From an uncultured Granulosicoccaceae bacterium (GTDB lineage Bacteria; Pseudomonadota; Gammaproteobacteria; CALCKW01): a DNA stretch of 64,000 nucleotides. The notes under the pieces are model-generated. The model was not told the DNA's origin, made no database searches, and worked only from the letters and a program-made list of their open reading frames with translations. Below, piece after piece: positions 1 to 64,000 of this stretch. The stretch covers positions 351 to 64,350 of the forward strand of contig CALCKW010000059.1 in NCBI GenBank assembly GCA_937965695.1, in the 5' to 3' direction. Within the stretch, counting starts at the first letter, position 1; each line of letters begins with the position of its first letter. Both the position numbers and the translations under genes were made by a program.

Positions 1-28
1 AATAAACCAACCCCAGGAGCTTAGAGTT

Positions 29-775
29 TTGAAAGCTATTGTATTTTGTGATATTGACGGGTGCTTGAGCTACGGCAAAAATTGCGCCTTCGATTTGCCT
101 GTGCTTGCGCAGATCAGAGACAGGGTGCCGCGATTGGCAAAAATGGATATCGGTTTTACACTGTGTACCGGTCGGCCTCAACCCTATGCAGAGGCGATGT
201 CTCAGATGCTAGGGACAGACTTGCCTTTGGTCTGTGAAGGTGGCTCGCTGGTGTATGAGCCTATAGGTGATACCTATAGACCGATGGCGGACGTTGACAG
301 CATGCAGGGTATCGCCGAGTTGCAATCGGCCATTCAAAATTCCGACCTGTTGAACGGCGATCTCTACTTTGAAGTGGGCAATGCTTTTAGCATGTGTTTG
401 ACTGGGCCTGCGTTCGCGGGGTGCAGCCACACGGAAATTCGCGCTGAGATGGACCGCTTGATGGCCCTGTATTCTGACTATCCTGTCTCTTGGTCGCACT
501 CCACCAACGCCATCGACGTTACTGCCAAAGGCATAGACAAGGGCACTGGAGTGCGCGCTATTTGTGCTGACTACGATATCGCCTTGGCGCAGACAGCGGG
601 CATTGGTGACAGCAACGGGGATGTAGGTATGTTTAACGTGGTGGCGCGAGGGTATTGCCCCAGTAACGCCAGTGACGAGTTGAAGTCTCTATCTTCATAT
701 ATCTCCGAGAAAAGCTATATGGAGGGTACATTGGCCATTCTGCACGAGATTGAAAAGAATCCTGATTTTCTGTGA
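29..775 (+). CDS. HAD-superfamily hydrolase (Cof/HAD-IIB-like sugar-phosphate phosphatase)
   Basis: The N-terminal DIDGCL motif matches the HAD nucleophile loop DxDG[T/C]L. A GDSxND-type motif lies near the C-terminus (IGDSNGD). At 248 aa the ORF has the typical length for the family. The ORF is intact. Confidence 0.6.
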   Translation: MKAIVFCDIDGCLSYGKNCAFDLPVLAQIRDRVPRLAKMDIGFTLCTGRPQPYAEAMSQMLGTDLPLVCEGGSLVYEPIGDTYRPMADVDSMQGIAELQSAIQNSDLLNGDLYFEVGNAFSMCLTGPAFAGCSHTEIRAEMDRLMALYSDYPVSWSHSTNAIDVTAKGIDKGTGVRAICADYDIALAQTAGIGDSNGDVGMFNVVARGYCPSNASDELKSLSSYISEKSYMEGTLAILHEIEKNPDFL

Positions 776-907
776 GGCCAGAAGCTACTTTCCCAGTTTT
801 TACCGCGATAAAACACTTGCTGGAAACATAATACATGGGCATTCTGTATATTAGTTCTGGAAGAACGCCCATTTCTGGTGAACGATTTAACTCTGGGAGA
901 GATGTTA

Positions 908-1939
908 ATGAAAAAACTCACGCTCATAGCAACAGGCGTAATGGCTGTGCTGATGTCGACGACCTCTACGGTCGCCATGGCCAAAGATAAAATGACACTG
1001 TATTGCAGCGCGCAAGACGATTGGTGTCAGTTGATGGTCAACAGCTTCGAAGAAGCGACTGGTGTTGACGTGTCAATGACGCGCAAAAGCTCGGGTGAAA
1101 CCTTCGCGCAGATAAAGGCAGAGGCCGCTAATCCCAAGGGCGATGTCTGGTGGGGTGGCACCGGTGACCCGCATCTACAAGCCGCAGAAGAAGGGCTTAC
1201 TGCACCTTATGTCAGTGGTATGCGAGACCAGCTCAACGATTGGTCTATCTCGCAGGCGACATCAGCCGGTGACAAAACCATTGGCATCTATTCGGGTGCG
1301 CTCGGCTATGGCTATAACAGCGATTTACTCGCGGCTAACAACCTACCCGAGCCCGCTTGCTGGCAAGACCTTCTAAAGCCTGAGTACAAAGGCCACGTGC
1401 AGATGGCGAACCCCAATTCATCGGGTACTGCCTATACAACGCTTGCCACCATTGTGCAGTTGTTTGGTGAAGAAGAAGGCTTTGAATTCATGAAAGGCCT
1501 GCACAAGAACATCAACCAATACACTAAGTCAGGTTCTGCACCTATTAAAGCGGCAGCACGGGGTGAAAACACCATCGGTATCGTGTTTATGCATGACGCT
1601 GTAAAGCAGGCCGTTGCTGGTTTTCCGATCAAGGTCGTTGCACCTTGTGAAGGCACGGGTTATGAGATCGGGTCTATGTCGATCATCAAAGACGGCCGTA
1701 ACCCAGAAAGCGCGCAAAAGTTTTACGATTGGGCACTGTCTGCCGAAGCACAAACCTTGGCACTGCAGGTAAACGCTTTTCAGGTTCCGTCAAACATGGG
1801 GGCAGAAACTTCGCCCAGTGCACCTGATCTCGCGTCAATCAAACTGATTGACTATGACTTCAAAAAATACGGATCAAGTGCTGAGCGTAAGCGTTTATTG
1901 CAAAAATGGGATGACGAAGTCTCTGTGTTACCGCAATAG
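908..1939 (+). CDS. ABC transporter periplasmic substrate-binding protein (FbpA/AfuA/PotD-like cluster)
   Basis: It has a signal peptide (MKKLTLIATGVMAVLMSTTSTVAMA) and is about 340 aa. It lies directly upstream of a fused two-domain permease and a PotA/FbpC-like ATPase. A GGAG RBS sits before the ATG at 908; the in-frame ATG at 878 is the alternative start. Confidence 0.65.
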   Translation: MKKLTLIATGVMAVLMSTTSTVAMAKDKMTLYCSAQDDWCQLMVNSFEEATGVDVSMTRKSSGETFAQIKAEAANPKGDVWWGGTGDPHLQAAEEGLTAPYVSGMRDQLNDWSISQATSAGDKTIGIYSGALGYGYNSDLLAANNLPEPACWQDLLKPEYKGHVQMANPNSSGTAYTTLATIVQLFGEEEGFEFMKGLHKNINQYTKSGSAPIKAAARGENTIGIVFMHDAVKQAVAGFPIKVVAPCEGTGYEIGSMSIIKDGRNPESAQKFYDWALSAEAQTLALQVNAFQVPSNMGAETSPSAPDLASIKLIDYDFKKYGSSAERKRLLQKWDDEVSVLPQ

Positions 1940-1950
1940 AAAGCTGAGCA

Positions 1951-4167
1951 ATGCGAACAGACCATTCTGAGGCTGTATCCCAACCGGTTTTGATTTTCTG
2001 GATCATTATCGGTTGGGTCGGCTTTATGGTTCTTCCGTGGTATGCCCTAGAAGACGTTTTTTTTTCGTTTGAATGGCTGTTCGACGGGTATCCGTTTGAC
2101 TCGGATTACGCGCCCGCTGCGTTTCTCGTCACGCAAGGCGAGAAACTTTGGTTAGCGCCCCTGGTATTGCCGATAGTCGCCGTGTTGGCGGCTATTGGAC
2201 GAGTAAAGAGCGATCCGCTCTACGCAAAAATTCTCATTGCCTCCAGTGCCTTTGGTTTTGCTTGGCTTCTTTTCCAGGGCTTTGGCATTGGGTTGCGTGG
2301 CTGGCAGTTTGGCACCCTAGAAGCGTTGTTTGGCCCGCTGGGTGATCGCCAATTTGGCATGGGCTATGGCGCGATGTTTATGGCGCTGTCGTTTTTGTTT
2401 TTGTTTACGCAGGGTGTTGCGGCACGAGGCGCCATTAATGGCGACGTTTTTGTCGTCAGCGCCATTGGTGGTGTGATCGCGGTCATCACCATCTTTGTCT
2501 TTTTTCCTATCGCTAAAATGCTCACAGCGGCATTCATCACCGAAGACCAGACATATTCTGTCGTGGTGTTTTTATCCAAATTTCTCGACGACCGCCTTTG
2601 GGGTGTGTCTTGCCTGTCGGGTGGTGGTAAATGTGGTGTCGCTTGGAACTCGCTATTTTTAGCCGTATCCGTTGGCGCAATCACTACCGTCTTAGGGTTG
2701 GTGTTTGCCTTGGTGGTGACGCGCTCGGGCTTTAAACACAAGCGTGTCTTGCGCGCACTGACGGTATTGCCGATCATCACGCCGCCGTTTGTTATTGGCC
2801 TCGCTATTATTTTGCTCTTTGGTCTATCGGGTTCTGTCACCACCTTTGTGGCTGACGTGTTTGGTATACAGCCCACGCGCTGGGTTTATGGCTTGCCGGG
2901 TGTGATGATCGCGCAAGTGTTGGCTTTTACGCCCATCGCCTTTTTAGTGTTGATCGGTGTGGTTGAAGGGGTTAGCCCGTCGATGGAAGAGGCCGCGCAA
3001 ACGCTGCGTGCCAGTAAGTGGCAAGTGTTTCGCACGGTGTCTTTTCCGTTGATGCGGCCAGGGTTGGCTAATGCCTTTCTTTTAGGTTTTATTGAAAGCA
3101 TGGCCGATTTTGGCAACCCTTTGGTATTGGGTGGCAATTACGACGTGTTGTCCACCGAGATATTTTTTGCCATCGTTGGTGCACAGTATGACCAAGGGCA
3201 GGCGGCAGTACTGGCCATTGTGTTGTTGGCGTTTACGCTGGGTGCCTTTTACGCGCAGCGGTTTTGGTTGGGAAAAAAGTCTTACACAACGGTATCGGGC
3301 AAGGGCGACGCGGGTGTGCACCCGACCATGCCAAGCCGTTTGGCCATTCCTGTCTATGTTGTTGCAATTGTCTGGGCCCTGTTCACGGTTGTCATTTACT
3401 GCATGATCGTCTTTGGCAGCTTTGTCGAGTTGTGGGGCGTCAACAACACGCTCACGTTTAAACACTACGTCACTGCGTTTTCTTTTTCGTGGGGTGATGG
3501 GGATATCCGCTGGACCGGCGCTGCGTGGAATAGCTTTTGGACAACCATCCAGATTGCCGCGATTGCTGCGCCACTGACGGCTGCACTCGGTTTGTTAACC
3601 GCCTATTTACTGACGCGGCAAAACTTTGCAGGTAAATCCAGTTTTGAGTTTGGCACCATGCTGAGCTTTGCGATTCCGGGAACGGTGATTGGTGTCAGTT
3701 ATATTTTGGCGTTTAATGTGCCGCCGTTAGAGCTGACTGGGACAGGAATTATCTTGGTGATCAGCTTTGTTTTTAGAAACATGCCGGTGGGCGTGCGTGC
3801 CGGAATTGCTTCAATGTCGCAGCTGGATAAAAGCTTGGACGAGAGTTCGCTGACGTTGGGTGCCAACAGTTGGCAAACCTTCAGGCGGATAATTTTGCCG
3901 CTGCTTAAACCCGCCATTTTAGCGGCGTTAGTCTACAGTTTTGTGCGTGCGATGACGGCGGTATCAGCGGTGATATTTTTGGTCAGCGCTGAGTACGACA
4001 TGGCGACCAGCTACATTATTGGCCGCGTAGAAAACAACGATTACGGACTTGCCATTGCTTATTCAACGACGTTGATTATTGTCATGCTGGTGGCTGTTGG
4101 TGCAATGCAACTGGCGGTTGGCCGCACGGCCATCGGTCGGCGTATGTCCACTAAGCCCGAATCCTAG
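1951..4167 (+). CDS. ABC transporter permease with two fused transmembrane domains (FbpB/HitB-like)
   Basis: The ORF is 738 aa with two repeats of multi-helix hydrophobic segments, as expected for fused FbpB-type permeases. It sits between the SBP and the ATPase. A run of 9 T at about 2055 lies inside the ORF but does not break the frame. Confidence 0.7.
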   Translation: MRTDHSEAVSQPVLIFWIIIGWVGFMVLPWYALEDVFFSFEWLFDGYPFDSDYAPAAFLVTQGEKLWLAPLVLPIVAVLAAIGRVKSDPLYAKILIASSAFGFAWLLFQGFGIGLRGWQFGTLEALFGPLGDRQFGMGYGAMFMALSFLFLFTQGVAARGAINGDVFVVSAIGGVIAVITIFVFFPIAKMLTAAFITEDQTYSVVVFLSKFLDDRLWGVSCLSGGGKCGVAWNSLFLAVSVGAITTVLGLVFALVVTRSGFKHKRVLRALTVLPIITPPFVIGLAIILLFGLSGSVTTFVADVFGIQPTRWVYGLPGVMIAQVLAFTPIAFLVLIGVVEGVSPSMEEAAQTLRASKWQVFRTVSFPLMRPGLANAFLLGFIESMADFGNPLVLGGNYDVLSTEIFFAIVGAQYDQGQAAVLAIVLLAFTLGAFYAQRFWLGKKSYTTVSGKGDAGVHPTMPSRLAIPVYVVAIVWALFTVVIYCMIVFGSFVELWGVNNTLTFKHYVTAFSFSWGDGDIRWTGAAWNSFWTTIQIAAIAAPLTAALGLLTAYLLTRQNFAGKSSFEFGTMLSFAIPGTVIGVSYILAFNVPPLELTGTGIILVISFVFRNMPVGVRAGIASMSQLDKSLDESSLTLGANSWQTFRRIILPLLKPAILAALVYSFVRAMTAVSAVIFLVSAEYDMATSYIIGRVENNDYGLAIAYSTTLIIVMLVAVGAMQLAVGRTAIGRRMSTKPES

Positions 4168-4177
4168 GAGAGATGCA

Positions 4178-5257
4178 ATGGTAGATATAATAAATAGCAA
4201 GGCCGCATCTGTCCGGTTTGAAGGTGTGTCTAAAACTTACGGCACAGATGTTCTGGCCGTGGACGACATTTCGTTAACCATAGAACCCAGCACCCTAGTG
4301 ACGTTGTTAGGGCCCTCGGGCTGTGGCAAAACAACAACCTTGCGCATGATCGCCGGTTTAGAGATCGCGTCAAAAGGGCGTATTTTAATCGGCGACAAAG
4401 ACGTCACCAAATTGCCAGCCACCGATCGTGACGTGTCAATGGTGTTTCAGTCCTATGCGTTATTTCCGCACATGACGGTGATGGAAAACGTGGCTTATGG
4501 CCTCAACTACAGTGGGTTCAACAAAGCTGAATCGCGTGATCGCGCGATCGCGGGTCTGGAGATTGTTGGGCTGGCAGGTTTTGAGAAACGGTTGCCGAGT
4601 GAATTATCGGGTGGCCAACAACAGCGTGTTGCTGTGGCACGTGCGTTGGTGTTGGAACCGCAAGTTTTGTTGTTTGATGAACCCTTGTCTAACTTGGATG
4701 CCAAGCTACGTCGACAAGTACGTGAGGAAATCCGTGAGATTCAACAAAACCTTGGGCTGACGGTAGTTTATGTCACGCACGACCAAGAAGAAGCACTGGC
4801 GGTGTCCGATCGCATTATTGTGATGCGCAACGCCGCGATTGCGCAGGAGGGCACGCCCCGCGAATTGTTTGAAGCACCCGTGGATGCCTTTGTGGCTGAT
4901 TTTATCGGCGAGGCCAATTTAATTCCCTGCCAGATCGAAAAGGTTACTGGGGAGATGGCAGATATAAGCATTGGTGACTACCAATATTCTTTGCCTGCGC
5001 GTGGCATGTCTCCGGGTGCAGCGACAGTTGCAGTGCGACCAAGCCGTGTTCAGATCTTGGCCAGCGGTACTCCCGATATGATCTCCGCCAATATTGCAAA
5101 AGCCACCTACGTGGGCGGACACATGGAATACACCTTAGATACGCCATTTGGGGCACTGTTTGCCATGTCGGGTGACGTTGATCAGCCCTTTGCTGTTGAC
5201 CAAGAAGTGGCCATGAGTTTTTCAGGGTCTGGGCCTGTATTACTTCCCAAACGTTAG
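4178..5257 (+). CDS. ABC transporter ATP-binding protein (FbpC/PotA-like, with C-terminal TOBE-like domain)
   Basis: It carries Walker A (GPSGCGKTT), the LSGGQQQRVAVARAL signature, Walker B (LLFDEP) and an H-loop. The start is called at the ATG 4178, preceded by GGAGAG; the longer ORF from 4079 overlaps the permease in a different frame. Confidence 0.85.
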   Translation: MVDIINSKAASVRFEGVSKTYGTDVLAVDDISLTIEPSTLVTLLGPSGCGKTTTLRMIAGLEIASKGRILIGDKDVTKLPATDRDVSMVFQSYALFPHMTVMENVAYGLNYSGFNKAESRDRAIAGLEIVGLAGFEKRLPSELSGGQQQRVAVARALVLEPQVLLFDEPLSNLDAKLRRQVREEIREIQQNLGLTVVYVTHDQEEALAVSDRIIVMRNAAIAQEGTPRELFEAPVDAFVADFIGEANLIPCQIEKVTGEMADISIGDYQYSLPARGMSPGAATVAVRPSRVQILASGTPDMISANIAKATYVGGHMEYTLDTPFGALFAMSGDVDQPFAVDQEVAMSFSGSGPVLLPKR

Positions 5258-5377
5258 ATTTTCAACTGTGTCGAACCATCAGACTAAAACGACTGTAATT
5301 TTGGCATTATTTTAATTGCACCCTTGCGGTTAATCTGATGGTGCGTGGTCGGATCATCCGCGGGTAACCGCGCAAAA

Positions 5378-5412
5378 AAAAGCACCGTCTTGACGGTGCT
5401 TTTTCTTTGGCT
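5378..5412. terminator. Bidirectional rho-independent terminator between convergent genes
   Basis: The sequence is aaaaaaaaGCACCGTCttgaCGGTGCtttttc, a GC hairpin flanked by an A-run on one side and a T-run on the other. It sits between the + ATPase (end 5257) and the - YHYH gene (end 5416). Confidence 0.5.
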
Positions 5413-5415
5413 TTT

Positions 5416-6447
5416 TTAGTCTTGTGGAGGCGGTCGATTGCCATTGGCGTCACCATCCGGTGGTGGACCGCCCGGGCCGCGCTCAATTTTTACACTGTCG
5501 CCGCTGAAGCAACCGATAAACATGTTTTCGGCGGGGCTGGCTGCGTGGTAGTGGTAGCCTCTTACCGCATCGGTTGCGCCTCGACACTCATCGAGATCGG
5601 TGTGTTCTTCTCCGCTGCTGTTGGTCATTGCATAGATACCGTATCCGTCTCTCGCGTATGCGATTAATGGTGCGTGACCGTCGTCGGGGGCGGCTGTTTC
5701 CGTGCAACCAGTAGCAGCGTGGTAGTGGTATCCGTCATTGGGGTTGACGTGGCCGCCGCAGTCGTCAAAGGCCGCAATGGTGTAGGCACCGAGAATCGCG
5801 TGCACGGGGGCTGCTGCGGCGAGTACCACACCGTTGAGTGATACACCGACGTCTCCACTGATAGCTTCAGGGTTATCGAGTTTAACGGGGTTTACCGGAA
5901 TAAGCAGCGTATGGCTCACGGCCCCACCGGTGTAATCAAGGGAGCATTCTACGCAATGGTTTTGGTATTGCTCGTCCACGTCAGGTCTGGCAGCTGCTCT
6001 GCAGGCGGCCTCCGTGTCGGTAATATGCACAAGGCCTGTGTCTGCGTCGTACAGTTGCCAGTGCTCGTCGTTATAAAGGTCAGGCAGGTTTTTGATAAAC
6101 TCGCCGTCTGCGTCGTGCACCTCTCCTGATCCATCGAACCAGATACCGGCATCCTCCGCGCCGTCCGTGATACTGCGAGGGCAAAAGGGTCCAACGTTTG
6201 CGTTGACGGGCGCACCCGCGATGGTGATGCGGTAGCAAGTGGTTTCAAGACCACTGCTGAGTGTGCAGTTCTCAGTGGCGATGTCTTCGACGAGCGCATC
6301 GTGCAAAAATTGTGAAGGGTCGATTGCACCTACTACAGCACTCTGTGTGCTCACAGCTTCAACTACTTCGTTACTGTTATTGCAGGCAACAACAAGCGCA
6401 GGTAAAGCAATGCTAAGCCCTAAGGCCCGTACAGATTTTGTTTTCAT
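5416..6447 (-). CDS. YHYH-motif family secreted lipoprotein (unknown function), paralog A
   Basis: A lipoprotein signal (…LVVAC|NNS) is present. There are two GYHYHA motifs (DDCGGHVNPNDGYHYHAATGC and RGYHYHAASPAENMFIGCF) and many Cys residues. The tail is Gly/Pro-rich. It is about 65% identical to the ORF at 6847..7884. Confidence 0.6.
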   Translation of the reverse strand: MKTKSVRALGLSIALPALVVACNNSNEVVEAVSTQSAVVGAIDPSQFLHDALVEDIATENCTLSSGLETTCYRITIAGAPVNANVGPFCPRSITDGAEDAGIWFDGSGEVHDADGEFIKNLPDLYNDEHWQLYDADTGLVHITDTEAACRAAARPDVDEQYQNHCVECSLDYTGGAVSHTLLIPVNPVKLDNPEAISGDVGVSLNGVVLAAAAPVHAILGAYTIAAFDDCGGHVNPNDGYHYHAATGCTETAAPDDGHAPLIAYARDGYGIYAMTNSSGEEHTDLDECRGATDAVRGYHYHAASPAENMFIGCFSGDSVKIERGPGGPPPDGDANGNRPPPQD

Positions 6448-6535
6448 GAAAAGCTCACTTTGTTGCGCTGATGGCTGCGCTTAACAATAAGTTGGTTGAT
6501 AAATGGTCGGACAACTGTAGTGGTATCGGTCTGTC

Positions 6536-6790
6536 CTAATGATTGTGTTCAGCTTTACTTTGCTCCGTGAGAAATTCGATGGGCTTTTGCCGGACGCACA
6601 TCAACTGCCCGTTAAAGGATTGGCAACTGCCGGTGTAGCGCGCTTGCCTTAATGTATAGCTGCAGGGATCTTTTAATTGATTGACGTCGCAGGCTTGTCT
6701 GGCAACGTGTTTATTCGACAGCTCATGCGCCTGGCTGTTGCAGCACAGACTTGCAAAAATAACTGTTACAGCGATAGTTGGTTTTTTCAT
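6536..6790 (-). CDS. Small secreted Cys-containing protein (hypothetical), between the two YHYH paralogs
   Basis: The 84-aa ORF has a signal peptide (MKKPTIAVTVIFASLCCNSQA). The mature part is about 63 aa with 4 Cys and a His-rich C-terminus (EHNH). It is on the same strand as both YHYH genes. I have no homology-based assignment. Confidence 0.4.
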   Translation of the reverse strand: MKKPTIAVTVIFASLCCNSQAHELSNKHVARQACDVNQLKDPCSYTLRQARYTGSCQSFNGQLMCVRQKPIEFLTEQSKAEHNH

Positions 6791-6846
6791 CTGAATACCT
6801 AGGGTGCAGGCGGTGATTGGAGCCGCCTGACAGAGTCTAATTTAGA

Positions 6847-7884
6847 TTATTCGGGTGGTGGCCCACCACCGGGTCCGCCACCTTGTCCGGTAGCAACGGC
6901 AACAGTGTCTCCGTGAAAACAACCAATAAACATATTCTCAGCTGCACTCGCTGCGTGATAGTGGTAGCCACGAATGTCGTCGTTGGCCCCGCGGCATTGA
7001 TCTAGGTCTGTGTGTTCTTCACCTGCCGCGTTAGTCATTGCATAAATACCATAGCCATCGCGTGCATAGCCAATCATCGGTGCGTGTTCGTCCGGTTGAT
7101 CCACGACTTCGCTGCAGCCGGTGGCTGCATGGTAGTGATAGCCTTCGTTAGGGTTAACATGGCCGCCGCAGTCGTCGAATGCTGCGATTGTGTAGTTGCT
7201 CAATATGTCATCCACGGATGCAGACAGCGCCATGACAACACCATTGAGAGCAACACCTGTATCGCCACTTAATGCAGCTGGTTCTTCGAGCGGGACGGGG
7301 GTGACGGGTATCTGGAAGGTCAGTTCTATTCCGCCGTCGTAGTAGGCAATATCGCACACAACACACTTGTATTTGTACGCTTCTTCAACGTTTGGTTGGG
7401 CGGCACCTTCGCATGCTGCTTGTGTGTCGGTGACGTAAACGTCGCCTGTTGCTTGATCGTGTAGCACCCAGTTTGGGTCGTTGTAGGTTGTCGCTAAATT
7501 TTCGATGAACGAACCCGTCAGGTCGTACAGCGCGCCCGTGCCGTCAAACCAAATACCGACAGATTCAGCGGTGTCGGAAGTATTGCTTGGGCAGAAAGGA
7601 CCAATATCAGCGCCGTCGTTGACAGGGTTTCCCACAATGGTGATGCTGTAGCAGGTGGTTTCAACACCTGAGCTTAGCGTGCAGCGCTCGGTGCTAATGT
7701 CTCGGGAAAGGCCAGCATTGAGGAATAGGGATGGGTCAACGGGTATAGACGTCGTTGTTGTATCTGTAGTACCTGATGTGCTGTCGGAGTTGCTGTCGCA
7801 AGCAACAAGTATCACAGGTGCTATGACACTTAGCCCCAAGACCCATGAATATTTCACACGTATATATCCCTCTGTTCTTGACAC
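6847..7884 (-). CDS. YHYH-motif family secreted lipoprotein, paralog B
   Basis: A lipoprotein signal (…ILVAC|DSNS) is followed by a Thr/Ser-rich linker. The same two GYHYHA motifs and Cys pattern as paralog A are present, and there is a Gly/Pro tail. Confidence 0.6.
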   Translation of the reverse strand: MSRTEGYIRVKYSWVLGLSVIAPVILVACDSNSDSTSGTTDTTTTSIPVDPSLFLNAGLSRDISTERCTLSSGVETTCYSITIVGNPVNDGADIGPFCPSNTSDTAESVGIWFDGTGALYDLTGSFIENLATTYNDPNWVLHDQATGDVYVTDTQAACEGAAQPNVEEAYKYKCVVCDIAYYDGGIELTFQIPVTPVPLEEPAALSGDTGVALNGVVMALSASVDDILSNYTIAAFDDCGGHVNPNEGYHYHAATGCSEVVDQPDEHAPMIGYARDGYGIYAMTNAAGEEHTDLDQCRGANDDIRGYHYHAASAAENMFIGCFHGDTVAVATGQGGGPGGGPPPE

Positions 7885-8015
7885 ACTCGCTCTGCCATTA
7901 CTGCCGTTATTTTACGAGGGATACTAGAGACTAATTGTGGAGGAATTGTGGTGGTTAGAAATAATTGTTTTTAGTGGGGGAGCTGGGCTGCTTATACTCC
8001 AGTGTTTTCTACCAT

Positions 8016-8534
8016 TTAGGCGGATGAAAAACTGGCTAAAGCGAAGCAAATGGTTTGAGTATAGGTGCTTCGGCGGTTGTAGTTGTCTCGGGTAAGCAAG
8101 CCAATAGCGCCTCCTTTCTGTTTGGCATTTTGGGTGCCAAAAACACGGTCACAGGCGTGGCCTAGTTCCAGCCCTTGCTCGATCAATGCTGTGATGGCCT
8201 GCGGCAGTGGCAGGCTTGTGCTTCGAGATTGGCTTATGCGGCCATCTTTGTGCCTGACTACAATCCAGGCGAAAGTGCTTATTTGACCGTACAAGGTGTC
8301 GATGCCTCCCTCTATGCCCACGCAATAGTTGACCTCTGGGTGGTTCGTGGCCAAGGCCATCACTCGGTTGTGCGCCCCGTGCCATGTCTCCTTGTCGCTG
8401 AGTGGTTGATCTGCTACGCCCGAATCCACGCTTAATCCTTCAAAATGGCACTCTAACTGTGGCAGGCACATCGCAAAGGCGTCTTCGACCGCGCCTATTT
8501 TTACAGGGTTTAGTGAGGCGATAAGCACACGCAT
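8016..8534 (-). CDS. yjjX: Non-canonical purine NTP phosphatase (inosine/xanthosine triphosphatase, YjjX family)
   Basis: The N-terminus MRVLIASLNPVKIGAVEDAF is characteristic of the YjjX/Maf-Ham1-like family. The ORF is about 170 aa. The start is placed at the MRV Met. Confidence 0.65.
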   Translation of the reverse strand: MRVLIASLNPVKIGAVEDAFAMCLPQLECHFEGLSVDSGVADQPLSDKETWHGAHNRVMALATNHPEVNYCVGIEGGIDTLYGQISTFAWIVVRHKDGRISQSRSTSLPLPQAITALIEQGLELGHACDRVFGTQNAKQKGGAIGLLTRDNYNRRSTYTQTICFALASFSSA

Positions 8535-8658
8535 AGAGCACTCCAATTATCTGGTTTAAGGCTATTGTTAAGGGGCATCAGATGGAATGCAATAGTTGGA
8601 GTCTTGGCATCTCGTGCAATTTTTTGTGCCGTTATAACCGAGGGGGAGAGACAAAGCC

Positions 8659-9102
8659 GTGAGTGGGCTGTTTGACTGGGGGTTGACTGGGATGTTTGTC
8701 GCAGCCTTTTTGGCCGCGACAATCCTTCCCTTGGGTTCGGAGGTGGTTTTTGGGACTCTGCTGCAACAGGGCGTTACGCCGTTGTGGTTAATCCTGGTAG
8801 CAACGGTCGGCAATGTCTTGGGTTCACTTGTCAATTACGCTCTGGGCGTATGGGGCGGGACGGCTGTGGCCAAGCGTTGGCTCAAAATGTCCGATGATGA
8901 TTTGGCACTTGCCGAGTCTCGGTTTCAACGCTTTGGCTTGGCGTCACTGCTGTTTGCTTGGGTGCCCATTATCGGTGATCCACTGACGGTGATTGCTGGG
9001 TTTTTAAAAGTACCACTGTTGTGGTTTTTGATTTTAGTCACTTTAGGTAAGCTCTCGCGCTATTGCGTGTTGGCATATGTGTTGTTGGCGACTCTCGCTT
9101 AG
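8659..9102 (+). CDS. yqaA: DedA/YqaA-family inner-membrane protein
   Basis: The sequence MSGLFDWGLTGMFVAAFLAATILPLGSEVVF and the overall hydrophobic 147-aa profile match the YqaA subgroup of the DedA family. A GTG start is likely. Confidence 0.65.
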   Translation: MSGLFDWGLTGMFVAAFLAATILPLGSEVVFGTLLQQGVTPLWLILVATVGNVLGSLVNYALGVWGGTAVAKRWLKMSDDDLALAESRFQRFGLASLLFAWVPIIGDPLTVIAGFLKVPLLWFLILVTLGKLSRYCVLAYVLLATLA

Positions 9103-9280
9103 TTGCAAGAAATGGATTATCCCTATAACTTTCTACAAAGTTGGCATCACCATAAGCACGCGCTGAGTGGGGTGTTATGTGCCTACTTCTGTGTTAATCA
9201 TGGTACTTTATCTCTACTGTTTTCAGTTTGCTTTGATTCTTAGTCTGCTCCTAAACGCAGCTGGCTACGGAGTATCGTTT

Positions 9281-10294
9281 ATGTCAAAAATAAAATTATT
9301 ATTCATGATAACCGCTGTGATTGGGCTAATCAGTTGCAGCACAATCCAACCCTATCGCTCAGCAGATATCGTGGTACCTCAAGAGGCCGGTACCTGGTCG
9401 GGCTTATTGCGCTGTGACCGTTATAATCACTTCAACACCAGGCTCACCATCTGGGAGACCGCGCCAGACAAATTCACCGGTAAGATGCGTCTAGATCCGG
9501 TCAAAGGCGACAAAGTACTGAGTGAATATCCTATCAGTGGATCTCGGCATCAATACGGATCACTTATCCTTAGCCCTGACTTCAGCGATTACAAAAGACC
9601 GGAGTATGATCGGCAGAAACATATGATTGGCATTTCTGCGCGCATTGACCCGGAGTCGAGAAAAATAGTGGCGTCTATCCGTACAGGCTGCCATGCCACG
9701 TTGCGTCTTGACCCAGTGATGAGTGATGGACTTGTTGCTCTTGCGACAAAGTACGGAAAGTACACGGCCAAGGATCAGAAAAAACATGACACCGCCGCCA
9801 AGCGGAAAAACGCTTTGGCCGAATGTGCGGCACGATCAGGTCAAAGCACTGGGTCAATTGCTCGATACCGAGATCAAAACAATCCTTTGGCTGCACCAGC
9901 CTTTAAAGAGGGCTTGTTTGTCTATCAGCATAAATGCCTCGCTCCTGTTTTCGGTCGCGATGCATTGATTTACTCGAAAACTGCACCGGATGCCCAGGGG
10001 GATTTTATCGAAGTGCACTTTGGGCCATTGGATAAAGGCACGCGTGTCTCACGTCGAGAAGTATCTATTATGTCGCTCTCCCAAATGTGCCGAGTGTTCG
10101 ACTACAACGTGGTAGGTGGGCGCAAGATTTTTTGCGAGCCCTATGGTTGGCAATACACAAAATTCGTTAAAGAAAGGTGCCTGGGTTTCTCCGGGGCCGC
10201 TGCGGCACTTGGAGCTCTGCGCTGCCAACTCATGGTGATGGGGCAGGCAGTCAACGCCTTTGAGAGAGGCCCCAAACAGGTCTCCGATCGGTAG
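9281..10294 (+). CDS. Hypothetical Cys-rich lipoprotein
   Basis: The start is called at an ATG with a GGAG RBS, giving MSKIKLLFMITAVIGLISCS (a lipobox). The mature protein has multiple Cys. I recognise no family. Confidence 0.45.
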   Translation: MSKIKLLFMITAVIGLISCSTIQPYRSADIVVPQEAGTWSGLLRCDRYNHFNTRLTIWETAPDKFTGKMRLDPVKGDKVLSEYPISGSRHQYGSLILSPDFSDYKRPEYDRQKHMIGISARIDPESRKIVASIRTGCHATLRLDPVMSDGLVALATKYGKYTAKDQKKHDTAAKRKNALAECAARSGQSTGSIARYRDQNNPLAAPAFKEGLFVYQHKCLAPVFGRDALIYSKTAPDAQGDFIEVHFGPLDKGTRVSRREVSIMSLSQMCRVFDYNVVGGRKIFCEPYGWQYTKFVKERCLGFSGAAAALGALRCQLMVMGQAVNAFERGPKQVSDR

Positions 10295-10302
10295 GTTGTC
10301 AC

Positions 10303-10350
10303 GGGTCAAAAAAAATCCCGCCGTGTTCTAAAACACGGCGGGATTTTTTC
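10303..10350. terminator. Bidirectional rho-independent terminator (lipoprotein / ilvC convergent pair)
   Basis: The sequence is aaaaaaaATCCCGCCGTGTTctaaaacACGGCGGGATtttttc, a perfect 13-bp stem with flanking A and T runs. Confidence 0.6.
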
Positions 10351-10365
10351 GCGCAATTTTACAGA

Positions 10366-11844
10366 TCAGACGATTGCTTTCATCTCACCCATATAACCGC
10401 GAAGTTCTTCACCGATGATCTCAACGCTGTGATTGCGCAGCGAGCCATTGACGGCAATTAGCTGTGCATTGTCTACGCCGTTATCGGGTAAGTCTAAGCC
10501 GCCACCGATCACATCTTTCTTGATTTTAGGCATGAACTTCTCGGCCAGTAACGGGCGAGCCGCTTGGTCGAAGAGGTAGCAGCCGTACTCAGCCGTGTCG
10601 GAGATAACCACGTTCATCTCATACAATTTCTTGCGTGCGATGGTGTTGGCGATTAAGGGCGTTTCGTGCAGTGACTCGTAGTAGGCGGATTCTTCAACAA
10701 TGCCTGCTTCGACCATAGTCTCGTACGCTAGCTCAACACCGGCACGAATCATCGCGACCAGCAGAGTGCCTTTATCGAAGTACTCTTGTTCACTGATTTC
10801 GACAGAGGAGATCTCTTGCTTTTCGAAGTTGGTTTCGCCGGTTGCAGCGCGCCATTTCAGCAGGTTGACGTCGTCGTTGTTCCAGTCCGCCATCATGGTG
10901 TTGGAGAAGTGCCCTGACATGATGTCGTCCTGATGCTTTTGGAACAACGGGCGCATCAGGCCTTTCAGCTCTTCAGAGAGTTCAAAGGCTTTGATTTTGG
11001 CCGGATTGCTGAGGCGATCCATCATGTGGGTGATGCCGCCGTACTTCAGCGCTTCGGTGACAGTTTCCCAACCGTACTGCATGAACTTGGCAGCCCATGC
11101 TGGGTCGATGCCTTCTTCAACCATTTTATCAAAGCACAAGATCGCGCCAGTCTGTAGCATGCCGCAGAGAATGGTCTGCTCGCCCATCAGGTCTGATTTT
11201 ACTTCGGCAATTGGCGATGACTCGAGAACACCAGCACGGTGTCCGCCGGTCCCGCAAGCGAGTGCTTTGGCGATTTTCATGCCGTCGCCGTTCGGGTCGT
11301 TCTCGCGGTGAACCGCAATTAGAGTCGGGACACCAAAGCCACGAACGTACTCGTTACGGACTTCTGAGCCGGGACATTTGGGGCACATCATCACAACTGT
11401 AAGCTGAGGGCGAATCTGCATGCCTTCTTCAACTAAGTTGAAGCCGTGTGCGTAGTCCAGCGTTGCACCGTCTTTCATCAGGGGCTGTACCGCGTTGACA
11501 ACAGCGGTGTGCTGCTTGTCTGGCGTGAGGTTCATGACGATATCGGCCGTGGGCACGAGTGTTTCGTAAGTACCAACGGTGAAACCATTTTCGGTTGCGC
11601 TCTTCCAGCTTTGACGCTTTTCGTCAATGGCGGCTTGGCGCAGCGCGTAGCTGACGTCCAAACCTGAATCACGCAGGTTTAAACCTTGATTGAGGCCCTG
11701 TGCGCCACAACCAATGATGACGATTTTCTTACCGCGTATGTAGTCGACGCCTTCGGCGAATTCTTCCGGCTCCATAAAGCGGCATTTTGAGAGTTCTTCC
11801 AGCTGCACGCGCAGTGGGAGGGTGTTGAAGTAGTTCTGGCCCAT
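10366..11844 (-). CDS. ilvC: Ketol-acid reductoisomerase, class II (long form)
   Basis: From MGQNYFNTL…[32 protein letters not shown] onward it is near-collinear with E. coli IlvC. The true start is at the MGQNYF Met, giving 493 aa. The upstream extension in the ORF track is not coding. Confidence 0.95.
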
Positions 11845-11978
11845 GAGAGAGACACCATATAAGGGAATTGACGCCGCAAGGTTATCGTATAAATGGTGTT
11901 GCGTAAAATGAGATATAGTGGATATTGTGTTGCGTTGAGCGCAACAGCGAAATGGGTGCCTGCTTAAGGGGAAAGACG

Positions 11979-12878
11979 ATGGATTTACGCAGTGCAGAAG
12001 TATTTGTTGCGCTGGCTGAGACACTGCATTTTGGTCAGGCGGCGACGCGATGTAATCTCAGCTCTTCCGCAGTCAGCCGTCAACTTGTGCGACTAGAAGA
12101 AGAGCTGGGTGCTCCGCTAATGGTGCGCGATAAACGCCATGTGGCAATAACACCTGCGGGACGCGAAGTATTGCAACTCGCAAGGCGTTGGTTGGCTGAA
12201 TGGACGCAGTTGAGCACCGAACTGGCCAGTGGCAAAGGTGACTTACGCGGTCAGTTGCGTGTCTATGCCTCTGTGACAGCAAGCTACACGGTTCTAGCAA
12301 AGGTGCTGCCACCACTGCGTAAGCACTATCCCGGCATCGAGTTGTTGCTACACACGGGAGATCAGGCTGATGGGGTGGAGCGCGTTCTGGCTGGTCAGGA
12401 AGATTGTGCCGTTGTTGCCGAGCCAGACAAGCTGCACCCCACTTTAAAATTTGCGCCACTCCGACGTTCACCTCTGGTTTTGATTGGTCCTGCAGACAAC
12501 GGGCAGTTAGATAGAGAAGTGCGTCGGCAGCAAAAGCTAGGCGTTGAACCGGATTGGTCTGCGACACCTCTGGTACTTGCAGAGCGCGGGTTGGCCCGTG
12601 AACGGTTACTGGCGCATTTTACGCACCGGCTGATCAGCCCCCATGTTTATGCCGAAGTGGGTGGCCACGAGGCTGTGGTCAGTATGGTGAGTTTGGGGTT
12701 TGGTGTCGCGGTGGTGCCGGAGATTGTCATTAGTGCAAGTCCGCAAAAAAAGTCCATCAAGGTGTTGCCTTGGTTGTCAGACCTTGACGACTTTGTGATT
12801 GGACTTTGCAGTAAACGGGAATTGCTGCAAGACCCGTTGATGAACGCATTCTGGCAGAGTGCCGTTGCTGAGGTCTGA
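11979..12878 (+). CDS. ilvY: LysR-family transcriptional activator of ilvC
   Basis: The [22 protein letters not shown]… HTH region is similar to IlvY. It is divergent from ilvC, the classic arrangement. The start is at the MDLRS Met, not the upstream ATG. Confidence 0.8.
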
Positions 12879-12890
12879 CGGTAATTCGCG

Positions 12891-14039
12891 CTATTTACAT
12901 ATTCCATCTGGCTTGGCTAGTTGGTTCGAAAACAATGGACTTTCTAGCAAGCGGTCAACGCTAAACCTATAACCTCTCTCTTGGCTATGAGTTTTAGAAT
13001 ACTGACAGAAATTTAAATCCTTCCACAACTGAGGGTCCATTAATTTTTGAGCGGTACCCAGTGAATTCTTATCTATCCAGTTGAAGTAAGTGTGTTCATT
13101 CACAAATTTATTGGAGATACCGTTAATATGGTCGTAAATGACAACCAGCGCCCAAGCGCCATCAAAACTGTGACCACCCGCTGAACCGGCAATACTGTTG
13201 TCAGCGATATTCGAATAAATCTCTGGTAACCAATCGACACCTGCGATGTAAACATCCTCACCGGGAACCATATTGTTTAGCCTTGCTGCCTGAACTGCGC
13301 CTAAAGACAGTAGGTCCGCCGCTGTCCAAATAACTGATATGTCTTTAAAACGATTGAGCAATAAACCTGTTTTGTTGAGGGCGTCTTTTGACGACCATTC
13401 GGTGTATACGACCTGATGCAGCAGTACATCAGATTGTTCTGAAACGTATTGACGCAGACCTTTCTCGCGTTGTGTGCTGGCCGGAGACCGCAGGGAACCG
13501 TTTACACCAATCAACTGAATTTTGTTTTGCTCATCGAATGTACCTGAGGCACGAGCGGCTTCAACCAATTTTTGTGCGGTCAGTCGTCCTGCTTGTACAT
13601 CATCGGACAATACTTGACCAATCCAGTTATTGAGTGGTTGAAAACCGTAACGGAAGTTGCTGATAGAGCGATGAGAAAGGCCTGTGTTGAACAACAGGGT
13701 ATGGATGCCAAGATTGTCCGCTTTGCGCATTAATTCTTCTGTGACCCCCCTCAGGTGTGTCAAAACCAAATAGTCTGGGAGTTCTTTTCGATCCAGCACC
13801 GCACTTGCTTGGTTAGAAATAATCACTAAATCATTTCCGTAGACCACCTCTAGATCTAAGTCTAAGTCGACAGCCGCTGCCTTCATGATGGCAGCTGTTT
13901 TTGAAAAGAATGGACTGTCTTGGCTTGATGGGGCGATAAAAACTACTTTATTCGCCTTGTTTGTGGGGGAAGCAGAAAGTTCATTGCTAATAACCAAACA
14001 TGCAAGACAGAGCAGTATTGTTTTCATTGATTTGAGCAA
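12891..14039 (-). CDS. Periplasmic binding protein (PBP type-1, sugar-binding-like) with signal peptide, divergent from a sensor kinase
   Basis: A signal peptide (MLKSMKTILLCLACLVISNELSA) precedes a PBP1-like profile (VVFIAPSS… ). No ABC permease or ATPase is adjacent. It sits beside HK 14517..15941. Confidence 0.5.
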   Translation of the reverse strand: MLKSMKTILLCLACLVISNELSASPTNKANKVVFIAPSSQDSPFFSKTAAIMKAAAVDLDLDLEVVYGNDLVIISNQASAVLDRKELPDYLVLTHLRGVTEELMRKADNLGIHTLLFNTGLSHRSISNFRYGFQPLNNWIGQVLSDDVQAGRLTAQKLVEAARASGTFDEQNKIQLIGVNGSLRSPASTQREKGLRQYVSEQSDVLLHQVVYTEWSSKDALNKTGLLLNRFKDISVIWTAADLLSLGAVQAARLNNMVPGEDVYIAGVDWLPEIYSNIADNSIAGSAGGHSFDGAWALVVIYDHINGISNKFVNEHTYFNWIDKNSLGTAQKLMDPQLWKDLNFCQYSKTHSQERGYRFSVDRLLESPLFSNQLAKPDGICK

Positions 14040-14516
14040 AGTACTGTTCTTCCGAATAGTAGTGATTTATTTAGTGCAGAATAGTATGCCTAAAGCCACT
14101 AAGAAACCGCAACATATCATGATCATTGCAAGTCGAAATACAATAAATTAGTGCCTTTAAAAATTCGATTGTTCACTTTTGGTACACAATGGTGTTTTTT
14201 GAATGGCGCCAGCTGAGAATAACTGCTGGCATATTTTTGGAAAGTTGCACAGTTTTTCAGTTAGAGCTCTAGTTGTTTTTCTGCCGGTGTATTAGACTAC
14301 GGCAGTCTGTGTTTTTATTGCAACTACGGAATTTTACCTCAATTGCTGTTTATTGTTTTAGCAGTAATCAATACTGCTTTTGGCTTTGTGCTAATTCAGA
14401 ATTGAACTTCTAGCGAATCTTGTGGCTTTTGCTCTTGACGGTATAAAAAGGCGGTTTTTTTTATTAAATATAACCCCTCCATTGAGTTTCTAAAGTCTAC
14501 CTTAGGTCGCCGACTT

Positions 14517-15941
14517 GTGGTGGTTATGGTTAGTTGCAGTTCATTGCTAGCGCTGATTGTGACAGGCTTTGAGTTGAGCTCTTCTTATCGCCAAGGCGTC
14601 TCTCATATCGAGGCCATGCATGAAGAGATAACGCTAGTACATGGCGATTTGTTGGTGCATCAGATTTGGGCGTTGGATGAACGCTCTGCTCGTGCCTCTA
14701 TTGATGGTTTAGTGAGACTCAGGGTTGTAGATCGAGTCGAATTAAATTGGGAAGGCCATCAGCAACTGTCTGCGGGTTTAGCGATCGAAGATGCTGATAT
14801 CAAAACTGTATTGCCGTTGTACAAACTGCACGATGGCGAGAACTATTCATTGGGCGAGCTACATTTATTTTCTAATCTGGATCAGCTTCGATTTGAAATC
14901 ATGTCTTTGCTTGGCGCTAGACTTTTTTTTAATTTTCTCAAAACGTTGGTGGTTTGCGCGGTCGTTTTGTATTTTTTTCATCGTATAGCCACGGTCCATC
15001 TGCACAAAATATCCACCCATGCCGATTCACTTGCCTTAGGAGCTAGTTATAAGCCACTCGCTTTGAACCGCAGTGAAAAAACCTCTCATGATGAGCTCCA
15101 AACTTTAGTTGACGCGATCAATGGCATGGGTTGCCGATTGCAGCAAGAATATCTGCGCAGTGAAGATAATCAAAGTGACCTTGAACGCTTGGTGAGTGAA
15201 CGAACTCGACACCTGGAAAACGCCAACCAAAGATTGGTCGAGAAAAGCCGACTGGCAACGATCGGCTCCCTGGTTGCGATGGTGGCACACGAACTGCGCA
15301 ATCCGTTGGGGACCATCAAAGCGTCAGTGAGTTTATTGTCTGCTCGCTGCTCTGATGAAGTCGAACGCTCGGTCATTTACCGTATCGACCGAAATATTGA
15401 TCGCTGTGACTCAACGGTTGAGCAGTTGCGGCGCATGAGCAATAAGAGCGTTCAATACTGGGAAGTCGTTGATCTCCAGGCATGGTTGACGAACTACGTA
15501 GAAAGCAAACTGCGGTGTCGTGAGGGTTTTGATTTGCACTGTGACTTCACAGCCGGTTTACTGGTGTTTGTTGATGAGTTTCAGCTAGACATGATTGTGC
15601 GTAACCTTCTAGAAAATGCAAAACACGCGATAGTAGGCCGGGCAGAAGGGCCCAAAGGTCTTATATCGCTGCACTTGTACAGCGAACAAGGCCTAGCCGT
15701 ACTGAAAGTGACCGATAATGGCGTAGGCCTAAGTAGCGCAGTGCTTGAAAAGGCCTTTGATCCGCTGTTCTCGACCAAGCAATACGGCTTTGGTATGGGG
15801 CTAACACTTTCCCGAAACTTGATCGAGTTTCTAGGTGGTGATATTACGTTGTCATCGCGTGAAGGTATTCAAGGTACCATCGCCACATTGCGGCTGCCAC
15901 TGCATCAAGTCGATCAGCAGAGTACGCCCACTGATGGTTAG
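14517..15941 (+). CDS. Sensor histidine kinase (2 TM, periplasmic loop, HisKA + HATPase_c)
   Basis: An H-box (MVAHELRNPLGTIKAS) and N/G1/G2 ATP-lid motifs (NLLENAKHA, VTDNGVGL, GFGMGL) are present. Two hydrophobic segments bracket a loop of about 110 aa. No REC domain is present. Confidence 0.8.
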   Translation: MVVMVSCSSLLALIVTGFELSSSYRQGVSHIEAMHEEITLVHGDLLVHQIWALDERSARASIDGLVRLRVVDRVELNWEGHQQLSAGLAIEDADIKTVLPLYKLHDGENYSLGELHLFSNLDQLRFEIMSLLGARLFFNFLKTLVVCAVVLYFFHRIATVHLHKISTHADSLALGASYKPLALNRSEKTSHDELQTLVDAINGMGCRLQQEYLRSEDNQSDLERLVSERTRHLENANQRLVEKSRLATIGSLVAMVAHELRNPLGTIKASVSLLSARCSDEVERSVIYRIDRNIDRCDSTVEQLRRMSNKSVQYWEVVDLQAWLTNYVESKLRCREGFDLHCDFTAGLLVFVDEFQLDMIVRNLLENAKHAIVGRAEGPKGLISLHLYSEQGLAVLKVTDNGVGLSSAVLEKAFDPLFSTKQYGFGMGLTLSRNLIEFLGGDITLSSREGIQGTIATLRLPLHQVDQQSTPTDG

Positions 15942-16082
15942 TTATCGGTGCTAAGCGCTGGTTTGCGTCACGTTTACTTGAGGAATGACACCGGCATCGT
16001 GTAATACGTTGGGATTAACCCAACGAAGTAGCCGTGGTATTGTGTAAGAAATTCACACGCTTATCGCGGGATCGTTTTCATT

Positions 16083-17090
16083 ATGCACAATCGTCAGATA
16101 GGGCCCTTAACTGTCTCAGCCATCGGCCTGGGCTGCATGAATATGTCGATGGGATACGGACCTGCCGTTGAAAAAACGTCCAGGCGCCTGCTGCTTGAAT
16201 CCCTCGACATTGGATACCGTTTTTTAGACACCGCGACCATGTACGGCGGTGGTCACAATGAATCCTTGATTGGCAGTACGCTGAAAGACCGCCGCAGCGA
16301 ATATGTTTTGGCCAGCAAATGTTGCTTGGGCAAAGACGCAGACGGTAAACCGACGATAGACGGGCGCCCGGAAACACTGTTACGCCAATGTGAAGAAAGC
16401 CTTCAACGTCTGCAAACCGATGTCATCGACCTTTATTATTTGCATCGTTTAGACCCCAATGTGCCCATCGAAGAGAGTGTTGGTGCGCTGGGCGAGATGG
16501 TTAAGGCCGGGAAAGTGAGGGCAATAGGTCTGTCAGAAGTCGCCAGTGATACCTTGCGGCGAGCTCATGCGGAGCATCCAATCGCAGCGATGCAATCTGA
16601 GTACTCATTGTGGTCTCGCACACCCGAGCGGGGGATGTTGGCCACCTGTGAAGAACTGGGTGTGACCTTTGTGCCGTTTTCGCCTTTGGCACGAGGTTTT
16701 TTACCCGGCTCTGCACAAGACGTGACTCAACTCGGAGAAGAAGACATACGCGCCACTATCGCGCGTCCAAGGTTTGAGCCTGAAAATTTTCAAAAGAACG
16801 CGCAGTTGCTCACGCCTTTTAATGCCATCGCCGAACGCGAAGGCTGCACGCCTGCTCAGTTGTCATTAGCGTGGTTGTTGGCACAGAAGGACAGCCAGGG
16901 GAATAAAACGCTGGTACCCATTCCCGGCACAAAACATATCGAGTGGATGCAAGACAACAGCGGTGCAAGTGAATTGGTACTGGCTGATGAGGTGGTGGCT
17001 GAATTAGATCTTTTGATCAACGAAACAACGGTTTCTGGAAATCGTTACTCTGACGGAGTAATGGCGAAGACGGACTCTGAAAGGGACTGA
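16083..17090 (+). CDS. Aldo/keto reductase (Tas/YajO-like)
   Basis: The sequence GLGCMNMS…YGGGHNE…LDTATMYG… has the typical AKR architecture. The ORF is 335 aa. Confidence 0.85.
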   Translation: MHNRQIGPLTVSAIGLGCMNMSMGYGPAVEKTSRRLLLESLDIGYRFLDTATMYGGGHNESLIGSTLKDRRSEYVLASKCCLGKDADGKPTIDGRPETLLRQCEESLQRLQTDVIDLYYLHRLDPNVPIEESVGALGEMVKAGKVRAIGLSEVASDTLRRAHAEHPIAAMQSEYSLWSRTPERGMLATCEELGVTFVPFSPLARGFLPGSAQDVTQLGEEDIRATIARPRFEPENFQKNAQLLTPFNAIAEREGCTPAQLSLAWLLAQKDSQGNKTLVPIPGTKHIEWMQDNSGASELVLADEVVAELDLLINETTVSGNRYSDGVMAKTDSERD

Positions 17091-17189
17091 CACTTCAGCT
17101 CTGGTGTGCAAATCGATATTGACTGTGCACGCCTGTTTTTATTCAAGCTAACACTTTGACTTTTATAAAGGATTGTAGTCATCGCTGAT

Positions 17190-18576
17190 TTGCAAGTAGG
17201 GCGTATGAAGCCTTCTCGGTTAGGTAGCCGGTTGGTGGTAGTCATGATCATTTGTAGCTCAGCATTAGCACTGCTGATCACGTTGGTTGACGTGTTCATG
17301 TCCTACCGTGATGGCATCAGTCGTGTGCAGCACATTCATCGCCAGCTGGCACTTTTTCATAGTGATGTATTGGTGGAGCAAATTCGCACATCTAACGACG
17401 ATGGTACTGCTGCATCTCTAAGAGGTCTCGTCAAGCTAGACGCGATCGATCCCCCTGATAAGCAGTGAAGATGGAAATGACCGTGTGTTGGGCGAGCTAA
17501 AATTATATACAGCTCTGGACAGCCTTCGTCAGTACTTTGTTCCACAACTACTCTATAAGCTTTTACTAAACTTTATAAAAACATTTATTGTGGCCGGTGT
17601 TGCTCTTTATTTGGTCCATAAGATGGCAACCGCTCACCTTCTACGTATTGCCCGTCATGCACAGTCCATTCAGCCAGATAAGGAATACAAGCCGCTTGCT
17701 TTAAATCGCAAGTCGCCGGTACTAGATGACGAATTGTCTCTGCTCATCAGTGCCATTAATACGATGGGGGAGCGTCAGCAAGTTGCGCTATTGTCCTCCG
17801 AACAGCAAAACAAAGCGCTGGAAAAACTGGTCGACGAGCGCACTGAACATTTGGCGTTGGCCAATCAAAAGTTACTAGACGAAAGCCAGCTGGCGACTAT
17901 TGGCTCATTGGTCGCTATGGTCGCGCATGAGTTACGAAACCCGCTCGGCACAATAAAAGCGACGGCAGCATTATTACATGCTCATAGTGACAAAGAATTT
18001 GAACGCAATGCACTGAAACGCATCGATCGAAATGTGGAGCGCTGCGACAGCACCGTTGAGCAGCTGCGGCGCGCCGGTAGCAGATCAACGCATCACTGGT
18101 TGCATTTGGATTTCGGCGCATGGGTTGAATGCTACGTGGAAACGCAATTAGAACTTGAGCCGTCAACGATACTCGAGGATGATTTGCCATCCGGGATTGA
18201 CATTTTCGTCGACCAATTTCAACTTGACCTGGTGGTGAGAAATCTTTTCGAAAATGCCCAACAAGCCTTAAAAGAACTGCCTGAAGCGGCGCAAAAACGC
18301 ATTTCGGTCAAACTGTCAAAAGGCGACAAAGATGCAACACTGACAATCACTGATACAGGTGTTGGTTTGAGCGCTGAAGTGCTCGGCAGTGCATTTAACC
18401 CTCTTTTTACCACTAAACAATATGGGTTTGGGATGGGCTTATCTCTCTCTAGATACTTGATTCGCTCTTTGGGTGGTTCGCTAGATATCTATTCGGCCGG
18501 TAAGATGCAAGGTGCGACAGTAGAGCTGGTTCTACCTCTGGCGCATCAGGTTTCTCCGCAAAACGAAGCGCTATAG
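17190..18576 (+). pseudogene. Disrupted paralog of the 14517..15941 sensor kinase (frameshift plus ~30-aa deletion between the two ORF pieces)
   Basis: ORF 17190..17468 (frame 0) aligns to the HK1 N-terminal TM/periplasmic part. ORF 17485..18576 (frame +1) aligns to the HK1 TM2 through catalytic core, including MVAHELRNPLGTIKA. A stop plus frame change separates them at 17466–17485. Confidence 0.5.
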
Positions 18577-18660
18577 ATATAGTCGCCAATGTCGGTTTTT
18601 AGTTAGTCAACCTGAGCTGAGCTATGCTAGTTTAAAATCACACTCACCACGGAGAAATGT

Positions 18661-18951
18661 ATGAGCGCTTTTGTGATTGTCGATACCAATATCAAAAATC
18701 TTGAAGCCTATGAAGAGTATAAAAAACTCGCTAAACCCATAGCCGAAAAATTTGGCGGTGTCTATCGTGTGCGCGGTGGTGACATGAAGGTATTGGAGAG
18801 TGACCTATGGTCTCCAACGCGAATTGTCGTTGTTGAGTTTCCCGACATGGCCAGTGCAGAGGCTTTTGCGAACTCTGACGAATACGCGCCTGTGCAAAAA
18901 ATTCGCCATGAAAATGCCGACTGCACGTTGGTAATTGTTGACGGCGCATAG
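18661..18951 (+). CDS. DUF1330-domain protein
   Basis: The 96-aa ORF has a pattern (…VVVEFPDMASAEAFANSDEYAPVQKIRHENA…) consistent with DUF1330. Confidence 0.55.
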   Translation: MSAFVIVDTNIKNLEAYEEYKKLAKPIAEKFGGVYRVRGGDMKVLESDLWSPTRIVVVEFPDMASAEAFANSDEYAPVQKIRHENADCTLVIVDGA

Positions 18952-18990
18952 TCTGATAGTTACTTTCACTTAATTTATCTCGGACAAAAT

Positions 18991-20169
18991 ATGGTTCATA
19001 CGCTTAAAGCAGATTATTTGCAGTCGGAGATGACCGCTTGGCGTCATGCTTTTCATCAACACCCAGAGTTGGGATTTGAAGAAAAGCTCACGGCCAATAA
19101 AGTGTCAGAGTTGTTGCAGAGTTTTGGGGTGGAAGTGCATTCCGGTTTGGGTGGTACGGGGGTCGTTGGAATTTTGAAGCGCGGCAGTTCAAACCGCAGC
19201 ATTGGTATTAGGGCCGATATGGATGCTTTACCTATTCAAGAGACCAATACCTTTAGTTACGCTTCAAAAGTTGCCAGTACCATGCATGCCTGTGGCCATG
19301 ATGGCCACACCAGTATGTTACTCGGTGCCGCCAAAGTGCTTGCCGAACAGGGAGAATTTGACGGCACTGCCGTCTTTATTTTTCAGCCCAACGAGGAGAA
19401 TGGATTGGGAGCCCCAGCAATGCTTAGAGACGGGCTATTTGATCGTTTTGACGCCAATGAAGTATTTGGCATGCACAATATTCCTGGCATGCCAGTGGGG
19501 TCATTTGCTACCCGTGCTGGGCCAATAACTGCCAGCGAAAGTCTGTTTGAAATTGTTATCAATGCAAAGGGTGGTCATGCGGCTTTGCCTCACATGGGTG
19601 TTGATGCAATTACAGTCGGTGCAGAAATAATCAGTTCCCTCCAGACTATTGTCTCGCGCAAATTGGACCCTAGCCTCAACGGGGTTGTGTCAGTCACTGA
19701 ATTCAGCACTGACGGTAAGCGCAATGTGTTACCGGGTCGTGCTGTTTTGTCGGGCGATGCCAGAGCACTAACACCGGAGATAAACCAACAGATTGAAGCC
19801 ATGATGCGGCAAATCGTCGATGGCATTTGCATGGCACACGGTGTCAATGCAGAGGTCAGTTATGACACTATTTTCCCCGCGGTCATCAACGATCCAGAGG
19901 CGAGTAAAGCCGCTGTAGCAGCGGCATCTGCGATTGTGGATTCGAGCGTGGTTGATGGGGACTGTGTGCCTAAGCTGTTCTCAGAAGATTTTGCCCACTT
20001 TGCTAAAGCACGTTCAGGCTGCTTTGTTTTGATGGGTAACGGATTGCAGGGCTCACACGCGCGTCCACTGCACTCGGCAGACTATGACTTCAACGATGAG
20101 GGGTTGCGTTTTGGGGCTTCGCTGTGGGTGCAGTTGGTTGAGAGCCGGCTGGCGTTAAAAACGAAATAG
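18991..20169 (+). CDS. M20D-family amidohydrolase (hippurate hydrolase / N-acyl-L-amino-acid amidohydrolase-like)
   Basis: It has the HACGHDGH metal-binding motif and an M20 peptidase fold pattern. At 392 aa it has the typical size for the family. Confidence 0.8.
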   Translation: MVHTLKADYLQSEMTAWRHAFHQHPELGFEEKLTANKVSELLQSFGVEVHSGLGGTGVVGILKRGSSNRSIGIRADMDALPIQETNTFSYASKVASTMHACGHDGHTSMLLGAAKVLAEQGEFDGTAVFIFQPNEENGLGAPAMLRDGLFDRFDANEVFGMHNIPGMPVGSFATRAGPITASESLFEIVINAKGGHAALPHMGVDAITVGAEIISSLQTIVSRKLDPSLNGVVSVTEFSTDGKRNVLPGRAVLSGDARALTPEINQQIEAMMRQIVDGICMAHGVNAEVSYDTIFPAVINDPEASKAAVAAASAIVDSSVVDGDCVPKLFSEDFAHFAKARSGCFVLMGNGLQGSHARPLHSADYDFNDEGLRFGASLWVQLVESRLALKTK

Positions 20170-20237
20170 ATTGATGTGTTGTGTACGGCATAAAACAGCC
20201 TCTGCTTGAGCGCAGTGGCTGTTTGAGTATCTAAGTA

Positions 20238-20978
20238 CTAGATGGCTAGATATTCGTTACGAAGCTTTTCGTTGTTGAGGACTTCTTCAGCTGAGCCATC
20301 GAACACGACTTGTCCCGTATCTAAAATCACTGCGCGGTCTGCTAGACGCAACGCCGCCACTGCATTTTGCTCAACGATAATGGTGGTGATTCCGAGTTCG
20401 CGGATTGAGCTTACGATGCGTTCTATCTCTTGCACGATAACTGGTGCAAGACCTTCATAGGGTTCGTCAAGCAGTAGAATTTTTACGTCCCTTGCCATGG
20501 CTCTGGCGACAGCAAGCATTTGTTGCTCTCCACCAGACAATGTCGTTCCTTCCTGGGTACGACGTTCTGCAAGGCGAGGGAAGCTCTCGTAAATTCGCTC
20601 AAGTGACCAACCAATCGGCGGAGCAATTTGAGCTAATTTTAAGTTCTCTTCCACCGTCAAGCCGGGGATGATGCGTCGATCTTCTGGGACGAGGGCAACG
20701 CCTTCTTGTGCGGCCTCGTGTGCCTTCATTTCGTGCAGTGGTTTACCACCTAGCCAAATTTCGCCTTGGTGTACTGCAGGATCATCCACCCGCGCAATGG
20801 TGCGCAATGATGATGTTTTACCTGCGCCGTTTCGACCGAGGAGGGCGAGTACTTCGCCTTCTTTGATGCTGAAGCTTATGCCTTGGACGATGTAGCTTTC
20901 GCCATAGTAGGCGTGTACATCACGCACACTAAAAAAACTATCATCGGCTGACGGGTTGTTTGTTGTTTCACTGGTCAT
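20238..20978 (-). CDS. HAAT-family ABC ATPase (LivF-like)
   Basis: Walker A (GRNGAGKTS), the LSGGEQQMLAVARAM signature and Walker B (LLLDEP) are present. Confidence 0.85.
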   Translation of the reverse strand: MTSETTNNPSADDSFFSVRDVHAYYGESYIVQGISFSIKEGEVLALLGRNGAGKTSSLRTIARVDDPAVHQGEIWLGGKPLHEMKAHEAAQEGVALVPEDRRIIPGLTVEENLKLAQIAPPIGWSLERIYESFPRLAERRTQEGTTLSGGEQQMLAVARAMARDVKILLLDEPYEGLAPVIVQEIERIVSSIRELGITTIIVEQNAVAALRLADRAVILDTGQVVFDGSAEEVLNNEKLRNEYLAI

Positions 20979-21751
20979 ACTTCTACGCCTCCGAGATAGG
21001 CTTCCTGCACTTTAGGGTTGCCGCGGATTTCATCTGGAGTACCTTCGGCGATTATCTGGCCTTGGGCGAGGACACTGATGCGATCACAAAGGCTGAATAC
21101 CACATGCATGTCATGCTCGATGATGACTTTTGTCAGGCCGTGTGACTTCGACAGCCCTTTGAGTAGATCGATAGTCGCATTGGTGTCTGCGCGAGACATG
21201 CCAGCCGTCGGTTCGTCGAGCAACAATAGTTTGGGTGACTGACTGAGACACATCGCCATTTCCAAGCGGCGTTTGTCACCGCGGGACATAGCGCCTGCGT
21301 GGTTATGCATTTTGTCAGCGAGACCGATATCTTCAAGTGTAGAAATCGCATGATTTCGAATCTCGGAATCGGTATCCAAACGTGGCCACCAATTGACTTT
21401 GAATGCACCATCCCGATGAGCAAGGCTAGGGATCATTACGTTTTCAAGGATAGTTAAATCCGAGAAAATCTCCGGCGTTTGAAAAACACGGCTGACACCC
21501 GCTTGGTTTATCTCATGGGGTTTTAATCCAAGAACCGACTTGCCGTTAAAATTAACGGTGCCCGTATCAGGTATCAGCTTTCCAATCAGACAGTTGAGGA
21601 AAGTAGATTTCCCCGCACCGTTGGGCCCGATAATGCCGTGAACCGTTCCTTCGGTTACATCAAATTTTTTGACGTCCAGTGCTTGTAGCCCGCCGAAGCG
21701 TTTGGAGACGTCAGTGACTGATAATATAGTCGACATATTTTCCGTCCTCAC
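20975..21751 (-). CDS. HAAT-family ABC ATPase (LivG-like)
   Basis: Walker A (GPNGAGKST) and Walker B ([10 protein letters not shown]) are present. It overlaps the LivF-like gene by 4 nt. Confidence 0.85.
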
Positions 21752-22947
21752 TTAGACGCAGCAGAATCAGATTCCACTGTTTGGTTGCGTTTTTTACCGA
21801 TGCCGAAGAGTCTGGCGATCCGCTGACCACCTTCAACCAATCCACCGGGGAGGAAAATGACCACTAACATGAAGATAAGGCCAAGTGTCAAATGCCAACT
21901 TTTACCTGTGAACATGTTTAGGAACAAGACCACCCATTCTGAGGCTGCATCAGGCAGGAACTCAAACCAACCTTTAAGGACCGTCTCGTTGATCTTAGAT
22001 AGAATATTTTCCATGTACTTGATAGCACCGGCTCCGAGTACGGGACCGATCAAAGTGCCAGCACCGCCCAGAATGGTCATCAAAACCACCTCGCCTGATG
22101 CCGTCCAAAACATGCGTTCTGGTCCTACTTGAGAATCCATGGCGACCAATAGTCCGCCAGCTAATCCAGCGTACATGCCAGAGATAACGAAGGCCGCCAG
22201 TGTGTAAGGTTTAGTATTTAAACCGGTATAGCTCATGCGGTTTTGATTAGACTTTACAGCACGCAACATGGTGCCAAAGGGCGAACGAAAAATGCGAATC
22301 GACAAGTAAAAGGCGACAAGCAAAAACAAACCAGCGATATAGTAGCCCGCATTGAAGGTGAAGACCCAGTCCCCAAAATTGACAATGTAGGAATCACGCA
22401 TGCCTATGCCAAAAAGGTTTGCGGCTGGGGATTCTCCTGCTGATAACTCTGCATCGAGTATCCGGGGATCAGAGAGTTTTGGTTGCAGTCCCGTTTCTCC
22501 GCCCGTAATAGGGGTGAGTACGGAATAGGCGAGCGCGTAAGACATCTCCGCAAAAGCCAATGTCAATATCGAAAAGTAGATACCAGACCGACGCAGTGAG
22601 ATGTAACCGACCAACAGGCTAAATACACCCGCTACGATTACTGACAAGATGATCGCTGGAATGACGTTCATCGTCAGTAGTTTCATCATCCAGATCGCAG
22701 CGTAAGAGCCTATCCCTAAGAAGGCGGCATGCCCAAAGGATAGATAACCCGTTAGGCCAAACAGAATATTAAAACCGACAGCGAATACACCAAATATAAC
22801 AAATCGCTGCAATAAGTCAGGGTATCCTGCGTTGAATTGCGCTAGCTCTGAAGAAGCTGGAAAAGGGTTGAGCAATATGGGTGCAAGAGCAACACAAAGC
22901 ACAACCAGCATGAACAGGGCGAAGTCTGAAAATTTTAATCCAAGCAT
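21748..22947 (-). CDS. HAAT-family ABC permease (LivM-like)
   Basis: It is a polytopic membrane protein of 399 aa, positioned within the liv-type operon. Confidence 0.8.
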
Positions 22948-22951
22948 GGGT

Positions 22952-23983
22952 TCAATCCTCCATCACGCCGCGCCGACCCATCAGTCCTCGCGGACGGGTT
23001 AGCAGGACAATAATGGCTACAAGGTAAATGATAACTTGATTTATACCAGGGGCAATGTCGATGACTTCGGTCATTGAAGCAAGACTTTGTAGAATCCCCA
23101 ACAGAAACCCAGAGAGTACCGCTCCGCCCAAGCTGCCCATCCCGCCGACGACCACCACAACAAAAGACAAGACTAAAAAGTCCATTCCCATGTTGTAGTT
23201 GGGTGCGTTTATAGGAGCGTACATAGCACCAGCCACACCTGCGACGCAGGCGGCTATCGCGAACATGATGGTAAATTTGCGATCGATATTAATGCCTAGT
23301 AACCCGACGGTTTCTCTGTCTTGCATTCCCGCTCGAACCACCATACCAAAAGTTGTAAATTGCAAAAATGCAAACACTGCGGTGATGATGATGGCGGCGA
23401 AGCCGAAGTAGATGAGTCGCCAGTACGGGTAGACAACGGTGAAGGGGTCTAACCCGATTAAGACACCAACATCTAGAGAACCCACAAAAGCCGAAGGGGC
23501 AGGGGTGGGAACAGGGTTGGCGCCATAAAAGTATTTTATAACCTCACCCAGCACGATAGCGAGACCGAAGGTAACCAAGATTTGATCTGCGTGCGGGCGT
23601 TTGTAGAAGTGTTTTATCAGACCACGCTCCATCGTAATACCGATGATAATCATGATGGGAATAGTCACAAGTAGCGATATGGGTACTGACCAGTCGACGA
23701 TGAGCTGCCCCATCTCTGGCCCAAACCATTGATCGACGTAAGGCACTTTGACTTGCAGCGGTTTGCCGAGAAAGTCTGTGCGAGTTTCATCTAGAACAAT
23801 TTGCGAGATGCTCAATACTCTAGAGATGGTTACCGCACAAAAAGCACCGATCATGAACAAAGCACCGTGGGCGAAATTGACCACGCCAAGTGTGCCGAAA
23901 ATTAGCGTTAAACCCAGAGCTATAAGGGCGTATGCAGATCCCTTATTGAGGCCGTCTAGGATTTGCAGAATGATGGCTTCCAT
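22952..23983 (-). CDS. HAAT-family ABC permease (LivH-like)
   Basis: It is a polytopic membrane protein of 343 aa, adjacent to the LivM-like gene. Confidence 0.8.
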
Positions 23984-24081
23984 CGACCGCGTCCTGTCTT
24001 AAAAATTGTTGTGTAAAACCCAATGGAAACAGAGGGCGGAGAAGAGCAGGTGCCCCGTGTGGGCACCTGACCAGGCTTGAA

Positions 24082-25437
24082 TTAGCCTGCGTTGCAGCTA
24101 CCAAGAGTGGCTTCTGCACCACCCATCTGCGGGTGGTTTGGCTCGTACATGACTTGATCAACTGGTGTCACTTCAACAACTTCCAGAAGGTCAAACTCAT
24201 TGTCCGGATTCTCTTTACCCTTCACGACCAAGACATCTTTAAAGCACTGATGATCTTCTGCGCGGTAGAGAGTTTTACCGTTACCCATGCCGTCGAACTC
24301 AAACCCTTCCAGTGCTTCAACTACAGCACAAGGATCGAAGCTGCCAGCGCGTTCGCACGCATCAGCATAGAGCAGAGTCTGCACGTAGCAAGTATGAGCA
24401 GCCTGTGAAGGTGGGAAACCGTATTTCTCACCGAAGGACTTAACGAATGCTTTAGAACCTTCATCAGTCAAAGACCAATGCCAGTTTGTGGAACCGTAAA
24501 TACCTTTAACGTTTGCACCAGCACCCTTCGCCATTAGGCGAGAGTAGAGTGGTACAACGATTTCAAACTGCTTACCGTTAACCATCTTGTCTCGAAGACC
24601 GAACTGTACAGCGTTGGTCAAAGAGTTAACCATGTTGCCGCCGTAGTGGTTCAGAACCAGAACGTCAGCATCAGATTGCAACACTGGAGCAATGTAAGAA
24701 GAGAAGTCAGTCTCTTTCAGAGGGGTTTTGACTGTATTGACAGTTTCCCAACCCATCGCTTCAGTTGCCTGGGTTACGGCTTCTTCAGTGGTGTAGCCCC
24801 AGTTGTAATCTGCAGTTAGGTGATAAGCTTTACGGTCTTTACCGTAAGCATTGCCCAGTACTGGAGCAAGAGCAGCACCTGACATGTACGAGTTAAAGAA
24901 ATGGCGGAAACCATTTGCCTTGCGGTCTTTACCCGTTGTGTCGTTTGAGTGCGTCAAGCCAGCCATGAAGATGATACCAACTTCCTGACAAAGTGCCTGA
25001 ACAGCAACAGCAACTCCAGAAGAAGAGCCACCAGTGATCATAACAGCGCCGTCTTTCTCGATCATGGATCGAGCTGATGCGCGTGCGGCGTCAGATTTGG
25101 TCTGCGTGTCACCTGTCACATACTTGACTTCTTTGCCAAGAATACCAGCACCACTTAGTGCCTTTGATGAAAAGGTGTTGAGCATTCCGCCGTCACCGCC
25201 ACCGTTGAGGTGTTCTACAGCTAGTTCGTAAGCTCGCAGTTCGTCGGCACCCTCATCGGCATACGGTCCAGACTGAGGAACGTTAAACCCTAGAGTAACG
25301 CTGCTGGCACTGCCAGGATCGTTTGCATAGCCATAAGCTTTGCTGGTGAAGATAGTAGGGGCCCCAGTGACGAGTGCTCCCGCGGCAGTAGCCTTGATAA
25401 ATCCGCGACGATTTAACTCCGGCGTTTTTTTGGTCAT
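24082..25437 (-). CDS. HAAT-family (Leu/Ile/Val-, urea-, amide-binding type) periplasmic substrate-binding protein with Tat signal
   Basis: A twin-arginine signal (NRRGFIKATAAGALVTGAPTIFTSKAYG) is present. At 451 aa it is longer than LivJ/K and more like UrtA/FmdD-type binders. It is the first gene of the liv-like operon. Confidence 0.7.
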   Translation of the reverse strand: MTKKTPELNRRGFIKATAAGALVTGAPTIFTSKAYGYANDPGSASSVTLGFNVPQSGPYADEGADELRAYELAVEHLNGGGDGGMLNTFSSKALSGAGILGKEVKYVTGDTQTKSDAARASARSMIEKDGAVMITGGSSSGVAVAVQALCQEVGIIFMAGLTHSNDTTGKDRKANGFRHFFNSYMSGAALAPVLGNAYGKDRKAYHLTADYNWGYTTEEAVTQATEAMGWETVNTVKTPLKETDFSSYIAPVLQSDADVLVLNHYGGNMVNSLTNAVQFGLRDKMVNGKQFEIVVPLYSRLMAKGAGANVKGIYGSTNWHWSLTDEGSKAFVKSFGEKYGFPPSQAAHTCYVQTLLYADACERAGSFDPCAVVEALEGFEFDGMGNGKTLYRAEDHQCFKDVLVVKGKENPDNEFDLLEVVEVTPVDQVMYEPNHPQMGGAEATLGSCNAG

Positions 25438-25654
25438 TTATGAACTCCCTTTGGGCATTGCCCGTAGTGGTTTGCGGTTTCACCGCTCGTTCCTGCTTTC
25501 GACAGACATTGTCGAATTCGCACTGCGCGAGTACTCACAGTTCTGTGCTGCGTTCATCCGCGACAGGCGTTATTGTGCAGCTATCTGACAATATTTTGTA
25601 AGTTCTTATAAATCAATAGTATAGCTCCAAAAATATTAGATATCGTCAAAGTTT

Positions 25655-25692
25655 GTTACCTATCAACACAGTAAAACGGGTTGATAGGTAAC
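25655..25692. promoter_or_regulatory. Perfect 13-bp inverted repeat (GTTACCTATCAAC-N12-GTTGATAGGTAAC) in a 613-bp AT-rich intergenic region upstream of the Tat-SBP operon
   Basis: I read this directly from the sequence. It is a candidate operator or sRNA stem. No regulator is assigned. Confidence 0.35.
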
Positions 25693-26137
25693 ATTTAGTG
25701 CTTGTTGCGTACCCACTATGAATTGACTTGCTATTTTTAGCGCTGGAGGAGCACTTTGGTCTTTAATCATCAAGCATTAGAGCTTGGCACCCAGGATCAA
25801 CGGCATATGCTTGGGTGAAGCGAGCACATTTTTAGGACGCGATCTAAATCAGGTAGTGCGATTGATGCCTTGTCCACCTCCGAGGTATGGCCTTCATATA
25901 AAATTGACTTGGCTGTTAAAGGTGAATGGGTCTACGCCAGTGGTTAAGTCAGCAAGGTTTAATTCAATCATTCTTTCGATTCATCGGCTCAGCCACGCAA
26001 CACGAGCGCGCTGTTATTGATCAGAGCATTCATATTTAAGCTTTGCAAATGTGCGATATTGTGGTGCTTCGGCTATTTATGGGGCGCGCACTGCAAGTAT
26101 GTCGTGCTGTATTACTGATTTAAATGAGGATTTGCTT

Positions 26138-26902
26138 GTGGTACTTGGAATTCTGGGAACAGGACATTTGGCGAGTTATACAGTCGCGGGTCTACGCCAT
26201 GCTGGAGATCGTCGCCGCATCATACTGTCGCCACGAAATGCGAGCACTGCTGCTCAGTTAGCTGAAGAGCACGGTTGCGAGGTAGCGTCTAGTAATCAGG
26301 ACGTTATTGATAACAGCGAGGTGGTTTTGCTTTCGGTGCGACCTGGTAATCGCAAATCGCTATTAACAGGCTTGCAGTTTAAGTCAAATCAACTGGTTAT
26401 TTCAGTGATGGCAGGTGTTAGTGTTGAAGAATTATTGCAGTTTTCAAATCTTTCGGACGTGACATTGGTTCGTTCACTGCCCATCCAATGCTCGGCTGTC
26501 GGTGTAGGTCCAGTTCCTCTTTTCCCGGCCAACGAGGAAGCCCAGCAGATGCTTGCAGCTTTGGGGTCAGTCGTTGTGTTGGGCAGTGAACATCAGTTCG
26601 AAACGGCTTCCAGTATTGGTTGCATGCACGGGTGGGTGTATCCATGGTTGGCAGCGATGAGTCGCTGGGCCCAAGAGCAGGGAATGGAGAGCGAAGCTGC
26701 AGGAGAGCTAACGCTTGCTGCGGTTGCTGGTGCTGTTGCCTACAGTCAGGCACAAGGACCGAGTAGCATGGCTGGAATTGGCGATGGGATAGCTGACGAG
26801 GGAACTTACACTTTAGCTGGCTTGCAGCAAATGCAGAGTCAAAATGCTTTTGTAGCATGGACAGAAGCGATGGACATGGTGGCGGAAAAAGCTCGGCAAT
26901 GA
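26138..26902 (+). CDS. Pyrroline-5-carboxylate reductase-like NAD(P)-binding oxidoreductase (ProC/F420-dependent NADP reductase fold)
   Basis: The N-terminal VVLGILGTGHLASY Rossmann motif follows a GTG start with a GAGGA RBS 9 nt upstream. A P5CR-like pattern continues through the central region. The ATG at 26051 or 26099 are alternative starts. Confidence 0.5.
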   Translation: MVLGILGTGHLASYTVAGLRHAGDRRRIILSPRNASTAAQLAEEHGCEVASSNQDVIDNSEVVLLSVRPGNRKSLLTGLQFKSNQLVISVMAGVSVEELLQFSNLSDVTLVRSLPIQCSAVGVGPVPLFPANEEAQQMLAALGSVVVLGSEHQFETASSIGCMHGWVYPWLAAMSRWAQEQGMESEAAGELTLAAVAGAVAYSQAQGPSSMAGIGDGIADEGTYTLAGLQQMQSQNAFVAWTEAMDMVAEKARQ

Positions 26903-26989
26903 TTCGAAGTTCCCGAGTGAAGCCGAGGGTTAAATTTTTGACTTGAACAGTTATTACAAGCTTACTTCGAGATTTTTTTGGACATTGAA

Positions 26990-27910
26990 ATGTTATTTGG
27001 TGAGAACTTTAAAATAGAAAAGATAGGCTGTGGCGAGTTAAGTATTAACGTTCAACACGGTGGCAAAGGGCAGCCTTTATTGCTGCTGCATGGCTACCCT
27101 CAAAACCATAGTATGTGGCACACGGTTGCACCTGCGTTAGCCGAGCAATTCACCGTTATCTGTCCAGATCTGCGTGGGTATGGAGACAGCGATAAACCGC
27201 GGGGAAATGCTGATCATAGCAACTACAGCAAACGGGTGATGGCCGCAGACATTGCAGCTCTTATGCACAACTTAGGGCACGAGAGCTTCGTCATTGCCGC
27301 ACACGACCGTGGAGCACGTGTCGCACATAGAATGTTACTGGACTATCCAGAGCGCATCGATGGTGCTTGTATTATGGACATTACTCCGACGCATCATATG
27401 TTGGAAACAACTAACTTGGAATTTGCAAGCGCATATTATCATTGGTTTTTCTTATTGCAGCCAGATGGCTTACCCGAAAAAATGATTGGTGCTGATACAG
27501 ACTATTACCTGAGTGAGTGCCTGCGGCGCTGGAGCAAGTCCGGTGCGAAATTTGATTCGAAGGCGCTCGCTCAATATAAGCGTTGTTTTGCAGATTCAGC
27601 GACAGTGCATGCTAGCTGTGAGGACTATCGAGCCGCGGTTCATGTTGATCTCGTGCATGATAAGGCAGATCGTAGAAAACGAATCCAATGCCCTTTATTG
27701 CTACTCTGGGGTGATGCTGGCTTTGTTGGTCGAAGTTATGATGTGCTGAAAACATGGAGGGAATATGCCTCAGATGTTCGTGGGCATGCACTTGACGCAG
27801 GTCACTTTGTGGTCGAAGAGGCGCCCGCCGAAGTATTGCACGCGATGCTTGATTTTTTTGCGATGTTAAAAAATATTTCTTCTGCGGACGAATTGAATTC
27901 CGCTAAATAA
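26990..27910 (+). CDS. Haloacetate (fluoroacetate) dehalogenase-like alpha/beta hydrolase
   Basis: It is collinear with FAcD/DehH1-type enzymes. The matching elements are LLLLHGYPQN, HDRGARVAHRM (Asp nucleophile plus both carboxylate-binding Arg), YYHWFF (His-Trp halide-binding pair) and a C-terminal His. Confidence 0.6.
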   Translation: MLFGENFKIEKIGCGELSINVQHGGKGQPLLLLHGYPQNHSMWHTVAPALAEQFTVICPDLRGYGDSDKPRGNADHSNYSKRVMAADIAALMHNLGHESFVIAAHDRGARVAHRMLLDYPERIDGACIMDITPTHHMLETTNLEFASAYYHWFFLLQPDGLPEKMIGADTDYYLSECLRRWSKSGAKFDSKALAQYKRCFADSATVHASCEDYRAAVHVDLVHDKADRRKRIQCPLLLLWGDAGFVGRSYDVLKTWREYASDVRGHALDAGHFVVEEAPAEVLHAMLDFFAMLKNISSADELNSAK

Positions 27911-27952
27911 CTACCGATGACCAACTACGACTGAGTTTTACAGTGTAGATTT

Positions 27953-29131
27953 TTATAGGCTGAGTTGATTCGAGTGTGCCAGTAATCTCGGCAGCTGTAT
28001 TTCTGCAAGAGCGCCACCACCGGTATTGTTTTCGAGCACTAGCTGCCCGCCGTGGCGTTCGACAATTTGGCGGGCGATCAACAAGCCAAAGCCGGTGTTA
28101 TGATGGTCTATATTTTGTGTTTTTGGAGCCGATTCATCCTTGAGCCCAGCCGGGAATCCAGATCCTGTATCAGTGATCTGCAGGCACACTCTGTCTACCG
28201 CTTGCCAGCTTTTTATGCAAATTTCTCTGGGTTTACGCTCTGGCTGTTGCAAAAGCTCTCTAACAGCATTGTCTAGCAAGTTTGTCAGTGCGCGGCACAT
28301 GAGCTCACCGTCTAACGAGGCAGCGCTTGACCCTTGCGGTTGCCATTTCAACGCTATAGAACTGGGCACCCGAAAATCGCTAATAATACGAGATGCCCAA
28401 TCGTTCAAATCAAGGTGTTGCGGGTGCAGTGGAAAAGGCTTGCTGTAGTCAAGAAGTGAGGATATGGCGCTTTCACAGCGGTGCATGGCACGCTCACTCC
28501 GAGAAAGAATACGATTTACCTCAGGTGTGTCGGGTAAATGGTTTTGCAACAATTTCAAGCTAGCACCCAAAGTGCTTAGAGGGTTTCGTAGCTCGTGGTT
28601 TTGCATGGCCAAAGCTCTGCCCACAGAGGACAGCCGTTCGTCGTACTCGAGCTTTGCTTTTATGTCTTCCGTATCTAAGTAGGTTGATTCTTTAAGTACA
28701 GGCTTGCGGAAATAGGTGTTGTGCAGAGTATCACTAGAAATTTCTACGGGGCGGCAATCACTCGTCACATCTACACCGATATTTAACACAGACCACACTT
28801 CTTCGCTGCTATCAAAACATGGAATATAGCGAACAGAAAGGACACGATCTACATCGTCAATGGAGTGTTCAATTTGATAGGAGACAAATTCTCCATTTAG
28901 GCAGGCGCGCAATCTTGGGCCAATTTGACGTTCGTAGTGTTCGGCTGCCATGCAGTCTCTCACCGGCATACCGACCATTGCATCAGAACTTAAATCTAGC
29001 CTTTTCGCGTAGGCGCCACTGGCGTAGAGGTAACATTCTTCTGGGTCAATCAGCGCTATGCCAATGGGGGCAAAACGGAGAGCCCTCAGTAGGTGCCCAG
29101 AATCCATCCTTTTGCGTCCTGTTGATTTCAC
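27953..29131 (-). CDS. PAS-domain sensor histidine kinase (cytoplasmic)
   Basis: A PAS-like N-terminal region is followed by an H-box (NHELRNPLSTLGASLKLL) and an HATPase_c domain (LLDNAVRE…TDTGSGF…GFGLL). No REC domain or adjacent response regulator is present. Confidence 0.75.
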   Translation of the reverse strand: MKSTGRKRMDSGHLLRALRFAPIGIALIDPEECYLYASGAYAKRLDLSSDAMVGMPVRDCMAAEHYERQIGPRLRACLNGEFVSYQIEHSIDDVDRVLSVRYIPCFDSSEEVWSVLNIGVDVTSDCRPVEISSDTLHNTYFRKPVLKESTYLDTEDIKAKLEYDERLSSVGRALAMQNHELRNPLSTLGASLKLLQNHLPDTPEVNRILSRSERAMHRCESAISSLLDYSKPFPLHPQHLDLNDWASRIISDFRVPSSIALKWQPQGSSAASLDGELMCRALTNLLDNAVRELLQQPERKPREICIKSWQAVDRVCLQITDTGSGFPAGLKDESAPKTQNIDHHNTGFGLLIARQIVERHGGQLVLENNTGGGALAEIQLPRLLAHSNQLSL

Positions 29132-29576
29132 TAAGCGGTTTAGGGTATCGCATTACTGCGTGCTTGTAATATTTTTTTTATGCATAACCACTAAGCCGCG
29201 TGTTACTAGTCCACGCGATTTTTCTGGGAGCGTTAACAACAGAGACTTATACCGTTTTTTGTAAATTTGATAAAATTGACTAAGCAATGTGATGCAGTGA
29301 AAGTTCAAGTATCTAATTGTTCCTATGCGCTATATGAAAATTAAATTATATGTAAAAAGCTGCTTATTCTTTGGTCAATTCTTACTTAGGCTTTGTTGTC
29401 GAGAGCCTGTCTTTCTGGTTCACAGAAGGTTCATTGTCTCAATTCTTCTCAGGGCTTAAATTTGAATTGCCCTGCTGTGTCATTCATTTAGCGTGCAACA
29501 CGGCGAATGAAAGTATTCCTTCTAAGGGGTTAATATTTTATGATGGTCTCGATCTTCAAAAAATGGACGTAGAAAA

Positions 29577-29801
29577 TTGACGCAAAAATCTGATAGAGAT
29601 ATCGAAAAAGAATACCCCACCGCTGAATTTGTCGCCAAGTTGCGACGTCTTGCCGATGCCTTAGAGACCGGTGAACAATTTGAGATTCAGATTGCGGGCG
29701 AGAGAATTTACGTGCCTGTTCGAGCCATCTATAACATTGAACACGAGCGTGGCGACTCAGAAGAAGAGATTGAATTTCAAATCAAATGGTCACGCGACTA
29801 A
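29577..29801 (+). CDS. Small hypothetical protein (74 aa, possibly amphi-Trp-like)
   Basis: It is an intact small ORF in an AT-rich intergenic region. The assignment is weak. Confidence 0.3.
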   Translation: MTQKSDRDIEKEYPTAEFVAKLRRLADALETGEQFEIQIAGERIYVPVRAIYNIEHERGDSEEEIEFQIKWSRD

Positions 29802-29917
29802 CAATCGACACGCGAGAACGGTTGACCGAAGGCTAATCGACCTGTGCTCAAAGGTGTTAGCCCTCGTTTTATTGGCTGCATACTCGCCCGAGAATTGTGC
29901 GAGTAAAGCGACTGTGG

Positions 29918-31021
29918 CTAGGCCGGAGCCTGTAAGCGTTTAAAAGCCTGACCTTCGGCATTAAACAGATGCAAATCTTGACTAGCAAAATATAATGTCA
30001 TGGATTCGCCTCCCACTTTTTCGATGGAGCCCTTGGTTTCGACAACAAAGTTATCCATGCCGTGTGCAGCGCCGTACAGGTAGCTTCGGCCACCGAGATT
30101 TTCACTCACATCTACTTTGAGACCTAAGCTATTTTGATTCTCTTCCGGTGAAATATCCTCCGGACGGAGGCCCACTGTAAGCGAATCCCCAGTCGTCGCA
30201 CCAGACGTGTCGATCGGTGCTTTGATTTCGCTGCCGTCTGCAAGCTTTAAGATACTCTCTTGGCTATCAGCGTGTTGTAAGGTGGCGCTGAAGAAGTTCA
30301 TGCGTGGGGAGCCAATAAAGCCAGCAACAAACTGATTTTTAGGATGATGGTAAAGCTGCATTGGGGTGCCAAACTGTTCAACTTTTCCGGCGCGAAGCAG
30401 GGCGATGCGGTCAGCCATGGTCATGGCTTCCACTTGATCGTGGGTAACGTAAATCATGGTCGCGTCGCCCAGTTGTTTGTGTAGGCGACTTAGCTGGAGA
30501 CGCATCTCTACACGCAGTTCGGCGTCTAAGTTGGATAGCGGTTCGTCGAAAAGGAAAATCTTGGGGTTGCGAACAATGGCTCGGCCTATGGCTACTCGTT
30601 GGCGCTGTCCACCGGAAAGCTCCTTGGGTTTACGCTTAAGGTACGTGCCTAGCTGTAGTATATCCGCCGCCCGTTGCACTGCCGCATTTCGGTCTTCGAC
30701 TGATACACCGTTCATTTTTAGGCCAAATTCCATGTTCTCTTCGACTGTCATGTGAGGGTAGAGCGCGTAGGATTGGAAAACCATGGCGATACCACGGTCA
30801 GCTGGGGCCACCTCAGTCACATCATTGCCGTCTATGCTGATTTGCCCATTGGTGGCTGTCTCTAAGCCCGCGATTAAACGCAAGAGGGTTGACTTGCCGC
30901 AGCCAGAAGGGCCGACAAAGGCAATGAATTCACCCGCTTTCACTTCCAGATCGACGCTAGGTATAACTGTCACATCGCCGAAAGACTTATTTAGCTTGTC
31001 TAGTTGCAGTCGCGTACTCAT
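29918..31021 (-). CDS. Sugar ABC transporter ATP-binding protein (MalK/UgpC/MsmK-like)
   Basis: Walker A (GPSGCGKST), LSGGQRQRVAIGRA and Walker B (FLFDEPLSNLD) are present, with a C-terminal TOBE domain. The ORF is 367 aa. Confidence 0.85.
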   Translation of the reverse strand: MSTRLQLDKLNKSFGDVTVIPSVDLEVKAGEFIAFVGPSGCGKSTLLRLIAGLETATNGQISIDGNDVTEVAPADRGIAMVFQSYALYPHMTVEENMEFGLKMNGVSVEDRNAAVQRAADILQLGTYLKRKPKELSGGQRQRVAIGRAIVRNPKIFLFDEPLSNLDAELRVEMRLQLSRLHKQLGDATMIYVTHDQVEAMTMADRIALLRAGKVEQFGTPMQLYHHPKNQFVAGFIGSPRMNFFSATLQHADSQESILKLADGSEIKAPIDTSGATTGDSLTVGLRPEDISPEENQNSLGLKVDVSENLGGRSYLYGAAHGMDNFVVETKGSIEKVGGESMTLYFASQDLHLFNAEGQAFKRLQAPA

Positions 31022-31075
31022 TTGTTCTCCATTCTCGCGGCCCTAAAAATGGCGCGCGCCAAGTTATTTTTTAAT

Positions 31076-31861
31076 TTAGCCCCAAGGTGGTAGGCGGGAG
31101 CTGACGATGTCCGCGGCGGTCTTGACCAACTCGGACCACTGAACAAGTGTTTCTTGTTCAGCTCTGAAGCTAGGTGCGGCCACGCTGAAAGCAGCAATTG
31201 GCTCTCCTTTGCTATTTAGAATAGGGCTGGCGACACAACACACACCGACGTAGTGTTCTTCTCGGTCAATGGCGTAGCCTTGCTGGCGCACCTGATTAAT
31301 CTCAGTGGCTAATGCCTCGGGAGAGGTAATTGTCGCTTGCGTGGTTGCGGCAAAACGCATGCGGCCTATAAGCTGTGCAGATTCCTCTTGGCACATATTG
31401 GCGAGAAAAGCTTTACCCGTGCTGCTGCAGTACATGGGGATGCGATCGCCAACTCGCACCGACATTCGAACACTCTGCGTACATTCAATGCTGTCAATGT
31501 AAACCATTTCTGTTTCTGCGCGCATCGCGAGCTGGACTGACTCATTTGTATGCTGCGCCAGCCACTCAAGCTGATCAAAGGCGAGCCGGCGTACATCCAT
31601 GTTTTGCCAGCTTCTTCGCGCGAGAGCCATCAATTTAAAGCCGAGACTGTACCGTTGAGTAGATTCGTCAAACAGGATTAGCTCTTCTTCCTGTAGTTGA
31701 CCGAGTAATCGGTTGAGCGTCGCCTTGGGAAAGCCCAGTAGTTTCTCCAACTCAGCAAAGCGCGGGTTGTCTCCGCTCTCGGCGACCGCTTCCAACACGC
31801 GTATGCTGCGATGAAAGTTTCCGTCGGTTGGCTTTATTGGTTTTTTCATACGCTCTGGCAA
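31076..31861 (-). CDS. IclR-family transcriptional regulator
   Basis: An N-terminal HTH and a C-terminal IclR effector-binding domain pattern are present. The ORF is 261 aa. Confidence 0.8.
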   Translation of the reverse strand: MPERMKKPIKPTDGNFHRSIRVLEAVAESGDNPRFAELEKLLGFPKATLNRLLGQLQEEELILFDESTQRYSLGFKLMALARRSWQNMDVRRLAFDQLEWLAQHTNESVQLAMRAETEMVYIDSIECTQSVRMSVRVGDRIPMYCSSTGKAFLANMCQEESAQLIGRMRFAATTQATITSPEALATEINQVRQQGYAIDREEHYVGVCCVASPILNSKGEPIAAFSVAAPSFRAEQETLVQWSELVKTAADIVSSRLPPWG

Positions 31862-32001
31862 AAAAGTGCTTTTTATCTTTCGGTGTTAGGCATTATACTT
31901 AATTCGGAACAATGTTCCATTTTTGATTTAAGGATGACATGAGAATTTCAAATCATGCGTGCTGCCGTTTGACTCGGCCACAGCAGAGAGCGCTCTAATA
32001 C

Positions 32002-34140
32002 GTGACTAACCGTCTCAAAATTCTGCGTGATTCGGGTTATGCAGCCGTGTTTAACTGGAGTCAAGAACTTGGTCCAGCGCTGGTCTATTGGGGTGATGAT
32101 AGCGCGGACCTTGAGGTGCTAGACCAGTGGCAAGTGCTACAGGCCGCGACGACTCGTGCGCACATGGATCACCAGCTAGGGGTTTTATTAGCACCAGACT
32201 TATCTCGAGGTTCACTGCAACCTTCGATACTACTGGCGCATTCTCATAGCAAACAATTTGCGCAACAATTTCGCTGTGAACATGCTCGGTCAGAAGGCCG
32301 TGGAATAGTATTTGGCTTATTTGACCGCACTGCGGGTCTGCAGTTGGATTTGGACATACGGCTTGATGGAGCAAACCGCTGCTTAAAGCTGCGCACCCAA
32401 TTGCGCAATATTGGCGATTTAGACTGGACTATTGACCATCTAGGCTGCCCTTGCTTGCCACTGCCGAGCGCCTTTCGCGAGTGCATAACTTTTCCGGGGC
32501 GTTGGGGTGGTGAGTTTCGCCAGCAACGCAGCACACTGGGCGAACATGCACTCTTGATAGAGCATCGTGAAGGTCGCACTGGCCCGCAACATCAACCCTC
32601 CGTTGTCGTGGGCAATGCGGGTTTTGATAATGATCAGGGGCAATTGATTGGTGCACACCTAGGCTGGAGCGGAAATTACCAGTTGCGTGTTGAACGTTTT
32701 GCCAACGGTACAGCCGCATTGCAAGCAGGCGTTTGGTTTTTTCCTGGCGAGCAGCAACTTGCACCTCAGCAGCAGTTAACAACACCTTGGCTTTACGCCG
32801 TACAAAGTGATGCCGGTACGAATGCAATGAGTCAGAGCTTTCACCAGCATCTGAGGCAGCACATTTTACCGAGTTGGACACGTGATTCTCGGCCAATCCA
32901 TGCCAACTCGTGGGAGGCGGTCTACTTTGACCACCGGCAACAAACACTATTCGATTTGATCGATGCGGCGAGTGCCGCAGGGGCTGAGCGTTTTGTCTTG
33001 GACGACGGCTGGTTTACAGGCCGTCGTGATGACACCTCTGCGCTGGGGGATTGGACCGTCTGTGCGGATGTTTACCCCGATGGATTACACCCGATCGTTC
33101 AGCGTGTACATGAGCGGGGCTTGCAATTTGGCCTCTGGGTTGAGCCTGAAATGATCAACCCAAACAGCGATCTCGCACGCGCCCACCCAGAGTGGATCTT
33201 GCAGACGGGCGATCGCGATAACCCCACTGCACGGAATCAGTGGGTTCTGGACATTAGTCGTAATGACGCATACCAATACATCAAACAATGTCTGATAGCA
33301 CTGTTAGATGAGTATCCAATAGTCTATTTGAAATGGGATATGAATCGCCCCTTGGTGCAGCCCGGTGGGTGTACGGGTACCGCTGTCGCTGCTGCACAGG
33401 TTTATGCGATGTACCAACTGATGGATGAGCTGATTGAGCACCAACCTGGTTTGGAGATTGAAAGCTGTTCCTCGGGCGGTGGTCGAATTGACGCTGGCGT
33501 GTTTGAGCGCACCGGTCGCGCTTGGGCATCGGATAACAACGATCCGGTTGAACGGGTGGCGATTCAATCTGGCTTTTCTATGTTCTTCCCGCCCGAACTT
33601 ATGGGTGCCCATGTCGGGCCGCACAGTGCCCACCTAACAGGCCGAGAGACGTCGCTTGATTTCAGATTGTTGCTCGCTTTACAGGGACAGTTTGGCTTAG
33701 AGGTTGATGCGCGGCATTTAAACCATGAAGAATTATTAAAAGTACAACAGGCAGCTACGCTGTATCAGCGCCACAGAAACTGGATCGGCGAAGCGAAGGT
33801 CTGGCGTTGGCAGCGTGAAGGGGTTGATTTTTGCGCCTATGTCAGCGCAGATCAATCGCAGGTTTTATTGTGGGCACTCGCTGGTGGAGCGCTCGCGGGT
33901 TCGATTCCACCGCCGGCGTTGGTGCCTGGTTTAAAAAAATCCGGTCGTTATAGAGCGCAGATTATGTTGCCAACCAATACCAGCACATGGTTGCGTTTCG
34001 CCAATGATTTCCCACCTTGGCTCGCTCAGGATGGTGGTGTTGTCTGTGGTGCGAGCCTTTTGCAGAAAGTGGGCTTGGCGCTTCCAGTGCTTGCAGCGCA
34101 GACCGGCTTGTTAGTGTATCTCTCAAGAGAAAGTGAATGA
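32002..34140 (+). CDS. Alpha-galactosidase, GH36 (melibiase/raffinose-type)
   Basis: The FVLDDGWF motif, the YLKWDMN nucleophile motif and the CSSGGGR acid/base motif are present. The ORF is 712 aa. Confidence 0.85.
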   Translation: MTNRLKILRDSGYAAVFNWSQELGPALVYWGDDSADLEVLDQWQVLQAATTRAHMDHQLGVLLAPDLSRGSLQPSILLAHSHSKQFAQQFRCEHARSEGRGIVFGLFDRTAGLQLDLDIRLDGANRCLKLRTQLRNIGDLDWTIDHLGCPCLPLPSAFRECITFPGRWGGEFRQQRSTLGEHALLIEHREGRTGPQHQPSVVVGNAGFDNDQGQLIGAHLGWSGNYQLRVERFANGTAALQAGVWFFPGEQQLAPQQQLTTPWLYAVQSDAGTNAMSQSFHQHLRQHILPSWTRDSRPIHANSWEAVYFDHRQQTLFDLIDAASAAGAERFVLDDGWFTGRRDDTSALGDWTVCADVYPDGLHPIVQRVHERGLQFGLWVEPEMINPNSDLARAHPEWILQTGDRDNPTARNQWVLDISRNDAYQYIKQCLIALLDEYPIVYLKWDMNRPLVQPGGCTGTAVAAAQVYAMYQLMDELIEHQPGLEIESCSSGGGRIDAGVFERTGRAWASDNNDPVERVAIQSGFSMFFPPELMGAHVGPHSAHLTGRETSLDFRLLLALQGQFGLEVDARHLNHEELLKVQQAATLYQRHRNWIGEAKVWRWQREGVDFCAYVSADQSQVLLWALAGGALAGSIPPPALVPGLKKSGRYRAQIMLPTNTSTWLRFANDFPPWLAQDGGVVCGASLLQKVGLALPVLAAQTGLLVYLSRESE

Positions 34141-35300
34141 ATATCCAAGAATTAAACGAGCACTTCCAGCATCACTACGGTGACAGCGCGGAGGCATTGC
34201 GCGCGTTTTATGCGCCTGGCCGTGTCAATTTGCTCGGTGACCATACCGACTACAACGGTGGGTTGGTTTTGCCCAGTGCGATTGATTACGGCACGACATT
34301 GTTAGTGCGTAGACGTAGCGACAAAGTCGTTAAGCTTGCTTCGCGAAACTTTAATTTGGTGGCTTTCTTGTCCGCTGGGGAGTTGCAGCAAAAGTATGCC
34401 GATCACTGGATTAATTACCCGCTCGGTGTGATTGATCAGTTTCGACAGCGCGGGATTGATATCGCAGGTCTAGACCTTCTTTACAGTGGCGATATTCCCA
34501 ACGGGGCGGGCTTGTCATCATCTGCCTCCGTTGAAGTTGTCACGGCTTTTGCCATAAACAGTCTGTTTGAGCTGGGGTTGGATGCTTTAACTTTGGTGCA
34601 AATGGCTCAGGCTGCTGAAAACGATTTTGTTGGTGTCAATTGCGGCATCATGGATCAATACGCCTCGGCAATGGGGCAGGTTGGCCACGTGATGAAACTC
34701 GACTGCGGAAGCCTAGCGTGCGAGCAGGTTCCTGTTGAGCTTGGCGATTTTAGTTTTCTAATCGTCAACTCTAATCAACGTCGGGAGTTAACGGAATCCA
34801 AATACAACGAGCGATTCTCCGAGAGTAGGGCAGCGCTGGATGTATTGCAGCAAAGTGAATCCGTCGAGACACTCGCGCAAGCCACACTGGAACAGTTACA
34901 GACACACCAAGAGGCCTTGGGTGACATGCTTTATCGGCGTGCCAGACATGTGGTTAGCGAGCACAACGCCGTAAAAAAAGCAGCAGAGCTTTTACGCAAT
35001 AACGATTTGGTCCAATTTGGCGCACTGATGGATCAATCGCATGTTTCTATGCGTGATGACTATGAAACGTCTACTTCCGTGTTGGATGCATTGGTGGATA
35101 TTTCGCGCCGACAGATGGGGGTCTTAGGGGCGAGATTAACGGGGGCTGGATTTGGTGGTTGTGTAGTTGTATTGATCGAATCAGCTGAACTGCCAGAGTT
35201 TCAAAAATTTGTTGCACAAGAATACAAAGACAGCACAGGTTTGAGTGCGGATTTTTATCCGGTCAGTTTGGCAGACGGTGCGCGGGAGCTGAGTGCGTGA
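34137..35300 (+). CDS. galK: Galactokinase
   Basis: The galactokinase signature GRVNLLGDHTDYNGG is present, with GHMP kinase motifs. The ORF is 387 aa. Confidence 0.9.
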   Translation: MNIQELNEHFQHHYGDSAEALRAFYAPGRVNLLGDHTDYNGGLVLPSAIDYGTTLLVRRRSDKVVKLASRNFNLVAFLSAGELQQKYADHWINYPLGVIDQFRQRGIDIAGLDLLYSGDIPNGAGLSSSASVEVVTAFAINSLFELGLDALTLVQMAQAAENDFVGVNCGIMDQYASAMGQVGHVMKLDCGSLACEQVPVELGDFSFLIVNSNQRRELTESKYNERFSESRAALDVLQQSESVETLAQATLEQLQTHQEALGDMLYRRARHVVSEHNAVKKAAELLRNNDLVQFGALMDQSHVSMRDDYETSTSVLDALVDISRRQMGVLGARLTGAGFGGCVVVLIESAELPEFQKFVAQEYKDSTGLSADFYPVSLADGARELSA

Positions 35301-36343
35301 GTGACAACCTAGACCAAGGTGTGTGGCAGCGGCGTTGGAACCCCGTCTTCGGTGAATGGGTGATAATGGCGTCCCGCACCGGCAATCGACCGTGGCAGGG
35401 GAAAAAAAGCGCCGCAGCCGATCGAGAAATTCCACCACATGATAAAAACTGCTATTTGTGCCCAGAATCCACCCGCGCCAATGGCCAGCAGAACCCTAAC
35501 TACGGATCGGTGTTTGCTTTCGACAACGACTTTGCCAGCTTTTCGAGCGAGGCGCCTGAGCCAACGTTGCAAAACGATCCTTGCGTGGAGCAAGCAAGTA
35601 ATCAGGGCTCGTGTCGAGTGCATTGCTGGTCGCCGCGGCACGATCTGACGTTAGCCAGACTCGGTGCGGAAAAATTGGGCGATGTGGTTTCTCTTTGGGC
35701 CCGAGAATACACCGAGTTATCGGCTCTAGAGCGCGTGCAATATGTTCTGATGTTTGAAAACAAAGGTGAAGAAGTCGGTGCCTCCAATCCTCACCCGCAT
35801 GGTCAAGCTTATGCAATGGGTTACTTGCCGGGTAAGGTTGCCCGAGTGCAGGCGAGCATGCAGCAGTGGCACACGCAGAACAAGATTTCGGTGTTGCAAT
35901 CGCTTTTGGCTCACCCAGATTGGCAAAGTTTGTTTATTGAAGAAAACGAACATTTCGTCCATTTGACCCCTTGGGCCGCGCGCTTCCCCTACGAAACATG
36001 GATCGTCCCCAAACGGGCATTGCCGCATCTCGCTGATCTGAGCGTTGAAGAGAGTCGAGCCTTGGCAGATATTTTCTCTCATGCGTCGATACGTTACGAC
36101 AATTTATTCCAGCGTGATTGTCCGAACATGACGATGCACTACAACGCGCCATCGGTGCCTGATTTACAGCAAGGCTGGCATTACTTTTGTTGTATGCAGC
36201 CGCCGTTGCGCGATGCCAACACGCTCAAATACCTAGCAGGGTTTGAAACTGGGGCGGGAGATATCGTGAACCCCGTGTCTCCAGCTCAGGCCGCAAGCCA
36301 GTTGCGTGAGCAAACGACCGTGCATTTCTCGGAGCTCAGCTAA
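35297..36343 (+). CDS. galT: Galactose-1-phosphate uridylyltransferase
   Basis: The Zn-site CxxC (CYLCPE), the HxH-type active-site region (HPHGQ) and the overall length fit GalT. It is translationally coupled to galK. Confidence 0.8.
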   Translation: MSDNLDQGVWQRRWNPVFGEWVIMASRTGNRPWQGKKSAAADREIPPHDKNCYLCPESTRANGQQNPNYGSVFAFDNDFASFSSEAPEPTLQNDPCVEQASNQGSCRVHCWSPRHDLTLARLGAEKLGDVVSLWAREYTELSALERVQYVLMFENKGEEVGASNPHPHGQAYAMGYLPGKVARVQASMQQWHTQNKISVLQSLLAHPDWQSLFIEENEHFVHLTPWAARFPYETWIVPKRALPHLADLSVEESRALADIFSHASIRYDNLFQRDCPNMTMHYNAPSVPDLQQGWHYFCCMQPPLRDANTLKYLAGFETGAGDIVNPVSPAQAASQLREQTTVHFSELS

Positions 36344-38262
36344 TGCAATTGGGCGTTTGTTATTACCCCGAGCATTGGCCAGAGACCGAGTGGTCGAGCG
36401 ACGCTGCGCGAATGCGTGAAGTGGGTATTAGCAAAGTTCGCCTTGGGGAGTTTGCTTGGAGTCGTTACGAGCCAAACCCTGGAGACTATCACTGGAATTG
36501 GCTGCACCGTGCTATTGATATTTTGCACGCCGAAGGACTAGAAGTCATATTGGGCACACCCACTGCCTGTCCTCCTAAGTGGTTGGTGGATCAGCACCCA
36601 GATATTCTTGCCACTGATGAGCAAGGCATGACACGAGGCTTCGGGTCGCGCCGTCACTATTGCTTTTCTTCGGAAATATACCGGCAGCACAGTAAGCGCA
36701 TTGTCCGTGAGATGGCGCAACAATTTGGTGATCACCCGGCGGTTGTCGCTTGGCAAACGGACAACGAGTATGGTTGTCACAGCACGATTGTCAGCTATAG
36801 CGCTGAAGCACAACGCGCTTTTAGGCTTTGGTGCTCAGAACAATTTGACTCTATAGAAGCGCTCAACAGTGCATGGAATAATATTTTTTGGTCAATGGAG
36901 TATTCGAACTTTGACGCTATCGACGTTCCAAATCTTGCTGTCACAGAGCTCAATCCTGCTCACCGTTTAGCCTTTTGGCGCTTCAGCTCAGCACAAGTCG
37001 CGAGCTTTAATGCAGAGCAGGTTTCAATATTACGGAAGCATTCGCCGGGTCGAGATCTCATGCACAATTACATGGGTAATTTTTGCGAGTTTGACCATTA
37101 CCCTGTAGCTGATACGCTCGACGTCGCAGGGTGGGACAGCTATCCGCTTGGTTTTTTAGATCGCGACAACGAAAACGCGCAGTCAAGAATAGACTGGCTG
37201 CGCACGGGGCATCCTGATTGCGCGCCTTTTCATCACGACCTCTACCGCGGTGTGGGACAGGGTCGTTGGTGGGTTATTGAACAGCAACCTGGGGCTGTGA
37301 ATTGGGCGCCACACAATCCAGCACCACTCGCTGGGATGGTTAAATATTGGGCGATGGAGGCACTAGCGCACGGCGCGGAGCTGTGCAGTTTTTTTCGTTG
37401 GCGACAACACCCAGCGGCACAAGAGCGGCACCACACGGGGTTGTTACTGCCCAATGGTGAGCCAGGTCCTGCCTTCCAAGAAGTAAAAGAAGTTGCTGCT
37501 GAAATTGCGTCGCTGGGCGGGGTTGCCAGCGTTCCCAAAACACCTGCGCCCGTCGCACTGCTGTTTGATTATGTCGGGAATGCCGCTTTAGAAACTCAGC
37601 CACAAGGTGTCAACTATGACCCACAGGGTTGGACGCAAGCGCTGTATCGCGCTTTGCGCCGCTGTGGTGTAGACGTAGATGTATTGCCCATTGGTCGTGC
37701 ATTGGAGGGGTATCAGATGGTTATATTAGCTAATGCAACCGTGGATTCGCCTGAACTGACTCAGCAACTAATAAACTTTGAGGGCACAGTTTTAATCGGC
37801 CCTCGCAGCTTTTCTCAAAATGTTCACTGTTGCACACCTGACACCTTGGCACCTGGTTCGCTGCAATCGCTTATTTCATTGCGCGTTATCGGTGCAGAGT
37901 CATTGCCTGATGCTGTTCCGATGGCGGCAGCAGAATATACGGCATGGCGCTGGCGTGAACGCGTGCAAAGTGCGATTAAACCAGAGGCACTCTTTGAAGA
38001 TGGTTGGGGTTTTCACTACCGACAGGGGAAAGTTCACTATCTCAATGCTCAATTGCAAGATGACAGTTTGCGTAGATTTGTTGCGCATCGTTTAAAAGAG
38101 GCAGAGATTGTTGTCAGACCCTGTAGTCCCGGATTGCGTTATACCCAGCGTGGATCGCTTCAGTATGTGTTTAATGCGGGTCCTGCATCGGTCTCAATAG
38201 AAAGTCCTAGCGGCGAGCAGGATTTGGCGCCGGGCGAATATTGCCATTGGCAAGTTGTTTAG
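36343..38262 (+). CDS. Beta-galactosidase, GH42
   Basis: The N-terminus LGVCYYPEHWPE is typical of GH42 BgaB-type enzymes. The ORF is 639 aa. Confidence 0.85.
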   Translation: MQLGVCYYPEHWPETEWSSDAARMREVGISKVRLGEFAWSRYEPNPGDYHWNWLHRAIDILHAEGLEVILGTPTACPPKWLVDQHPDILATDEQGMTRGFGSRRHYCFSSEIYRQHSKRIVREMAQQFGDHPAVVAWQTDNEYGCHSTIVSYSAEAQRAFRLWCSEQFDSIEALNSAWNNIFWSMEYSNFDAIDVPNLAVTELNPAHRLAFWRFSSAQVASFNAEQVSILRKHSPGRDLMHNYMGNFCEFDHYPVADTLDVAGWDSYPLGFLDRDNENAQSRIDWLRTGHPDCAPFHHDLYRGVGQGRWWVIEQQPGAVNWAPHNPAPLAGMVKYWAMEALAHGAELCSFFRWRQHPAAQERHHTGLLLPNGEPGPAFQEVKEVAAEIASLGGVASVPKTPAPVALLFDYVGNAALETQPQGVNYDPQGWTQALYRALRRCGVDVDVLPIGRALEGYQMVILANATVDSPELTQQLINFEGTVLIGPRSFSQNVHCCTPDTLAPGSLQSLISLRVIGAESLPDAVPMAAAEYTAWRWRERVQSAIKPEALFEDGWGFHYRQGKVHYLNAQLQDDSLRRFVAHRLKEAEIVVRPCSPGLRYTQRGSLQYVFNAGPASVSIESPSGEQDLAPGEYCHWQVV

Positions 38263-38356
38263 TTGTAAGAAGTATCGTTTTTTATCCGGACAACAGGTGT
38301 TGTCCAAGAACCGACGGGCAGGACTATGCCCGCATAATGACTCACTTAGGAGAGTA

Positions 38357-39607
38357 ATGATGTTGCATAAACTTCGTAACCGTATGCCAATGGCTGCACT
38401 GGCACTAGCTGTCGCCGGTCTGGTCAGCAATGTGGCTGTAGCCGGCGATCTTGTCATCAACTTTGATGATCCAAATGCAGGTCCAAAAGCAGGATTTGAG
38501 GCAGCAGTTGAAGCCTTTAAAGTTGCCAACCCTGATATCAACGTCACTGTTAACATTAATGACCGGGAAGCGCACAAAACGGCTATTCGCAATTTCTTGT
38601 CCGCCGACGCACCAGATATTACATCTTGGTACCCAGGCAACCGCATGGCACCTTTTGTAGAAGCGGGTTTGTTTGAAGACGTGTCTGACCTTTGGGAACA
38701 AGAGGGCTTCAACGATACTCTGGCGGCAATTCGCCCAACCATGACTATCGATGACAAGCAGTGGGGCGTTCCGTACACTTACTACCAGTGGGGCGTTTAC
38801 TACCGCAAAGACATCTTTGACAAACTGGGTCTTGAAGAGCCAAAGAACTGGGAAGAGTTTAACGCTGTTGCTAGCTCACTAAAAGAAGCAGGCGTAACGC
38901 CAATCACGATCGGCACCAAGTACCTTTGGACTGCTGCTGGTGTCTTCGATTACCTTAACTTGCGTATCAACGGCTATGAGGTTCACAACGACCTAACAGC
39001 GGGTAAGGTCAAGTACACTGATGAGCGAATTCGCAATGTATTCGTCGCGTGGAAAGAAATGGTTGATGCTGGTTATTTCGTCGACAACCACGCCACCATG
39101 TCTTGGCAAGATGCGATTGCACCTTTTGCCAATGGTGATGCAGCAATGTACGTGATGGGTAACTTCTCTGTCGACGGCTACAAAGAAGCTGGTTTGACGG
39201 AAGACCAGATCGACTACTTTCAATTCCCTGAAATAACACCTGGTCTACCTCGTGCAGAAGAAGCACCTGCAGATGCTTTTTTCATTCCATCAAAAGCGAA
39301 AAACAAAGAAGATGCGCGTAAGTTCCTCGCCTTTGTTGCTCAGCCTGACGTGCAGACTCAATGGAACATCACCATCGGTCAGTTGCCCGTTAACAAGAAC
39401 AGCCAAGTTGGCGACAGCAAGTTCTTGACCGAAGGTTTTGAAACACTGTCTACAGCTACTGGACTGGCGCAGTTTTACGACCGTGATGCACCGGCACAAA
39501 TGGCTAAAGCCGGCATGGAAGGCTTTCAGGAGTTTATGCTTGACACATCTAAGCTAGACGCCATTTTAGAGCGTTTGGACAAAGTACAGCTTGAAGTATA
39601 CAAGTAG
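38357..39607 (+). CDS. Sugar ABC transporter periplasmic substrate-binding protein (CUT1 family)
   Basis: The start is called at ATGATG after AGGAGAG. The signal peptide is MAALALAVAGLVSNVAVA. The ORF has a CUT1-family SBP profile. Confidence 0.75.
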   Translation: MMLHKLRNRMPMAALALAVAGLVSNVAVAGDLVINFDDPNAGPKAGFEAAVEAFKVANPDINVTVNINDREAHKTAIRNFLSADAPDITSWYPGNRMAPFVEAGLFEDVSDLWEQEGFNDTLAAIRPTMTIDDKQWGVPYTYYQWGVYYRKDIFDKLGLEEPKNWEEFNAVASSLKEAGVTPITIGTKYLWTAAGVFDYLNLRINGYEVHNDLTAGKVKYTDERIRNVFVAWKEMVDAGYFVDNHATMSWQDAIAPFANGDAAMYVMGNFSVDGYKEAGLTEDQIDYFQFPEITPGLPRAEEAPADAFFIPSKAKNKEDARKFLAFVAQPDVQTQWNITIGQLPVNKNSQVGDSKFLTEGFETLSTATGLAQFYDRDAPAQMAKAGMEGFQEFMLDTSKLDAILERLDKVQLEVYK

Positions 39608-39619
39608 GGCTTAGCCCGA

Positions 39620-39648
39620 GATGGGTCGCTCTGACCCATCTTTTTTAA
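39620..39648 (+). terminator. Rho-independent terminator after the sugar SBP gene
   Basis: The sequence GATGGGTCgctctGACCCATC is followed by TTTTTTAA. Confidence 0.5.
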
Positions 39649-39649
39649 C

Positions 39650-40633
39650 GTGGATAAAACGATGAGCCAATTCCAGAACAGTCAAAGTTGGTACAAGAGA
39701 AATCAGTTGCAGATAGCACCTTGGTTGTTCGTGGCACCAGCTCTATTTTTCTTCAGTATTTACGTCATCATTCCCATCTTTCAATCAATATCTATTTCTT
39801 TTTACGAATGGAATGGGCTCTATAACGCAGCGGGTGAATCCACAGCGAAGTGGGTCGGCTTTGATAACTACGTCAAGCTGATGGATGATGATAATTTTTA
39901 CACCTCTCTGAAAAACAATTTGATCTGGTTGCTGCTGTTTATGGCTGCAGTGCCCATCGGCCTCGCATTGGCGCTGTTTCTCAATCAAACAGTGACCGGT
40001 ATGCGTTTTTACAAGTCAATGTTCTTTTTCCCTTTTGTTATTTCCCAAGTAGTCGTTGGTTTGATATTTGGCTGGTTTTACAACCCTGAATTTGGTGTGG
40101 TCGGCTCCATCTGGAAAGCGTTGTATTGCGAGGAAGTCACCAACATCATGGGTAACCTAACCAGTAAATGCAGTGTTCAACCACCCAATATCCTTGGCGA
40201 TGAAAACTGGGCAACCTATGGCATTATTTTCGCGGGCCTTTGGCCACAAGTTGCCTATTGCATGATCTTATACCTGACAGGACTAAATAACGTGTCGCCG
40301 GATCAAATTGAAGCGGCACGCCTAGACGGCGCACGCGGCTTTAAGATGTTGCGTTACGTGATTCTACCGCAGCTAGCACCAGCTACTTTTCTCGCTGTTG
40401 TAGTGACGGTTATTGGTGCGCTGCGTTCCTTTGACATGATTGCTATCATGACTCGCGGCGGTCCTTATGGTTCCAGTAACGTGCTGGCTTACTATATGTA
40501 TGAAACCGCAATCTCTGAGTACGGAGATCGATACGGTTACGGCTCCGCCATTGCGACCGTACTGTTTTTGATCATGTTGGTATACATCTCTTACTTCTTA
40601 TTTAAGATGTATAGAGACGAGCGAGGTCAATAA
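39650..40633 (+). CDS. Sugar ABC permease (MalF/UgpA-like)
   Basis: It is polytopic with an EAA-loop region (EAARLDGARGFKMLRYVILP). Confidence 0.8.
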   Translation: MDKTMSQFQNSQSWYKRNQLQIAPWLFVAPALFFFSIYVIIPIFQSISISFYEWNGLYNAAGESTAKWVGFDNYVKLMDDDNFYTSLKNNLIWLLLFMAAVPIGLALALFLNQTVTGMRFYKSMFFFPFVISQVVVGLIFGWFYNPEFGVVGSIWKALYCEEVTNIMGNLTSKCSVQPPNILGDENWATYGIIFAGLWPQVAYCMILYLTGLNNVSPDQIEAARLDGARGFKMLRYVILPQLAPATFLAVVVTVIGALRSFDMIAIMTRGGPYGSSNVLAYYMYETAISEYGDRYGYGSAIATVLFLIMLVYISYFLFKMYRDERGQ

Positions 40634-40634
40634 C

Positions 40635-41486
40635 ATGTATCCGAGTCCTATAGAGAAAGCCTCACCGTTCAAGCGAATTGCTTACAAAATGGTGTTGCCG
40701 GTAGCGTTGTTTGTTTGGCTGCTGCCTTTGCTGGCGATTTTCATGACATCGATTCGCCCTGCTGCCGATATCAACACGGGCAATATGTTTGGCTGGCCCA
40801 GCGCATTTAATTTGGTGGAGAACTACACCGCGGTATTTACCGAGTCTCAGGCTGCTAGTTATTTTTGGAATTCAATTAAAGTCACCGTGCCAACAGTTGT
40901 CATGGCGCTGGTGCTTTCTTGTTTGGCAGGCTATGGACTAGCCATTTATCGATTTAAGTTTGCGCTGCCGTTGTTTTTCTTGTTCATCGCAGGCAATTTT
41001 GTCCCTTTTCAAATTCTGATGGTGCCTGTTCGTGATCTATCAGTACGCACTGGTCTCTACGACACAGTTACTGGGCTTGTGCTATTCCATGCGGCATTCC
41101 AGACGGGTTTTTGTACCTTGTTTATGCGAAACTTTATTAGAGGCCTACCGCACGAGCTCATCGAAAGCGCGCGCATAGAGGGTGTAGGGGAGTTACGTAT
41201 TTTTTGGTATGTGGTACTTCCATTAGTACGCCCAGCCATCGCAGCGCTTGCTGTTTTGATCTTTACGTTTATCTGGAATGATTTTTTCTGGGCTACTGTA
41301 TTGACTCAAGGGGAGGCATCTAAACCAATTACTGCGGGTATACGCGCGCTAAACGGACAGTTTGTCTCTCAATGGCACCTTGTGTCGGCAGCATCTCTGA
41401 TGGCGGCATTACCACCTGTTCTTATGTTCTTCGCGATGCAAAAGCACTTTATCGCCGGATTGACACTAGGCGCGACCAAGGGCTGA
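40635..41486 (+). CDS. Sugar ABC permease (MalG/UgpE-like)
   Basis: It is polytopic with an EAA-loop (ESARIEGVGELRIFWYVVLP). Confidence 0.8.
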   Translation: MYPSPIEKASPFKRIAYKMVLPVALFVWLLPLLAIFMTSIRPAADINTGNMFGWPSAFNLVENYTAVFTESQAASYFWNSIKVTVPTVVMALVLSCLAGYGLAIYRFKFALPLFFLFIAGNFVPFQILMVPVRDLSVRTGLYDTVTGLVLFHAAFQTGFCTLFMRNFIRGLPHELIESARIEGVGELRIFWYVVLPLVRPAIAALAVLIFTFIWNDFFWATVLTQGEASKPITAGIRALNGQFVSQWHLVSAASLMAALPPVLMFFAMQKHFIAGLTLGATKG

Positions 41487-41589
41487 CGCCAAAATAAGCA
41501 AGTCAAATTACATGGCCTGTGTCCTTGAGCAAAATGTTTTTGGATTACAGGCCTAGTGATTTATTATCAGGCGATGTCTGATTCGACTT

Positions 41590-42729
41590 TTACCTGCCTG
41601 ACGGACTCTCACTCGGTGAAAGTTTTTTACGCTTTCCCAGCTTAAAGCGATCGGCTGTTGCGTATTCGCCTGCGGCGACACCGGCAGCAAAATCGCCAAA
41701 CACTGGGCCATGCTTGAACAGGTGGCCTGAACAACCACCGACCATCAACACCTTGTCGTGGGCAGGATGCCAGTCAACGATAAAATGCGTGTCAGGTGTA
41801 AGGATGATCTGATTGAACTTGCTGTCGACCACGCGCTCTCCCTCAAGACCAGGAAGGCGCTTACGGATGTATTGGCGTGTGCGGTCAATGGTGGAGCGGC
41901 GAATGAGTCGCTCGTCGTTATCTAGGTCAATTTTGTCCGGGATAACGACCGCTGCTTTAACACCGTGACCCTCCACTGAAGGCATACCAAAGCTGCCCTG
42001 ACCGTGGTCAATCCAGCAAGGCATATTGCTGTGGTCGTAACGCTCATTTCCAGCAGGCGTAGCGGTATAGAGTACATTGACACCTACCACCGTACTGATT
42101 GGTTTGATGGTGCGTGGAAACATATCAGCCATCCATGGCCCCGTAGCGATGATAATGCGATCCGCTTGCATGCGCTTGCCATCCAGCAGCGGGTATTCGT
42201 CGGCGTCTGTGCTGACAGCACCACGTTTGACGACACCCCCCAATTTCTGAAACAACTGCACCGCGGAAATAACCGCGCGGTGAGCCATTAGCAAGCCTGC
42301 CTCTGGTTCGTATATACCGTAAGCGATGTCATCGCTCTTGAACTGCGGAAATCTCACCGCCAGTTCACGTTGATCAAAGCGGTGGTGAGGGACACCCAGC
42401 TTGGAGAACGTTTCGCAGGTAGCGTCCTCCCAGTCGCAGTGCCCAGCGGTTGCCAAAATGAGGGCCCCGCATTCGTAGTAAAGGCGCTGTCCTGTTTCCT
42501 CTTGCAATTCAAGCCACTGCAGGCGTGCTTCTCGAGCCCAACGCGTGTAGAACTCGTCGCGGCCGTGAATGGCACGGATGACCCGGTTGTAATCGGTTGA
42601 CGACGCGCGCGGATGGCCTGGCTCCCATTTGTCGATCAACGTAACAGAGTGTCCTCGTCGCTGCAGAGATAGGGCGGTCATGGTGCCTGCGATACCGGCA
42701 CCCACCACAATAATGTCGTTGAAATTCAT
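41590..42729 (-). CDS. FAD-dependent oxidoreductase, DAO family (sarcosine-oxidase-beta / gamma-glutamyl-amine oxidase PuuB / opine-oxidase-like)
   Basis: The start is at MNFNDIIVVGAGIAGTMTALSL, a dinucleotide-binding motif, and the ORF is about 380 aa. It is divergent from the GS-like gene and shares the palindrome-bearing intergenic region. Confidence 0.75.
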   Translation of the reverse strand: MNFNDIIVVGAGIAGTMTALSLQRRGHSVTLIDKWEPGHPRASSTDYNRVIRAIHGRDEFYTRWAREARLQWLELQEETGQRLYYECGALILATAGHCDWEDATCETFSKLGVPHHRFDQRELAVRFPQFKSDDIAYGIYEPEAGLLMAHRAVISAVQLFQKLGGVVKRGAVSTDADEYPLLDGKRMQADRIIIATGPWMADMFPRTIKPISTVVGVNVLYTATPAGNERYDHSNMPCWIDHGQGSFGMPSVEGHGVKAAVVIPDKIDLDNDERLIRRSTIDRTRQYIRKRLPGLEGERVVDSKFNQIILTPDTHFIVDWHPAHDKVLMVGGCSGHLFKHGPVFGDFAAGVAAGEYATADRFKLGKRKKLSPSESPSGR

Positions 42730-42763
42730 TAATGTTCCAAAAAAACGTTGCAATTCGCGTTGA

Positions 42764-42780
42764 TTGAATACAGTATACAA
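42764..42780. promoter_or_regulatory. 17-bp near-palindrome TTGAATAC-A-GTATACAA, a candidate GntR-type operator in the divergent promoter region of the DAO gene and the BMC operon
   Basis: I read this directly from the sequence. A nearly identical element, cTGTATAC-A-GTATACAA, lies at 55538..55554. Confidence 0.45.
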
Positions 42781-42853
42781 AAACGCGAAAATGAGCAAGA
42801 TAAAGCATCGGATAGATGTATAGTAACGGTAAATCAACTCGGAGAGGTCGCAT

Positions 42854-44149
42854 ATGAATCAGCTGGATCCCACACTGCCTGAGGGTATTCACACTGTCGC
42901 CATGGGCATTGGAGACGCCAACGGCATCATGCGTGGCAAACGGATTCCCGCCAGTCATTGGAAATCGATCTGTGACGGGGGATGCACTATGTCACTCGCG
43001 ACCTTCGCTATTGATATGACGTGTGATGTTTGGGACACGCCCTATGTCAATTTCGACAACGGTTATCCGGATATGCATATTTTTCCGATCTCTCAGCCCA
43101 AAGAATGCCCGTGGGAGCCAGGGGTGGCCGTGTGTATGGCACAGGCCGTTGGCACAGACCATAAACCTGTGCCAATAGATCCTCGAAATGCGCTTGTTCG
43201 ACAGGTAGAGCGCGCACGAGAGATGGGTTTTGAAGTGAGTGTGGGGACAGAGCTGGAGTTTTATTTGCTTGACCCAGAAACTAAGATGCCTAAAGACGCA
43301 GGCATTGGTGTCTACAGCTTGGTGCGGGCTGCTGAGCTTGAACATGTGCTCGGGCCGATTCGCAATGGCTTGGTCGAAGTGGGTATTCCTATAGAACAAT
43401 CCAATCCCGAGTATGCCGCTGGTCAGGTGGAAGTGAATATTCGCTTTGACGAGGCACTGTTAGCCGCCGATCGTGTCGTGATGTTTCGCAATCTGGTGAA
43501 AGAACTTTCAATGCATCACGGCTACTTGGCAACGTTCATGTCCAAGCCCTTTTTGGAAGAGTCGGGTAGTGGCTTTCACACCCATTACTCGCTGTGGCGA
43601 GACGGTAAAAATCAGTTCAGTGATGATGGCAAGTTTAACCAACTCGGTCGTCATTTTGTGGCGGGCTTGCAAAAAAGAATGGCGGAGATGGCGCTTGCTT
43701 CAGCGTCTAACCCCAATGCCTATCGCCGACGTCAGCCATATACTTTTTGCCCGACCAATACCAGTTGGGGCCCCGACAATCGCACGGTGGGTTTGCGCGT
43801 GATCGAAGGCTCTGAAAGTGCTGCTCGTATCGAAAAACGTGATGGATCTGCAGATTGCAATCCTTATTACTTGCTCGCTTGCGAGTTGGCGGCGGGCCTG
43901 GATGGTATCGAGGCTGGCGAGGAGCCGTCTGAAATGACCACGGGCAATGCCTATGAATCCGAGACTGAAGGTCTTATCCCCGCTGACATGGCCACTGCAA
44001 TAGCCTTGGCGAAAGAGTCAACGTTTATGCGTGACGTTATGGGTGAAAGCGGGCTTCAGATCATGATTCAACAAGCAGAGCGAGAACTCGAATTCATCGC
44101 GACACCAATATCACCGGTAGAGATTGAGCGCTACCTTGGAAACTTTTAA
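42854..44149 (+). CDS. Glutamine-synthetase-family ligase (gamma-glutamyl-amine synthetase; GmaS/PuuA/IpuC-like)
   Basis: The ORF is 431 aa with a GS catalytic-domain pattern (…EVNIRFDEAL…GSGFHTHYSLW…NPYY…). Its stop overlaps the start of the BMC vertex gene (TAATG). Confidence 0.75.
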   Translation: MNQLDPTLPEGIHTVAMGIGDANGIMRGKRIPASHWKSICDGGCTMSLATFAIDMTCDVWDTPYVNFDNGYPDMHIFPISQPKECPWEPGVAVCMAQAVGTDHKPVPIDPRNALVRQVERAREMGFEVSVGTELEFYLLDPETKMPKDAGIGVYSLVRAAELEHVLGPIRNGLVEVGIPIEQSNPEYAAGQVEVNIRFDEALLAADRVVMFRNLVKELSMHHGYLATFMSKPFLEESGSGFHTHYSLWRDGKNQFSDDGKFNQLGRHFVAGLQKRMAEMALASASNPNAYRRRQPYTFCPTNTSWGPDNRTVGLRVIEGSESAARIEKRDGSADCNPYYLLACELAAGLDGIEAGEEPSEMTTGNAYESETEGLIPADMATAIALAKESTFMRDVMGESGLQIMIQQAERELEFIATPISPVEIERYLGNF

Positions 44150-44442
44150 TGCGCTTGGCTAATGTCACAGGCACTGTCACAGCGACAGTCAAATCTCAGT
44201 CGCTAACTGGGTTGAAGTTTTTGCTGGTGGACTATACAGACGCCGGCGGCAAAGTTATCGATGCGGCACGTGTTGTTGCGGACGATGTTGGTGCCGGCGT
44301 AGGTGACCAAGTCATTGTCAGCGAAGGATCAGCCGCACGATTACCCAATGGCATGGCAGGCTTAGCGGTGGACGCGACGGTTTTGGCCATTGTGGACGAG
44401 GTTAAAACAAAGGCAAGAAGGGCGGCAGCCAAGTCCGGCTGA
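44149..44442 (+). CDS. Bacterial microcompartment vertex protein (BMC-P; EutN/CcmL/PduN family)
   Basis: The sequence MRLANVTGTVTATVKSQSLTGLKFLLVDY…VGAGVGDQVIVSEGSAARL… has the typical EutN/CcmL pattern. The ORF is 97 aa. Confidence 0.85.
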   Translation: MRLANVTGTVTATVKSQSLTGLKFLLVDYTDAGGKVIDAARVVADDVGAGVGDQVIVSEGSAARLPNGMAGLAVDATVLAIVDEVKTKARRAAAKSG

Positions 44443-44557
44443 GATCCTATTAAATCTAGAACAGCTAAAAGGGCATAAGGCTCTTTTTACGAGCAGATTG
44501 GTTTTTACTTAAAGATCAATTGGTGCTTTTGAATATCACTTATAAAGGAAAAAAGTC

Positions 44558-44866
44558 ATGGCGACAAAACAAGCACCCGGGCAGTCAGCACTGGGCATGA
44601 TCGAGACACGGGGTTTGGTAGCAGCGGTTGAAGCGGCCGACGCAATGGTAAAAGCAGCTAACGTCACTATCGTAGGGCAAACCAAGGCTGGTGGTGGACT
44701 GATCACAATCCTAATCCGCGGCGAAGTCGGTGCTGTTAAAGCTGCAGCTGATGCTGGTGCCAATGCTGCAAATAAAGTGGGTGATGTTGTGGCCGTCCAC
44801 GTCATTCCGCGACCACACGATGAAGTCGAAGGAATTTTGAGCGCACTCGGCGGTGGCGGCGAGTAG
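44558..44866 (+). CDS. Bacterial microcompartment hexamer shell protein (BMC-H; PduA/EutM/CcmK family)
   Basis: The canonical Pfam00936 pattern is present: [58 protein letters not shown]…VHVIPRPH. The ORF is 102 aa. Confidence 0.9.
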
Positions 44867-45035
44867 TGCTCTGACAACGCGGCAAATTAGGATGCAGCGT
44901 GCCGTCGTATTTTTAGATATTCGAGCTAGTTATGAATCGCATTTTATTGACAATCATAGGTAATGCTAAGCGGGTGTCCTTTAGGAACGCTTTTGCTTCA
45001 TTTGTGCCGCGCTTTCAGAGCACGGAGGCTAACTG

Positions 45036-46244
45036 ATGAGCGACGTGGACTTCGAGCGCTTCACCCAGTCTCTGGGTGTTCAAACGTCAGGAGCAAGCGC
45101 TGCTACTTCGGCGAAACGTTTTGAGCGCGCATGCGTATTGGGTGGAGACAGCGATGCCTGGTTGTTGGCGGCAATTTGTGTGGCCAATGACACTCCGGTG
45201 AAATTGTTTTCTGCCTACGCTGCTGAGCTTGACCCACTGCGCTCAGCCGGTGGTGTGACACTGCGAGGCGCTGGACCCATAGGAACTGTCGCACTAGATC
45301 AAAGTAAGTCTGCAAGCATTGAGACAACCACGGTGCTTGATTCAGCTGTCAATGACAGCGATATCATCTTTTTAACTGGGCCAGTGCACAAACTGCGCAC
45401 CTGGGCGATGGTGTTGGCAGGTCATCTGCGTGATGGTCAGGTCGTTGTCGTTTTGAATGCTCGTACATTTGGCGCTTTAGAGACTCGAAGTTTGTTGAGG
45501 CTAGGTGGTAGTACGGCAGATTGCACTATCGTCGAGTTGCAAGGTGCACCTTGGTGGTTAGCTGCTTCAGGCACCCAACTGCAACTTTCAAAACGGACGG
45601 CCCCATTGGCGGCCACGCTTCCAGCTCGGCGCGAGCATGTGCTTCAGGGTTTGCAGGCTTTGATTGGTAAAATACAACCATGTACCTCAACACTCTACAG
45701 CAGTTTTGGAGATTGCAGTGGTGTTGTGGAATTACCTGCATTGGTGCTAGGCGGTCCGTTCAATCCCAACGGGGGACCAGCTGTTCCGGATGGTGCAAAC
45801 GCACTGCCTGTACATCAGAATTTTCATAACCTATTTGGTGAAAGCCATCGGCTTGTAGCCTCGCAATTGCTCGACGAACGTCGTTTGGTGGCCTCCAAGT
45901 TTGGTGTGCGAGATCTACCAAATCTTGAGTTGGCATTGAGCGACTATGCAGGCGGGGTTGAAGCAGATGATTCACGCGCAATTCCCAACTTGCAGCAAAG
46001 CAGAGAGATGCTCCGCTGTGCAGTAATTGCGTCGCTATTGCCATTGCAAAGTGCTGCGCAGTTGGCGGGTGTTGCAGTTCCTGTAACGCAGGCGATGACG
46101 ACACTGGGTAGCAGTTTGCTCGACGCTGATTTAACGGCGGCTGGACGATGGCTCGAAAGTTTGGGTGTGGCCAGTACGAGTTTCGATGATTGCAAGCGAT
46201 CTTTAGCTGAACTAATAGACGGAGAATCTAGCGGTGGACGCTGA
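45036..46244 (+). CDS. Opine-dehydrogenase-like (octopine/nopaline DH family) protein with N-terminal amphipathic-helix-plus-linker extension
   Basis: It is collinear with Arthrobacter-type opine dehydrogenase. The matching pairs are DSDIIFLTGPVHKLRTWAMVLAGHLRDGQVVVVLNARTFGALETRSLL versus DADVILIVVPAIHHASIAANIASYISEGQLIILNPGATGGALEFRKIL, and LLDERRLVASKFGV versus VDAERIAIAKAFDL. The GxGxxG motif is replaced by GGDSDAW. The first ~30 aa (VDFERFTQSL plus a GASAATSA linker) are extra. This assignment is by recalled homology and is not searched. Confidence 0.5.
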   Translation: MSDVDFERFTQSLGVQTSGASAATSAKRFERACVLGGDSDAWLLAAICVANDTPVKLFSAYAAELDPLRSAGGVTLRGAGPIGTVALDQSKSASIETTTVLDSAVNDSDIIFLTGPVHKLRTWAMVLAGHLRDGQVVVVLNARTFGALETRSLLRLGGSTADCTIVELQGAPWWLAASGTQLQLSKRTAPLAATLPARREHVLQGLQALIGKIQPCTSTLYSSFGDCSGVVELPALVLGGPFNPNGGPAVPDGANALPVHQNFHNLFGESHRLVASQLLDERRLVASKFGVRDLPNLELALSDYAGGVEADDSRAIPNLQQSREMLRCAVIASLLPLQSAAQLAGVAVPVTQAMTTLGSSLLDADLTAAGRWLESLGVASTSFDDCKRSLAELIDGESSGGR

Positions 46245-47613
46245 TTTAAGATCAATACAAGCAGCACGTGAGGCGGCCGATAAGGCTTTCACCGCATGGC
46301 AGACTTTTAAAAACACGGACCCAGCACAGATTGATGAAATAGTGCAGGCGATGGCGCGTGCCATTGAGCCTGAGGCCCTACGCTTGGCTGAGCTAGCGGT
46401 CGAAGAAACGGGTTACGGGAATGTGCCGGATAAACGCATAAAAAATCTGTTTAATTCTCTTTCAGTGGCTGAATGGCTGCGCGACATTAAGACGCTGGGC
46501 TTGTTGTGGCAGGATGAGCGAACCAAAATTGCCGCAATCGGTGAACCGATGGGTTTGGTGGCAGCGTTGATCCCGGTGACAAATCCCACATCGACCATTA
46601 TTTATAAGGTTTTGTCGGCTGTTAAGGCTGGCAACGCTATTGTTTGCGCGCCGCATCCACGTGGGGTCAAAAGCGGTGTTGCAACCGTAGAAATCATGGC
46701 GCGTGTTGCCGAGCAAATGGGTGCGCCTAAGGGACTCATTCAGTGTTTGGATCAAGTGACAAACCAAGGCACTGCTGAACTCATGAAACATCGACGTACG
46801 TCGGTGGTTATGGCTACCGGTGGACCGGCCATGGTGCAGGCCGCTTATTCATCTGGTAAGCCAACTCTGGCTGTTGGAGCAGGTAATGTGCCTTGTTATG
46901 TCCATGCCTCAAAAAAATCGGAACTAGCCGAGGTCGCTGAACAAATATTGACCTCTAAGAGCTTTGACTACGGCACCGCTTGTGTCTCGGAGCAGGCGAT
47001 TGTTGTCGATCGTGAAATTGCCGGGCAGTTGCGGCATGAGATGCGTATGCGTGGTGGTTATTTTTGCACCGCTTCCGAAGCTGAGCGTTTGGCAAAAGTG
47101 ATCTTTACGCCAAATAACAGCATGAACCCAAACAATGTAGGTCAATCACCTGAGAGTTTGGCTTCGCAGGCGGATATCCAAATTCCACCCAATTGCCGCG
47201 CTCTTATTGCCGATCAAAGTGAAATAGGCTGGCATGCTCCCTTGTCCGCAGAGAAATTAAACCCGGTGTTGGCTTGGTACGAAAGCAAAGACAGCGACGA
47301 GGGCATCGACATCTCTGAGCGGATCGCTAAGTTTGGCGGTTGGGGCCACAGTGCGGTGGTGCATTCAAATGATCCCGGCATTGTGAGTCAGTACAGCCGC
47401 CTGCCCGTTGGGCGTGTGCTGGCCAACACACCCGGTATTTTGGGTGGTATGGGATTCTCGACGGATCTAGAACCGAGTTTCATGCTGGGAACAGGCACCT
47501 CTTCTGGCTCCATTGTTTCTGACAATGTGACAGCCTTGCATTTGATTAATATAAAACGTGTCGCTTGGCAAAATAGGCCATGGCGAGACATCTATGATAT
47601 CTACGGAGAATAA
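46234..47613 (+). CDS. CoA-acylating aldehyde dehydrogenase (EutE/PduP-type metabolosome signature enzyme)
   Basis: The ORF is 459 aa in the ALDH superfamily. It has the BMC-AldDH-style N-terminal region (…FKNTDPAQIDEIVQAMARAIE…) and a catalytic Cys context (GTACVSEQ). It overlaps the upstream gene by 11 nt and sits between shell genes. Confidence 0.75.
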   Translation: MDADLRSIQAAREAADKAFTAWQTFKNTDPAQIDEIVQAMARAIEPEALRLAELAVEETGYGNVPDKRIKNLFNSLSVAEWLRDIKTLGLLWQDERTKIAAIGEPMGLVAALIPVTNPTSTIIYKVLSAVKAGNAIVCAPHPRGVKSGVATVEIMARVAEQMGAPKGLIQCLDQVTNQGTAELMKHRRTSVVMATGGPAMVQAAYSSGKPTLAVGAGNVPCYVHASKKSELAEVAEQILTSKSFDYGTACVSEQAIVVDREIAGQLRHEMRMRGGYFCTASEAERLAKVIFTPNNSMNPNNVGQSPESLASQADIQIPPNCRALIADQSEIGWHAPLSAEKLNPVLAWYESKDSDEGIDISERIAKFGGWGHSAVVHSNDPGIVSQYSRLPVGRVLANTPGILGGMGFSTDLEPSFMLGTGTSSGSIVSDNVTALHLINIKRVAWQNRPWRDIYDIYGE

Positions 47614-47615
47614 GC

Positions 47616-48242
47616 GTGGCGAGTAAAATTACTATACGAGCGTTGATGCAGATCGACCGCTTGCAGCCAAAATTTGCTGCCTACAACGGTGCAACGGTAC
47701 AAGGTTCTGTGCCGCTCGCGGGCGATACCGTGCTTATTGGTGAGTTTGCACCTGGGAATGGGGTGTTTACCTTAATTGATAAGGCGCTGAAAGCGAGCGC
47801 TGTTGAGGCTACTTCGCAGTTGGTCGAGCGCGAGTTTGGTTTTTTTATTCTTCGTTCTACGTCTAACGCGGAAGTGAGTGCGGCGAGAGATGCCATTCTC
47901 TCGGAGTTAGGCGCAAGCATGGAATCGCGTATCAAGCCTCAGCTTGAGTCTACTCAAATCATAACCTCCGTTGAGCCCTATCAAGCCCAATTGATTAATA
48001 AGTGGCGTAAAGGCGCATTGCTGGTTCCTGGCCAGACACTGGGTATTGTTGAGTGCTCGCCAGCGGCTTATATCTCTGTTGCGGCCAACGAAGCTGAAAA
48101 GGCAGCTCACATAGATATTGTAGAAGTGAGGGCGGTAGGACGTTTTGGTCGTTTGTTTATTTCTGGTGGTGAAGACGATGTGAAGACCGCCATCGCAGCC
48201 GCGAGCAAAGCCATTGAAGCAATGGATGGGCAGTCGGCCTAA
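47616..48242 (+). CDS. Tandem-BMC-domain shell protein (BMC-T, PduT-like)
   Basis: The ORF is 208 aa. The second half (TLGIVECSPAAYISVAANEAEKAAHIDIVEVRAVGRFGRLFISGGEDDVKTAIAAASKAIE) is a clear BMC domain. The first half is a more divergent BMC-like domain. Confidence 0.6.
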   Translation: MASKITIRALMQIDRLQPKFAAYNGATVQGSVPLAGDTVLIGEFAPGNGVFTLIDKALKASAVEATSQLVEREFGFFILRSTSNAEVSAARDAILSELGASMESRIKPQLESTQIITSVEPYQAQLINKWRKGALLVPGQTLGIVECSPAAYISVAANEAEKAAHIDIVEVRAVGRFGRLFISGGEDDVKTAIAAASKAIEAMDGQSA

Positions 48243-49423
48243 TGGCGGATTTGGTCAGCGATGCGGATGTCATTGCCGCTCATCGTCGAGGGCGGATGGT
48301 GATAGAAATCGTACCGGGAACGATTGTTACACAGCAAGCTCGTGATACTGCAGCGCGGCTGGGCGTCTCGCTACACGAGGGTTTGCTGGAGCGTCCTCAA
48401 GCGCCTCGCACTGATGGCAATGTGAGTTTGAGGCGTAACTTATGGCGTCGTAACCCTGGCTGGATTTCACCGCTAAATAAACCGACACCACGTGCACGCC
48501 GTATAAAAAAGTTAGCACTGATAGGTGCTGGCGGGGTAGGTGCCAATATTGCGCATTTGGTGTGCAATGCTCACTCAGCTGATCTAGTGTGCTTAATAGA
48601 TGTGGTGCCGGGCTTGGCAGAATCTGTCGCTTTGGACCTTGAGCATGCCACCGGTGTCAATCGATCTGCAACACGCGTCAGTGGTGGAGAATCGCTGCAA
48701 GCGGTTGCGGGTGCTGAAGTGGTTGTTGTTACAGCAGGGCGACCGCGTACACCGGGTATGGGTCGCAGTGATCTGCTGGATATTAACCGACGTGTTATCC
48801 GAACGGCAGCTCAGGCGATCAGTGAGCATGCACCAGAGGCGATTGTTATTGTTGTCACCAATCCCCTCGACGAGATGACCGTTGAAATGCTTCGCGCAAC
48901 AGGATTTCCGAGACAGCGAGTGCTTGGCATGGCCGGCACACTTGACAGCAGCCGGTTCCGCCGTGCACTAGCAAAAGAAGCGGGTGTTGCGGTGGCTGAT
49001 GTAGAAGCCATAACACTCGGCAGCCATGGCGATGAAATGACGCCAATCACTTCTCGCGCCCGTATTCGCGGTCGTACGTTAGAGACTGTGTTGTCGCAAG
49101 AGCAAATAGACGCCTGCGCAAAAGATGCCGTCACCGGTGGAGGGCAGGTAGTAGCACTGCGCAAGACGGGTTCAGCGACTGTTGCGCCTGCACACTCAAC
49201 CGTAGAACTCATTGACCACATCCGAGGTGCACTGAATGGCGCTGTGCCAGTCTCGGTAATGCTAGAAGGCGAATACGGAATAACTGGCGTAGTTCTAGGG
49301 GTCCCTTGCTTGATTGGTGCTAGCGGTGTGTTGGAGGTAGAAGAGCTGGCCTTAAATGAATCTGAAAGTCAGATGCTTCACGCGGCGGCGCAAGCGATTA
49401 CAGAGCGATTGAACGATGCCTGA
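48242..49423 (+). CDS. Lactate/malate dehydrogenase-family NAD-dependent 2-hydroxyacid dehydrogenase with ~90-aa N-terminal extension
   Basis: The LDH/MDH core begins at about aa 95: LALIGAGGVGANIAHL, VVVTAGRPRTPGMGRSDLL and GSHGDEMTPI (catalytic His). The preceding 90 aa (MADLVSDADVIAAHRRGRMVIEIVPGTIVTQQARDTAARLGVSL…) are not part of the LDH fold. The start overlaps the BMC-T stop (TAATG). Confidence 0.75.
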   Translation: MADLVSDADVIAAHRRGRMVIEIVPGTIVTQQARDTAARLGVSLHEGLLERPQAPRTDGNVSLRRNLWRRNPGWISPLNKPTPRARRIKKLALIGAGGVGANIAHLVCNAHSADLVCLIDVVPGLAESVALDLEHATGVNRSATRVSGGESLQAVAGAEVVVVTAGRPRTPGMGRSDLLDINRRVIRTAAQAISEHAPEAIVIVVTNPLDEMTVEMLRATGFPRQRVLGMAGTLDSSRFRRALAKEAGVAVADVEAITLGSHGDEMTPITSRARIRGRTLETVLSQEQIDACAKDAVTGGGQVVALRKTGSATVAPAHSTVELIDHIRGALNGAVPVSVMLEGEYGITGVVLGVPCLIGASGVLEVEELALNESESQMLHAAAQAITERLNDA

Positions 49424-49832
49424 TCCTGTTTTGTTGAAAGCGGCAGGCGGTGGTCGATTTGAAAAAATTGGCGCCTACGCGCGAGCGCGTCGCGTGGGCC
49501 CTTTTGTGTATGTGGCAGGCACGACTGCGATAGCGTCAAACGGGCTACTGCACGCACCCGGTGACACTTACGCACAAACGCTTTTTATCTTTGAACGCAT
49601 AGAGCAAGCATTGGCCGATGTACAAGCTGAGATGCGACATGTGGTCCGCACCCGAGCATTTTTTAGCGAAATCGCCAACGGTGGCGATTTCGTTCGTGCG
49701 CATGGTGAGGTTTTTACGGGTATCGAACCCGTCACCAGTGGCGTCGCCGCTGGATTGACAACCCCGGGCATGATGATTGAAATCGAAGTGGATGCTTTAG
49801 TCCACGACACCCAAGGAAATATACAGTGGTGA
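49416..49832 (+). CDS. RidA/YjgF/TdcF-family reactive enamine/imine deaminase
   Basis: The ORF is 138 aa with a RidA family pattern (…FVYVAGTTA… …TRAFFSEI… …GIEPVTSGV… …IEIEVDALV). It overlaps both neighbours. Confidence 0.75.
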   Translation: MPDPVLLKAAGGGRFEKIGAYARARRVGPFVYVAGTTAIASNGLLHAPGDTYAQTLFIFERIEQALADVQAEMRHVVRTRAFFSEIANGGDFVRAHGEVFTGIEPVTSGVAAGLTTPGMMIEIEVDALVHDTQGNIQW

Positions 49833-51706
49833 GCGGCGTTCATAACACCCCATCTGGCGGATGGGCCTCATGGTTCGATCTGCGCAGCCGCGAGTCCCTG
49901 TTGTCTGCGTTTCTACTTTTTGCGATCGTGTGTGTTTTGCTGGCGGCAGCCGCCTACTTTGAACTCGCTAGTCCTCGCTTACTCAAGATTGGCTGCGTCA
50001 ACTTAATCGCTGCATTAGCGCTGGGTCTTTTCAGCGGTTCAACGGGTGTTCTATCTCTCGGACATGTCGCGTTTTTTGGTATTGGCGCCTACGTTAGCGC
50101 GTGGTTCACTTTAATTCCCGCAATCAAAGGCATGCTCTTGCCTGACATGCCAGTTTTTATTCAGCAATCGCAGTGGAGTCTCTGGTTCGCCGTTATTCCA
50201 GCCATCATCGCTGGTCTATTGGCCGGTGTTTTGACTGGTTTCGTGATGCGGCGCTTGCGTGATACTTCCGCCGTTATCGCGAGTTTTGGTTTTTTAGTCA
50301 TTTTTTACCTTTTGTTTATAGGGTTGAAAATTTTTACGAATGGAAAACAATCCCTTTATGCCTTACCCATCGACCAATTGAGTTGGCCGTTAACCATGAC
50401 AGCGATCGCAACGGCTCTGCTTGTCACATTTGCCATACGCGCCAGTGCATTGGGAAGGGCGGCGGAGTCCTTGCGAGATAATGAAGCAGCTGCTCGTTCT
50501 GTTGGCGTAGACGCTGACCGTACCTTCTTTTGGGTGTGGGTCGCCAGTGCTGCACTGATGGCTATGGCTGGCGCCTTGTTTGCGCACTCCATTGGCATCG
50601 CGTCTCCTAGCAGTTTCTATTTAGATAAAACATTCGCTCTTATTGTGATGATAATCGTTGGGGGTTATCGGTCATTGACGGGTTGCGCTCTGGGTGCGGT
50701 GTTAATAACAATCGTTGAAGAATTACTAAAGCACGCAGAAGAATCTTTGGGTGCCCTTGCAGGCCAACAAGTACTGGGCGGTCTTATTGAAATGCCCCGT
50801 GTTTTTGGCCTAACGGCCTTGTGCTTCTCAGCGATTATTTTGTTGGTGTTGTATTTACGCCCAGAGGGCGTGATTGGCTATCGCGAATTGGCGCAAGCAG
50901 GTCTTATAAGACGACTGTTTGGGCGATGGCTCGAACCTGCCAGCAAGGGTGAAGAACAAGTCATCTACTCTGTGCCCAAGGAGTCGGAACTGTCCGCGCA
51001 GTCTTTGGGTAAAAATTATGGCTATTTTAGCGCCATGAGTGACGTGAGCTTTGAAGTAGGACCAGGGGAAATTGTTGGACTGATCGGGCCTAATGGTGCA
51101 GGTAAGAGCACCTTTATCAATGTAATGACCGGGAACCTTTTTGCGAGCTCTGGCGCTATTTTCCTAAACGGAGAAAATGCGACTCAGTGGAGTGCGCATG
51201 ACTTGGCGCGTCGTGGCATGGGCCGTACTTTTCAAAATATTCGGTTATTTGCCTCGCTTAGCACGTTGGACAATGTGCTGACGTCTGTCAACGTTGCCTC
51301 TCCCAAACTATCTCGTGTTGATGCTGAAGTGCTGGCGATGAATTGGCTACGCGAGCTTAATCTAGATCAGCACGCCCTGGAAGCAGGAGGCTCACTAGCC
51401 TATGGCGATCAGAGACGATTAGAAATAGCCCGTGCTTTGGCTTTGGAACCGCATTTCTTGCTGTTAGACGAACCCGCAGCGGGCATGAACGATTCCGAGA
51501 CCCATCAGTTGCAGCAATTGCTTAAAGATATCGTTCAGCGAATAGGTTGCGGTGTCATTTTGATCGAGCACGATATGCCAATGGTCATGGCGCTCTGCGA
51601 CCGACTGGTTGTGCTCAATAAGGGAGAGCAAATTGCCTCTGGCCCAGTGGCCGATGTGCGTAAAGATCCACAAGTTATAGAGGCTTACATCGGGGAATCA
51701 CCTTAA
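49826..51706 (+). CDS. Fused HAAT-family ABC transporter: LivM-like permease domain + LivG-like ATPase domain in one polypeptide
   Basis: The N-terminal ~370 aa are polytopic. The C-terminal ~250 aa carry Walker A ([10 protein letters not shown]), the signature (YGDQRRLEIARALA) and Walker B (LLLDEPAAGM). A GTG start overlaps the RidA stop. Confidence 0.75.
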   Translation: MVSGVHNTPSGGWASWFDLRSRESLLSAFLLFAIVCVLLAAAAYFELASPRLLKIGCVNLIAALALGLFSGSTGVLSLGHVAFFGIGAYVSAWFTLIPAIKGMLLPDMPVFIQQSQWSLWFAVIPAIIAGLLAGVLTGFVMRRLRDTSAVIASFGFLVIFYLLFIGLKIFTNGKQSLYALPIDQLSWPLTMTAIATALLVTFAIRASALGRAAESLRDNEAAARSVGVDADRTFFWVWVASAALMAMAGALFAHSIGIASPSSFYLDKTFALIVMIIVGGYRSLTGCALGAVLITIVEELLKHAEESLGALAGQQVLGGLIEMPRVFGLTALCFSAIILLVLYLRPEGVIGYRELAQAGLIRRLFGRWLEPASKGEEQVIYSVPKESELSAQSLGKNYGYFSAMSDVSFEVGPGEIVGLIGPNGAGKSTFINVMTGNLFASSGAIFLNGENATQWSAHDLARRGMGRTFQNIRLFASLSTLDNVLTSVNVASPKLSRVDAEVLAMNWLRELNLDQHALEAGGSLAYGDQRRLEIARALALEPHFLLLDEPAAGMNDSETHQLQQLLKDIVQRIGCGVILIEHDMPMVMALCDRLVVLNKGEQIASGPVADVRKDPQVIEAYIGESP

Positions 51707-51807
51707 CAGTGGGTTTCTCGTGTTCGGGTAATCTTTTAAATTATTCGAACTAAGTTAGAGCGTTACTTTTTTGCAGTTAATGTAATAAACACCTCGAAGC
51801 AACAGGA

Positions 51808-52989
51808 GTGAGAACGATGATCAAAAACCTACTAGCAGCAGCCGTGGTCGCCAGTGTTGGCATGACCACAGCACACGCAGATGGTCACGCAAAAGATTTC
51901 GTGATTGGCGCTGTCAACGCAAAAACAGGCTTCATGGCCGCATATGACGCACCTTTTATGCAGGGCGTGCAGATGTATATGGACGGTGCCAATGCTGATG
52001 GCGGCTTTATGGGTAAATACCCCATCAAGTTGATCGAACGCGATGATGGCTCAGACGTGCAAAAGTCTACGGTATCTACAGCCGAGTTGCTGCAGTCCGA
52101 AGAGCTGAATCTATTCATTACCTCTGCACTGGCTCCGTATGCCATTTCCGCAGGCAGCCAGGCATTGGCCAAAGACTTGTTAACTGTCCACACCATTGCA
52201 TCACAGCCCACGATTCCGGCGCGTTTGGGTGAAGGCAGTTACTTGGTCATGATGTCCGATGCCCATATGGGCGGTGTTTATGCCAAGTACGCTACTGACA
52301 CGCTCGAGGCTAAAACTGCTTATATCGTGACGAGTGACTTTGACCCCTACACTGAGTTTCTCCCATTGTATTTTAAAGAGAAATTTGAAGCAGCTGGCGG
52401 TAAAGTCATCGGTCAATCTGACTTTGCCTACGATCAGCAAGAGTTCTCATCAGTCGTCTCTGCGATCAAAGCGCTACCCGAACAACCCGATGTCATTATG
52501 GGAATGCCGTTCGATAACGATTTCCCTATCTTTATTAACCAGCTTCGTGCTGCTGGGGTGAAGTCGGTCTACCTGGGTCCAGACACCCTCGATTTGCCTT
52601 CTGTTAAAGGGTTAGGTGATGTCGTTGAAGGGGTGCATTACGTGACCATGGCTGCTCCTTCTAGCAGCGAGGCCGCGGGTGACTTTGTCAAGGCATATGG
52701 CGAGCGGTATGGCAGCGAAGACAGTGCGTATCCAGCGATGGTGGGTTATTCGTTCATGCGTATGGTTGAAGCGGCAGTCAATGCGGCGGGTGGCACGGAT
52801 GCAGCGGCAGTTCGTGCAGCATTTGCTCAGCTAGAAAATGTCGAAACTGAAATTGGTTCCGTCACTTTTAAAGGCTTTGGTGCGTTACCTAATCTTCCGG
52901 TGCATGTGATGCGCATAGAAGGCGGTAAAGGTGTTCATGTCGAGTCTATTTTGTTAGAGGCAGACGAAATACCAACACCACGTTCTTGA
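51808..52989 (+). CDS. HAAT-family periplasmic substrate-binding protein (LivK/UrtA/FmdD-like)
   Basis: A signal peptide (MIKNLLAAAVVASVGMTTAHA) and a PBP1 HAAT-type profile are present. The ORF is about 390 aa. Confidence 0.7.
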   Translation: MRTMIKNLLAAAVVASVGMTTAHADGHAKDFVIGAVNAKTGFMAAYDAPFMQGVQMYMDGANADGGFMGKYPIKLIERDDGSDVQKSTVSTAELLQSEELNLFITSALAPYAISAGSQALAKDLLTVHTIASQPTIPARLGEGSYLVMMSDAHMGGVYAKYATDTLEAKTAYIVTSDFDPYTEFLPLYFKEKFEAAGGKVIGQSDFAYDQQEFSSVVSAIKALPEQPDVIMGMPFDNDFPIFINQLRAAGVKSVYLGPDTLDLPSVKGLGDVVEGVHYVTMAAPSSSEAAGDFVKAYGERYGSEDSAYPAMVGYSFMRMVEAAVNAAGGTDAAAVRAAFAQLENVETEIGSVTFKGFGALPNLPVHVMRIEGGKGVHVESILLEADEIPTPRS

Positions 52990-53078
52990 GGGCGTGATTA
53001 GCGATGGTGTCGGGAATAGGGCCTGGCACCATTGGCTATCCATGCAAGCATGTTTGATAAATTGACAGAGCTTCGATT

Positions 53079-53795
53079 GTGAAAAAAGCAGTGTTAGAGG
53101 TCGAAAATCTGGTTGTTCAATACGGCCAAATTTCTGCGGTGCAAGGGGTCAACCTAACCGTCAATGAAAATGAGTTGGTCACCGTTATCGGGGCTAATGG
53201 TGCCGGGAAGACTTCTACTTTAAATGCCATGATGGGGTTAGTTCCTGCGGCTAGCGGAGAAATTCGCTACAAGGGTGAATCCCTTTTGCACATGCCGGTT
53301 GAAAAGCGCCCAAGTATGGGTATTGCATTTTCACCTGAGGGACGAAGAGTCTTTGGGCCTTTGTCTGTGCGCGACAATTTGCGGGTCGGTGGGAATAGCC
53401 TGCCGGCCTCTCAGGTTGACGGTCGCATTGACGAAATGGTTGAGCGATTTCCTATTTTGGGAGAGCGCCTACAGCAAGCAGCGGGGACGCTTTCTGGTGG
53501 AGAACAGCAGATGTTAGCCATTGCGCGTGCGCTGATGATTTCCCCCGATTTTTTAATTCTCGATGAACCCTCGTTGGGGTTGGCTCCTATTGTCGTCGCA
53601 CAAGTGTTTGAGTTGATCGCTGAGCTTCATGCGGAAGGTGTGGCAATACTATTGGTTGAACAAAACGTTAGAAAAAGCTTGGCTATTGCTGATCGAGCTT
53701 ACGTTATGGAACTGGGACGCTTTGTGCGTGAAGGTGCAGCCGATGAATTGGCTGCAGACCCATCCATAGAAAATAGCTATCTCGGCGCGGCTTAA
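53079..53795 (+). CDS. HAAT-family ABC ATPase (LivF-like)
   Basis: Walker A (GANGAGKTST), the LSGGEQQMLAIARAL signature and Walker B (LILDEPSLGL) are present. A GTG start is likely. Confidence 0.8.
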   Translation: MKKAVLEVENLVVQYGQISAVQGVNLTVNENELVTVIGANGAGKTSTLNAMMGLVPAASGEIRYKGESLLHMPVEKRPSMGIAFSPEGRRVFGPLSVRDNLRVGGNSLPASQVDGRIDEMVERFPILGERLQQAAGTLSGGEQQMLAIARALMISPDFLILDEPSLGLAPIVVAQVFELIAELHAEGVAILLVEQNVRKSLAIADRAYVMELGRFVREGAADELAADPSIENSYLGAA

Positions 53796-53833
53796 AGGCC
53801 GCCTGAATAATTTAGGTTTCTTGGGAGATAGAC

Positions 53834-54721
53834 TTGGACCTCTTTTTACAATTTCTAGTCTCAGTGCTGAGTCTTGGCGGCGTGTATGCGCTACTAGCTT
53901 TGGGGCTGTCTACCGTTTTTGGATTGTTGGGATTTCTCAACTTTGCACACGGTGATCTGATGACAATCTGTGGCTATGGCTTGTACTTTATGCTGGCTGC
54001 GGGATTTGGTTTTGTTCCTGCGGCTACGCTCGCTCTCGCGCTGGCTGCATTGGCAGCAGTTTTAATGGAGCGCTTGGCATTTCGACCGTTGCGTGGTCGC
54101 AACCCGATGACGCTGCTTATTACTTCTTTTGCCCTGTCGTTGGCCTTACATGTTAGCTTTCAGATTTTTATAAGCCCAAAACCTAAGCCCATTCCCGTAC
54201 CAGAGTTTTTGTCAGGTTATTTTACTATTGGTGAAATTTTTATAAGCCGCGCGCAAGTAATCGCTATTGTCGTCTCTGTGTTGTCATTAGTGCTGCTTAA
54301 TCTTTTCGTCAATCGCACGCGCCTCGGCGTAGCACTGCGTGCCGCTGCGGCAGATTTTGATGTAGCGAGAGCTTTTGGCGTAAAGGCTAATCAAGTTATT
54401 GCAATCGCTTTCGCGTTGAGTGGCTTGCTCGCGGGATTGGCAGCATTGGTGTGGATATCACAGCGAGGTGCAGTGTTTCCCACCATGGGATTGACCCCAA
54501 TGGTGAAGGCGCTGATAGCCGTCATTATCGGAGGGCTGTCGAATCCGCGCGGCGCGCTCTTGGGTGGTTTTATGTTGGGCTTATTGGAAGCGGGCTTTCT
54601 ATTTACTCTTCCAGATAGCCTTGTGTTGTACCGGGACGCCTTGGTGTTGCTGGTGTTGATTCTGTTTTTGATGTTTAGGCCTAACGGATTGATTGCGACC
54701 AATCCAGAGCCGATGCGGTAG
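53834..54721 (+). CDS. HAAT-family ABC permease (LivH-like)
   Basis: It is a polytopic protein of 295 aa. Confidence 0.75.
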   Translation: MDLFLQFLVSVLSLGGVYALLALGLSTVFGLLGFLNFAHGDLMTICGYGLYFMLAAGFGFVPAATLALALAALAAVLMERLAFRPLRGRNPMTLLITSFALSLALHVSFQIFISPKPKPIPVPEFLSGYFTIGEIFISRAQVIAIVVSVLSLVLLNLFVNRTRLGVALRAAAADFDVARAFGVKANQVIAIAFALSGLLAGLAALVWISQRGAVFPTMGLTPMVKALIAVIIGGLSNPRGALLGGFMLGLLEAGFLFTLPDSLVLYRDALVLLVLILFLMFRPNGLIATNPEPMR

Positions 54722-54743
54722 AGCGATATATCTCAAAGGCAAT

Positions 54744-55409
54744 TTAGCTGTTTAGGATGGCATCCATTTGCAAAGTAAGACCGCCTTCGATGTGATCACG
54801 CATTGCTTCGAAAGCATCGTGACCGTTACCGCTAGCCATCGCATCGATGAGCGGTATGTGATCGCCTAGGGATTTGTCCAGATCAACGTCGTCAATTTTG
54901 GCGAACATACGAAATGAATTGCTGCGGTTCCAGATGGAATCAAACTGTTCTAGCAGAAAACGATTATTAGCTTTTTCAACAATCGCGCGGTGGATGGTGC
55001 GGTTAGCTTCAAAGTAGGCGGAGATGTCGACGCGCTTTATGGACTCTTGCTGCAGCACTAAATTGCGCAGTTGCTCATAGACTGCTTTGTCGTTCCGCTC
55101 GGTGACTAGGCGTGCAGCGAAGCCTTCAATGGCGATTCTCGCCTGATAGATTTCGCGCACTTCAGCGTTGCTGATTTGCCTGATAACAAATCCTGAACGA
55201 CCGGAGGTCTCTAGTACGCCTTCTTGTTCTAGGCGAAGCAACGCCTCGCGTACTGGGGTTCGGCTGACTTGTAACTCGTTTGCAAGCCGCTCTTGCACAA
55301 GGCGCTCGTTGGGAGCGATATCACCGGCGCCTATTGCTATAAGCAATTGCTCGTAGATCTCGTCTGCAAGGCGGGTTTTCTGTACAGAGATGCGTTTGAG
55401 TGTAGCCAT
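54744..55409 (-). CDS. GntR-family transcriptional regulator (FadR/FCD-type C-terminal domain)
   Basis: An N-terminal wHTH (…ERLANELQVSRTPVREALLRLEQEGVL) is followed by a C-terminal all-helical effector domain with His residues. It is divergent from the mgsA-like gene. Confidence 0.8.
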   Translation of the reverse strand: MATLKRISVQKTRLADEIYEQLLIAIGAGDIAPNERLVQERLANELQVSRTPVREALLRLEQEGVLETSGRSGFVIRQISNAEVREIYQARIAIEGFAARLVTERNDKAVYEQLRNLVLQQESIKRVDISAYFEANRTIHRAIVEKANNRFLLEQFDSIWNRSNSFRMFAKIDDVDLDKSLGDHIPLIDAMASGNGHDAFEAMRDHIEGGLTLQMDAILNS

Positions 55410-55537
55410 ATAGAGGTGAGAGTGTTCCTGACAATGGAGCGTGAAATTTAGCTGAACGAGCCGCCTGAGCGGCTTTTAGAGCCAAAAACTGGGTGTTTAA
55501 AAAAACATCATAGCAATGATTGATTGATTCAGGAATA

Positions 55538-55554
55538 CTGTATACAGTATACAA
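55538..55554. promoter_or_regulatory. 17-bp palindrome cTGTATAC-A-GTATACAA, a candidate GntR-type operator between the GntR gene and the mgsA-like gene
   Basis: I read this directly from the sequence. It shares 16/17 positions with the site at 42764..42780, and the 13-mer ATACAGTATACAA is identical in both. Confidence 0.45.
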
Positions 55555-55576
55555 CGTACATTATGAGGGGAATAAC

Positions 55577-56521
55577 ATGTGTGGGATAGCTGGGAGAATT
55601 TTAAATAGCCCTGGCCGTGTCGGTGATGACTTAGTCGATCTGATGGCGGCCCAGTCTCACCGGGGGGCCGACTCGACAGGTTTTGCTGTATACGGGCCGC
55701 CAAGAACCGATGGTTATATCGTTCGCGCGATGGGTTTTGATCGAAGTGCAATGGACTCGGATCTGGCAGACTTTGAGAAGATCTTGCGTCAACACGGCTC
55801 AGACTGGTTGGAAGAGCCAACGTGGAACGGTGGCACTGATAGCCATTACTCAGTACGTGCTGTTATTAAAGACCCTTCAGACATCGCGCAGTGGATAAAA
55901 GAAGCCGATGCTATATGTGAACGTCTCGAGGTGCAATCGCTCGGTCGCTCACTGGAGATTGTCAAGGACACGGGTGATGCGAATGCCGTTGCGGAAAAAC
56001 ATGGTGTTCGTGAAATGGTGGGCACTCATGGATTAGGTCATGCACGTTTGGCCACTGAAAGCTCGGTACTGCCTAATGCCAGCCACCCTTTTTGGGCGCG
56101 ACCGTTCCCCGATGTAGCCATTGTGCACAACGGACAGATTACTGACTACTACACGCAGCGCGATCGCCTAGAGCGCAAGGGTTATCGATTTATGACCCAG
56201 AACGACAGTGAGTTGATTGCCGTATGGGTCTCCGACCAGATGTCGCAGGGGCTCGATAAACACGAAGCGCTGCGCAAGTCGATCGATTCTATTGATGGGG
56301 TATTTACCTTCCTCATTACTGACCCAACCAGCATGGGGTTCGCCAAAGATCGTTTTGCCATGAAACCGCTTGTGACGGTGGAATCTGTAGGTCAATTGTC
56401 CGCTGCAACGGAAGAGCAAGCCGTTCGACGTATCGAGCCTGAAGAATCAGATGTGATCAACTACGACGGTCCTTCAATGACTCGTCTATGGCCGGTTGAT
56501 TCGACGGAGGCTGCAGCATGA
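55577..56521 (+). CDS. Class-II (Ntn) glutamine amidotransferase domain protein (GltB1 / N-methylglutamate-synthase subunit A-like)
   Basis: The start is called at the ATG preceded by GAGGGG, giving MCGIAGRIL… with the nucleophilic Cys at position 2 after Met removal. The ORF is about 314 aa. Confidence 0.7.
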   Translation: MCGIAGRILNSPGRVGDDLVDLMAAQSHRGADSTGFAVYGPPRTDGYIVRAMGFDRSAMDSDLADFEKILRQHGSDWLEEPTWNGGTDSHYSVRAVIKDPSDIAQWIKEADAICERLEVQSLGRSLEIVKDTGDANAVAEKHGVREMVGTHGLGHARLATESSVLPNASHPFWARPFPDVAIVHNGQITDYYTQRDRLERKGYRFMTQNDSELIAVWVSDQMSQGLDKHEALRKSIDSIDGVFTFLITDPTSMGFAKDRFAMKPLVTVESVGQLSAATEEQAVRRIEPEESDVINYDGPSMTRLWPVDSTEAAA

Positions 56522-57210
56522 GCGAAGTTGAAGTCAAAGTAGGCGAGCGGTCTATTCGTGAGATCAACGAAGAAATCCAGGAGCACGCCGCAAACGGTTT
56601 GCCGATGCACATTACCGATACACTCTCTAGACATAACTTAGGTATTGGTTTGCCAAAAGGGGCAAAGTTGCGCTTTGATGGCAGCGTTGGTTATTACTGC
56701 GGTGGTTTGAATAACGGCGCGACGATTACCGTGGAGCGTAATTCAGGCTGGGGCACTGGTGAAGCACAGGCAGCAGGGGATATCACCGTCGGCGGTTATG
56801 CGGGGATGTCTGTGGGTGCGGCGATGCTCGGCGGTGTAATCCATGTCAAAGGTGACTGCGGCCCTCGTTGCGGTGTGGCGATGAAAGGTGGCGATATTAT
56901 TGTCGAAGGCAAACTCGGTTATCAAGCTGGGTTTATGTCGCACGGCGGGCGCATAATAGCGCTCGGCGGTGCGGGTGAGTCTTGTGCTGATGCGCTTTGG
57001 GAAGGCGAGGTCTGGGTTGCCGGGCCGGTCGAGTCACTGGGTGTGGACGCCAAAATTGTCGAGCCTGAGGCAGCAGAAATTGCCTCGGTAGAAGAACTGC
57101 TAGCCACACGTGGTTTGGCAGACAACAACAGAGAGTGGCGCAAAATCGTATCCGGTCAGCGCCTGTGGTACTTCGAGAGTCGGGAAGCAAACGCATGGCT
57201 AATGATATGA
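56518..57210 (+). CDS. GXGXG-motif glutamate-synthase C-terminal-domain-like protein (GltB3 / MgsB-like)
   Basis: Repeated GxGxG beta-helix motifs are present (GGVIHVKGDCGPRCGVAMKGGDIIVEGKLGYQAGFMSHGGRIIALGGAGE). The ORF is 230 aa. It overlaps the previous gene by 4 nt. Confidence 0.7.
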   Translation: MSEVEVKVGERSIREINEEIQEHAANGLPMHITDTLSRHNLGIGLPKGAKLRFDGSVGYYCGGLNNGATITVERNSGWGTGEAQAAGDITVGGYAGMSVGAAMLGGVIHVKGDCGPRCGVAMKGGDIIVEGKLGYQAGFMSHGGRIIALGGAGESCADALWEGEVWVAGPVESLGVDAKIVEPEAAEIASVEELLATRGLADNNREWRKIVSGQRLWYFESREANAWLMI

Positions 57211-58625
57211 ATAATTCAGATGAAGAACGGTACAGTTACCCCTTTGAAATGCCTAGCGAAGAAGCGGTCGCGTTTAGTGACGGTGCTATAGATGGACGTC
57301 CTGCGGGTGTCCCATCATCATATGACAAGGGTGGTTCATTGCGTTGGACACCCGATGCCATTTCCGAAGTGCATGCCCTGGCACAGTTGGGCCGCTATCA
57401 GGTGCGCGGTTATAACTGTTTTAACCAGCGCTTGCCCACTTTTGACGATCTGACCTTTGTACCGGCGACGATGACGCGTTTGCCGCTTGAGGGTTACAGA
57501 GAAAAGTGTGACACCACAACAATTTTGGGTAACAGCGGCAACGTTGAAAACCCGCTGGAATTGAAAATCCCGATTTATATCGCCAGCATGAGTTTTGGTG
57601 CGCTGTCGGCAAGTGCCAAAGCTGCGCTTGGATACGGTGCGTCGAAAGTAGGCACAATGACCTGCACCGGCGAAGGCGGCATGCTCGAAGAAGAGCGCGC
57701 TGCCAGTGAGCGTTTGGTCTATCAAATGAGCCCAGCTCGCTACGGCTTGGATTTAGATCACTTGCGACGTGCAGATGGTCTTGAGCTGGTTGTAGGCCAA
57801 GGCGCTAAACCTGGCACGGGTGGCCTGCTACTCGGTATGAAGGTGTCAGAACGCGTTTCCAAAATGCGCACTTTGCCGCCAGGCGTAGATCAACGCTCGA
57901 CGATTCGTCACCCAGACTTTTTAGGTGCAGATGACTTGGCCGTGAAGATCGAGGAGCTGCGTATCGCGACTAACTACAAAGTGCCAATCAGCATCAAGAT
58001 GGGTGCAACGAGACCGCGTTATGATGTTGCCATTGCGGCTAAAGCAGGCGCTGATATCATTGTTGTAGATGGCGCAGAAGGAGGCACCGGTGCCTCTCCA
58101 GAAATGCTGCTCAACCACACGGGTATTCCCAATATCTCTGCAATTCGCGCAGCGCGCGAGGCGTTGGATGAATGCGGTATGTCGGGTAAGGTATCCTTGG
58201 TTGCAGCCGGTGGTATTCGCAGTGGTGTGGATGCGGCTAAATGCTTGGCGTTGGGTGCTGATGCCGTCATGATCGGCAATGCTTCAATGATAGCAATGGG
58301 TTGTAACTCGCCGCGATACGAAGAAGATTACGCCAAGTTAGGTACTTCACCAGGTGCCTGCCATCATTGTCATACAGGCTTGTGTCCTGTGGGTATCGCC
58401 ACACAAGATCCCGATCTAGAAGCACGCATGGACGTGGCTGTGGGTGCAGAACGTGTTGCACGCTACTTGACCGCCATGACCATGGAGATCACCGCACTTG
58501 CTAAAGCTTGTGGTAAATCTTCAGTTCACAACCTAGAGCCAGAAGATCTTCGAGCACTGAGCTTTGAAGCTTCAGCATTTACTGGTGTAAAAATGGCGGG
58601 TATCGATCGCGCTTTTGGTTGGTAA
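57207..58625 (+). CDS. FMN-binding glutamate-synthase-domain protein (GltB2 / MgsC-like)
   Basis: An ATGA start–stop overlap couples it to the previous gene. A TIM-barrel FMN domain pattern is present (…IYIASMSFGALS…GEGG…VVGQGAKPGTGG…IIVVDGAEGGTGASP…), and there is a Cys cluster (CHHCHTGLCPVGIATQDP) for an Fe-S centre. Confidence 0.7.
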   Translation: MNNSDEERYSYPFEMPSEEAVAFSDGAIDGRPAGVPSSYDKGGSLRWTPDAISEVHALAQLGRYQVRGYNCFNQRLPTFDDLTFVPATMTRLPLEGYREKCDTTTILGNSGNVENPLELKIPIYIASMSFGALSASAKAALGYGASKVGTMTCTGEGGMLEEERAASERLVYQMSPARYGLDLDHLRRADGLELVVGQGAKPGTGGLLLGMKVSERVSKMRTLPPGVDQRSTIRHPDFLGADDLAVKIEELRIATNYKVPISIKMGATRPRYDVAIAAKAGADIIVVDGAEGGTGASPEMLLNHTGIPNISAIRAAREALDECGMSGKVSLVAAGGIRSGVDAAKCLALGADAVMIGNASMIAMGCNSPRYEEDYAKLGTSPGACHHCHTGLCPVGIATQDPDLEARMDVAVGAERVARYLTAMTMEITALAKACGKSSVHNLEPEDLRALSFEASAFTGVKMAGIDRAFGW

Positions 58626-58726
58626 TATTGTCCTACGCGAAAGTGCGGTCAATCTGAACGCACTTCGCATTTTTAGCGAAGAAAAAAATGTAGTGCTTCA
58701 CCATGTAGATTATAGTGAAGCTTTTC

Positions 58727-60703
58727 TTACTGCTCCCATTCGCTGTCGTATCCTTGTTCGAACCCTACTTGCCTCCCGCCGCTGAAAATTTGTTCAATCC
58801 TGCTAGGTGCCCCATTTTCATCAAAGACAACTCGACCAATGCCGCACGCGTTGACCAATCGCTGGTTGGGATAGCGCCCGGGGTATTGTGTGGGCCGACG
58901 GGGTCGAATTCGCATATGGCGCCTTCTGGTTAGCCAGTTAAGTGGCGACCGACTAGCAAATAGCCAGCGATTAAATAAATCAAAAACCTTTAAAAGACGG
59001 GCAGGGAAGCGATTGAGAATTCCTGAACTGGTGATTTGCCAGATTCTAGGAGCATCGTTGTGGTGCCGTAGGCGGACGTCGTACACAAAAGAGTAATGCA
59101 CATCTCCCGAAAGGATGGTGAAGTAGTCTGGTGTTCTCTTATGGCGAAAGATATTGAGAATGACATTGGCAGAACCCGGATGTGCCATCCAGTTCTCTGC
59201 ATCTACCATTAGCGATAAACCGGCCCAGCTGAATAGTCGCTGGATTACCTCGATCAGTTTGACTCCAAAGATAGGTGCAGGGGACACCAAAATAACAGCT
59301 GGTTCATTGATTAAATGCTGCTGTGTTTCACTAAGAGCTTCCCAGTCCATCAGGCCCGAAGGGTTGCTGCCGTTGCTTTCCGCTCGCCATCGTCGCGTTC
59401 GTGTATCTAGTACCACCACTTTGGGTTTGGTATCTAATACAAACGACCAACCCTCGAAGGTTAGCAATTGAGTAATTAGCTGATCATGGTGTACGTTCTC
59501 ACCTTTTGGATCTTGCACCATTTCGCGGATGTCATTTATCAAATCCGGCGGTAACGAATCTAAGCGATTACCCCAAGCTTGGCACAGCGCATAGGCCACC
59601 AACGCGTTGCCAATGATTCGCCGTGAAAAAGGGTGTTCGTAAGCAGATTCTTCCCAGCTGCGACTGAGGTTCCAGTCGTCAGTGATATCGTGATCATCAA
59701 AGATCATGTAGACCGGTATATTCGCCATTGCACGGCGAACTTGCGGCAGGCCTACAACAAATGCTTCGATAGCCTGTTTCTCAAGTTGGTAGCGTTGCTT
59801 ATTAGTGTCGATCTGCTTGGGCATTTCCAACGATAAATATCGCCACAGCACGGGTGACCAGACCAAAAAGTACATAGCGAGTACTTCGCTAAGTGAAATC
59901 AAATGGTTGTCGGCATTTTGCGTGGTGAAAATAGGCTTGCGGGCACCACCAAAAAATCTTTCGCGCAGAGTATTATTCGCAGTGTTGTCTGGCAGCAGCT
60001 GGGATCTCTTGTAGTAGGCTGATGGATGATTGTCCAGCTGGGCCGCATGGCTGATATCGGCACCCTCGAGAGGCTCCTGGTAGAGACCGAGTAACTCGAT
60101 CACTTGTCGCACAGCAAACAACATCGGGCCTGCAACGTCGTCGACATACACCTGATCGCCACTCATCATCAACAAGGCTGGTTGGAGTTCTGGTTGCTCC
60201 AGTCCGTTCGCTCGCAATTTTGCAAGCTGCTCGTCAACTGTGCAAAGACCGTCTTCTCCAAGGTGATGCGGTTTGCGACAAGAGCCATGCAATAGTTCTC
60301 GTATTTGACTAGGTACAACAAATTGAGGGCGATTAGCACCAGGGTAACAAATGTCAATCAGCTCTTCCGACATTAAAGCTTCGCGCGTGTGTTCAGGGTT
60401 ACTGAACTCACAATTTATGTCGTAGCCAAGCCATGTATCCGTGGGCAAGGGCGAACTAGCTTTAACCACCAGACGATGTATCCAAGCGTATTGCCCAACC
60501 CGCATTACGTGGTCACCAGTGGGTGCAAATTTAGCGTGTTGTAGACACTTTTCACCAGACCAAATCGAAACCTCGAAGCTGGCCTCAACAGAGCTGACTA
60601 ACCACAGCACCACATAATCCGGAGTGACGTCACGCAGAATGGGCCCTGCCAGAATTCTTGGTAGCGTGGGTGGTATTGCTGAACTACTGCTTTGGTTGTG
60701 CAA
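58727..60703 (-). CDS. PhoD-like metallophosphatase (alkaline phosphatase D family), putative
   Basis: The ORF is 658 aa. A MIFDDHDITDDWN motif resembles the PhoD/calcineurin-like metal-binding DDH motif. The family assignment is tentative. Confidence 0.45.
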   Translation of the reverse strand: MHNQSSSSAIPPTLPRILAGPILRDVTPDYVVLWLVSSVEASFEVSIWSGEKCLQHAKFAPTGDHVMRVGQYAWIHRLVVKASSPLPTDTWLGYDINCEFSNPEHTREALMSEELIDICYPGANRPQFVVPSQIRELLHGSCRKPHHLGEDGLCTVDEQLAKLRANGLEQPELQPALLMMSGDQVYVDDVAGPMLFAVRQVIELLGLYQEPLEGADISHAAQLDNHPSAYYKRSQLLPDNTANNTLRERFFGGARKPIFTTQNADNHLISLSEVLAMYFLVWSPVLWRYLSLEMPKQIDTNKQRYQLEKQAIEAFVVGLPQVRRAMANIPVYMIFDDHDITDDWNLSRSWEESAYEHPFSRRIIGNALVAYALCQAWGNRLDSLPPDLINDIREMVQDPKGENVHHDQLITQLLTFEGWSFVLDTKPKVVVLDTRTRRWRAESNGSNPSGLMDWEALSETQQHLINEPAVILVSPAPIFGVKLIEVIQRLFSWAGLSLMVDAENWMAHPGSANVILNIFRHKRTPDYFTILSGDVHYSFVYDVRLRHHNDAPRIWQITSSGILNRFPARLLKVFDLFNRWLFASRSPLNWLTRRRHMRIRPRRPTQYPGRYPNQRLVNACGIGRVVFDENGAPSRIEQIFSGGRQVGFEQGYDSEWEQ

Positions 60704-60920
60704 ACGGGGCTCCGCAGAAAGGAGTTATATTCATCCGGTCGATCAGTGTCATTGTGCCAGTGCGCGTTACGCAGGTTTAGAACAATCTACTGTACCAAGG
60801 TTCAGTTTCATTGGGCAGCGAGATTGCCTGATTTTTAGTAAAGCTATGCAAATATTTGTCGTGAAAAGTAGAAATTAGACTTGATTTTCAAGTTTATTCT
60901 TAGCAAGTTTTTCATGCACA

Positions 60921-62054
60921 TTATTTCTCATCTGGAACCTTTAAATCAAAAGACTCTAATGCAAAGTCTTGCCCGTTAATTCGCAGAGATAATTGTTGTT
61001 GACCAGAGTAATAGCGGCGTGTGGTCACCGCACGTAACGCATGTTTCTTTTGCAGTTTGATAGTCTCACTATCTGCAAGCTCGAATTTTTTCCATTTAAA
61101 TACTTTTGCACTTAAGCTGCCATTGGCTTTTTTGAAATGCAATAAGTAGTCGATGACCAGCGACTGCGCAGTATTTGATGTAGAGCTAATACTTGCTTCA
61201 AATTGCAAGCTGTCACCAAGCTCTATGGATGGCGAATCTATTCGCAGGAAATTTAACTCTAGCAAAGGTGGCCCCAAGCCAAAGGCTTTTAAAGTTGCTG
61301 GGTGGCCTTGTTTGATCAAGCTTCGGCAGGCATGGCGCACTAGTCTTTCGCGGTTTTTATCTGCACCTTGTAGCCAGTCGGCCGCAATATCAGCAACCAA
61401 GTCCGGGTGGTCTTTGGCAATGTCGTTTAAATGATTGGCAACGGATCTTCGTACATATTCTGATGGATCATCACGCAGAGCAGTCAAGTAGGGAATCATC
61501 GGTGACGGATCAACGACTAGAGCTTGTAGCCGCTGGCCCCAAGGCAGTCGCGGACGAGTGCCTTCGCTAAAAAGACGGCGCACATGTTCATCAGGGTCTT
61601 CAACCCAAGGTGCCATTATCTGCAGAGCCTTATTTTGGTCTGCGATAAGAAATGGGCGCACATCAAACTCGGCGGTGAAGCGCGAGGTCATTTCGCGTAA
61701 CAAAGCTAGAGATGCCTCGAACTCAGAGAGGCCATGTTGCCCGACTACCATGCACAGCGGCATCATGCCCCAGCCGCAAATGCCATGCTCATCGCTTTCT
61801 TGCTCACTTAACGCCGCGGTTTTGGGATGCATCATCGCAGCTAAGATTTTATTCCTGCGCTTAAAGTTACTCGGTAGCACTGCGTGTAATTGATCGGAGA
61901 TGAGCTGGGCACGTTGCTTGAGCTCTAGCTGGTCCAGTTCACTGAGTATCCGATTTTCAAAAGCGGTGGCATCGACGCTGGGCAAGTGCCGTGATAAATG
62001 GTTTGCGATACAGCTCACTAAGGCTGGAGACAATTTGTTTTTAAAGGGTTCCAA
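60921..62054 (-). CDS. HEAT-repeat DNA-alkylation-repair-enzyme-like protein (AlkD/COG4335-like), putative
   Basis: The ORF is 377 aa with an all-helical repeat pattern. The assignment is weak. Confidence 0.35.
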   Translation of the reverse strand: MEPFKNKLSPALVSCIANHLSRHLPSVDATAFENRILSELDQLELKQRAQLISDQLHAVLPSNFKRRNKILAAMMHPKTAALSEQESDEHGICGWGMMPLCMVVGQHGLSEFEASLALLREMTSRFTAEFDVRPFLIADQNKALQIMAPWVEDPDEHVRRLFSEGTRPRLPWGQRLQALVVDPSPMIPYLTALRDDPSEYVRRSVANHLNDIAKDHPDLVADIAADWLQGADKNRERLVRHACRSLIKQGHPATLKAFGLGPPLLELNFLRIDSPSIELGDSLQFEASISSTSNTAQSLVIDYLLHFKKANGSLSAKVFKWKKFELADSETIKLQKKHALRAVTTRRYYSGQQQLSLRINGQDFALESFDLKVPDEK

Positions 62055-62399
62055 TTCACGATACCTGGTGATTGTTGTAAGGGTTTCGCTGCACGTGCAA
62101 ATTTACTTTGGCCATTGACCGGCCGTTCATTGTATCTGTTTGTTCTAGGGAGCCTCAGATTAAGTCCGGTCAGTGACGTTTGCTTGAAAATCTTGGACCC
62201 AGCAAGGCGCGAATTGACGGCAAGTGTGGTGGTGTTGGCTAGATCTGCAACGCGACTGGGCCGAATTTAGCGCTTTGACGGTGCGAACGTGACTTGATCT
62301 GAGTTTCCCTAGCTAAGCGCGTATCACTGGTTTAGGCTGTTGCTAACTGCGTTCTGCAGACAATCAAACTCCAGTTAAACGAAAAAGGCATAAATCATC

Positions 62400-63017
62400 A
62401 TGGCAAACTACAAACTGACGTATTTCGATTTTAACGGCGGCCGAGGTGAACCTATTCGAATCGCATTACATGCCGCTGGACTCGAATTTGACGACGTTAG
62501 ATGGTCCTTTCCCGAGTTCGCGGAAAAGCGAGAGAGCTTGCGGTTCTCTGCTGTACCCGCATTAGAGATAGATGGCGCGATGATCACTCAATCCAATGCC
62601 ATCAGTCGCTATGTTGGCAAGCTGGCTGGGATGTACCCAGAAGATGCACTACAGGCACTTTACTGTGATGAAGCGCTCGGCGCACTGGAGGATGTCACGC
62701 ACTACCTCGTGCAGACCTTTCCTCTGGAAGGTGAAGAGCTAAAACAAGCGCGAGAGGCCTTGATGGAAGGCCGACTGGCGGTCTTTTTTAAGGGGCTTGA
62801 GGAGTTGTTGGTACGCGGCGGCGGCAAATACCTCGCCGGTCAAATGCTCACTGTTGCCGACTTAAAAATGTTTGGACTCTTGCAGAATTTTCGCTCGGGC
62901 AACATCGATCATATTCCGGCTAAATTCGTTGACCGGATTGCGCCGCTGTTTGCTGACTATCAGGCAGCCATAGCGCAAGAACCGCAGGTTCAAGCGTATT
63001 ACGCTTCTTTAACGTGA
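62400..63017 (+). CDS. Glutathione S-transferase
   Basis: The N-terminal thioredoxin-like GST domain (KLTYFDFNGGRGEPIRIAL) and C-terminal helical domain are present. The ORF is 205 aa. Confidence 0.75.
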   Translation: MANYKLTYFDFNGGRGEPIRIALHAAGLEFDDVRWSFPEFAEKRESLRFSAVPALEIDGAMITQSNAISRYVGKLAGMYPEDALQALYCDEALGALEDVTHYLVQTFPLEGEELKQAREALMEGRLAVFFKGLEELLVRGGGKYLAGQMLTVADLKMFGLLQNFRSGNIDHIPAKFVDRIAPLFADYQAAIAQEPQVQAYYASLT

Positions 63018-63175
63018 TCTGACAGGCGCTGGCAATGCAATTATCAGCGCTACTTCACTGTCGATGGCTTGCCGCGGGACATGGCAGTGAGCCTGCAATA
63101 GACAGCAAAACAAGTATTGAGATTAAAACAGATCGCAGAAACAGGTGTTCTTGGAATCTTTAGAGGGGGGATGTA

Positions 63176-63260
63176 TGGTGGCTCAGGTGGGACTCGAACC
63201 CACATGTCTTGCGACGCGTGATTTTGAATCACGTGCGTATACCAATTCCGCCACTGAGCC
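63176..63260 (-). tRNA. tRNA-Leu (anticodon CAA), class II with long variable arm
   Basis: The reverse complement reads GGCTCAGTGGCGGAATTGGTATACGCACGTGATTCAAAATCACGCGTCGCAAGACATGTGGGTTCGAGTCCCACCTGAGCCACCA. It has a 7-bp acceptor stem and an anticodon loop TTCAAAA (CAA). The GGTTCGAGTCC T-loop, a long variable arm and an encoded CCA are present. Confidence 0.85.
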
Positions 63261-63510
63261 TGACAATCAAACTTGCACCGTCCACTGAAGGGTCTTGAAG
63301 GGGTGTGACATCGAACCCGCTGTGACAGCCGATTACGAATCCTCGCCAAGAATGCAAGAGCGCAATTATAGCGATTTCTGAGCCGGACGCAAGTGCGGTG
63401 TGTGGAGTCGGGTGGTTGGATGAAAGTGAAGACTCTCGGGATGGGGCAATGAAGTGTCTGGGACGTTTATCCATCGCGATTCGGGCGGCAATCTGTTAGA
63501 TTTGCGCCCC

Positions 63511-64000
63511 ATGAACGTATCTGATTTTTCCTTTGAACTGCCGCCTGAGCTGATTGCCCAGCGCCCGACTGATGTGAGAGGCGATTCGCGCCTGTTGGAG
63601 TTTGGTGGCGCGATAGCACCCACCGATCACCAGTTTAGGGGCCTGCCTAGTTTGCTGCGTCCCGAAGACTTGATCGTCTTCAACGATACCCAAGTGTTGC
63701 GAGCAAGGCTGCACGGCGTGAAGGCGGATAGCGGCGGCAAAATAGAATTGCTGGTGGAACGCTTGCTGGACGAGCGAACCGTGCTGTGCCAGATACGCGC
63801 CAGCAAATCACCCAAGGCGGGTACGGGCCTATTGCTTGAGCAACAGGTGGCTGCCGAAGTAACAGGCCGTGACGGCAACTTCTTTGTGGTCCGATTTGAG
63901 CAAGATGTGCTGCCGCAGCTGGAGACACACGGGCACTTGCCATTGCCGCCTTACATTGAGCGGCCAGACGATGTTCAGGATGAGCAGCGCTACCAGACGG
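63511..64000 (+). CDS. queA: S-adenosylmethionine:tRNA ribosyltransferase-isomerase (5' part; runs off window end)
   Basis: The sequence MNVSDFSFELPPELIAQRPTDVRGDSRLLEF… …LPLPPYIERPDD aligns with the E. coli QueA N-terminus (MRVTDFSFELPESLIAHYP… …MPLPPYIDRPDE). Confidence 0.85.
   Translation, partial: MNVSDFSFELPPELIAQRPTDVRGDSRLLEFGGAIAPTDHQFRGLPSLLRPEDLIVFNDTQVLRARLHGVKADSGGKIELLVERLLDERTVLCQIRASKSPKAGTGLLLEQQVAAEVTGRDGNFFVVRFEQDVLPQLETHGHLPLPPYIERPDDVQDEQRYQT

Follow-up and report, generated by a model that had tools for sequence, protein, structure and literature searches.

The first 31 residues of an opine-dehydrogenase-like (ODH-like) protein, encoded on the + strand in the 64,000-nucleotide stretch of DNA analysed here (the window), are likely to be an encapsulation-peptide-like module of a MIC2-type bacterial microcompartment (BMC) locus. 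The segment is probably a packaging tag, with encapsulation predicted from sequence comparison, because its helix and tether were found only in relatives from BMC gene clusters. The peptide itself is not a discovery, because a 2021 catalog had already predicted it: Sutter et al. (2021; Nat Commun 12:3809, PMC8217296, Supplementary Data 2) describe MIC2 as having a "~10aa long predicted helical EP", a prediction that is independent of the present one. New here are a larger comparative test (80 genome loci examined, compared with 22 MIC2 loci in the catalog), the assignment of the opine dehydrogenase fold, which the catalog does not name, and the loss of the canonical catalytic residues. The catalog makes no mention of these replaced residues, nor of the fixed tether length, the conserved MSOX-like oxidase or RidA. 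Also new are the differing N-terminal helices found on one fold across several BMC clades, and the conclusion that the peptide does not point to the aldehyde-generating step. MIC2 is a microcompartment type without an assigned substrate or signature enzyme. Our literature search returned nothing characterising MIC2 function and no paper joining a bacterial microcompartment with an opine dehydrogenase. If verified, the targeting peptide would show which MIC2 proteins are luminal, constraining the pathway, and a Phe-based peptide of ~10 residues would be useful for loading engineered shells.

Anatomy of the N-terminal segment

The open reading frame at 45036-46244 encodes 402 amino acids, and in translation its N-terminus, in agreement with the initial annotation, reads MSDVDFERFTQSLG VQTSGASAATSAKR FERACVLGG... 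(sequence of the N-terminal peptide, MSDVDFERFTQSLGV). The start codon is backed by a GGAGG at 45024-45028, 7 nt 5' of the ATG, and further by the alignment, in which homologs keep the same N-terminus; no alternative in-frame start was found near strand beta-1. Codons 1-17 (45036..45086, + strand) encode the N-terminal helix, the candidate encapsulation peptide (EP), with the core F6-E-R-F9-T-Q-S-L13. They are followed by a flexible tether, SGASAATSAKRFER (codons 18-31; 45087..45128, + strand), with many small residues and little sequence conservation, and by the body of the protein, a Rossmann and a helical domain of opine dehydrogenase fold (codons 32-402 and the stop; 45129..46244, + strand).

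The AlphaFold2 model, calculated from a 30-sequence alignment, had a mean pLDDT of 91. It placed a helix of low confidence at residues 3-17 (pLDDT about 69 down to 50), coil at residues 18-31, with residues 14-20 below 50, and Rossmann strand beta-1 at residues 32-35. The helix did not pack confidently onto the body (pLDDT 50-69). The initial annotation had described an amphipathic helix followed by a Gly/Ser/Ala-rich linker. The helix was recovered in the model, but its amphipathicity was not distinguishable from chance, as 25% of shuffled versions of these 13 residues had a hydrophobic moment at least as high as the observed 0.47. The single-sequence moment was dropped as evidence for this reason. 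That the helix exceeds chance follows from its conservation in the family and not from amphipathicity in one sequence. The linker was found as described: A, S, T or G occupy 10 of its 14 residues, and it is the sole such stretch of the protein, with all 8 qualifying small-residue segments of 14 residues overlapping it; the binomial p is 0.01.

The opine-dehydrogenase-like fold proposed for the remainder of the protein was confirmed by both approaches used, the assignment being made solely by structure prediction and a profile search against the PDB. The best Foldseek match was CENDH (1BG6; E 6e-23, TM 0.83), followed by octopine and staphylopine-type dehydrogenases, and the profile search likewise returned 1BG6 (E 1e-23). 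No significant family was found in Pfam and NCBIfam, where PF02317 (Octopine_DH) scored 14.5 bits (E 0.037), below its threshold of 30. As modelled, the protein has the two-domain fold, Rossmann plus helical, of CENDH from Arthrobacter (1BG6), octopine dehydrogenase (3C7A/3C7D/3IQD) and the staphylopine-type enzymes (6C4x). It differs from these in sequence (~20% identity), in falling below the PF02317 threshold, and in carrying an extra N-terminal module of 29 residues. The profile of the ODH-like family matches CENDH only from profile position 30, which corresponds to CENDH residue 7, and beta-1 begins at residue 32; the segment is thus not an integral part of the Rossmann domain. The N-terminal module exists and is an addition to the fold.

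Conservation of the module and its restriction to microcompartment loci

The helix follows a family motif, F-x-x-F-[A/T]-x-A-[V/A/M]-[A/S], in which both Phe are invariant in 118/118 protein relatives; the 30-sequence alignment likewise shows F6 and F9 without exception. Ala+6 occurs in 106/118 relatives, and a hydrophobic stripe is conserved in the family at positions i, i+3, i+4 and i+7 of the helix. All 80 genome loci carry the motif (79 as FxxF, one as FxxV), a count that includes four loci missed by the regular expression and read by eye. Synonymous codons vary freely at the motif (TTC 44 / TTT 32, and so on), and selection therefore acts on the protein; judged from these alignments, the module is under protein-level purifying selection. 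In the same 118 relatives the linker is A/P/S/R-rich with ~1.3 bits per column, and the Rossmann strand follows the first Phe at a nearly fixed distance, 26-28 residues in 112 of them. A length this constant hints that the helix docks at a site of defined geometry, either on the enzyme itself or on a partner. The window protein represents a divergent sub-branch, with ~50% identity to the bulk of the family and a single relative at 79%.

We found 153 genomic relatives and examined 80 loci. The usual gene order is a divergent DAO gene followed by genes for GS-like ligase, BMC-P, BMC-H, ODH-like protein, AldDH, BMC-T, MDH-like protein and RidA, and all 80 flanked genome loci keep the order from GS to RidA. 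The window locus fits the MIC2 type of PMC8217296, with synteny identical in the 80 loci. Wherever the flanks of an extension-bearing relative could be read, the gene lay in a BMC locus; this holds for the window, for the 80 genome loci and for 8 metagenome contigs, of which L001 and L004 duplicate genome loci. No homolog carrying the segment outside a BMC locus was found among them. The BMC-H gene precedes the ODH-like gene in all loci with enough flank, and a terminator/promoter scan of the gap between the two in the window found no terminator. In 85/87 loci the ODH-like gene is followed by AldDH; of the other two, one is a contig ending at that point and one is the extension-less control L006.

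Distant relatives were collected in a scan of 1.84 billion proteins. Those below ~150 bits are mostly 355-380 aa long, and their own residues 2-8 align to profile position 28-31, so that these extension-less relatives begin at beta-1. Shell genes were absent around four of them, P0276, P0372 and P0369 (flanks of ±10 kb) and P0178 (a 2-kb contig); these non-BMC controls comprise four contexts only and are distant, at ~25% identity. A metagenome scan with P0178 alone gave just two hits, L088 and L089, both very distant and uninformative. Among the relatives examined, the N-terminal module is confined to BMC-encoded clades. Divergent BMC-linked clades have the same fold with other N-terminal helices, MSDTDFRAVIDAL in L005, MSDSEFHDLVEAL in L094 and MQNEFLATVAAL in L093, and in the L007 clade the helix DPRVDAIVAAVMKELQ is combined with a tether of ~45 residues. 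In all four, the gene directly follows BMC-H and, where the contig allows, directly precedes AldDH.

The genes around the ODH-like gene were assigned by profile searches. The operon begins with a glutamine-synthetase (GS)-like ligase gene (42854..44149, + strand; PF00120, E 1e-83), whose product resembles type III GS and gamma-glutamyl-amine synthetase (TIGR03105 213 bits and NF045547 184 bits, both below cut-offs) and which was present in 60/60 long loci. It is followed by an EutN/CcmL-type pentamer shell gene, BMC-P (44149..44442, + strand; PF03319, E 5e-23), and, immediately 5' of the ODH-like gene, by the BMC-H hexamer shell gene (44558..44866, + strand; PF00936, E 1e-27). Downstream lie an acylating aldehyde dehydrogenase (AldDH; 46234..47613, + strand; TIGR02518, 492 bits), whose GTG start overlaps the ODH-like stop by 11 nt, and a double-stacking, CcmP-like BMC-T shell gene (47616..48242, + strand; NF053796 204 bits, PF00936). 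AldDH residues 2-450 correspond to TIGR02518 positions 1-448, without a terminal extension, in agreement with the absence of an EP on AldDH by which MIC2 is characterised. An MDH/LDH-like dehydrogenase (48242..49423, + strand) does have an N-terminal extension, of ~88 residues (48242-48505), with Ldh_1_N beginning at residue 90. Residues 1-47 of this extension resemble the EutQ N-terminus (E 1e-3), and the extension is conserved in 57 loci; its presence was also noted in Supplementary Data 2 of PMC8217296. The MDH-like protein is a second cargo candidate. The last gene encodes a RidA-family protein, imine/enamine deaminase-like (49416..49832, + strand; PF01042, E 3e-18), detected in 53/60 loci by clustering and in 75/87 by tblastn. 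On the opposite strand, a divergent gene (41590..42837, - strand; PF01266) encodes an FAD oxidoreductase of the monomeric sarcosine oxidase/N-methyltryptophan oxidase (MSOX/MTOX) type (NF008425 186 bits and TIGR01377 173 bits, both below cut-offs), the true start of which is probably Met37 at 42729. This flavoenzyme lacks an extension, and its gene is conserved beside the locus in 60/60 loci. The neighbour-gene census of 60 loci contained no further widely conserved enzyme, such as a PTAC, alcohol dehydrogenase or kinase, from which the substrate could be read.

Packaging tag or docking element

By the operational definition of EPs (Kinney 2012; Aussignargues 2015, PMC4594438), an extension occurs on BMC homologs and is absent from non-BMC homologs, and a poorly conserved linker precedes the functional domain. 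Both features were found here, the former against a small control sample and the latter with an unusually constant linker length. Like the canonical metabolosome EPs of PduP, PduD, EutC, PduE and PTAC (PMC4594438), the segment is joined to the catalytic domain by small residues. Its helix is predicted at low confidence, with a conserved core of only ~10 residues, and its hydrophobic face is seen as a conserved stripe in the family, while the moment of the single sequence is not significant against shuffles and lies below that of classical EPs. The initial annotation had called this layout exactly that of PduP, PduD and EutC, which is an overstatement. The helix core is shorter (~10-13 residues, compared with 15-20 in canonical metabolosome EPs; PMC4594438) and contains two invariant Phe, whereas metabolosome EPs seldom have aromatic residues (PMC4594438). 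The hydrophobic moment of the helix is lower as well, 0.47-0.53 compared with 0.6-0.8 for classical Pdu/Eut EPs. EP linkers usually vary in length, unlike the near-invariant tether of the ODH-like family. Hence the earlier interpretation holds in part: its reading as an EP withstood the search for the segment outside BMC loci and the comparison with the Rossmann domain, but neither the exact match of layout nor the step from peptide to signature enzyme did.

For the encapsulation-peptide reading, the following route can be proposed. The helix displays a hydrophobic stripe of F6, F9 and L13 (F, F, A and V/M at i, i+3, i+4 and i+7 in the family) and an acidic or polar opposite face, and a tether of ~15 residues would keep it away from the enzyme body. 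During assembly the stripe would dock on the luminal side of the shell, probably on the adjacent BMC-H hexamer, or on the cargo core, and docking would recruit the ODH-like enzyme into the lumen. The translationally coupled AldDH, which has no peptide of its own, would then probably enter by piggy-backing. Shell binding, encapsulation and any catalytic role inside the shell are inferred, with BMC-H as the most likely docking partner.

The same segment could instead be an enzyme-enzyme docking or regulatory element that does not bind the shell, which we consider quite unlikely. It would occupy a fixed binding site, which could belong to the oligomer of the enzyme itself, to the neighbouring AldDH or to the EutQ-like domain in the MDH-like protein. 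The cargo complex organised in this way would enter the shell differently, perhaps by means of the MDH-like extension, which is larger, BMC-specific and could be the real shell adaptor. A tether of near-constant length would suit such an element, as would a short, acidic helix of modest moment, the overlap of the ODH-like stop with the AldDH start and the retention of this gene pair in at least four BMC clades; moreover, a predicted EP is not always enough for encapsulation, as seen for PduE (PMC4594438). However, the model without confident packing of the helix on the body speaks against it, and shell binding explains the restriction to BMC loci equally well. The docking reading differs from the encapsulation-peptide reading in binding partner only. 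A chance low-complexity N-terminus or a wrongly assigned start has a negligible probability. The proportion of shuffles that match the single-sequence moment would fit it, but it was rejected on the Shine-Dalgarno sequence 7 nt upstream of the ATG and the conservation of the motif across >190 relatives with synonymous codon variation, and an alternative in-frame start close to beta-1 is lacking.

Possible role of the enzyme in the compartment

The residues which we take, from the literature on CENDH and OcDH, to be catalytic are H202 of CENDH (in the 'HP' motif) and the Arg and Asp of RYxxED. In contrast to the opine dehydrogenases, the His position of the ODH-like protein is Glu232, invariant in the MIC2 clade, and the Arg and Asp positions are not conserved there; non-BMC relatives retain all three residues. 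Across BMC-linked clades the His site holds H, Y, S, G, A, N, V, E or D. The nucleotide-binding loop reads GGDSDA, with Asp replacing the second Gly in the window protein, and the glycine loop is degenerate in ~10% of members. Around the former active site, H118, K119, R121, D226, S228, E232, E281, R282 and R314 are invariant in the MIC2 clade.

These data bear on the earlier conclusion that targeting to the lumen marks the ODH-like protein as the aldehyde-generating signature enzyme, which does not follow from the peptide. Core enzymes such as AldDH and PTAC can carry EPs too (PMC4594438), and a peptide is therefore not diagnostic of a signature enzyme; the extension on the MDH-like protein points the same way. 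As a proposal in its own right, the role is possible but doubtful. It would involve, for example, NAD-dependent cleavage of an N-alkyl-glutamate or opine-like amine to an aldehyde, passed on to AldDH, and an amino acid, the secondary amine being made by GS-like and MgsABC-like enzymes. The fold with its best match to 1BG6, the constant position of the gene between BMC-H and AldDH, and the N-methylglutamate-pathway-like content of the locus (GS-like ligase and, in part of the loci, the GATase/GXGXG/GltB-like trio) favour it; RidA would suit an imine intermediate, and the catalog offers no other obvious signature enzyme for MIC2 (PMC8217296). Against this stand the replaced His/Arg/Asp with a highly variable His site, the Asp in the dinucleotide loop, and the use of NAD+ by both the ODH-like enzyme and AldDH, which would double the recycling burden. 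Moreover, in known opine dehydrogenases it is the carboxyalkyl carbon that becomes oxidised, and the product is a keto acid rather than an aldehyde. Aldehydes are released from N-alkyl amino acids by MSOX/MTOX-like flavoenzymes, the textbook type, and the conserved MSOX-like oxidase is thus a rival aldehyde source.

We regard it as unlikely that the ODH-like enzyme is encapsulated as a cofactor recycler, supplying AldDH with NAD+ by running reductively as an opine synthase, or as a non-catalytic scaffold, a pseudoenzyme that nucleates the core. Opine dehydrogenases are physiological NADH re-oxidisers in invertebrates. MIC2 has neither the alcohol dehydrogenase nor the PTAC of canonical metabolosomes (census; PMC8217296), and relaxed constraint at the His site across BMC-linked clades, together with the degenerate glycine loops, would agree with such a role. 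However, the many invariant charged residues at the former active site within the MIC2 clade argue for a working site, and the MDH/LDH-like enzyme already resembles an NAD+ recycler. It is conceivable, though on balance improbable, that the remodelled protein, with Glu232 and the new invariant His118, Lys119 and Arg121, is the MIC2 signature enzyme that converts a secondary amine to a luminal aldehyde, and that its Phe-based peptide represents a new class of encapsulation signal. If a signature-enzyme role were true, it would mean a new organelle chemistry for amine catabolism, one widespread among Alpha- and Gammaproteobacteria from marine and host-associated settings.

The locus also resembles the N-methylglutamate pathway (GmaS, MgsABC) and Puu gamma-glutamylation (PuuA/PuuB), in which a GS-like ligase likewise stands beside a DAO-family flavoenzyme, with a GATase/GXGXG/GltB-like trio nearby. 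In contrast to these pathways, all locus matches are below equivalog cut-offs, and we know of no microcompartment or opine-dehydrogenase-fold protein in either of them. The link is a lead suggested by gene content; the trio itself is present in about half of the loci.

N-terminal module of the opine-dehydrogenase-like protein

The ORF encoding the opine-dehydrogenase-like (ODH-like) protein (45036-46244, + strand) has 402 codons and an ATG start with a GGAGG box 7 nt upstream. Its translation begins M-S-D-V-D-F-E-R-F-T-Q-S-L-G / V-Q-T-S-G-A-S-A-A-T-S-A-K-R / F-E-R-A-C-V-L-G-G, exactly as read in the initial annotation. In an AlphaFold2 model based on a 30-sequence alignment (mean pLDDT 91, pTM 0.89), residues 3-17 form a helix (pLDDT ~69 falling to 50), residues 18-31 are coil, and beta-1 occupies residues 32-35. 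Only the linker reaches at least 10 small residues out of 14 anywhere in the protein, and the helix has a single-sequence hydrophobic moment of 0.47, equalled by 25% of shuffles. The helix-and-linker layout noted initially is confirmed. On one sequence, the feature appears only partly beyond chance, and we regard the sequence comparison of relatives as the decisive evidence.

The N-terminus was covered in 176 database relatives of ~395-400 aa. Both phenylalanines were invariant among the 118 sequences amenable to anchoring; +6 was Ala in 106 of them, +4 was Ala or Thr, and +7 was V, A, M, L or I. The linker after this motif was A/P/S/R-rich, with information content down to ~1.3 bits per column, and the first Phe lay 26-28 residues from the Rossmann strand in 112 of the 118. 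Synonymous codons were freely used at invariant residues in 76 distinct genomic copies (TTC 44, TTT 32; four Ala codons), so it is the peptide, rather than the RNA, that is under selection.

The module is an addition to the opine-dehydrogenase fold. The family profile matched CENDH, the Arthrobacter opine dehydrogenase (PDB 1BG6), with an E of 1e-23, the alignment starting where profile position 30 pairs with CENDH residue 7. With beta-1 likewise beginning only at residue 32, the segment is not integral to the Rossmann domain; the initial annotation had named the opposite outcome as fatal to its reading. 1BG6 was also the top Foldseek match (E 6e-23, TM 0.83), followed by octopine, pseudopaline, yersinopine and staphylopine dehydrogenases and then ketopantoate reductases. 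Searching 1.84 billion representatives exhaustively gave 1436 relatives, of which the high-scoring ones (390-420 aa) aligned from profile position 1-4. Full-length relatives below ~150 bits were mostly 355-380 aa and lack the module, because their alignments begin at profile position 28-31, paired with their own residues 2-8. Two checked exceptions below ~150 bits with N-terminal extensions, P0172 and P0185, were both linked to bacterial microcompartments (BMCs).

Genomic distribution and operon structure

Scanning 185,579 species genomes yielded 153 relatives. The motif was present in all of the best 80 of the 153 loci (FxxF in 79, FxxV in one; four regex misses were read by eye), which came from Hoeflea, Nitratireductor, Microbaculum, many Rhodobacterales/Paracoccaceae, Granulosicoccaceae, Arenicellales and others. 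With window proteins as tblastn queries, every locus with enough flank showed the order divergent flavoenzyme / glutamine-synthetase-like ligase, BMC-P, BMC-H, ODH-like, aldehyde dehydrogenase (AldDH), BMC-T, MDH-like, RidA. Four metagenomic or genomic contexts found via the exact protein were BMC loci with the same picture. Divergent BMC-linked clades of the same fold carry other N-terminal helices (MSDTDFRAVIDAL on contig L005, MSDSEFHDLVEAL on L094, MQNEFLATVAAL on L093, and DPRVDAIVAAVMKELQ with a Pro/Ala-rich tether of ~45 residues in P0172, L007 458-1765), their genes immediately following BMC-H and, on contigs that reach far enough, preceding AldDH. The L007 locus holds BMC-H, ODH-like, AldDH, BMC-T(dp), PduS-like and PduT-like genes, and the BMC-H/ODH-like/AldDH triad therefore recurs across BMC types. 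P0172 keeps the catalytic His, its DPRVDAIVAAVMKELQ resembles a classical encapsulation peptide (EP), and it ends in a Cys-rich tail (CSTCGVC).

No shell genes lay within ±10 kb of three relatives without the extension, one from Thermaerobacter and the others from two further lineages, and a fourth sat on a 2-kb contig adjoining a PrpD-like gene. These controls comprise few contexts and are distant (~25% identity); across all contexts examined, no segment-bearing homolog was found outside a BMC locus. The initial annotation had held that such a homolog would undo its proposal.

The genes around the ODH-like ORF form a complete microcompartment operon. They encode a divergent MSOX/MTOX-like FAD oxidoreductase (41590-42837, - strand), a glutamine-synthetase-like ligase (42854-44149), BMC-P (44149-44442), BMC-H (44558-44866), the ODH-like protein, an acylating AldDH (46234-47613), a CcmP-like BMC-T (47616-48242), an MDH/LDH-like dehydrogenase with an N-terminal extension of ~88 residues (48242-49423), RidA (49416-49832), a Liv-type ABC transporter (49826-54721), a GntR regulator (54744-55409, - strand) and a GATase (class II)/GXGXG/GltB-like (FMN) trio (55520-58625). 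The AldDH GTG start overlaps the ODH-like stop by 11 nt (46234-46244), and in related loci the pair overlaps by a few bases or abuts, consistent with translational coupling and fixed stoichiometry. An AT-rich gap of 169 bp (44867-45035) separates BMC-H from the ODH-like gene (34-95 nt in related loci checked); no terminator was predicted in it, and its promoter-like matches were two weak ones, on the minus strand only. Directly upstream of the operon lies a galactoside-utilisation cluster (29918-41486: MsiK-like ABC ATPase, IclR regulator, GH36 alpha-galactosidase, galactokinase, Gal-1-P uridylyltransferase, GH42 beta-galactosidase, sugar ABC transporter) that looks unrelated.

Proposed encapsulation and catalytic role

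This locus type is named MIC2 in the 2021 BMC catalog (PMC8217296), and the present locus is a new, divergent member of that known type, its ODH-like protein sharing ~50% identity with most relatives. Our literature search found no paper characterising MIC2 function. A helical EP of ~10 aa on this protein was already predicted in the catalog (PMC8217296); the prediction is rediscovered here in a divergent family member, and its novelty is accordingly low.

EPs are defined as short (typically 15-20 aa) predicted amphipathic helices with a poorly conserved linker, carried by BMC-associated homologs and absent from non-BMC ones (PMC4594438). Against this definition, the proposed PduP/PduD/EutC-like layout stood in part: the segment fits on context and linker, its helix length and amphipathicity agree only loosely, and its two invariant aromatics and fixed tether length are atypical. 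An EP is the best explanation and a probable one, in which case the peptide would dock to the shell and AldDH, lacking an EP, would be recruited piggy-back. The main rival is a role in enzyme-enzyme docking; a predicted EP can be insufficient for encapsulation, as with PduE (PMC4594438).

Even if the segment is an EP, it does not by itself support the proposed role as aldehyde-generating signature enzyme, because core enzymes such as AldDH and PTAC can carry EPs too (PMC4594438). Replacement of the catalytic His, Arg and Asp and the presence of a rival flavoenzyme weaken the proposal. We consider this role less likely than not for the ODH-like protein. Where CENDH has H202 ("HP" motif), the MIC2 clade has an invariant Glu232 (45729-45731), and other BMC-linked clades have H, Y, S, G, A, N, V or D. 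The RYxxED Arg and Asp are also lost in the MIC2 clade, window residues 326-328 being Leu-Arg-Cys (46011-46019); from the CENDH and octopine dehydrogenase literature, we take H202 and the RYxxED residues to be catalytic. Non-BMC relatives keep both motifs. These replacements suggest that the chemistry has changed, or that catalytic constraint relaxes when the enzyme resides in a BMC. Since many charged residues around the site are invariant within MIC2 (the conserved set including H118, K119, R121, D226, S228, E232, E281, R282 and R314), an enzyme that is active but has altered chemistry seems to us more likely than a dead scaffold. The window protein also reads GGDSDA (residues 36-41, 45141-45158) for the family GGGxDA, with Asp38 (45147-45149) at the second glycine of the GxGxxA loop, which is Gly in ~90% of the family and Q, S, N, A or C in a few. 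The only close relative of the window protein, P0002 (79% identity), shares Asp38, and this sub-branch may bind its cofactor differently.

Neighbouring enzymes

The flavoenzyme, a candidate rival aldehyde source, is closest to N-methyltryptophan oxidase (186 bits) and monomeric sarcosine oxidase (173 bits), both below the cut-off; enzymes of this family act on N-alkyl amino acids and liberate aldehydes. Its gene was present in 60/60 long MIC2 loci, whereas the catalog description of MIC2 does not include it (PMC8217296). The longest ORF (TTG start, 415 aa) is probably over-extended; homologs have 379-384 aa, and taking the likely start Met37 (ATG at 42729), ahead of GxGxxG, leaves no extension. 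The neighbour census of the 60 loci revealed neither PTAC nor alcohol dehydrogenase, and no further conserved enzyme. The ligase and the GATase/GXGXG/GltB-like trio (the trio occurring no more than 10 kb away in ~30-37 of 60 related loci) recall the GmaS-MgsABC N-methylglutamate pathway, and the ligase with the flavoenzyme recalls PuuA/PuuB, both leads from gene content only. This suggests a compartment for amine catabolism via gamma-glutamyl or N-alkyl-glutamate intermediates.

The conserved MDH/LDH-like extension (~88 codons, 48242-48505) precedes the Rossmann motif, with the consensus RVIGxE..EDAR.RGR.V.EILPGDIVT..ARETA.RLGI.L..GPLE.P...RTDG.TAMRR.LYRRSP.W.AP. Its residues 1-47 match the EutQ N-terminus, and a EutQ-like extension on MDH/LDH was described in the catalog (PMC8217296). 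In these compartments, the mini-domain may be what actually links cargo to the shell; it also opens an ORF at L007 5731-6084, in the unrelated PduS/PduT-containing BMC locus, with 46% identity over 46 aa.

Follow-up and report, generated by a model that had tools for sequence, protein, structure and literature searches.

The window analysed here, a stretch of 64,000 nucleotides from an uncultured Granulosicoccaceae bacterium, contains a microcompartment locus in which genes for shell proteins of the BMC-P, BMC-H and BMC-T types are interspersed with those of a glutamine-synthetase-like ligase, an opine-dehydrogenase/6PGDH-like protein, an acylating aldehyde dehydrogenase, a dehydrogenase of the LDH/MDH family with an N-terminal extension, and a RidA-family protein (Table 1). 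Synteny of the dehydrogenase gene with shell genes was found in all 44 loci compared, with the gene order conserved in 44/44. The best NCBIfam match of the aldehyde dehydrogenase was the EutE-type acetylating model, at 492 bits and under the equivalog cut-off. In keeping with the opine cleavage mentioned in the earlier note, the neighbouring 402-aa protein is a distant opine-dehydrogenase relative; it carries a short N-terminal amphipathic helix (DVDFERFTQSLGV); an encapsulation peptide of ~10 aa has been described on the 6PGDH/opine-DH-like protein (Sutter et al. 2021). No alcohol dehydrogenase, PduL or Pta was found among all window ORFs of at least 150 aa, and across 80 orthologous loci an EutD-type Pta occurred in none and an EutG-type alcohol dehydrogenase in one, so that the absence of these enzymes claimed in the same note holds.

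Table 1. Features of the microcompartment locus and of the extended dehydrogenase, with positions in the window.
Feature	Position	Strand	Evidence
Glutamine-synthetase-like ligase, MIC2 hallmark	42854..44149	+	Pfam Gln-synt_C E 1e-83; 44/44 syntenic loci
BMC-P vertex protein (EutN/CcmL family)	44149..44442	+	Pfam EutN_CcmL E 4.8e-23
BMC-H shell hexamer, candidate docking partner	44558..44866	+	Pfam BMC E 9.5e-28; 63% identical to E. coli EutM (tblastn)
Opine-dehydrogenase/6PGDH-like protein, 402 aa	45036..46244	+	PDB 1bg6 opine dehydrogenase E 1e-9
Acylating (CoA-dependent type) aldehyde dehydrogenase, presumed NADH producer	46234..47613	+	Pfam Aldedh
BMC-T shell protein, tandem BMC domains, CcmP-like; stop overlaps dehydrogenase start	47616..48242	+	Pfam BMC; NCBIfam CcmP-like E 2.3e-60
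LDH-like malate dehydrogenase homolog with N-terminal extension, 393 aa	48242..49423	+	ORF list; Pfam Ldh_1_N and Ldh_1_C; >100 full-length orthologs
EutQ-N-terminal-type module, residues 1-47, proposed shell-docking domain	48242..48382	+	BLASTP, hhalign, AlphaFold2
Flexible linker, residues 48-58	48383..48415	+	pLDDT ~53, <50 at residues 54-57
Basic helix, second conserved segment, residues 59-77	48416..48472	+	R65, R70, W74 invariant in 83 sequences
Basic linker into Rossmann strand, poorly conserved, residues 78-89	48473..48508	+	Divergence
Catalytic LDH-like (tetrameric type) malate dehydrogenase fold, residues 90-393	48509..49420	+	Foldseek, phmmer, NCBIfam
RidA-family imine deaminase, directly downstream of dehydrogenase	49416..49832	+	Pfam Ribonuc_L-PSP; 43/44 loci

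By its gene content, the locus is a MIC2-type microcompartment as catalogued in Supplementary Data 2 of Sutter et al. 2021 (Nat Commun). It shares with MIC2 the aldehyde dehydrogenase, the LDH/MDH (pfam02866), 6PGDH/opine-DH-like and glutamine-synthetase-like (pfam00120) proteins, a shell made of one BMC-H, one BMC-P and one BMC-T(dp), and the N-terminal extension of the LDH/MDH protein, whose EutQ similarity had already been catalogued. The MIC2 locus of Ruegeria sp. ANG-R in that catalogue is one of the orthologous loci recovered here (L038); cultivable bacteria with MIC2 include Ruegeria, Hoeflea and Microbaculum. The window locus differs from MIC2 in nothing essential and is a further member, ~71% identical to the nearest representative genome; an EutL-type protein is absent from it, the only BMC-T being of the CcmP-like double-stacking type. 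With it, the known MIC2 loci grow by one, and a feature recorded in the catalogue supplement is confirmed; no paper characterising MIC2 was found in the literature since 2021. The extension, described as of "unknown type" in the earlier note, had therefore been recorded together with its EutQ link. The catalogue gives it as ~70 aa, EutQ/cupin-related and "possibly interacting with a ligand", whereas the extension examined here is ~89 aa long, has three parts and relates to the non-cupin N-terminus of EutQ; what is added is its reassignment to the shell-binding part of that protein.

Coding status and parts of the extension

The annotated start codon of the dehydrogenase is credible, as its ATG begins with the last A of the stop codon TAA of the BMC-T gene just upstream (TAATG) and no in-frame ATG, GTG or TTG occurs between V61/L63 and the Rossmann strand. 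This strand and its GAGGVG motif first appear at residues 88-100, with KKLALIGAGGVGANIAHL beginning at residue 89 and GAGGVG at residues 95-100, and Pfam places Ldh_1_N at 90-229 (E 7e-33) and Ldh_1_C at 233-392 (E 5e-27), which agrees with the late canonical Rossmann start already pointed out from the sequence. Inspection of the 120 best homologs (63-71% identical, 392-409 aa) showed the same fusion in every one, with 94-107 residues preceding GxGGxG. Within the extension, E22, T30, A33, A37, L44, G47, R65, R70 and W74 are invariant in 83 sequences, and the divergence of residues 4-47 from the window in 73 orthologous genes (0.40/0.29/0.76 at codon positions 1/2/3) bears the signature of purifying selection on coding sequence. 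Taken as sequence comparisons, these data confirm that the ~89-aa extension is translated and conserved across more than 100 orthologs, and the extra N-terminal module claimed in the earlier note, which had made its case depend on conservation of the upstream 270 nt in orthologs, is genuine. That the extension results from misannotation, with translation truly beginning further in, is scarcely conceivable: beyond the lack of any Pfam match to residues 1-93, even at E<=1, nothing speaks for it, and against it stand the missing in-frame start codon near the Rossmann strand, the overlap of the ATG with the upstream stop codon, the conservation of the region with a coding-type codon pattern and the confident fold given for the extension by AlphaFold2. 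An internal start codon was ruled out by the in-frame start scan and the codon-position divergence.

Residues 1-47 (the peptide RMVIEIVPGTIVTQQARDTAARLGVSLHEGL quoted earlier corresponds to residues 18-48) are predicted by AlphaFold2 to form a beta-alpha-beta-beta-alpha-beta fold with helices at 7-15 and 31-40, with a pLDDT of 82-93 when the full-length protein is modelled and 86.9 when the module is modelled by itself; the E. coli EutQ sequence was left out of the alignment used for structure prediction. The conserved motif of the ~47-aa module is IVTxxARxxAxxLGI. The flexible linker reads GPLEKP... in orthologs and is followed by a segment (residues 59-77, consensus TAxRRxLYRRSPxW; pLDDT ~69 for helix 59-70 in the full-length model) that is specific to dehydrogenase fusions and is not aligned to EutQ. 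At the amino-acid level, residues 78-89 diverge from the window by 76%, compared with 32% for the catalytic domain. Foldseek of the isolated module against the PDB returned nothing below E 0.09, the top hits being unrelated fragments (eIF5B, LpxI, Cas1), and a PDB sequence search with the extension profile gave a single chance-level match (E 0.15); as predicted, the 47-aa module is resembled by no solved structure. Because two copies of the module gave weak hits to Pfam E3_binding, kinship to the peripheral-subunit-binding domain was considered; it was rejected, only 19/36 profile positions being covered.

Classical amphipathic-helix encapsulation peptides, such as the N-termini of PduP, PduD, EutC and EutE, are single helices of ~18 aa, terminal and joined by a poorly conserved linker. 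The extension is like them in its terminal position, its flexible linker to the enzyme and its presumed role in cargo packaging, but its residues 1-47 are not such a peptide, being predicted to form a folded alpha/beta unit with a motif of its own instead of a single helix.

Homology to EutQ and recurrence of the module

On the alignments obtained, residues 1-47 are a homolog of the shell-binding N-terminus of EutQ and not of its cupin domain. BLASTP aligned them to residues 1-47 of E. coli EutQ with 34% identity over 47 aa, and hhalign of the module against EutQ-type N-termini gave 99.35% (E 6.5e-21), a value that is partly circular because 5/6 sequences of the EutQ-side alignment had themselves been found with the query profile; against E. 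coli EutQ alone, hhalign gave 89%, confined to EutQ 1-48. An exhaustive profile search of 1.8 billion proteins, seeded with dehydrogenase extensions only, retrieved proteins carrying the module at the N-terminus and an EutQ cupin domain at the C-terminus (P0167, E 2.6e-6; P0168, E 4e-6). Since the Pfam EutQ cupin model (PF06249) spans only EutQ 85-232, the homology is to the non-cupin N-terminus; in the dehydrogenase, no EutQ or cupin Pfam match was found, and the C-terminal cupin barrel (acetate kinase domain) is lacking.

The H1/H2 region of the EutQ N-terminus in Salmonella binds the EutM/EutL shell, with the EutM-EutL interface as docking site (Sci Adv 2025, PMC12487888), and EutQ 1-99 suffices to bring GFP into the compartment (PMC12487888, PMC4827028). 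Behind H1/H2 lies a flexible stretch, 42-61, on which shell association in Salmonella also depends, and helices H3/H4 bind cargo encapsulation peptides (PMC12487888). In comparison with EutQ 1-99 from Salmonella and E. coli, residues 1-47 of the dehydrogenase align to EutQ 1-48 (H1/H2), with two helices at matching positions and then the low-pLDDT linker 48-58, and in both proteins the module is N-terminal and joined through a flexible linker to an oligomeric enzyme. The two differ in that the dehydrogenase extension has no counterpart of H3/H4, homology past EutQ residue 48 not being found in the profile alignment; in that the flexible region 42-61 is not conserved, the alignment stopping at EutQ 48; in the joined enzyme, a dehydrogenase instead of a cupin acetate kinase; and in the MIC2 shell set, which is without EutL. 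Among the roles guessed for the extension in the earlier note, that of an encapsulation domain is the best-supported reading, given this homology. The extension would move from "cupin-like, maybe ligand-binding" to an experimentally defined shell-binding part of EutQ, a useful increment on the catalogue.

The module looks BMC-specific and portable. It was also found on RpiB (L082), on Pta (L089), on an unassigned 258-aa protein (L085/L086) and, in tandem, making up a 163-aa protein (L087), and these genes all adjoin BMC or EutN genes (4/4 with long enough contigs; the contigs of P0172, P0163 and P0194 are too short for shell-gene context and lie outside this count). On the short contig of P0163, an EutQ-type cupin gene is located upstream of the module-bearing protein. 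Across all module architectures, only the small structural residues T30, A33, A37 and G41 are near-invariant, a pattern more in keeping with docking than with ligand binding.

The catalytic domain

Foldseek matched the catalytic part to 4cl3, 4plh and 5ujk (TM ~0.93 on target, 38-41% identity), the closest solved structures all being malate dehydrogenases, and phmmer against the PDB gave E 2e-70. Of these, 4cl3 and 5ujk are the LDH-like tetrameric malate dehydrogenases of Chloroflexus aurantiacus and Methylobacterium extorquens, respectively. Bacterial LDH-like malate dehydrogenases are tetramers without an N-terminal arm. The microcompartment enzyme keeps their fold, catalytic residues, Arg102 and NAD-type Asp: H262, D235, R238 and R175 (His195, Asp168, Arg171 and Arg109 in LDH numbering) align to the catalytic residues of the solved enzymes and are invariant in 83 sequences, as is R169 (Arg102), whose place in TAGRPRTPGM corresponds to the R of TAG(I/V)PRKPGM. 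D120, the NAD-type Asp ending strand beta-2, is likewise invariant and is matched in 4plh and 4ros by the Asp of LFDI. It differs from them in the 89-aa extension, in R167, an extra invariant Arg in the substrate loop two residues before Arg102 (GRPRTPGM compared with G(I/V)PRKPGM in solved enzymes), and in its score of 277 against TIGR01763, the bacterial malate dehydrogenase equivalog, which is below the cut-off of 351.85; the subfamily model NF004863 was passed at 316.7 bits (cut-off 283).

Arg at position 102, as opposed to Gln, defines specificity for malate/oxaloacetate. Because this Arg is retained, oxaloacetate is a likelier substrate than pyruvate, although the extra R167 and the score under the equivalog cut-off mean that the true substrate may not be oxaloacetate. 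Pyruvate as preferred electron sink, suggested in the earlier note, is disfavoured by the invariant Arg102 equivalent and by the nearest structures, all malate dehydrogenases, and was set aside. The NADH linkage on which that note had made cofactor recycling depend fares better, as the enzyme looks NAD-linked from its invariant D120.

Docking, NAD+ recycling and competing explanations

It is somewhat probable, in our view, that the protein is the NAD-dependent, tetrameric-type LDH-like malate dehydrogenase homolog of MIC2, that its EutQ-type module docks it to the shell and that it fills in for the missing alcohol dehydrogenase in NAD+ recycling. Direct support comes from the coding status and conservation of the extension, its homology to EutQ 1-48, the repeated presence of the module in BMC loci and the malate-dehydrogenase-type active site, and from these we infer shell binding, encapsulation, catalytic direction and a recycling role. 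Residues 1-47 would dock the dehydrogenase onto the EutM-like BMC-H / BMC-T shell, and this docking would encapsulate the enzyme; as a tetramer is expected, there would be four docking arms, which could help tie cargo to the shell. Docking is called into question by the lack here of EutL, whose interface with EutM is the site used by EutQ, by the end of the homology at EutQ 48, short of the whole 42-61 region and of H3/H4, and by the lack of a similar solved structure. Inside the compartment, oxaloacetate or a related 2-oxo-dicarboxylate would most likely be reduced with NADH supplied by the acylating aldehyde dehydrogenase, and the dehydrogenase would thereby take the recycling place of the alcohol dehydrogenase. 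Its fold is that of LDH/MDH and not the Fe- or Zn-dependent fold of alcohol dehydrogenases, of which, in metabolosomes, it would be a functional analogue at most.

The proposal of Erbilgin in 2014 reportedly had an LDH/MDH-family protein as NAD+ recycler of PVM/MIC1 microcompartments. The "different cofactor-recycling logic" put forward in the earlier note is therefore not new, an LDH/MDH-family protein in place of alcohol dehydrogenase having been proposed in 2014 for the PVM and MIC1 microcompartments (Axen 2014, PMC4207490); no biochemical demonstration of these recycler roles in PVM/MIC1 was found in the literature. As in those systems, the dehydrogenase is the sole NAD(H)-handling candidate besides the aldehyde dehydrogenase in a locus without alcohol dehydrogenase, although MIC2 is another BMC type, and by this analogy a recycling role is plausible. 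An oxidative pathway enzyme, acting for example on a 2-hydroxy-dicarboxylate from in or near the compartment whatever the extension does, is a rather unlikely alternative that could account for the extra invariant R167 in the specificity loop and the score under the malate dehydrogenase equivalog cut-off. It fits less well with the conserved operon, in which the dehydrogenase alone could re-oxidise NADH and no alcohol dehydrogenase or other reductase is conserved, and with the same recycler logic having been applied to PVM and MIC1.

Other explanations concern the extension itself. If the extension served mainly to hold subunits together or to stabilise the enzyme, as the N-terminal arm does in vertebrate LDH, and had no part in targeting, this would explain why residues 59-77 are conserved in dehydrogenase fusions only and why they are modelled with intermediate confidence in a monomer, a pattern to be expected of a segment packing on a partner subunit. 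This reading is distinctly unlikely, as residues 1-47 are found again on unrelated enzymes (RpiB, Pta, EutQ cupins) and as separate tandem proteins, every readable gene context being a BMC locus, and the matched bacterial LDH-like malate dehydrogenases are tetrameric with no such arm. It is highly improbable that the extension binds a small molecule, be it ligand or effector, as a relative of the EutQ/cupin superfamily, a role suggested in the catalogue, since the homology lies outside the cupin barrel, Pfam cupin models give no match on the extension, the residues near-invariant across architectures are small and structural (T, A, A, G), and a protein-docking role of the EutQ N-terminus has been shown by experiment (PMC12487888).

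Shell docking by the EutQ-type module can be carried further, in a tentative proposal that we would sooner doubt than accept: the ~47-aa module would be a general, portable shell-docking domain and a second class of targeting signal beside amphipathic encapsulation peptides, the MIC2 dehydrogenase tetramer, with four arms and a basic helix, would be core-shell organiser as well as redox recycler, and oxaloacetate and malate would shuttle across the shell. Five or more unrelated families may have acquired the module (LDH-like dehydrogenase, RpiB, Pta, EutQ cupin and family-less proteins), and small proteins resembling scaffolds may carry several copies of it. The aldehyde dehydrogenase of MIC2 has no encapsulation peptide. 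If the proposal is true, the module would be a sequence tag to predict encapsulated enzymes in uncharacterised microcompartments and a compact folded targeting domain for engineering; that one module would mark a wide variety of cargo proteins across several types of microcompartment is a second increment. The conserved neighbours, namely the glutamine-synthetase-like ligase, a glutamate-synthase-like trio, a sarcosine-oxidase-like flavoenzyme and RidA, hint at candidate substrates for MIC2.

The N-terminal extension of the dehydrogenase

In the LDH/MDH-family dehydrogenase of the MIC2 microcompartment locus, Pfam assigns residues 90-229 to the NAD-binding domain of lactate/malate dehydrogenases and 233-392 to their C-terminal domain, and residues 1-93 gave no Pfam match even at E<=1. 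The earlier note had quoted peptides from an N-terminal extension before the LDH/MDH domain and named a lack of upstream conservation in orthologs as refuting a fusion; the peptides are present, conservation was found and the fusion stands. In each of the best 120 homologs in the database (392-409 aa, query coverage 92-100%), the GxGGxG motif is preceded by 94-107 residues, and E22, T30, A33, A37, L44, G47, R65, R70 and W74 are invariant in an alignment of 83 sequences. When 73 orthologous genes from genome contigs were compared with the window over residues 4-47, divergence at the first, second and third codon positions was 0.40, 0.29 and 0.76, respectively, showing that this stretch is translated and under purifying selection. 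Conserved in homologs with a coding-type codon pattern, the extension is thus real; an internal true start or start-codon artefact was excluded by this pattern and by the lack of an in-frame start codon between V61/L63 and the Rossmann strand. In the sequence TAATG, the TAA stop of the preceding shell gene and the dehydrogenase ATG have one base in common. The observation of an extension is correct and already known: the MIC2 pfam02866 protein was described as extended by about 70 aa at its N-terminus, this extension was likened to EutQ and to cupins with a possible ligand role, and a similar domain was noted for MIC1 (Sutter et al. 2021).

For residues 1-47 (the module), AlphaFold2 gave a confidently predicted beta-alpha-beta-beta-alpha-beta fold whose helices span 7-15 and 31-40; in the prediction, a disordered stretch (48-58), a helix of middling confidence (59-70) and a variable linker come next. 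No solved structure resembling the module was returned by a PDB sequence search with the extension profile or by Foldseek against the PDB. The second conserved segment, residues 59-77, has no counterpart in EutQ or other module-bearing proteins and might serve as a subunit arm or contact cargo. This three-part anatomy is one increment of the present work.

A EutQ-type module and its possible role

Residues 1-46 of the extension align with E. coli EutQ 1-47 at 34% identity. A profile built from 17 diverse dehydrogenase extensions, searched exhaustively against 1.8 billion representative proteins, gave 80 matches at E<=1e-3, including dehydrogenase fusions, divergent actinobacterial ones among them. 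Profile comparison with EutQ-type N-termini reached 99.35% probability, a partly circular value as 5 of the 6 EutQ-side sequences had been found with the query profile; against E. coli EutQ alone it was 89%, limited to EutQ 1-48. Since the Pfam EutQ cupin model spans EutQ 85-232, the homology lies outside the cupin, and the alignments suggest assigning the extension to the shell-binding region of EutQ, a more precise assignment than that of the catalog and likewise part of the increment. In Salmonella, EutQ 1-99 suffices to target GFP to Eut compartments and its deletion parts cargo from shell; helices H1/H2 attach to the shell at the EutM-EutL interface, the flexible stretch 42-61 also counts for shell association, and H3/H4 bind EutC and EutE through their encapsulation peptides (PMC12487888). 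An earlier pull-down study showed that EutM binding requires the N-terminal 100 residues of EutQ (PMC4827028). The window BMC-H is 63% identical to EutM.

The profile search also found the module at the N-terminus of proteins ending in a EutQ cupin domain, fused to RpiB isomerases and to one phosphotransacetylase (Pta), C-terminally on ~250-aa proteins that match no Pfam domain, and repeated two or three times in tandem in small proteins. In 4 of 4 other architectures with long enough contigs, BMC or EutN genes directly adjoin the module gene, which is evidence that the module recurs as a tag on proteins associated with microcompartments, a further part of the increment. The tandem proteins of 160-245 aa (loci L087, L084 and L091; proteins P0158, P0160, P0165, P0190, P0163 and P0192) look like dedicated multivalent scaffolds. 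SPU6 loci were mentioned to encode a EutQ-like protein of ~130 aa (Sutter et al. 2021). Two module copies (P0158 144-162 and P0175 29-45) gave weak matches to Pfam E3_binding, with the common motif (S/T)PxARxLAxExGIxL. E3_binding is the peripheral-subunit-binding domain of 2-oxoacid dehydrogenase complexes, and the likeness could reflect distant kinship or convergence of two protein-docking motifs.

In the mechanism held most likely, the module would dock the dehydrogenase, a presumed tetramer using NAD and acting on 2-hydroxyacids, onto the MIC2 shell, thereby packaging it in the compartment. The extension might instead be a ligand-binding domain; only T30, A33, A37 and G41 are nearly invariant across all module architectures, and such small, structural residues are more in keeping with a docking fold than with a ligand site. 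Alternatively, it could be an oligomerisation arm and nothing more. With shell docking, the tetramer would have four such arms and may thereby contribute to the organisation of the core. The packaged dehydrogenase would re-oxidise NADH produced by the acylating aldehyde dehydrogenase, the rival reading being a pathway enzyme working in the oxidative direction. We infer binding, localisation, reaction direction and recycling role from sequence-level results.

Catalytic domain and proposed cofactor recycling

The fold of the catalytic part matches that of tetrameric LDH-like malate dehydrogenases (Foldseek, TM about 0.93, 38-41% identity), and the equivalents of Arg102, Arg109, Asp168, Arg171 and His195 (LDH numbering) and the NAD-type Asp are all invariant. 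In the LDH/MDH family, Arg102 is indicative of oxaloacetate or another 2-oxo-dicarboxylate rather than pyruvate; its invariance points to such a substrate here, and pyruvate as electron sink, as put forward in the earlier note, is not favoured. The protein scores above the cut-off of the NCBIfam malate dehydrogenase subfamily model and below that of the equivalog model. Its specificity loop reads GRPRTPGM, whereas solved malate dehydrogenases have G(I/V)PRKPGM, and an extra invariant arginine, R167, two residues ahead of the Arg102 equivalent, may be a sign of a substrate more negatively charged than oxaloacetate.

The claim that the locus lacks an alcohol dehydrogenase and PduL was borne out among the window ORFs of at least 150 aa, where Pta was not found either; across 80 orthologous loci, EutD-type Pta is absent and a EutG-type alcohol dehydrogenase occurs in one. 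The related idea of the LDH/MDH protein as a distinct cofactor recycler, with which the absence of alcohol dehydrogenase agrees, is not new, NAD+ regeneration by such a protein having been argued for PVM and possibly MIC1 microcompartments (Axen et al. 2014, PMC4207490).

The MIC2 locus and its candidate pathway

MIC2 was defined from 22 loci (Sutter et al. 2021, Supplementary Data 2) in Alpha- and Gammaproteobacteria, Acidithiobacillia and two Actinobacteria, with a 6PGDH-like protein bearing a ~10-aa encapsulation peptide and an aldehyde dehydrogenase without one; no later paper characterising MIC2 was found. The gene and shell sets of the window locus are exactly those defining MIC2. Among 44 orthologous loci with full flanks, the gene order from oxidase to dehydrogenase is kept in all, RidA is retained in 43, and at least 30 have the glutamate-synthase-like trio no more than 10 kb away.

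Features of the window and of other module-bearing loci (window positions unless a locus is named)
Feature	Position	Remarks
Paralogous YHYH ORFs	5416-7884 (-)	
Galactoside utilisation cluster	32002-41486	GH36 alpha-galactosidase, galactokinase, Gal-1-P uridylyltransferase, GH42 beta-galactosidase, sugar ABC transporter
N-methylglutamate-like set	41590-44149, 55520-58625	Glutamine-synthetase-like ligase, amidotransferase/GXGXG/FMN trio, monomeric sarcosine-oxidase-like flavoenzyme
FAD oxidase		Monomeric sarcosine/N-methyltryptophan oxidase type; divergently transcribed
Glutamine-synthetase-like ligase		MIC2 locus
BMC-P vertex protein		MIC2 locus
BMC-H hexamer		MIC2 locus
Distant opine-dehydrogenase relative	45036-46244	402 aa; closest solved relative 1bg6, E 1e-9
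Aldehyde dehydrogenase		Acylating type; MIC2 locus
CcmP-like BMC-T		Upstream of dehydrogenase; stop overlaps its ATG
Dehydrogenase	48242-49423 (+)	393 aa
Segment 59-77	48416-48472	Consensus TAxRRxLYRRSPxW; R65, R70, W74 invariant
Residues 167-169	48740-48748	R167 and Arg102 equivalent
RidA protein		Gene end overlaps start of ABC transporter fusion ORF
Liv-type ABC transporter (fusion ORF)	49826-51706	626-aa single ORF; branched-chain-amino-acid-type permease and ATPase domains, LivM-LivG-like fusion
GntR regulator		MIC2 locus
Glutamate-synthase-like trio		Amidotransferase, GXGXG, FMN subunit
GXGXG/FMN gene overlap	57135-57210	76 nt
RpiB fusion	L082	Neighbours: BMC-P triplet and DeoC aldolase
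258-aa protein	L085/L086	Between BMC-H and BMC-P
Tandem 163-aa protein	L087, 8001-8492	Directly following BMC-H, BMC-P, aldehyde dehydrogenase
Pta fusion	L089	Flanked by two BMC genes

The MIC2 operon is consistently linked (loci L002-L081) with genes similar to those of the N-methylglutamate pathway for methylamine utilisation, the oxidase and ligase being present in 44 of 44 loci; of this set, the 2021 catalog names the ligase only. This linkage suggests that the MIC2 substrate is a primary amine, processed via gamma-glutamyl and N-alkylglutamate intermediates with release of an aldehyde.

At the N-terminus of the 402-aa opine-dehydrogenase relative, a short amphipathic helix (DVDFERFTQSLGV) and then a Ser/Ala-rich linker precede the Rossmann fold, an arrangement that looks like a classical encapsulation peptide. 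The listed ORF of the FMN subunit starts at a GTG within the preceding GXGXG gene, and its true start probably lies farther downstream. The galactoside cluster, immediately upstream of the microcompartment region, is unrelated, and two neighbouring paralogous ORFs of 343 and 345 aa elsewhere in the window each carry a YHYH domain of unknown function.

Follow-up and report, generated by a model that had tools for sequence, protein, structure and literature searches.

The window, a stretch of 64,000 nucleotides (64 kb) from an uncultured Granulosicoccaceae bacterium, contains a microcompartment (BMC) operon, a Liv-type ABC transporter, a transcription regulator and a three-gene set, here called the triad, whose products carry the domains of glutamate synthase. 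The genes and candidate regulatory sites are listed below.

41590..42729, minus strand: FAD oxidase of the monomeric sarcosine/N-methyltryptophan oxidase type (Pfam DAO), divergent from the shell operon
42764..42780, no strand: operator-like site 1 (GAATACAGTATACAA), in the divergent intergenic region between the oxidase and GS-like genes; contains a match to the 13-mer described below
42854..44149, plus strand: glutamine-synthetase-like (GS-like) ligase (Pfam Gln-synt_C), presumed gamma-glutamyl-amine synthetase; first shell-operon gene
44149..44442, plus strand: BMC-P pentamer shell protein (Pfam EutN_CcmL, E 5e-23)
44558..44866, plus strand: BMC-H hexamer shell protein (Pfam BMC, E 1e-27)
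45036..46244, plus strand: opine-dehydrogenase-fold NAD(P) enzyme (402 aa) with an encapsulation-peptide-like N-terminal helix and linker, the candidate signature enzyme
46234..47613, plus strand: CoA-acylating aldehyde dehydrogenase (NCBIfam EutE-type, 492 bits)
47616..48242, plus strand: BMC-T tandem-domain (CcmP/CsoS1D-like) shell protein (NCBIfam CcmP, 204 bits; Pfam CsoS1D_N and BMC)
48242..49423, plus strand: malate/lactate dehydrogenase, extended at the N-terminus by about 88 aa (Pfam Ldh_1_N, Ldh_1_C)
49416..49832, plus strand: RidA/L-PSP family protein, of the imine/enamine hydrolase family (Pfam Ribonuc_L-PSP)
49826..54721, plus strand: Liv-type ABC transporter (Pfam BPD_transp_2, ABC_tran, Peripla_BP_6), comprising a LivM-LivG fusion (49826-51706), binding protein (51808-52989), LivF (53079-53795) and LivH (53834-54721)
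54744..55409, minus strand: GntR/FCD transcription regulator (Pfam GntR and FCD), divergent from the triad
55535..55554, no strand: operator-like site 2, where ATACTGTATACAGTAT, a perfect palindrome of 16 bp, overlaps ATACAGTATACAA; it lies 23 nt before the triad's start codon (ATG)
55577..56521, plus strand: triad subunit A, an Ntn (class II) amidotransferase of 314 aa (Pfam GATase_6/7)
56518..57210, plus strand: triad subunit B, a GXGXG beta-helix protein of 230 aa (Pfam GXGXG, PF01493)
57207..58625, plus strand: triad subunit C, an FMN TIM-barrel glutamate-synthase domain of 472 aa (Pfam Glu_synthase, PF01645, E 6e-98, 329 bits)

An earlier sequence-only reading of this DNA described the triad as a set of overlapping, coupled genes with the domain order and sizes of N-methylglutamate synthase (MgsABC). 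Both statements hold: the A/B and B/C junctions are ATGA start/stop overlaps, the domains are confirmed by Pfam and NCBIfam matches, and the products of 314, 230 and 472 aa compare with 301, 228 and 442 aa for GlxB, GlxC and GlxD of Rhizobium etli. Subunit A begins with MCGIAG, its Cys directly following the Met. The public gene call places the start of the subunit C gene at an alternative in-frame ATG at 57195, giving a product of 476 aa.

In a neighbour-joining tree of subunit C, the window protein and its relatives are sister to canonical GlxD/MgsC and distant from an archaeal homologue and from GltB, which forms the outgroup; in this comparison with MgsABC and archaeal split glutamate synthase, a grouping with the glutamate synthases was not seen. 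Subunit C shares on average 52.9% identity with the canonical MgsC group, compared with 86.8% and 89.5% inside the two groups. The window protein is 54% identical to R. etli GlxD (53-55% to MgsC/GlxD generally), 39% to a haloarchaeal homologue and about 32% to GltB, and subunits A and B are 32% and 33% identical to R. etli GlxB and GlxC. Placement of the triad inside the methylamine-cluster MgsC/GlxD clade was rejected because it forms a separate sister clade and its A and B subunits are so divergent; an identification as bona fide GltB by sequence was rejected on the low identity, the outgroup position of GltB and a score of 155 bits with the NCBIfam GltB equivalog, below the membership cut-off of 1047. 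These comparisons support an MgsABC-like triad rather than a bona fide GltB, and by its sequence relationships the triad is a distinct orthologous group, a tightly conserved sister clade to canonical N-methylglutamate synthase. Some close homologues carry the automatic JGI name 'methylamine-glutamate N-methyltransferase subunit C'.

Subunit C possesses four invariant cysteines (C366, C385, C388 and C393), which are present in 119-120 of 120 close homologues, whereas canonical MgsC has D, Y, W and D at those positions in 118-120 of 120 sequences. C366, C388 and C393 fall on the C-x5-C-x4-C-P motif in an alignment with Paracoccus jeotgali GltB, whose cysteines we take to be the [3Fe-4S] cluster ligands, as in the Azospirillum brasilense structure. 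The label of a 'typical' N-methylglutamate synthase given by the earlier reading is thus not borne out, since the triad is an orthologous group of its own that keeps Fe-S-type cysteines that canonical MgsC has lost. Retention of this site, unlike in the canonical enzyme, means that the triad may exchange electrons with a partner, and the conserved cysteines suggest a need for one. A search by tblastn with a GltD fragment gave no match in the window or in 156 related loci, Pfam annotation of the window revealed no GltD-like or ferredoxin genes, and none is conserved near the triad.

The genes upstream constitute a microcompartment operon with a divergent oxidase. The oxidase, a DAO-family enzyme as previously described, is monomeric-sarcosine-oxidase-like: its best PDB match is MSOX 1ZOV (114 bits), it scores 187 bits with NCBIfam MTOX (below the cut-off of 257), and it is present in 29 of 37 BMC-linked relatives. 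The shell operon does begin with the GS-like ligase, as stated earlier, but the parallel with GmaS does not extend to orthology. It is 29-32% identical to GlnT/GmaS, for which reason orthology with GmaS was rejected; it falls below the cut-offs of the GlnA, GlnT/GSIII and PuuA models, and PDB 5DM3 matches it with 208 bits versus 123-128 bits for GmaS. The best PDB match of the aldehyde dehydrogenase is an acetylating acetaldehyde dehydrogenase (5J78, 423 bits). The malate/lactate dehydrogenase exceeds the cut-off of the NCBIfam MDH model PRK06223 (317 against 283 bits) and carries the MDH-type Arg within AGRPRTPGMGRSDL. RidA occurs in 30 of 37 BMC-linked relatives and also in shell-less loci, and is followed in most related loci by the Liv-type transporter, whose binding protein hints at an amino-acid-like substrate rather than a simple amine.

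The 402-aa cargo protein had been called opine-dehydrogenase-like, and the profile and structure comparisons agree. Its family profile matches CENDH (1BG6) with E 1.7e-23, PF02317 is found on many homologues (with just E 0.037 on the window protein), and an AF2 model with a pLDDT of 92 has 1BG6, octopine dehydrogenase and pseudopaline dehydrogenase as top Foldseek matches. These matches support a predicted two-domain fold, Rossmann plus 6PGDH-like helical. In the HMM alignment, moderately reliable in this region, the catalytic His202 of CENDH aligns with Glu232 of the cargo, so that the CENDH-type catalytic His is not found there; the Glu is invariant in 38 of 38 sequences.

The assembly resembles a catalogued but functionally unassigned locus type. 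MIC2, represented by 22 loci and listed with function unknown, encodes an acylating aldehyde dehydrogenase, an LDH/MDH extended at its N-terminus, a member of the 6PGDH-like superfamily that bears a short N-terminal encapsulation peptide (EP) and a pfam00120 GS, and no PTAC (Sutter et al. 2021, PMC8217296, Supplementary Data 2). The window contains this enzyme set and likewise no PTAC. Ruegeria sp. ANG-R is a listed MIC2 member (PMC8217296), and all genes of its locus are 46-87% identical to those of the window, and both the shell operon and the triad keep their internal gene order. By gene content and identity, the window's microcompartment is of the MIC2 type, already catalogued.

Two lines of evidence tie the triad to this organelle. 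The first is a candidate operator: the exact 13-mer ATACAGTATACAA occurs twice in the 64 kb, at the triad and shell-operon promoters only. Of 74 loci, 56 have the palindrome ATACTGTATACAGTAT ahead of the first triad gene, and 30 of 39 have a GTATAC-core palindrome ahead of the shell operon's GS-like gene, which suggests that the two operons are co-regulated. The second is synteny in both directions. Shell and cargo genes adjoin the triad in 29 of 49 genome loci (those with at least 20 kb of sequence), and conversely the triad was found in 19 of 22 metagenome loci anchored on the opine-dehydrogenase-like gene, with about 10 kb upstream covered. The linkage extends over alpha- and gammaproteobacteria and actinobacteria in three gene orders (Rhodobacterales, Hyphomicrobiales, Granulosicoccaceae, Arenicellales, Acidimicrobiia, Thermoleophilia and Gaiellales), and the GntR/FCD regulator adjoins the triad in 32 of 37 BMC-linked loci. 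Together, synteny and shared operator support a triad that is probably a functional part of the microcompartment locus. In 13 of the 49 well-flanked loci it has no GS-like or shell genes within 10 kb, indicating that it can also stand alone or act in trans. Three shell-less loci (L034, L045 and L036) combine triad, GS-like gene and RidA with a DAO-family oxidase and an acyl-CoA ligase, and L034 and L045 additionally carry an NAD aldehyde dehydrogenase, a gene set that fits a putative amine to aldehyde to acyl-CoA route. The variant N-alkylglutamate pathway put forward by the sequence-only reading gains from these shell-less loci and from the link between triad and microcompartment; nothing points to methylamine or formaldehyde as the case at hand.

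One alternative is that methylamine is degraded by an ordinary N-methylglutamate pathway whose mgdABCD genes lie in another part of the genome, the microcompartment being an incidental neighbour. This would account for the three-domain architecture and sizes of mgsABC, for the JGI names and for the FolD gene that three loci of Paracoccaceae have ahead of the regulator. We regard it as largely refuted and give it almost no credence. The reported absence of mgdABCD from the window was confirmed: the R. etli SoxB/D/A/G proteins (equivalent to MgdABCD) gave no tblastn match at E<1e-3 in the 64 kb, Pfam annotation of the window's other large ORFs contained no mgdABCD/soxBDAG-type genes, and none (SoxA/D/G) was present in 145 related loci. 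Furthermore, the triad clade stands apart from the Rhizobium/Methylobacterium group with a different Cys signature, its A and B subunits and the GS-like ligase are remote from GlxB/GlxC and GlnT/GmaS, and synteny and the common operator bind it to the shell operon across phyla.

A more serious alternative, though a rather unlikely one, is that the triad is a true split glutamate synthase of the ferredoxin type. The triad would then merely regenerate the glutamate pool or re-assimilate released ammonia, while the substrate followed a Puu-like route of gamma-glutamylation, oxidation of the conjugate by the DAO-family oxidase, aldehyde oxidation and hydrolysis by a class-I amidotransferase. The GltB-type cysteines, with an invariant fourth Cys and all four lost from canonical MgsC, agree with this, as do the oxidase, the GS-like ligase (184 bits with the PuuA model) and a class-I amidotransferase (GATase) gene following the triad in 21 genome loci, although this last is missing from the window. 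The affinity of subunit C to MgsC/GlxD and its low GltB score argue against it, as does the failure to find a GltD-like or ferredoxin partner in 157 sequences; it would leave the opine-dehydrogenase-fold cargo without a role, and a catabolic operator is not expected for a housekeeping function.

We propose instead an amine-catabolic regulon in which the triad serves as front-end module and the MIC2 microcompartment as back end, a proposition for which we see the balance as even. From gene content, conservation and the common operator we infer the following substrate and chemistry. The Liv-type system would import an amino compound, which the GS-like ligase would convert with ATP to its gamma-glutamyl amide. 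The triad would treat this amide as glutamate synthase treats glutamine: subunit A would hydrolyse it and hand the amine to the FMN subunit, where reaction with 2-oxoglutarate or 2-iminoglutarate and reduction would give an N-substituted L-glutamate. Oxidative cleavage of this product to glutamate and an aldehyde may be carried out by the opine-dehydrogenase-fold cargo inside the shell and/or by the MSOX-like oxidase, with RidA aiding imine hydrolysis. The acylating aldehyde dehydrogenase would form the acyl-CoA, and the encapsulated malate-dehydrogenase-like enzyme would re-oxidise NADH. The GntR/FCD protein is the candidate repressor acting on ATACTGTATACAGTAT at both promoters and so governing triad and organelle jointly.

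Several points count against this scheme. The C-N cleavage has two candidate enzymes; a classical opine dehydrogenase would cut on the side of the oxo acid and thereby reverse the step assigned to the triad, and the predicted cargo has Glu in place of the CENDH catalytic His. The window has no class-I amidotransferase, unlike many relatives, and the cysteines point to an electron partner although neither a GltD-like nor a ferredoxin gene is conserved around the triad. The isolated triads of 13 loci and the hint of an amino-acid-like substrate given by the binding protein weigh against it as well. In another reading, an N-substituted (opine-like) amino acid is imported and cleaved first by the oxidase and/or the opine-dehydrogenase-like enzyme; the GS-like ligase and triad would process the released amine or amino acid, or the triad would oxidise an N-substituted glutamate and pass electrons to the Fe-S site. 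The amino-acid family of the transporter, two types of C-N-cleaving enzyme in one regulon and the retained Fe-S ligands are in keeping with it. Yet it leaves unexplained why GS-like gene and triad are linked in shell-less loci that have no opine-dehydrogenase-like gene, no electron acceptor is encoded nearby, and it is more complicated than the front-end scheme without added support, so that we hold it decidedly improbable.

Returning to the triad as front end, we advance a fuller version only tentatively, as possible but short of probable. MIC2 would be the first microcompartment with a glutamate-borne amine substrate. In the cytosol, the amine would be loaded onto glutamate by a hitherto unrecognised Fe-S/FMN N-substituted-glutamate synthase, which would stand as a third branch next to GOGAT and N-methylglutamate synthase. 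The aldehyde would be freed only inside the shell, by an encapsulated opine-dehydrogenase-fold protein forming a new class of signature enzyme, and NAD+ would be recycled through a malate/oxaloacetate couple in place of the usual alcohol dehydrogenase. The hypothesis is testable in cultured carriers (Ruegeria, Sulfitobacter, Lentibacter and Hoeflea). By sequence, the triads of this clade make up a third, widespread branch of glutamate-synthase-like triads, which is at present wrongly auto-annotated as N-methylglutamate synthase, and this error affects estimates of methylamine use in marine metagenomes.

Among known systems, MgsABC (GlxBCD) of the gmaS-mgsABC-mgdABCD methylamine pathway, the mgs-pathway genes of which were used from Methylobacterium extorquens in PMC6237917, likewise has three separate subunits of equal order and comparable size, and its FMN subunit is the nearest relative of triad subunit C. 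The canonical logic is directly visible in the clusters of R. etli (pRetIE4803a) and Methylobacterium bullatum, where MgsABC is also paired with a GS-like ligase. In the window, however, the partner ligase is not GmaS, an MSOX-like oxidase, an opine-dehydrogenase-fold enzyme and a microcompartment stand in place of MgdABCD, and a GntR/FCD protein takes the place of the XRE/GlxA regulators annotated in R. etli. With GltB, Fd-GOGAT and split archaeal-type homologues the triad has three domains in common, but in comparison with GltB it is without the central domain and the GltD or ferredoxin partner, has an extra fourth Cys (CxxCxxxxCP) and lies in a catabolic context.

The cargo shares its two-domain fold with opine dehydrogenases (CENDH 1BG6, octopine dehydrogenase 3C7A and staphylopine/pseudopaline dehydrogenase; TM 0.71/0.82 to 1BG6) and, like them, has several invariant Arg, with a secondary amine dicarboxylate as expected substrate; it differs in its identity of about 21%, the Glu for His202 and an extra N-terminal encapsulation-type helix. 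The proposed alkyl-side cleavage resembles, as a chemical analogy, that of saccharopine dehydrogenase, though the fold family differs. In the gamma-glutamylation pathways for putrescine (PuuABCD), isopropylamine (Ipu) and aniline (TdnQ/TdnT), a GS-like ligase activates the amine before a DAO-family oxidase and an aldehyde dehydrogenase act. The window has all three enzyme types in common with them, and many relatives, though not the window, also have the class-I amidotransferase-like hydrolase. To our knowledge, these pathways have no GltB-like triad, opine-dehydrogenase-fold enzyme or shell.

In about a dozen catalogued microcompartment types, MIC2 included, an aldehyde dehydrogenase is present while no enzyme is known that would generate the aldehyde. 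The MIC2 description and HMM table make no mention of the triad, GntR regulator, MSOX-like oxidase, RidA or transporter, and do not name the 6PGDH-like protein as an opine-dehydrogenase-fold enzyme (PMC8217296). Here the triad, GS-like ligase, sarcosine-oxidase-like enzyme, RidA and transporter appear as one conserved regulon with the MIC2 shell, suggesting that the MIC2 organelle burns an amine first attached to glutamate.

The block described here extends from 41.6 to 58.6 kb of the window and contains, in this order:

41590-42729, minus strand: MSOX/MTOX-like FAD oxidase
42854-44149: GS-like ligase
then: the shell proteins BMC-P and BMC-H
45036-46244: 402-aa protein (the cargo), no match in Pfam
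then: acylating aldehyde dehydrogenase
then: BMC-T shell protein, CcmP/CsoS1D-like
then: malate-dehydrogenase-like (MDH-like) protein with an N-terminal extension of ~88 aa
then: RidA-family protein
then: Liv-type ABC transporter
then, minus strand: GntR/FCD regulator
55577-56521: triad A, 314 aa, N-terminus MCGIAG, class-II glutamine amidotransferase (GATase_6/7)
56518-57210: triad B, 230 aa, GXGXG (PF01493)
57207-58625: triad C, 472 aa, FMN "Glu_synthase" domain (PF01645, 329 bits)

Coordinates and domain matches confirm the three ORFs with split glutamate-synthase domains called by a sequence-only reading; ATGA start/stop overlaps join A to B and B to C, and triad C could also start at the in-frame ATG at 57195. 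The absence of mgdABCD from the window, claimed in the same reading, is also borne out: tblastn with the canonical Rhizobium etli cluster as query (E<1e-3) gave no match to SoxB/D/A/G (= MgdABCD) within the 64 kb, and SoxA/D/G homologs were found in none of 145 related loci (genome and metagenome). The remaining large ORFs of the window are sugar, amino-acid and regulatory genes. Among them, a galactoside-utilization cluster at 29918-41486 (IclR regulator, MalK-type ATPase, GH36 melibiase, galactokinase, GalT, GH42 beta-galactosidase and sugar ABC transporter) abuts the oxidase gene upstream of the block and has no relation to the triad or MIC2. At 5416-6447 and 6847-7884 (minus strand) lie adjacent paralogous YHYH-domain proteins with no assigned function. 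Within the block, a single 626-aa fusion protein (49826-51706) combines a LivM-type permease with a LivG-type ATPase; most relatives have a different, unfused Liv-type set.

The shell locus of the window is of the MIC2 type, which is already catalogued. Sutter et al. (2021; PMC8217296) describe MIC2 as 22 loci, Ruegeria sp. ANG-R included, with no function assigned and with an AldDH, an LDH/MDH with an N-terminal extension, a pfam00120 GS and a 6PGDH-like-superfamily protein with a possible short EP; Glu_synthase, GXGXG and Octopine_DH appear in neither their text nor their HMM table. The full-text literature searched, subscription-only papers excepted, holds no published link of mgsABC/glxBCD or an opine dehydrogenase to microcompartments and no function for MIC2, and the full-text literature on N-methylglutamate synthase cofactors makes no link to microcompartments either.

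The triad falls in a clade of its own; it is syntenic with MIC2, shares a common operator with it and has no mgdABCD nearby. When 80 genome loci were fetched by the FMN subunit and their neighborhood was scored within 10 kb, 37 had shell and cargo genes within that distance of the triad; the 49 loci for which 20 kb or more of sequence was available divide into 29 with shell and cargo, seven with the GS-like ligase and no shell, and 13 with neither. In Rhodobacterales and Hyphomicrobiales the order is GntR (minus strand), triad, a gap, oxidase (minus strand) and GS-like through RidA. In Granulosicoccaceae it is GS-like through RidA, GntR (minus strand) and triad, to which the window adds an inserted transporter. 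In Thermoleophilia and Gaiellales, whose C subunit is 64-66% identical to that of the window, GntR, triad, GS-like, shell and cargo are all co-directional. Cultured carriers include Ruegeria sp. ANG-R, R. profundi ZGT108, Falsiruegeria mediterranea CECT 7615, Lentibacter algarum, Sulfitobacter aestuariivivens and Hoeflea alexandrii, and the locus is also present in the complete genomes OZ242030.1, OZ241902.1, OZ244833.1, OZ244867.1 and WLWT01000001.1. In the converse search, which took the 402-aa cargo family to metagenome contigs, the triad was present in 19 of the 22 loci with ~10 kb of upstream sequence, and a Liv-type transporter follows RidA in most of these cargo-anchored loci. Adjacency by chance or mere close relatedness is rejected, because the association recurs in three gene orders and two phyla, holds from either search direction and comes with a common operator.

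For the FMN subunit, identity between Acidimicrobiia and the window is 80-81%, and across Proteobacteria it is 85-91%; the opine-DH-like cargo in those loci shows only 39-50%; this gap indicates very unequal constraint on the two proteins and suggests that the locus was probably moved by lateral transfer. Directly after the triad, 21 genome loci (L004, L009, L010, L016, L028, L041 and others) carry a class-I glutamine-amidotransferase-like gene (~231 aa, PF00117), beside which a Cys-rich protein of 111-134 aa (c15) with no family match is encoded in 11 loci; homologs of the two occur nowhere in the window. The Paracoccaceae loci L010, L033 and L042 have GntR, triad and class-I amidotransferase together, with a FolD-like gene (called by eye) adjoining GntR upstream; for 10 kb around, they have neither GS-like nor shell genes.

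The operator was recognized as a 13-mer, ATACAGTATACAA, that has exactly two copies in the window:

42768-42780: copy 1, in the divergent intergenic region between the oxidase and GS-like genes
55542-55554: copy 2, 23 nt before the triad ATG, overlapping a perfect 16-bp palindrome, ATACTGTATACAGTAT

The observed number of near-matches to the 13-mer was reached in 0/100 shuffles. A palindrome with a GTATAC core between the same flanks recurs across loci: within 200 nt, it precedes the first gene of the triad in 56 of 74 loci and the GS-like gene in 30 of 39. Its T-GT-N2-AC-A core fits the general GntR/FadR operator pattern, and the neighboring GntR/FCD protein is therefore predicted to be the likely regulator of both the triad unit and the GS-like/shell unit.

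Homologs of the 402-aa cargo belong to PF02317 and are named opine or octopine/nopaline dehydrogenase in their sources. A 38-member profile of the family retrieves the opine dehydrogenase CENDH (1BG6) with an E-value of 1.7e-23, and the AlphaFold model (pLDDT 92) is nearest to 1BG6, followed by the octopine, pseudopaline, yersinopine and staphylopine dehydrogenases. In the alignment, the place of the CENDH catalytic residue His202 is taken in the 402-aa family by Glu232, which is invariant, as are several Arg residues. At the modeled N-terminus, a conserved amphipathic helix (residues 3-17, consensus FEEFAEA) leads into a disordered linker, an arrangement that resembles an encapsulation peptide. 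At residue 38, where 35/38 members have the third Gly of the dinucleotide-binding motif GGGxDA, the window protein and its nearest relative (79% identity) have Asp, a lineage-specific change. The closest relatives of the aldehyde dehydrogenase are acetylating acetaldehyde dehydrogenases, a type not diagnostic for substrate, and the MDH-like enzyme, which scores above the cut-off of the MDH subfamily, carries the Arg typical of MDH. No substrate clue came from the binding protein, whose PDB relatives are weak (at most 58 bits) and all of Leu/Ile/Val type, or from the regulator, whose best model, the phosphonate-associated PhnR, scores far under its cut-off.

Three shell-less loci (L034, L045 and L036) combine triad, GS-like ligase and RidA with a pipecolate-oxidase-like DAO-family oxidase and an acyl-CoA ligase (PRK12583, 856 bits) of a generic fatty-acid-CoA ligase family that gives no substrate pointer; L034 and L045 additionally have an NAD-dependent aldehyde dehydrogenase. 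This set is a putative soluble counterpart of aldehyde release and CoA-ester formation, and as such supports a view of triad and ligase as a front end that would deliver a common intermediate. We propose that an amino compound would be converted to a gamma-glutamyl amide, which the triad would turn into an N-substituted glutamate. The latter would be cleaved to glutamate and an aldehyde, a step with two candidate enzymes, the opine-DH-fold cargo and the MSOX-like oxidase assisted by RidA; the shell-enclosed AldDH would then convert the aldehyde to acyl-CoA, and the MDH-like enzyme would recycle NAD+. The earlier idea of a variant N-alkylglutamate pathway with its aldehyde step inside the microcompartment is partly supported by comparative evidence, but the triad is a new branch, its partner ligase is no GmaS and the microcompartment type was already catalogued.

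Triad C has the motif GC(366)N...x18...C(385)HHC(388)HTGLC(393)P, whose four Cys residues (366/385/388/393) are invariant in 81/81 sequences taken from the loci and, among database homologs of the window's group, in 119-120 of 120; in the canonical group these positions are D, Y, W and D (118-120 of 120 sequences). GltB of Paracoccus jeotgali has Cys at three of the four positions (C-x5-C-x4-C-P), which correspond to the [3Fe-4S] ligands of the Azospirillum structure. The conservation and the GltB match thus suggest that the window's triad probably binds an Fe-S cluster that was lost in canonical N-methylglutamate synthases. The main rival to our proposal takes the triad for a true glutamate synthase of the ferredoxin type that supports a Puu-like route, a reading that would accommodate the GltB-like cysteines; no GltD-like partner was detected by tblastn with a GltD fragment in the window or 156 related loci. 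Clustering with bona fide glutamate synthases was not found, however: in a neighbor-joining tree (90 sequences), a single clade unites the window with all 78 genome relatives, and this clade is sister to the canonical GlxD group and distant from GltB (32%), a haloarchaeal homolog (39%) and other FMN-domain proteins.

Triad C has thousands of homologs, of which the best 120 show 82-92% identity; the nearest named homologs are from Granulosicoccaceae, so the window probably derives from that family as well. With 120 C subunits per group (canonical: Rhizobium, Methylobacterium and Hyphomicrobium), mean identity is 86.8% inside the window's group, 89.5% inside the canonical group and 52.9% between them. 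Tree and identities therefore place the triad, as judged from sequence, in a separate orthologous group on the MgsABC-type side; a "typical" N-methylglutamate synthase, as first described, it is not. No MIC2-type triad was found on plasmids, where all 293 matches (<60% identity) are canonical or of other types. On L081 (4111-11269), a Pseudomonadota contig, a GS-like gene precedes two complete tandem triads; their C subunits share 45% and 66% identity with that of the window, and each carries CxxCxxxxC, which points to additional subfamilies. JGI automatic names for the close homologs P0037, P0051 and P0115 read "methylamine-glutamate N-methyltransferase subunit C"; given the separate clade and the context of this mislabeled group, the Fe-S-type clade may inflate methylamine-pathway gene counts in metagenomes.

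A standard methylamine pathway is very unlikely in view of the comparison with known clusters. The canonical cluster on a Rhizobium etli plasmid comprises soxBDAG-2, glxA, an XRE regulator, glxBCD, glnT and purU, and a similar one in Methylobacterium bullatum comprises soxBDA, glxBCD and glnT. A GS-like ligase, taken in the sequence-only reading as the pathway partner, is indeed present in the window, but at 29-32% identity to GlnT/GmaS it is no GmaS, and the triad shows 54% (C), 33% (B) and 32% (A) identity to the canonical GlxBCD clusters.
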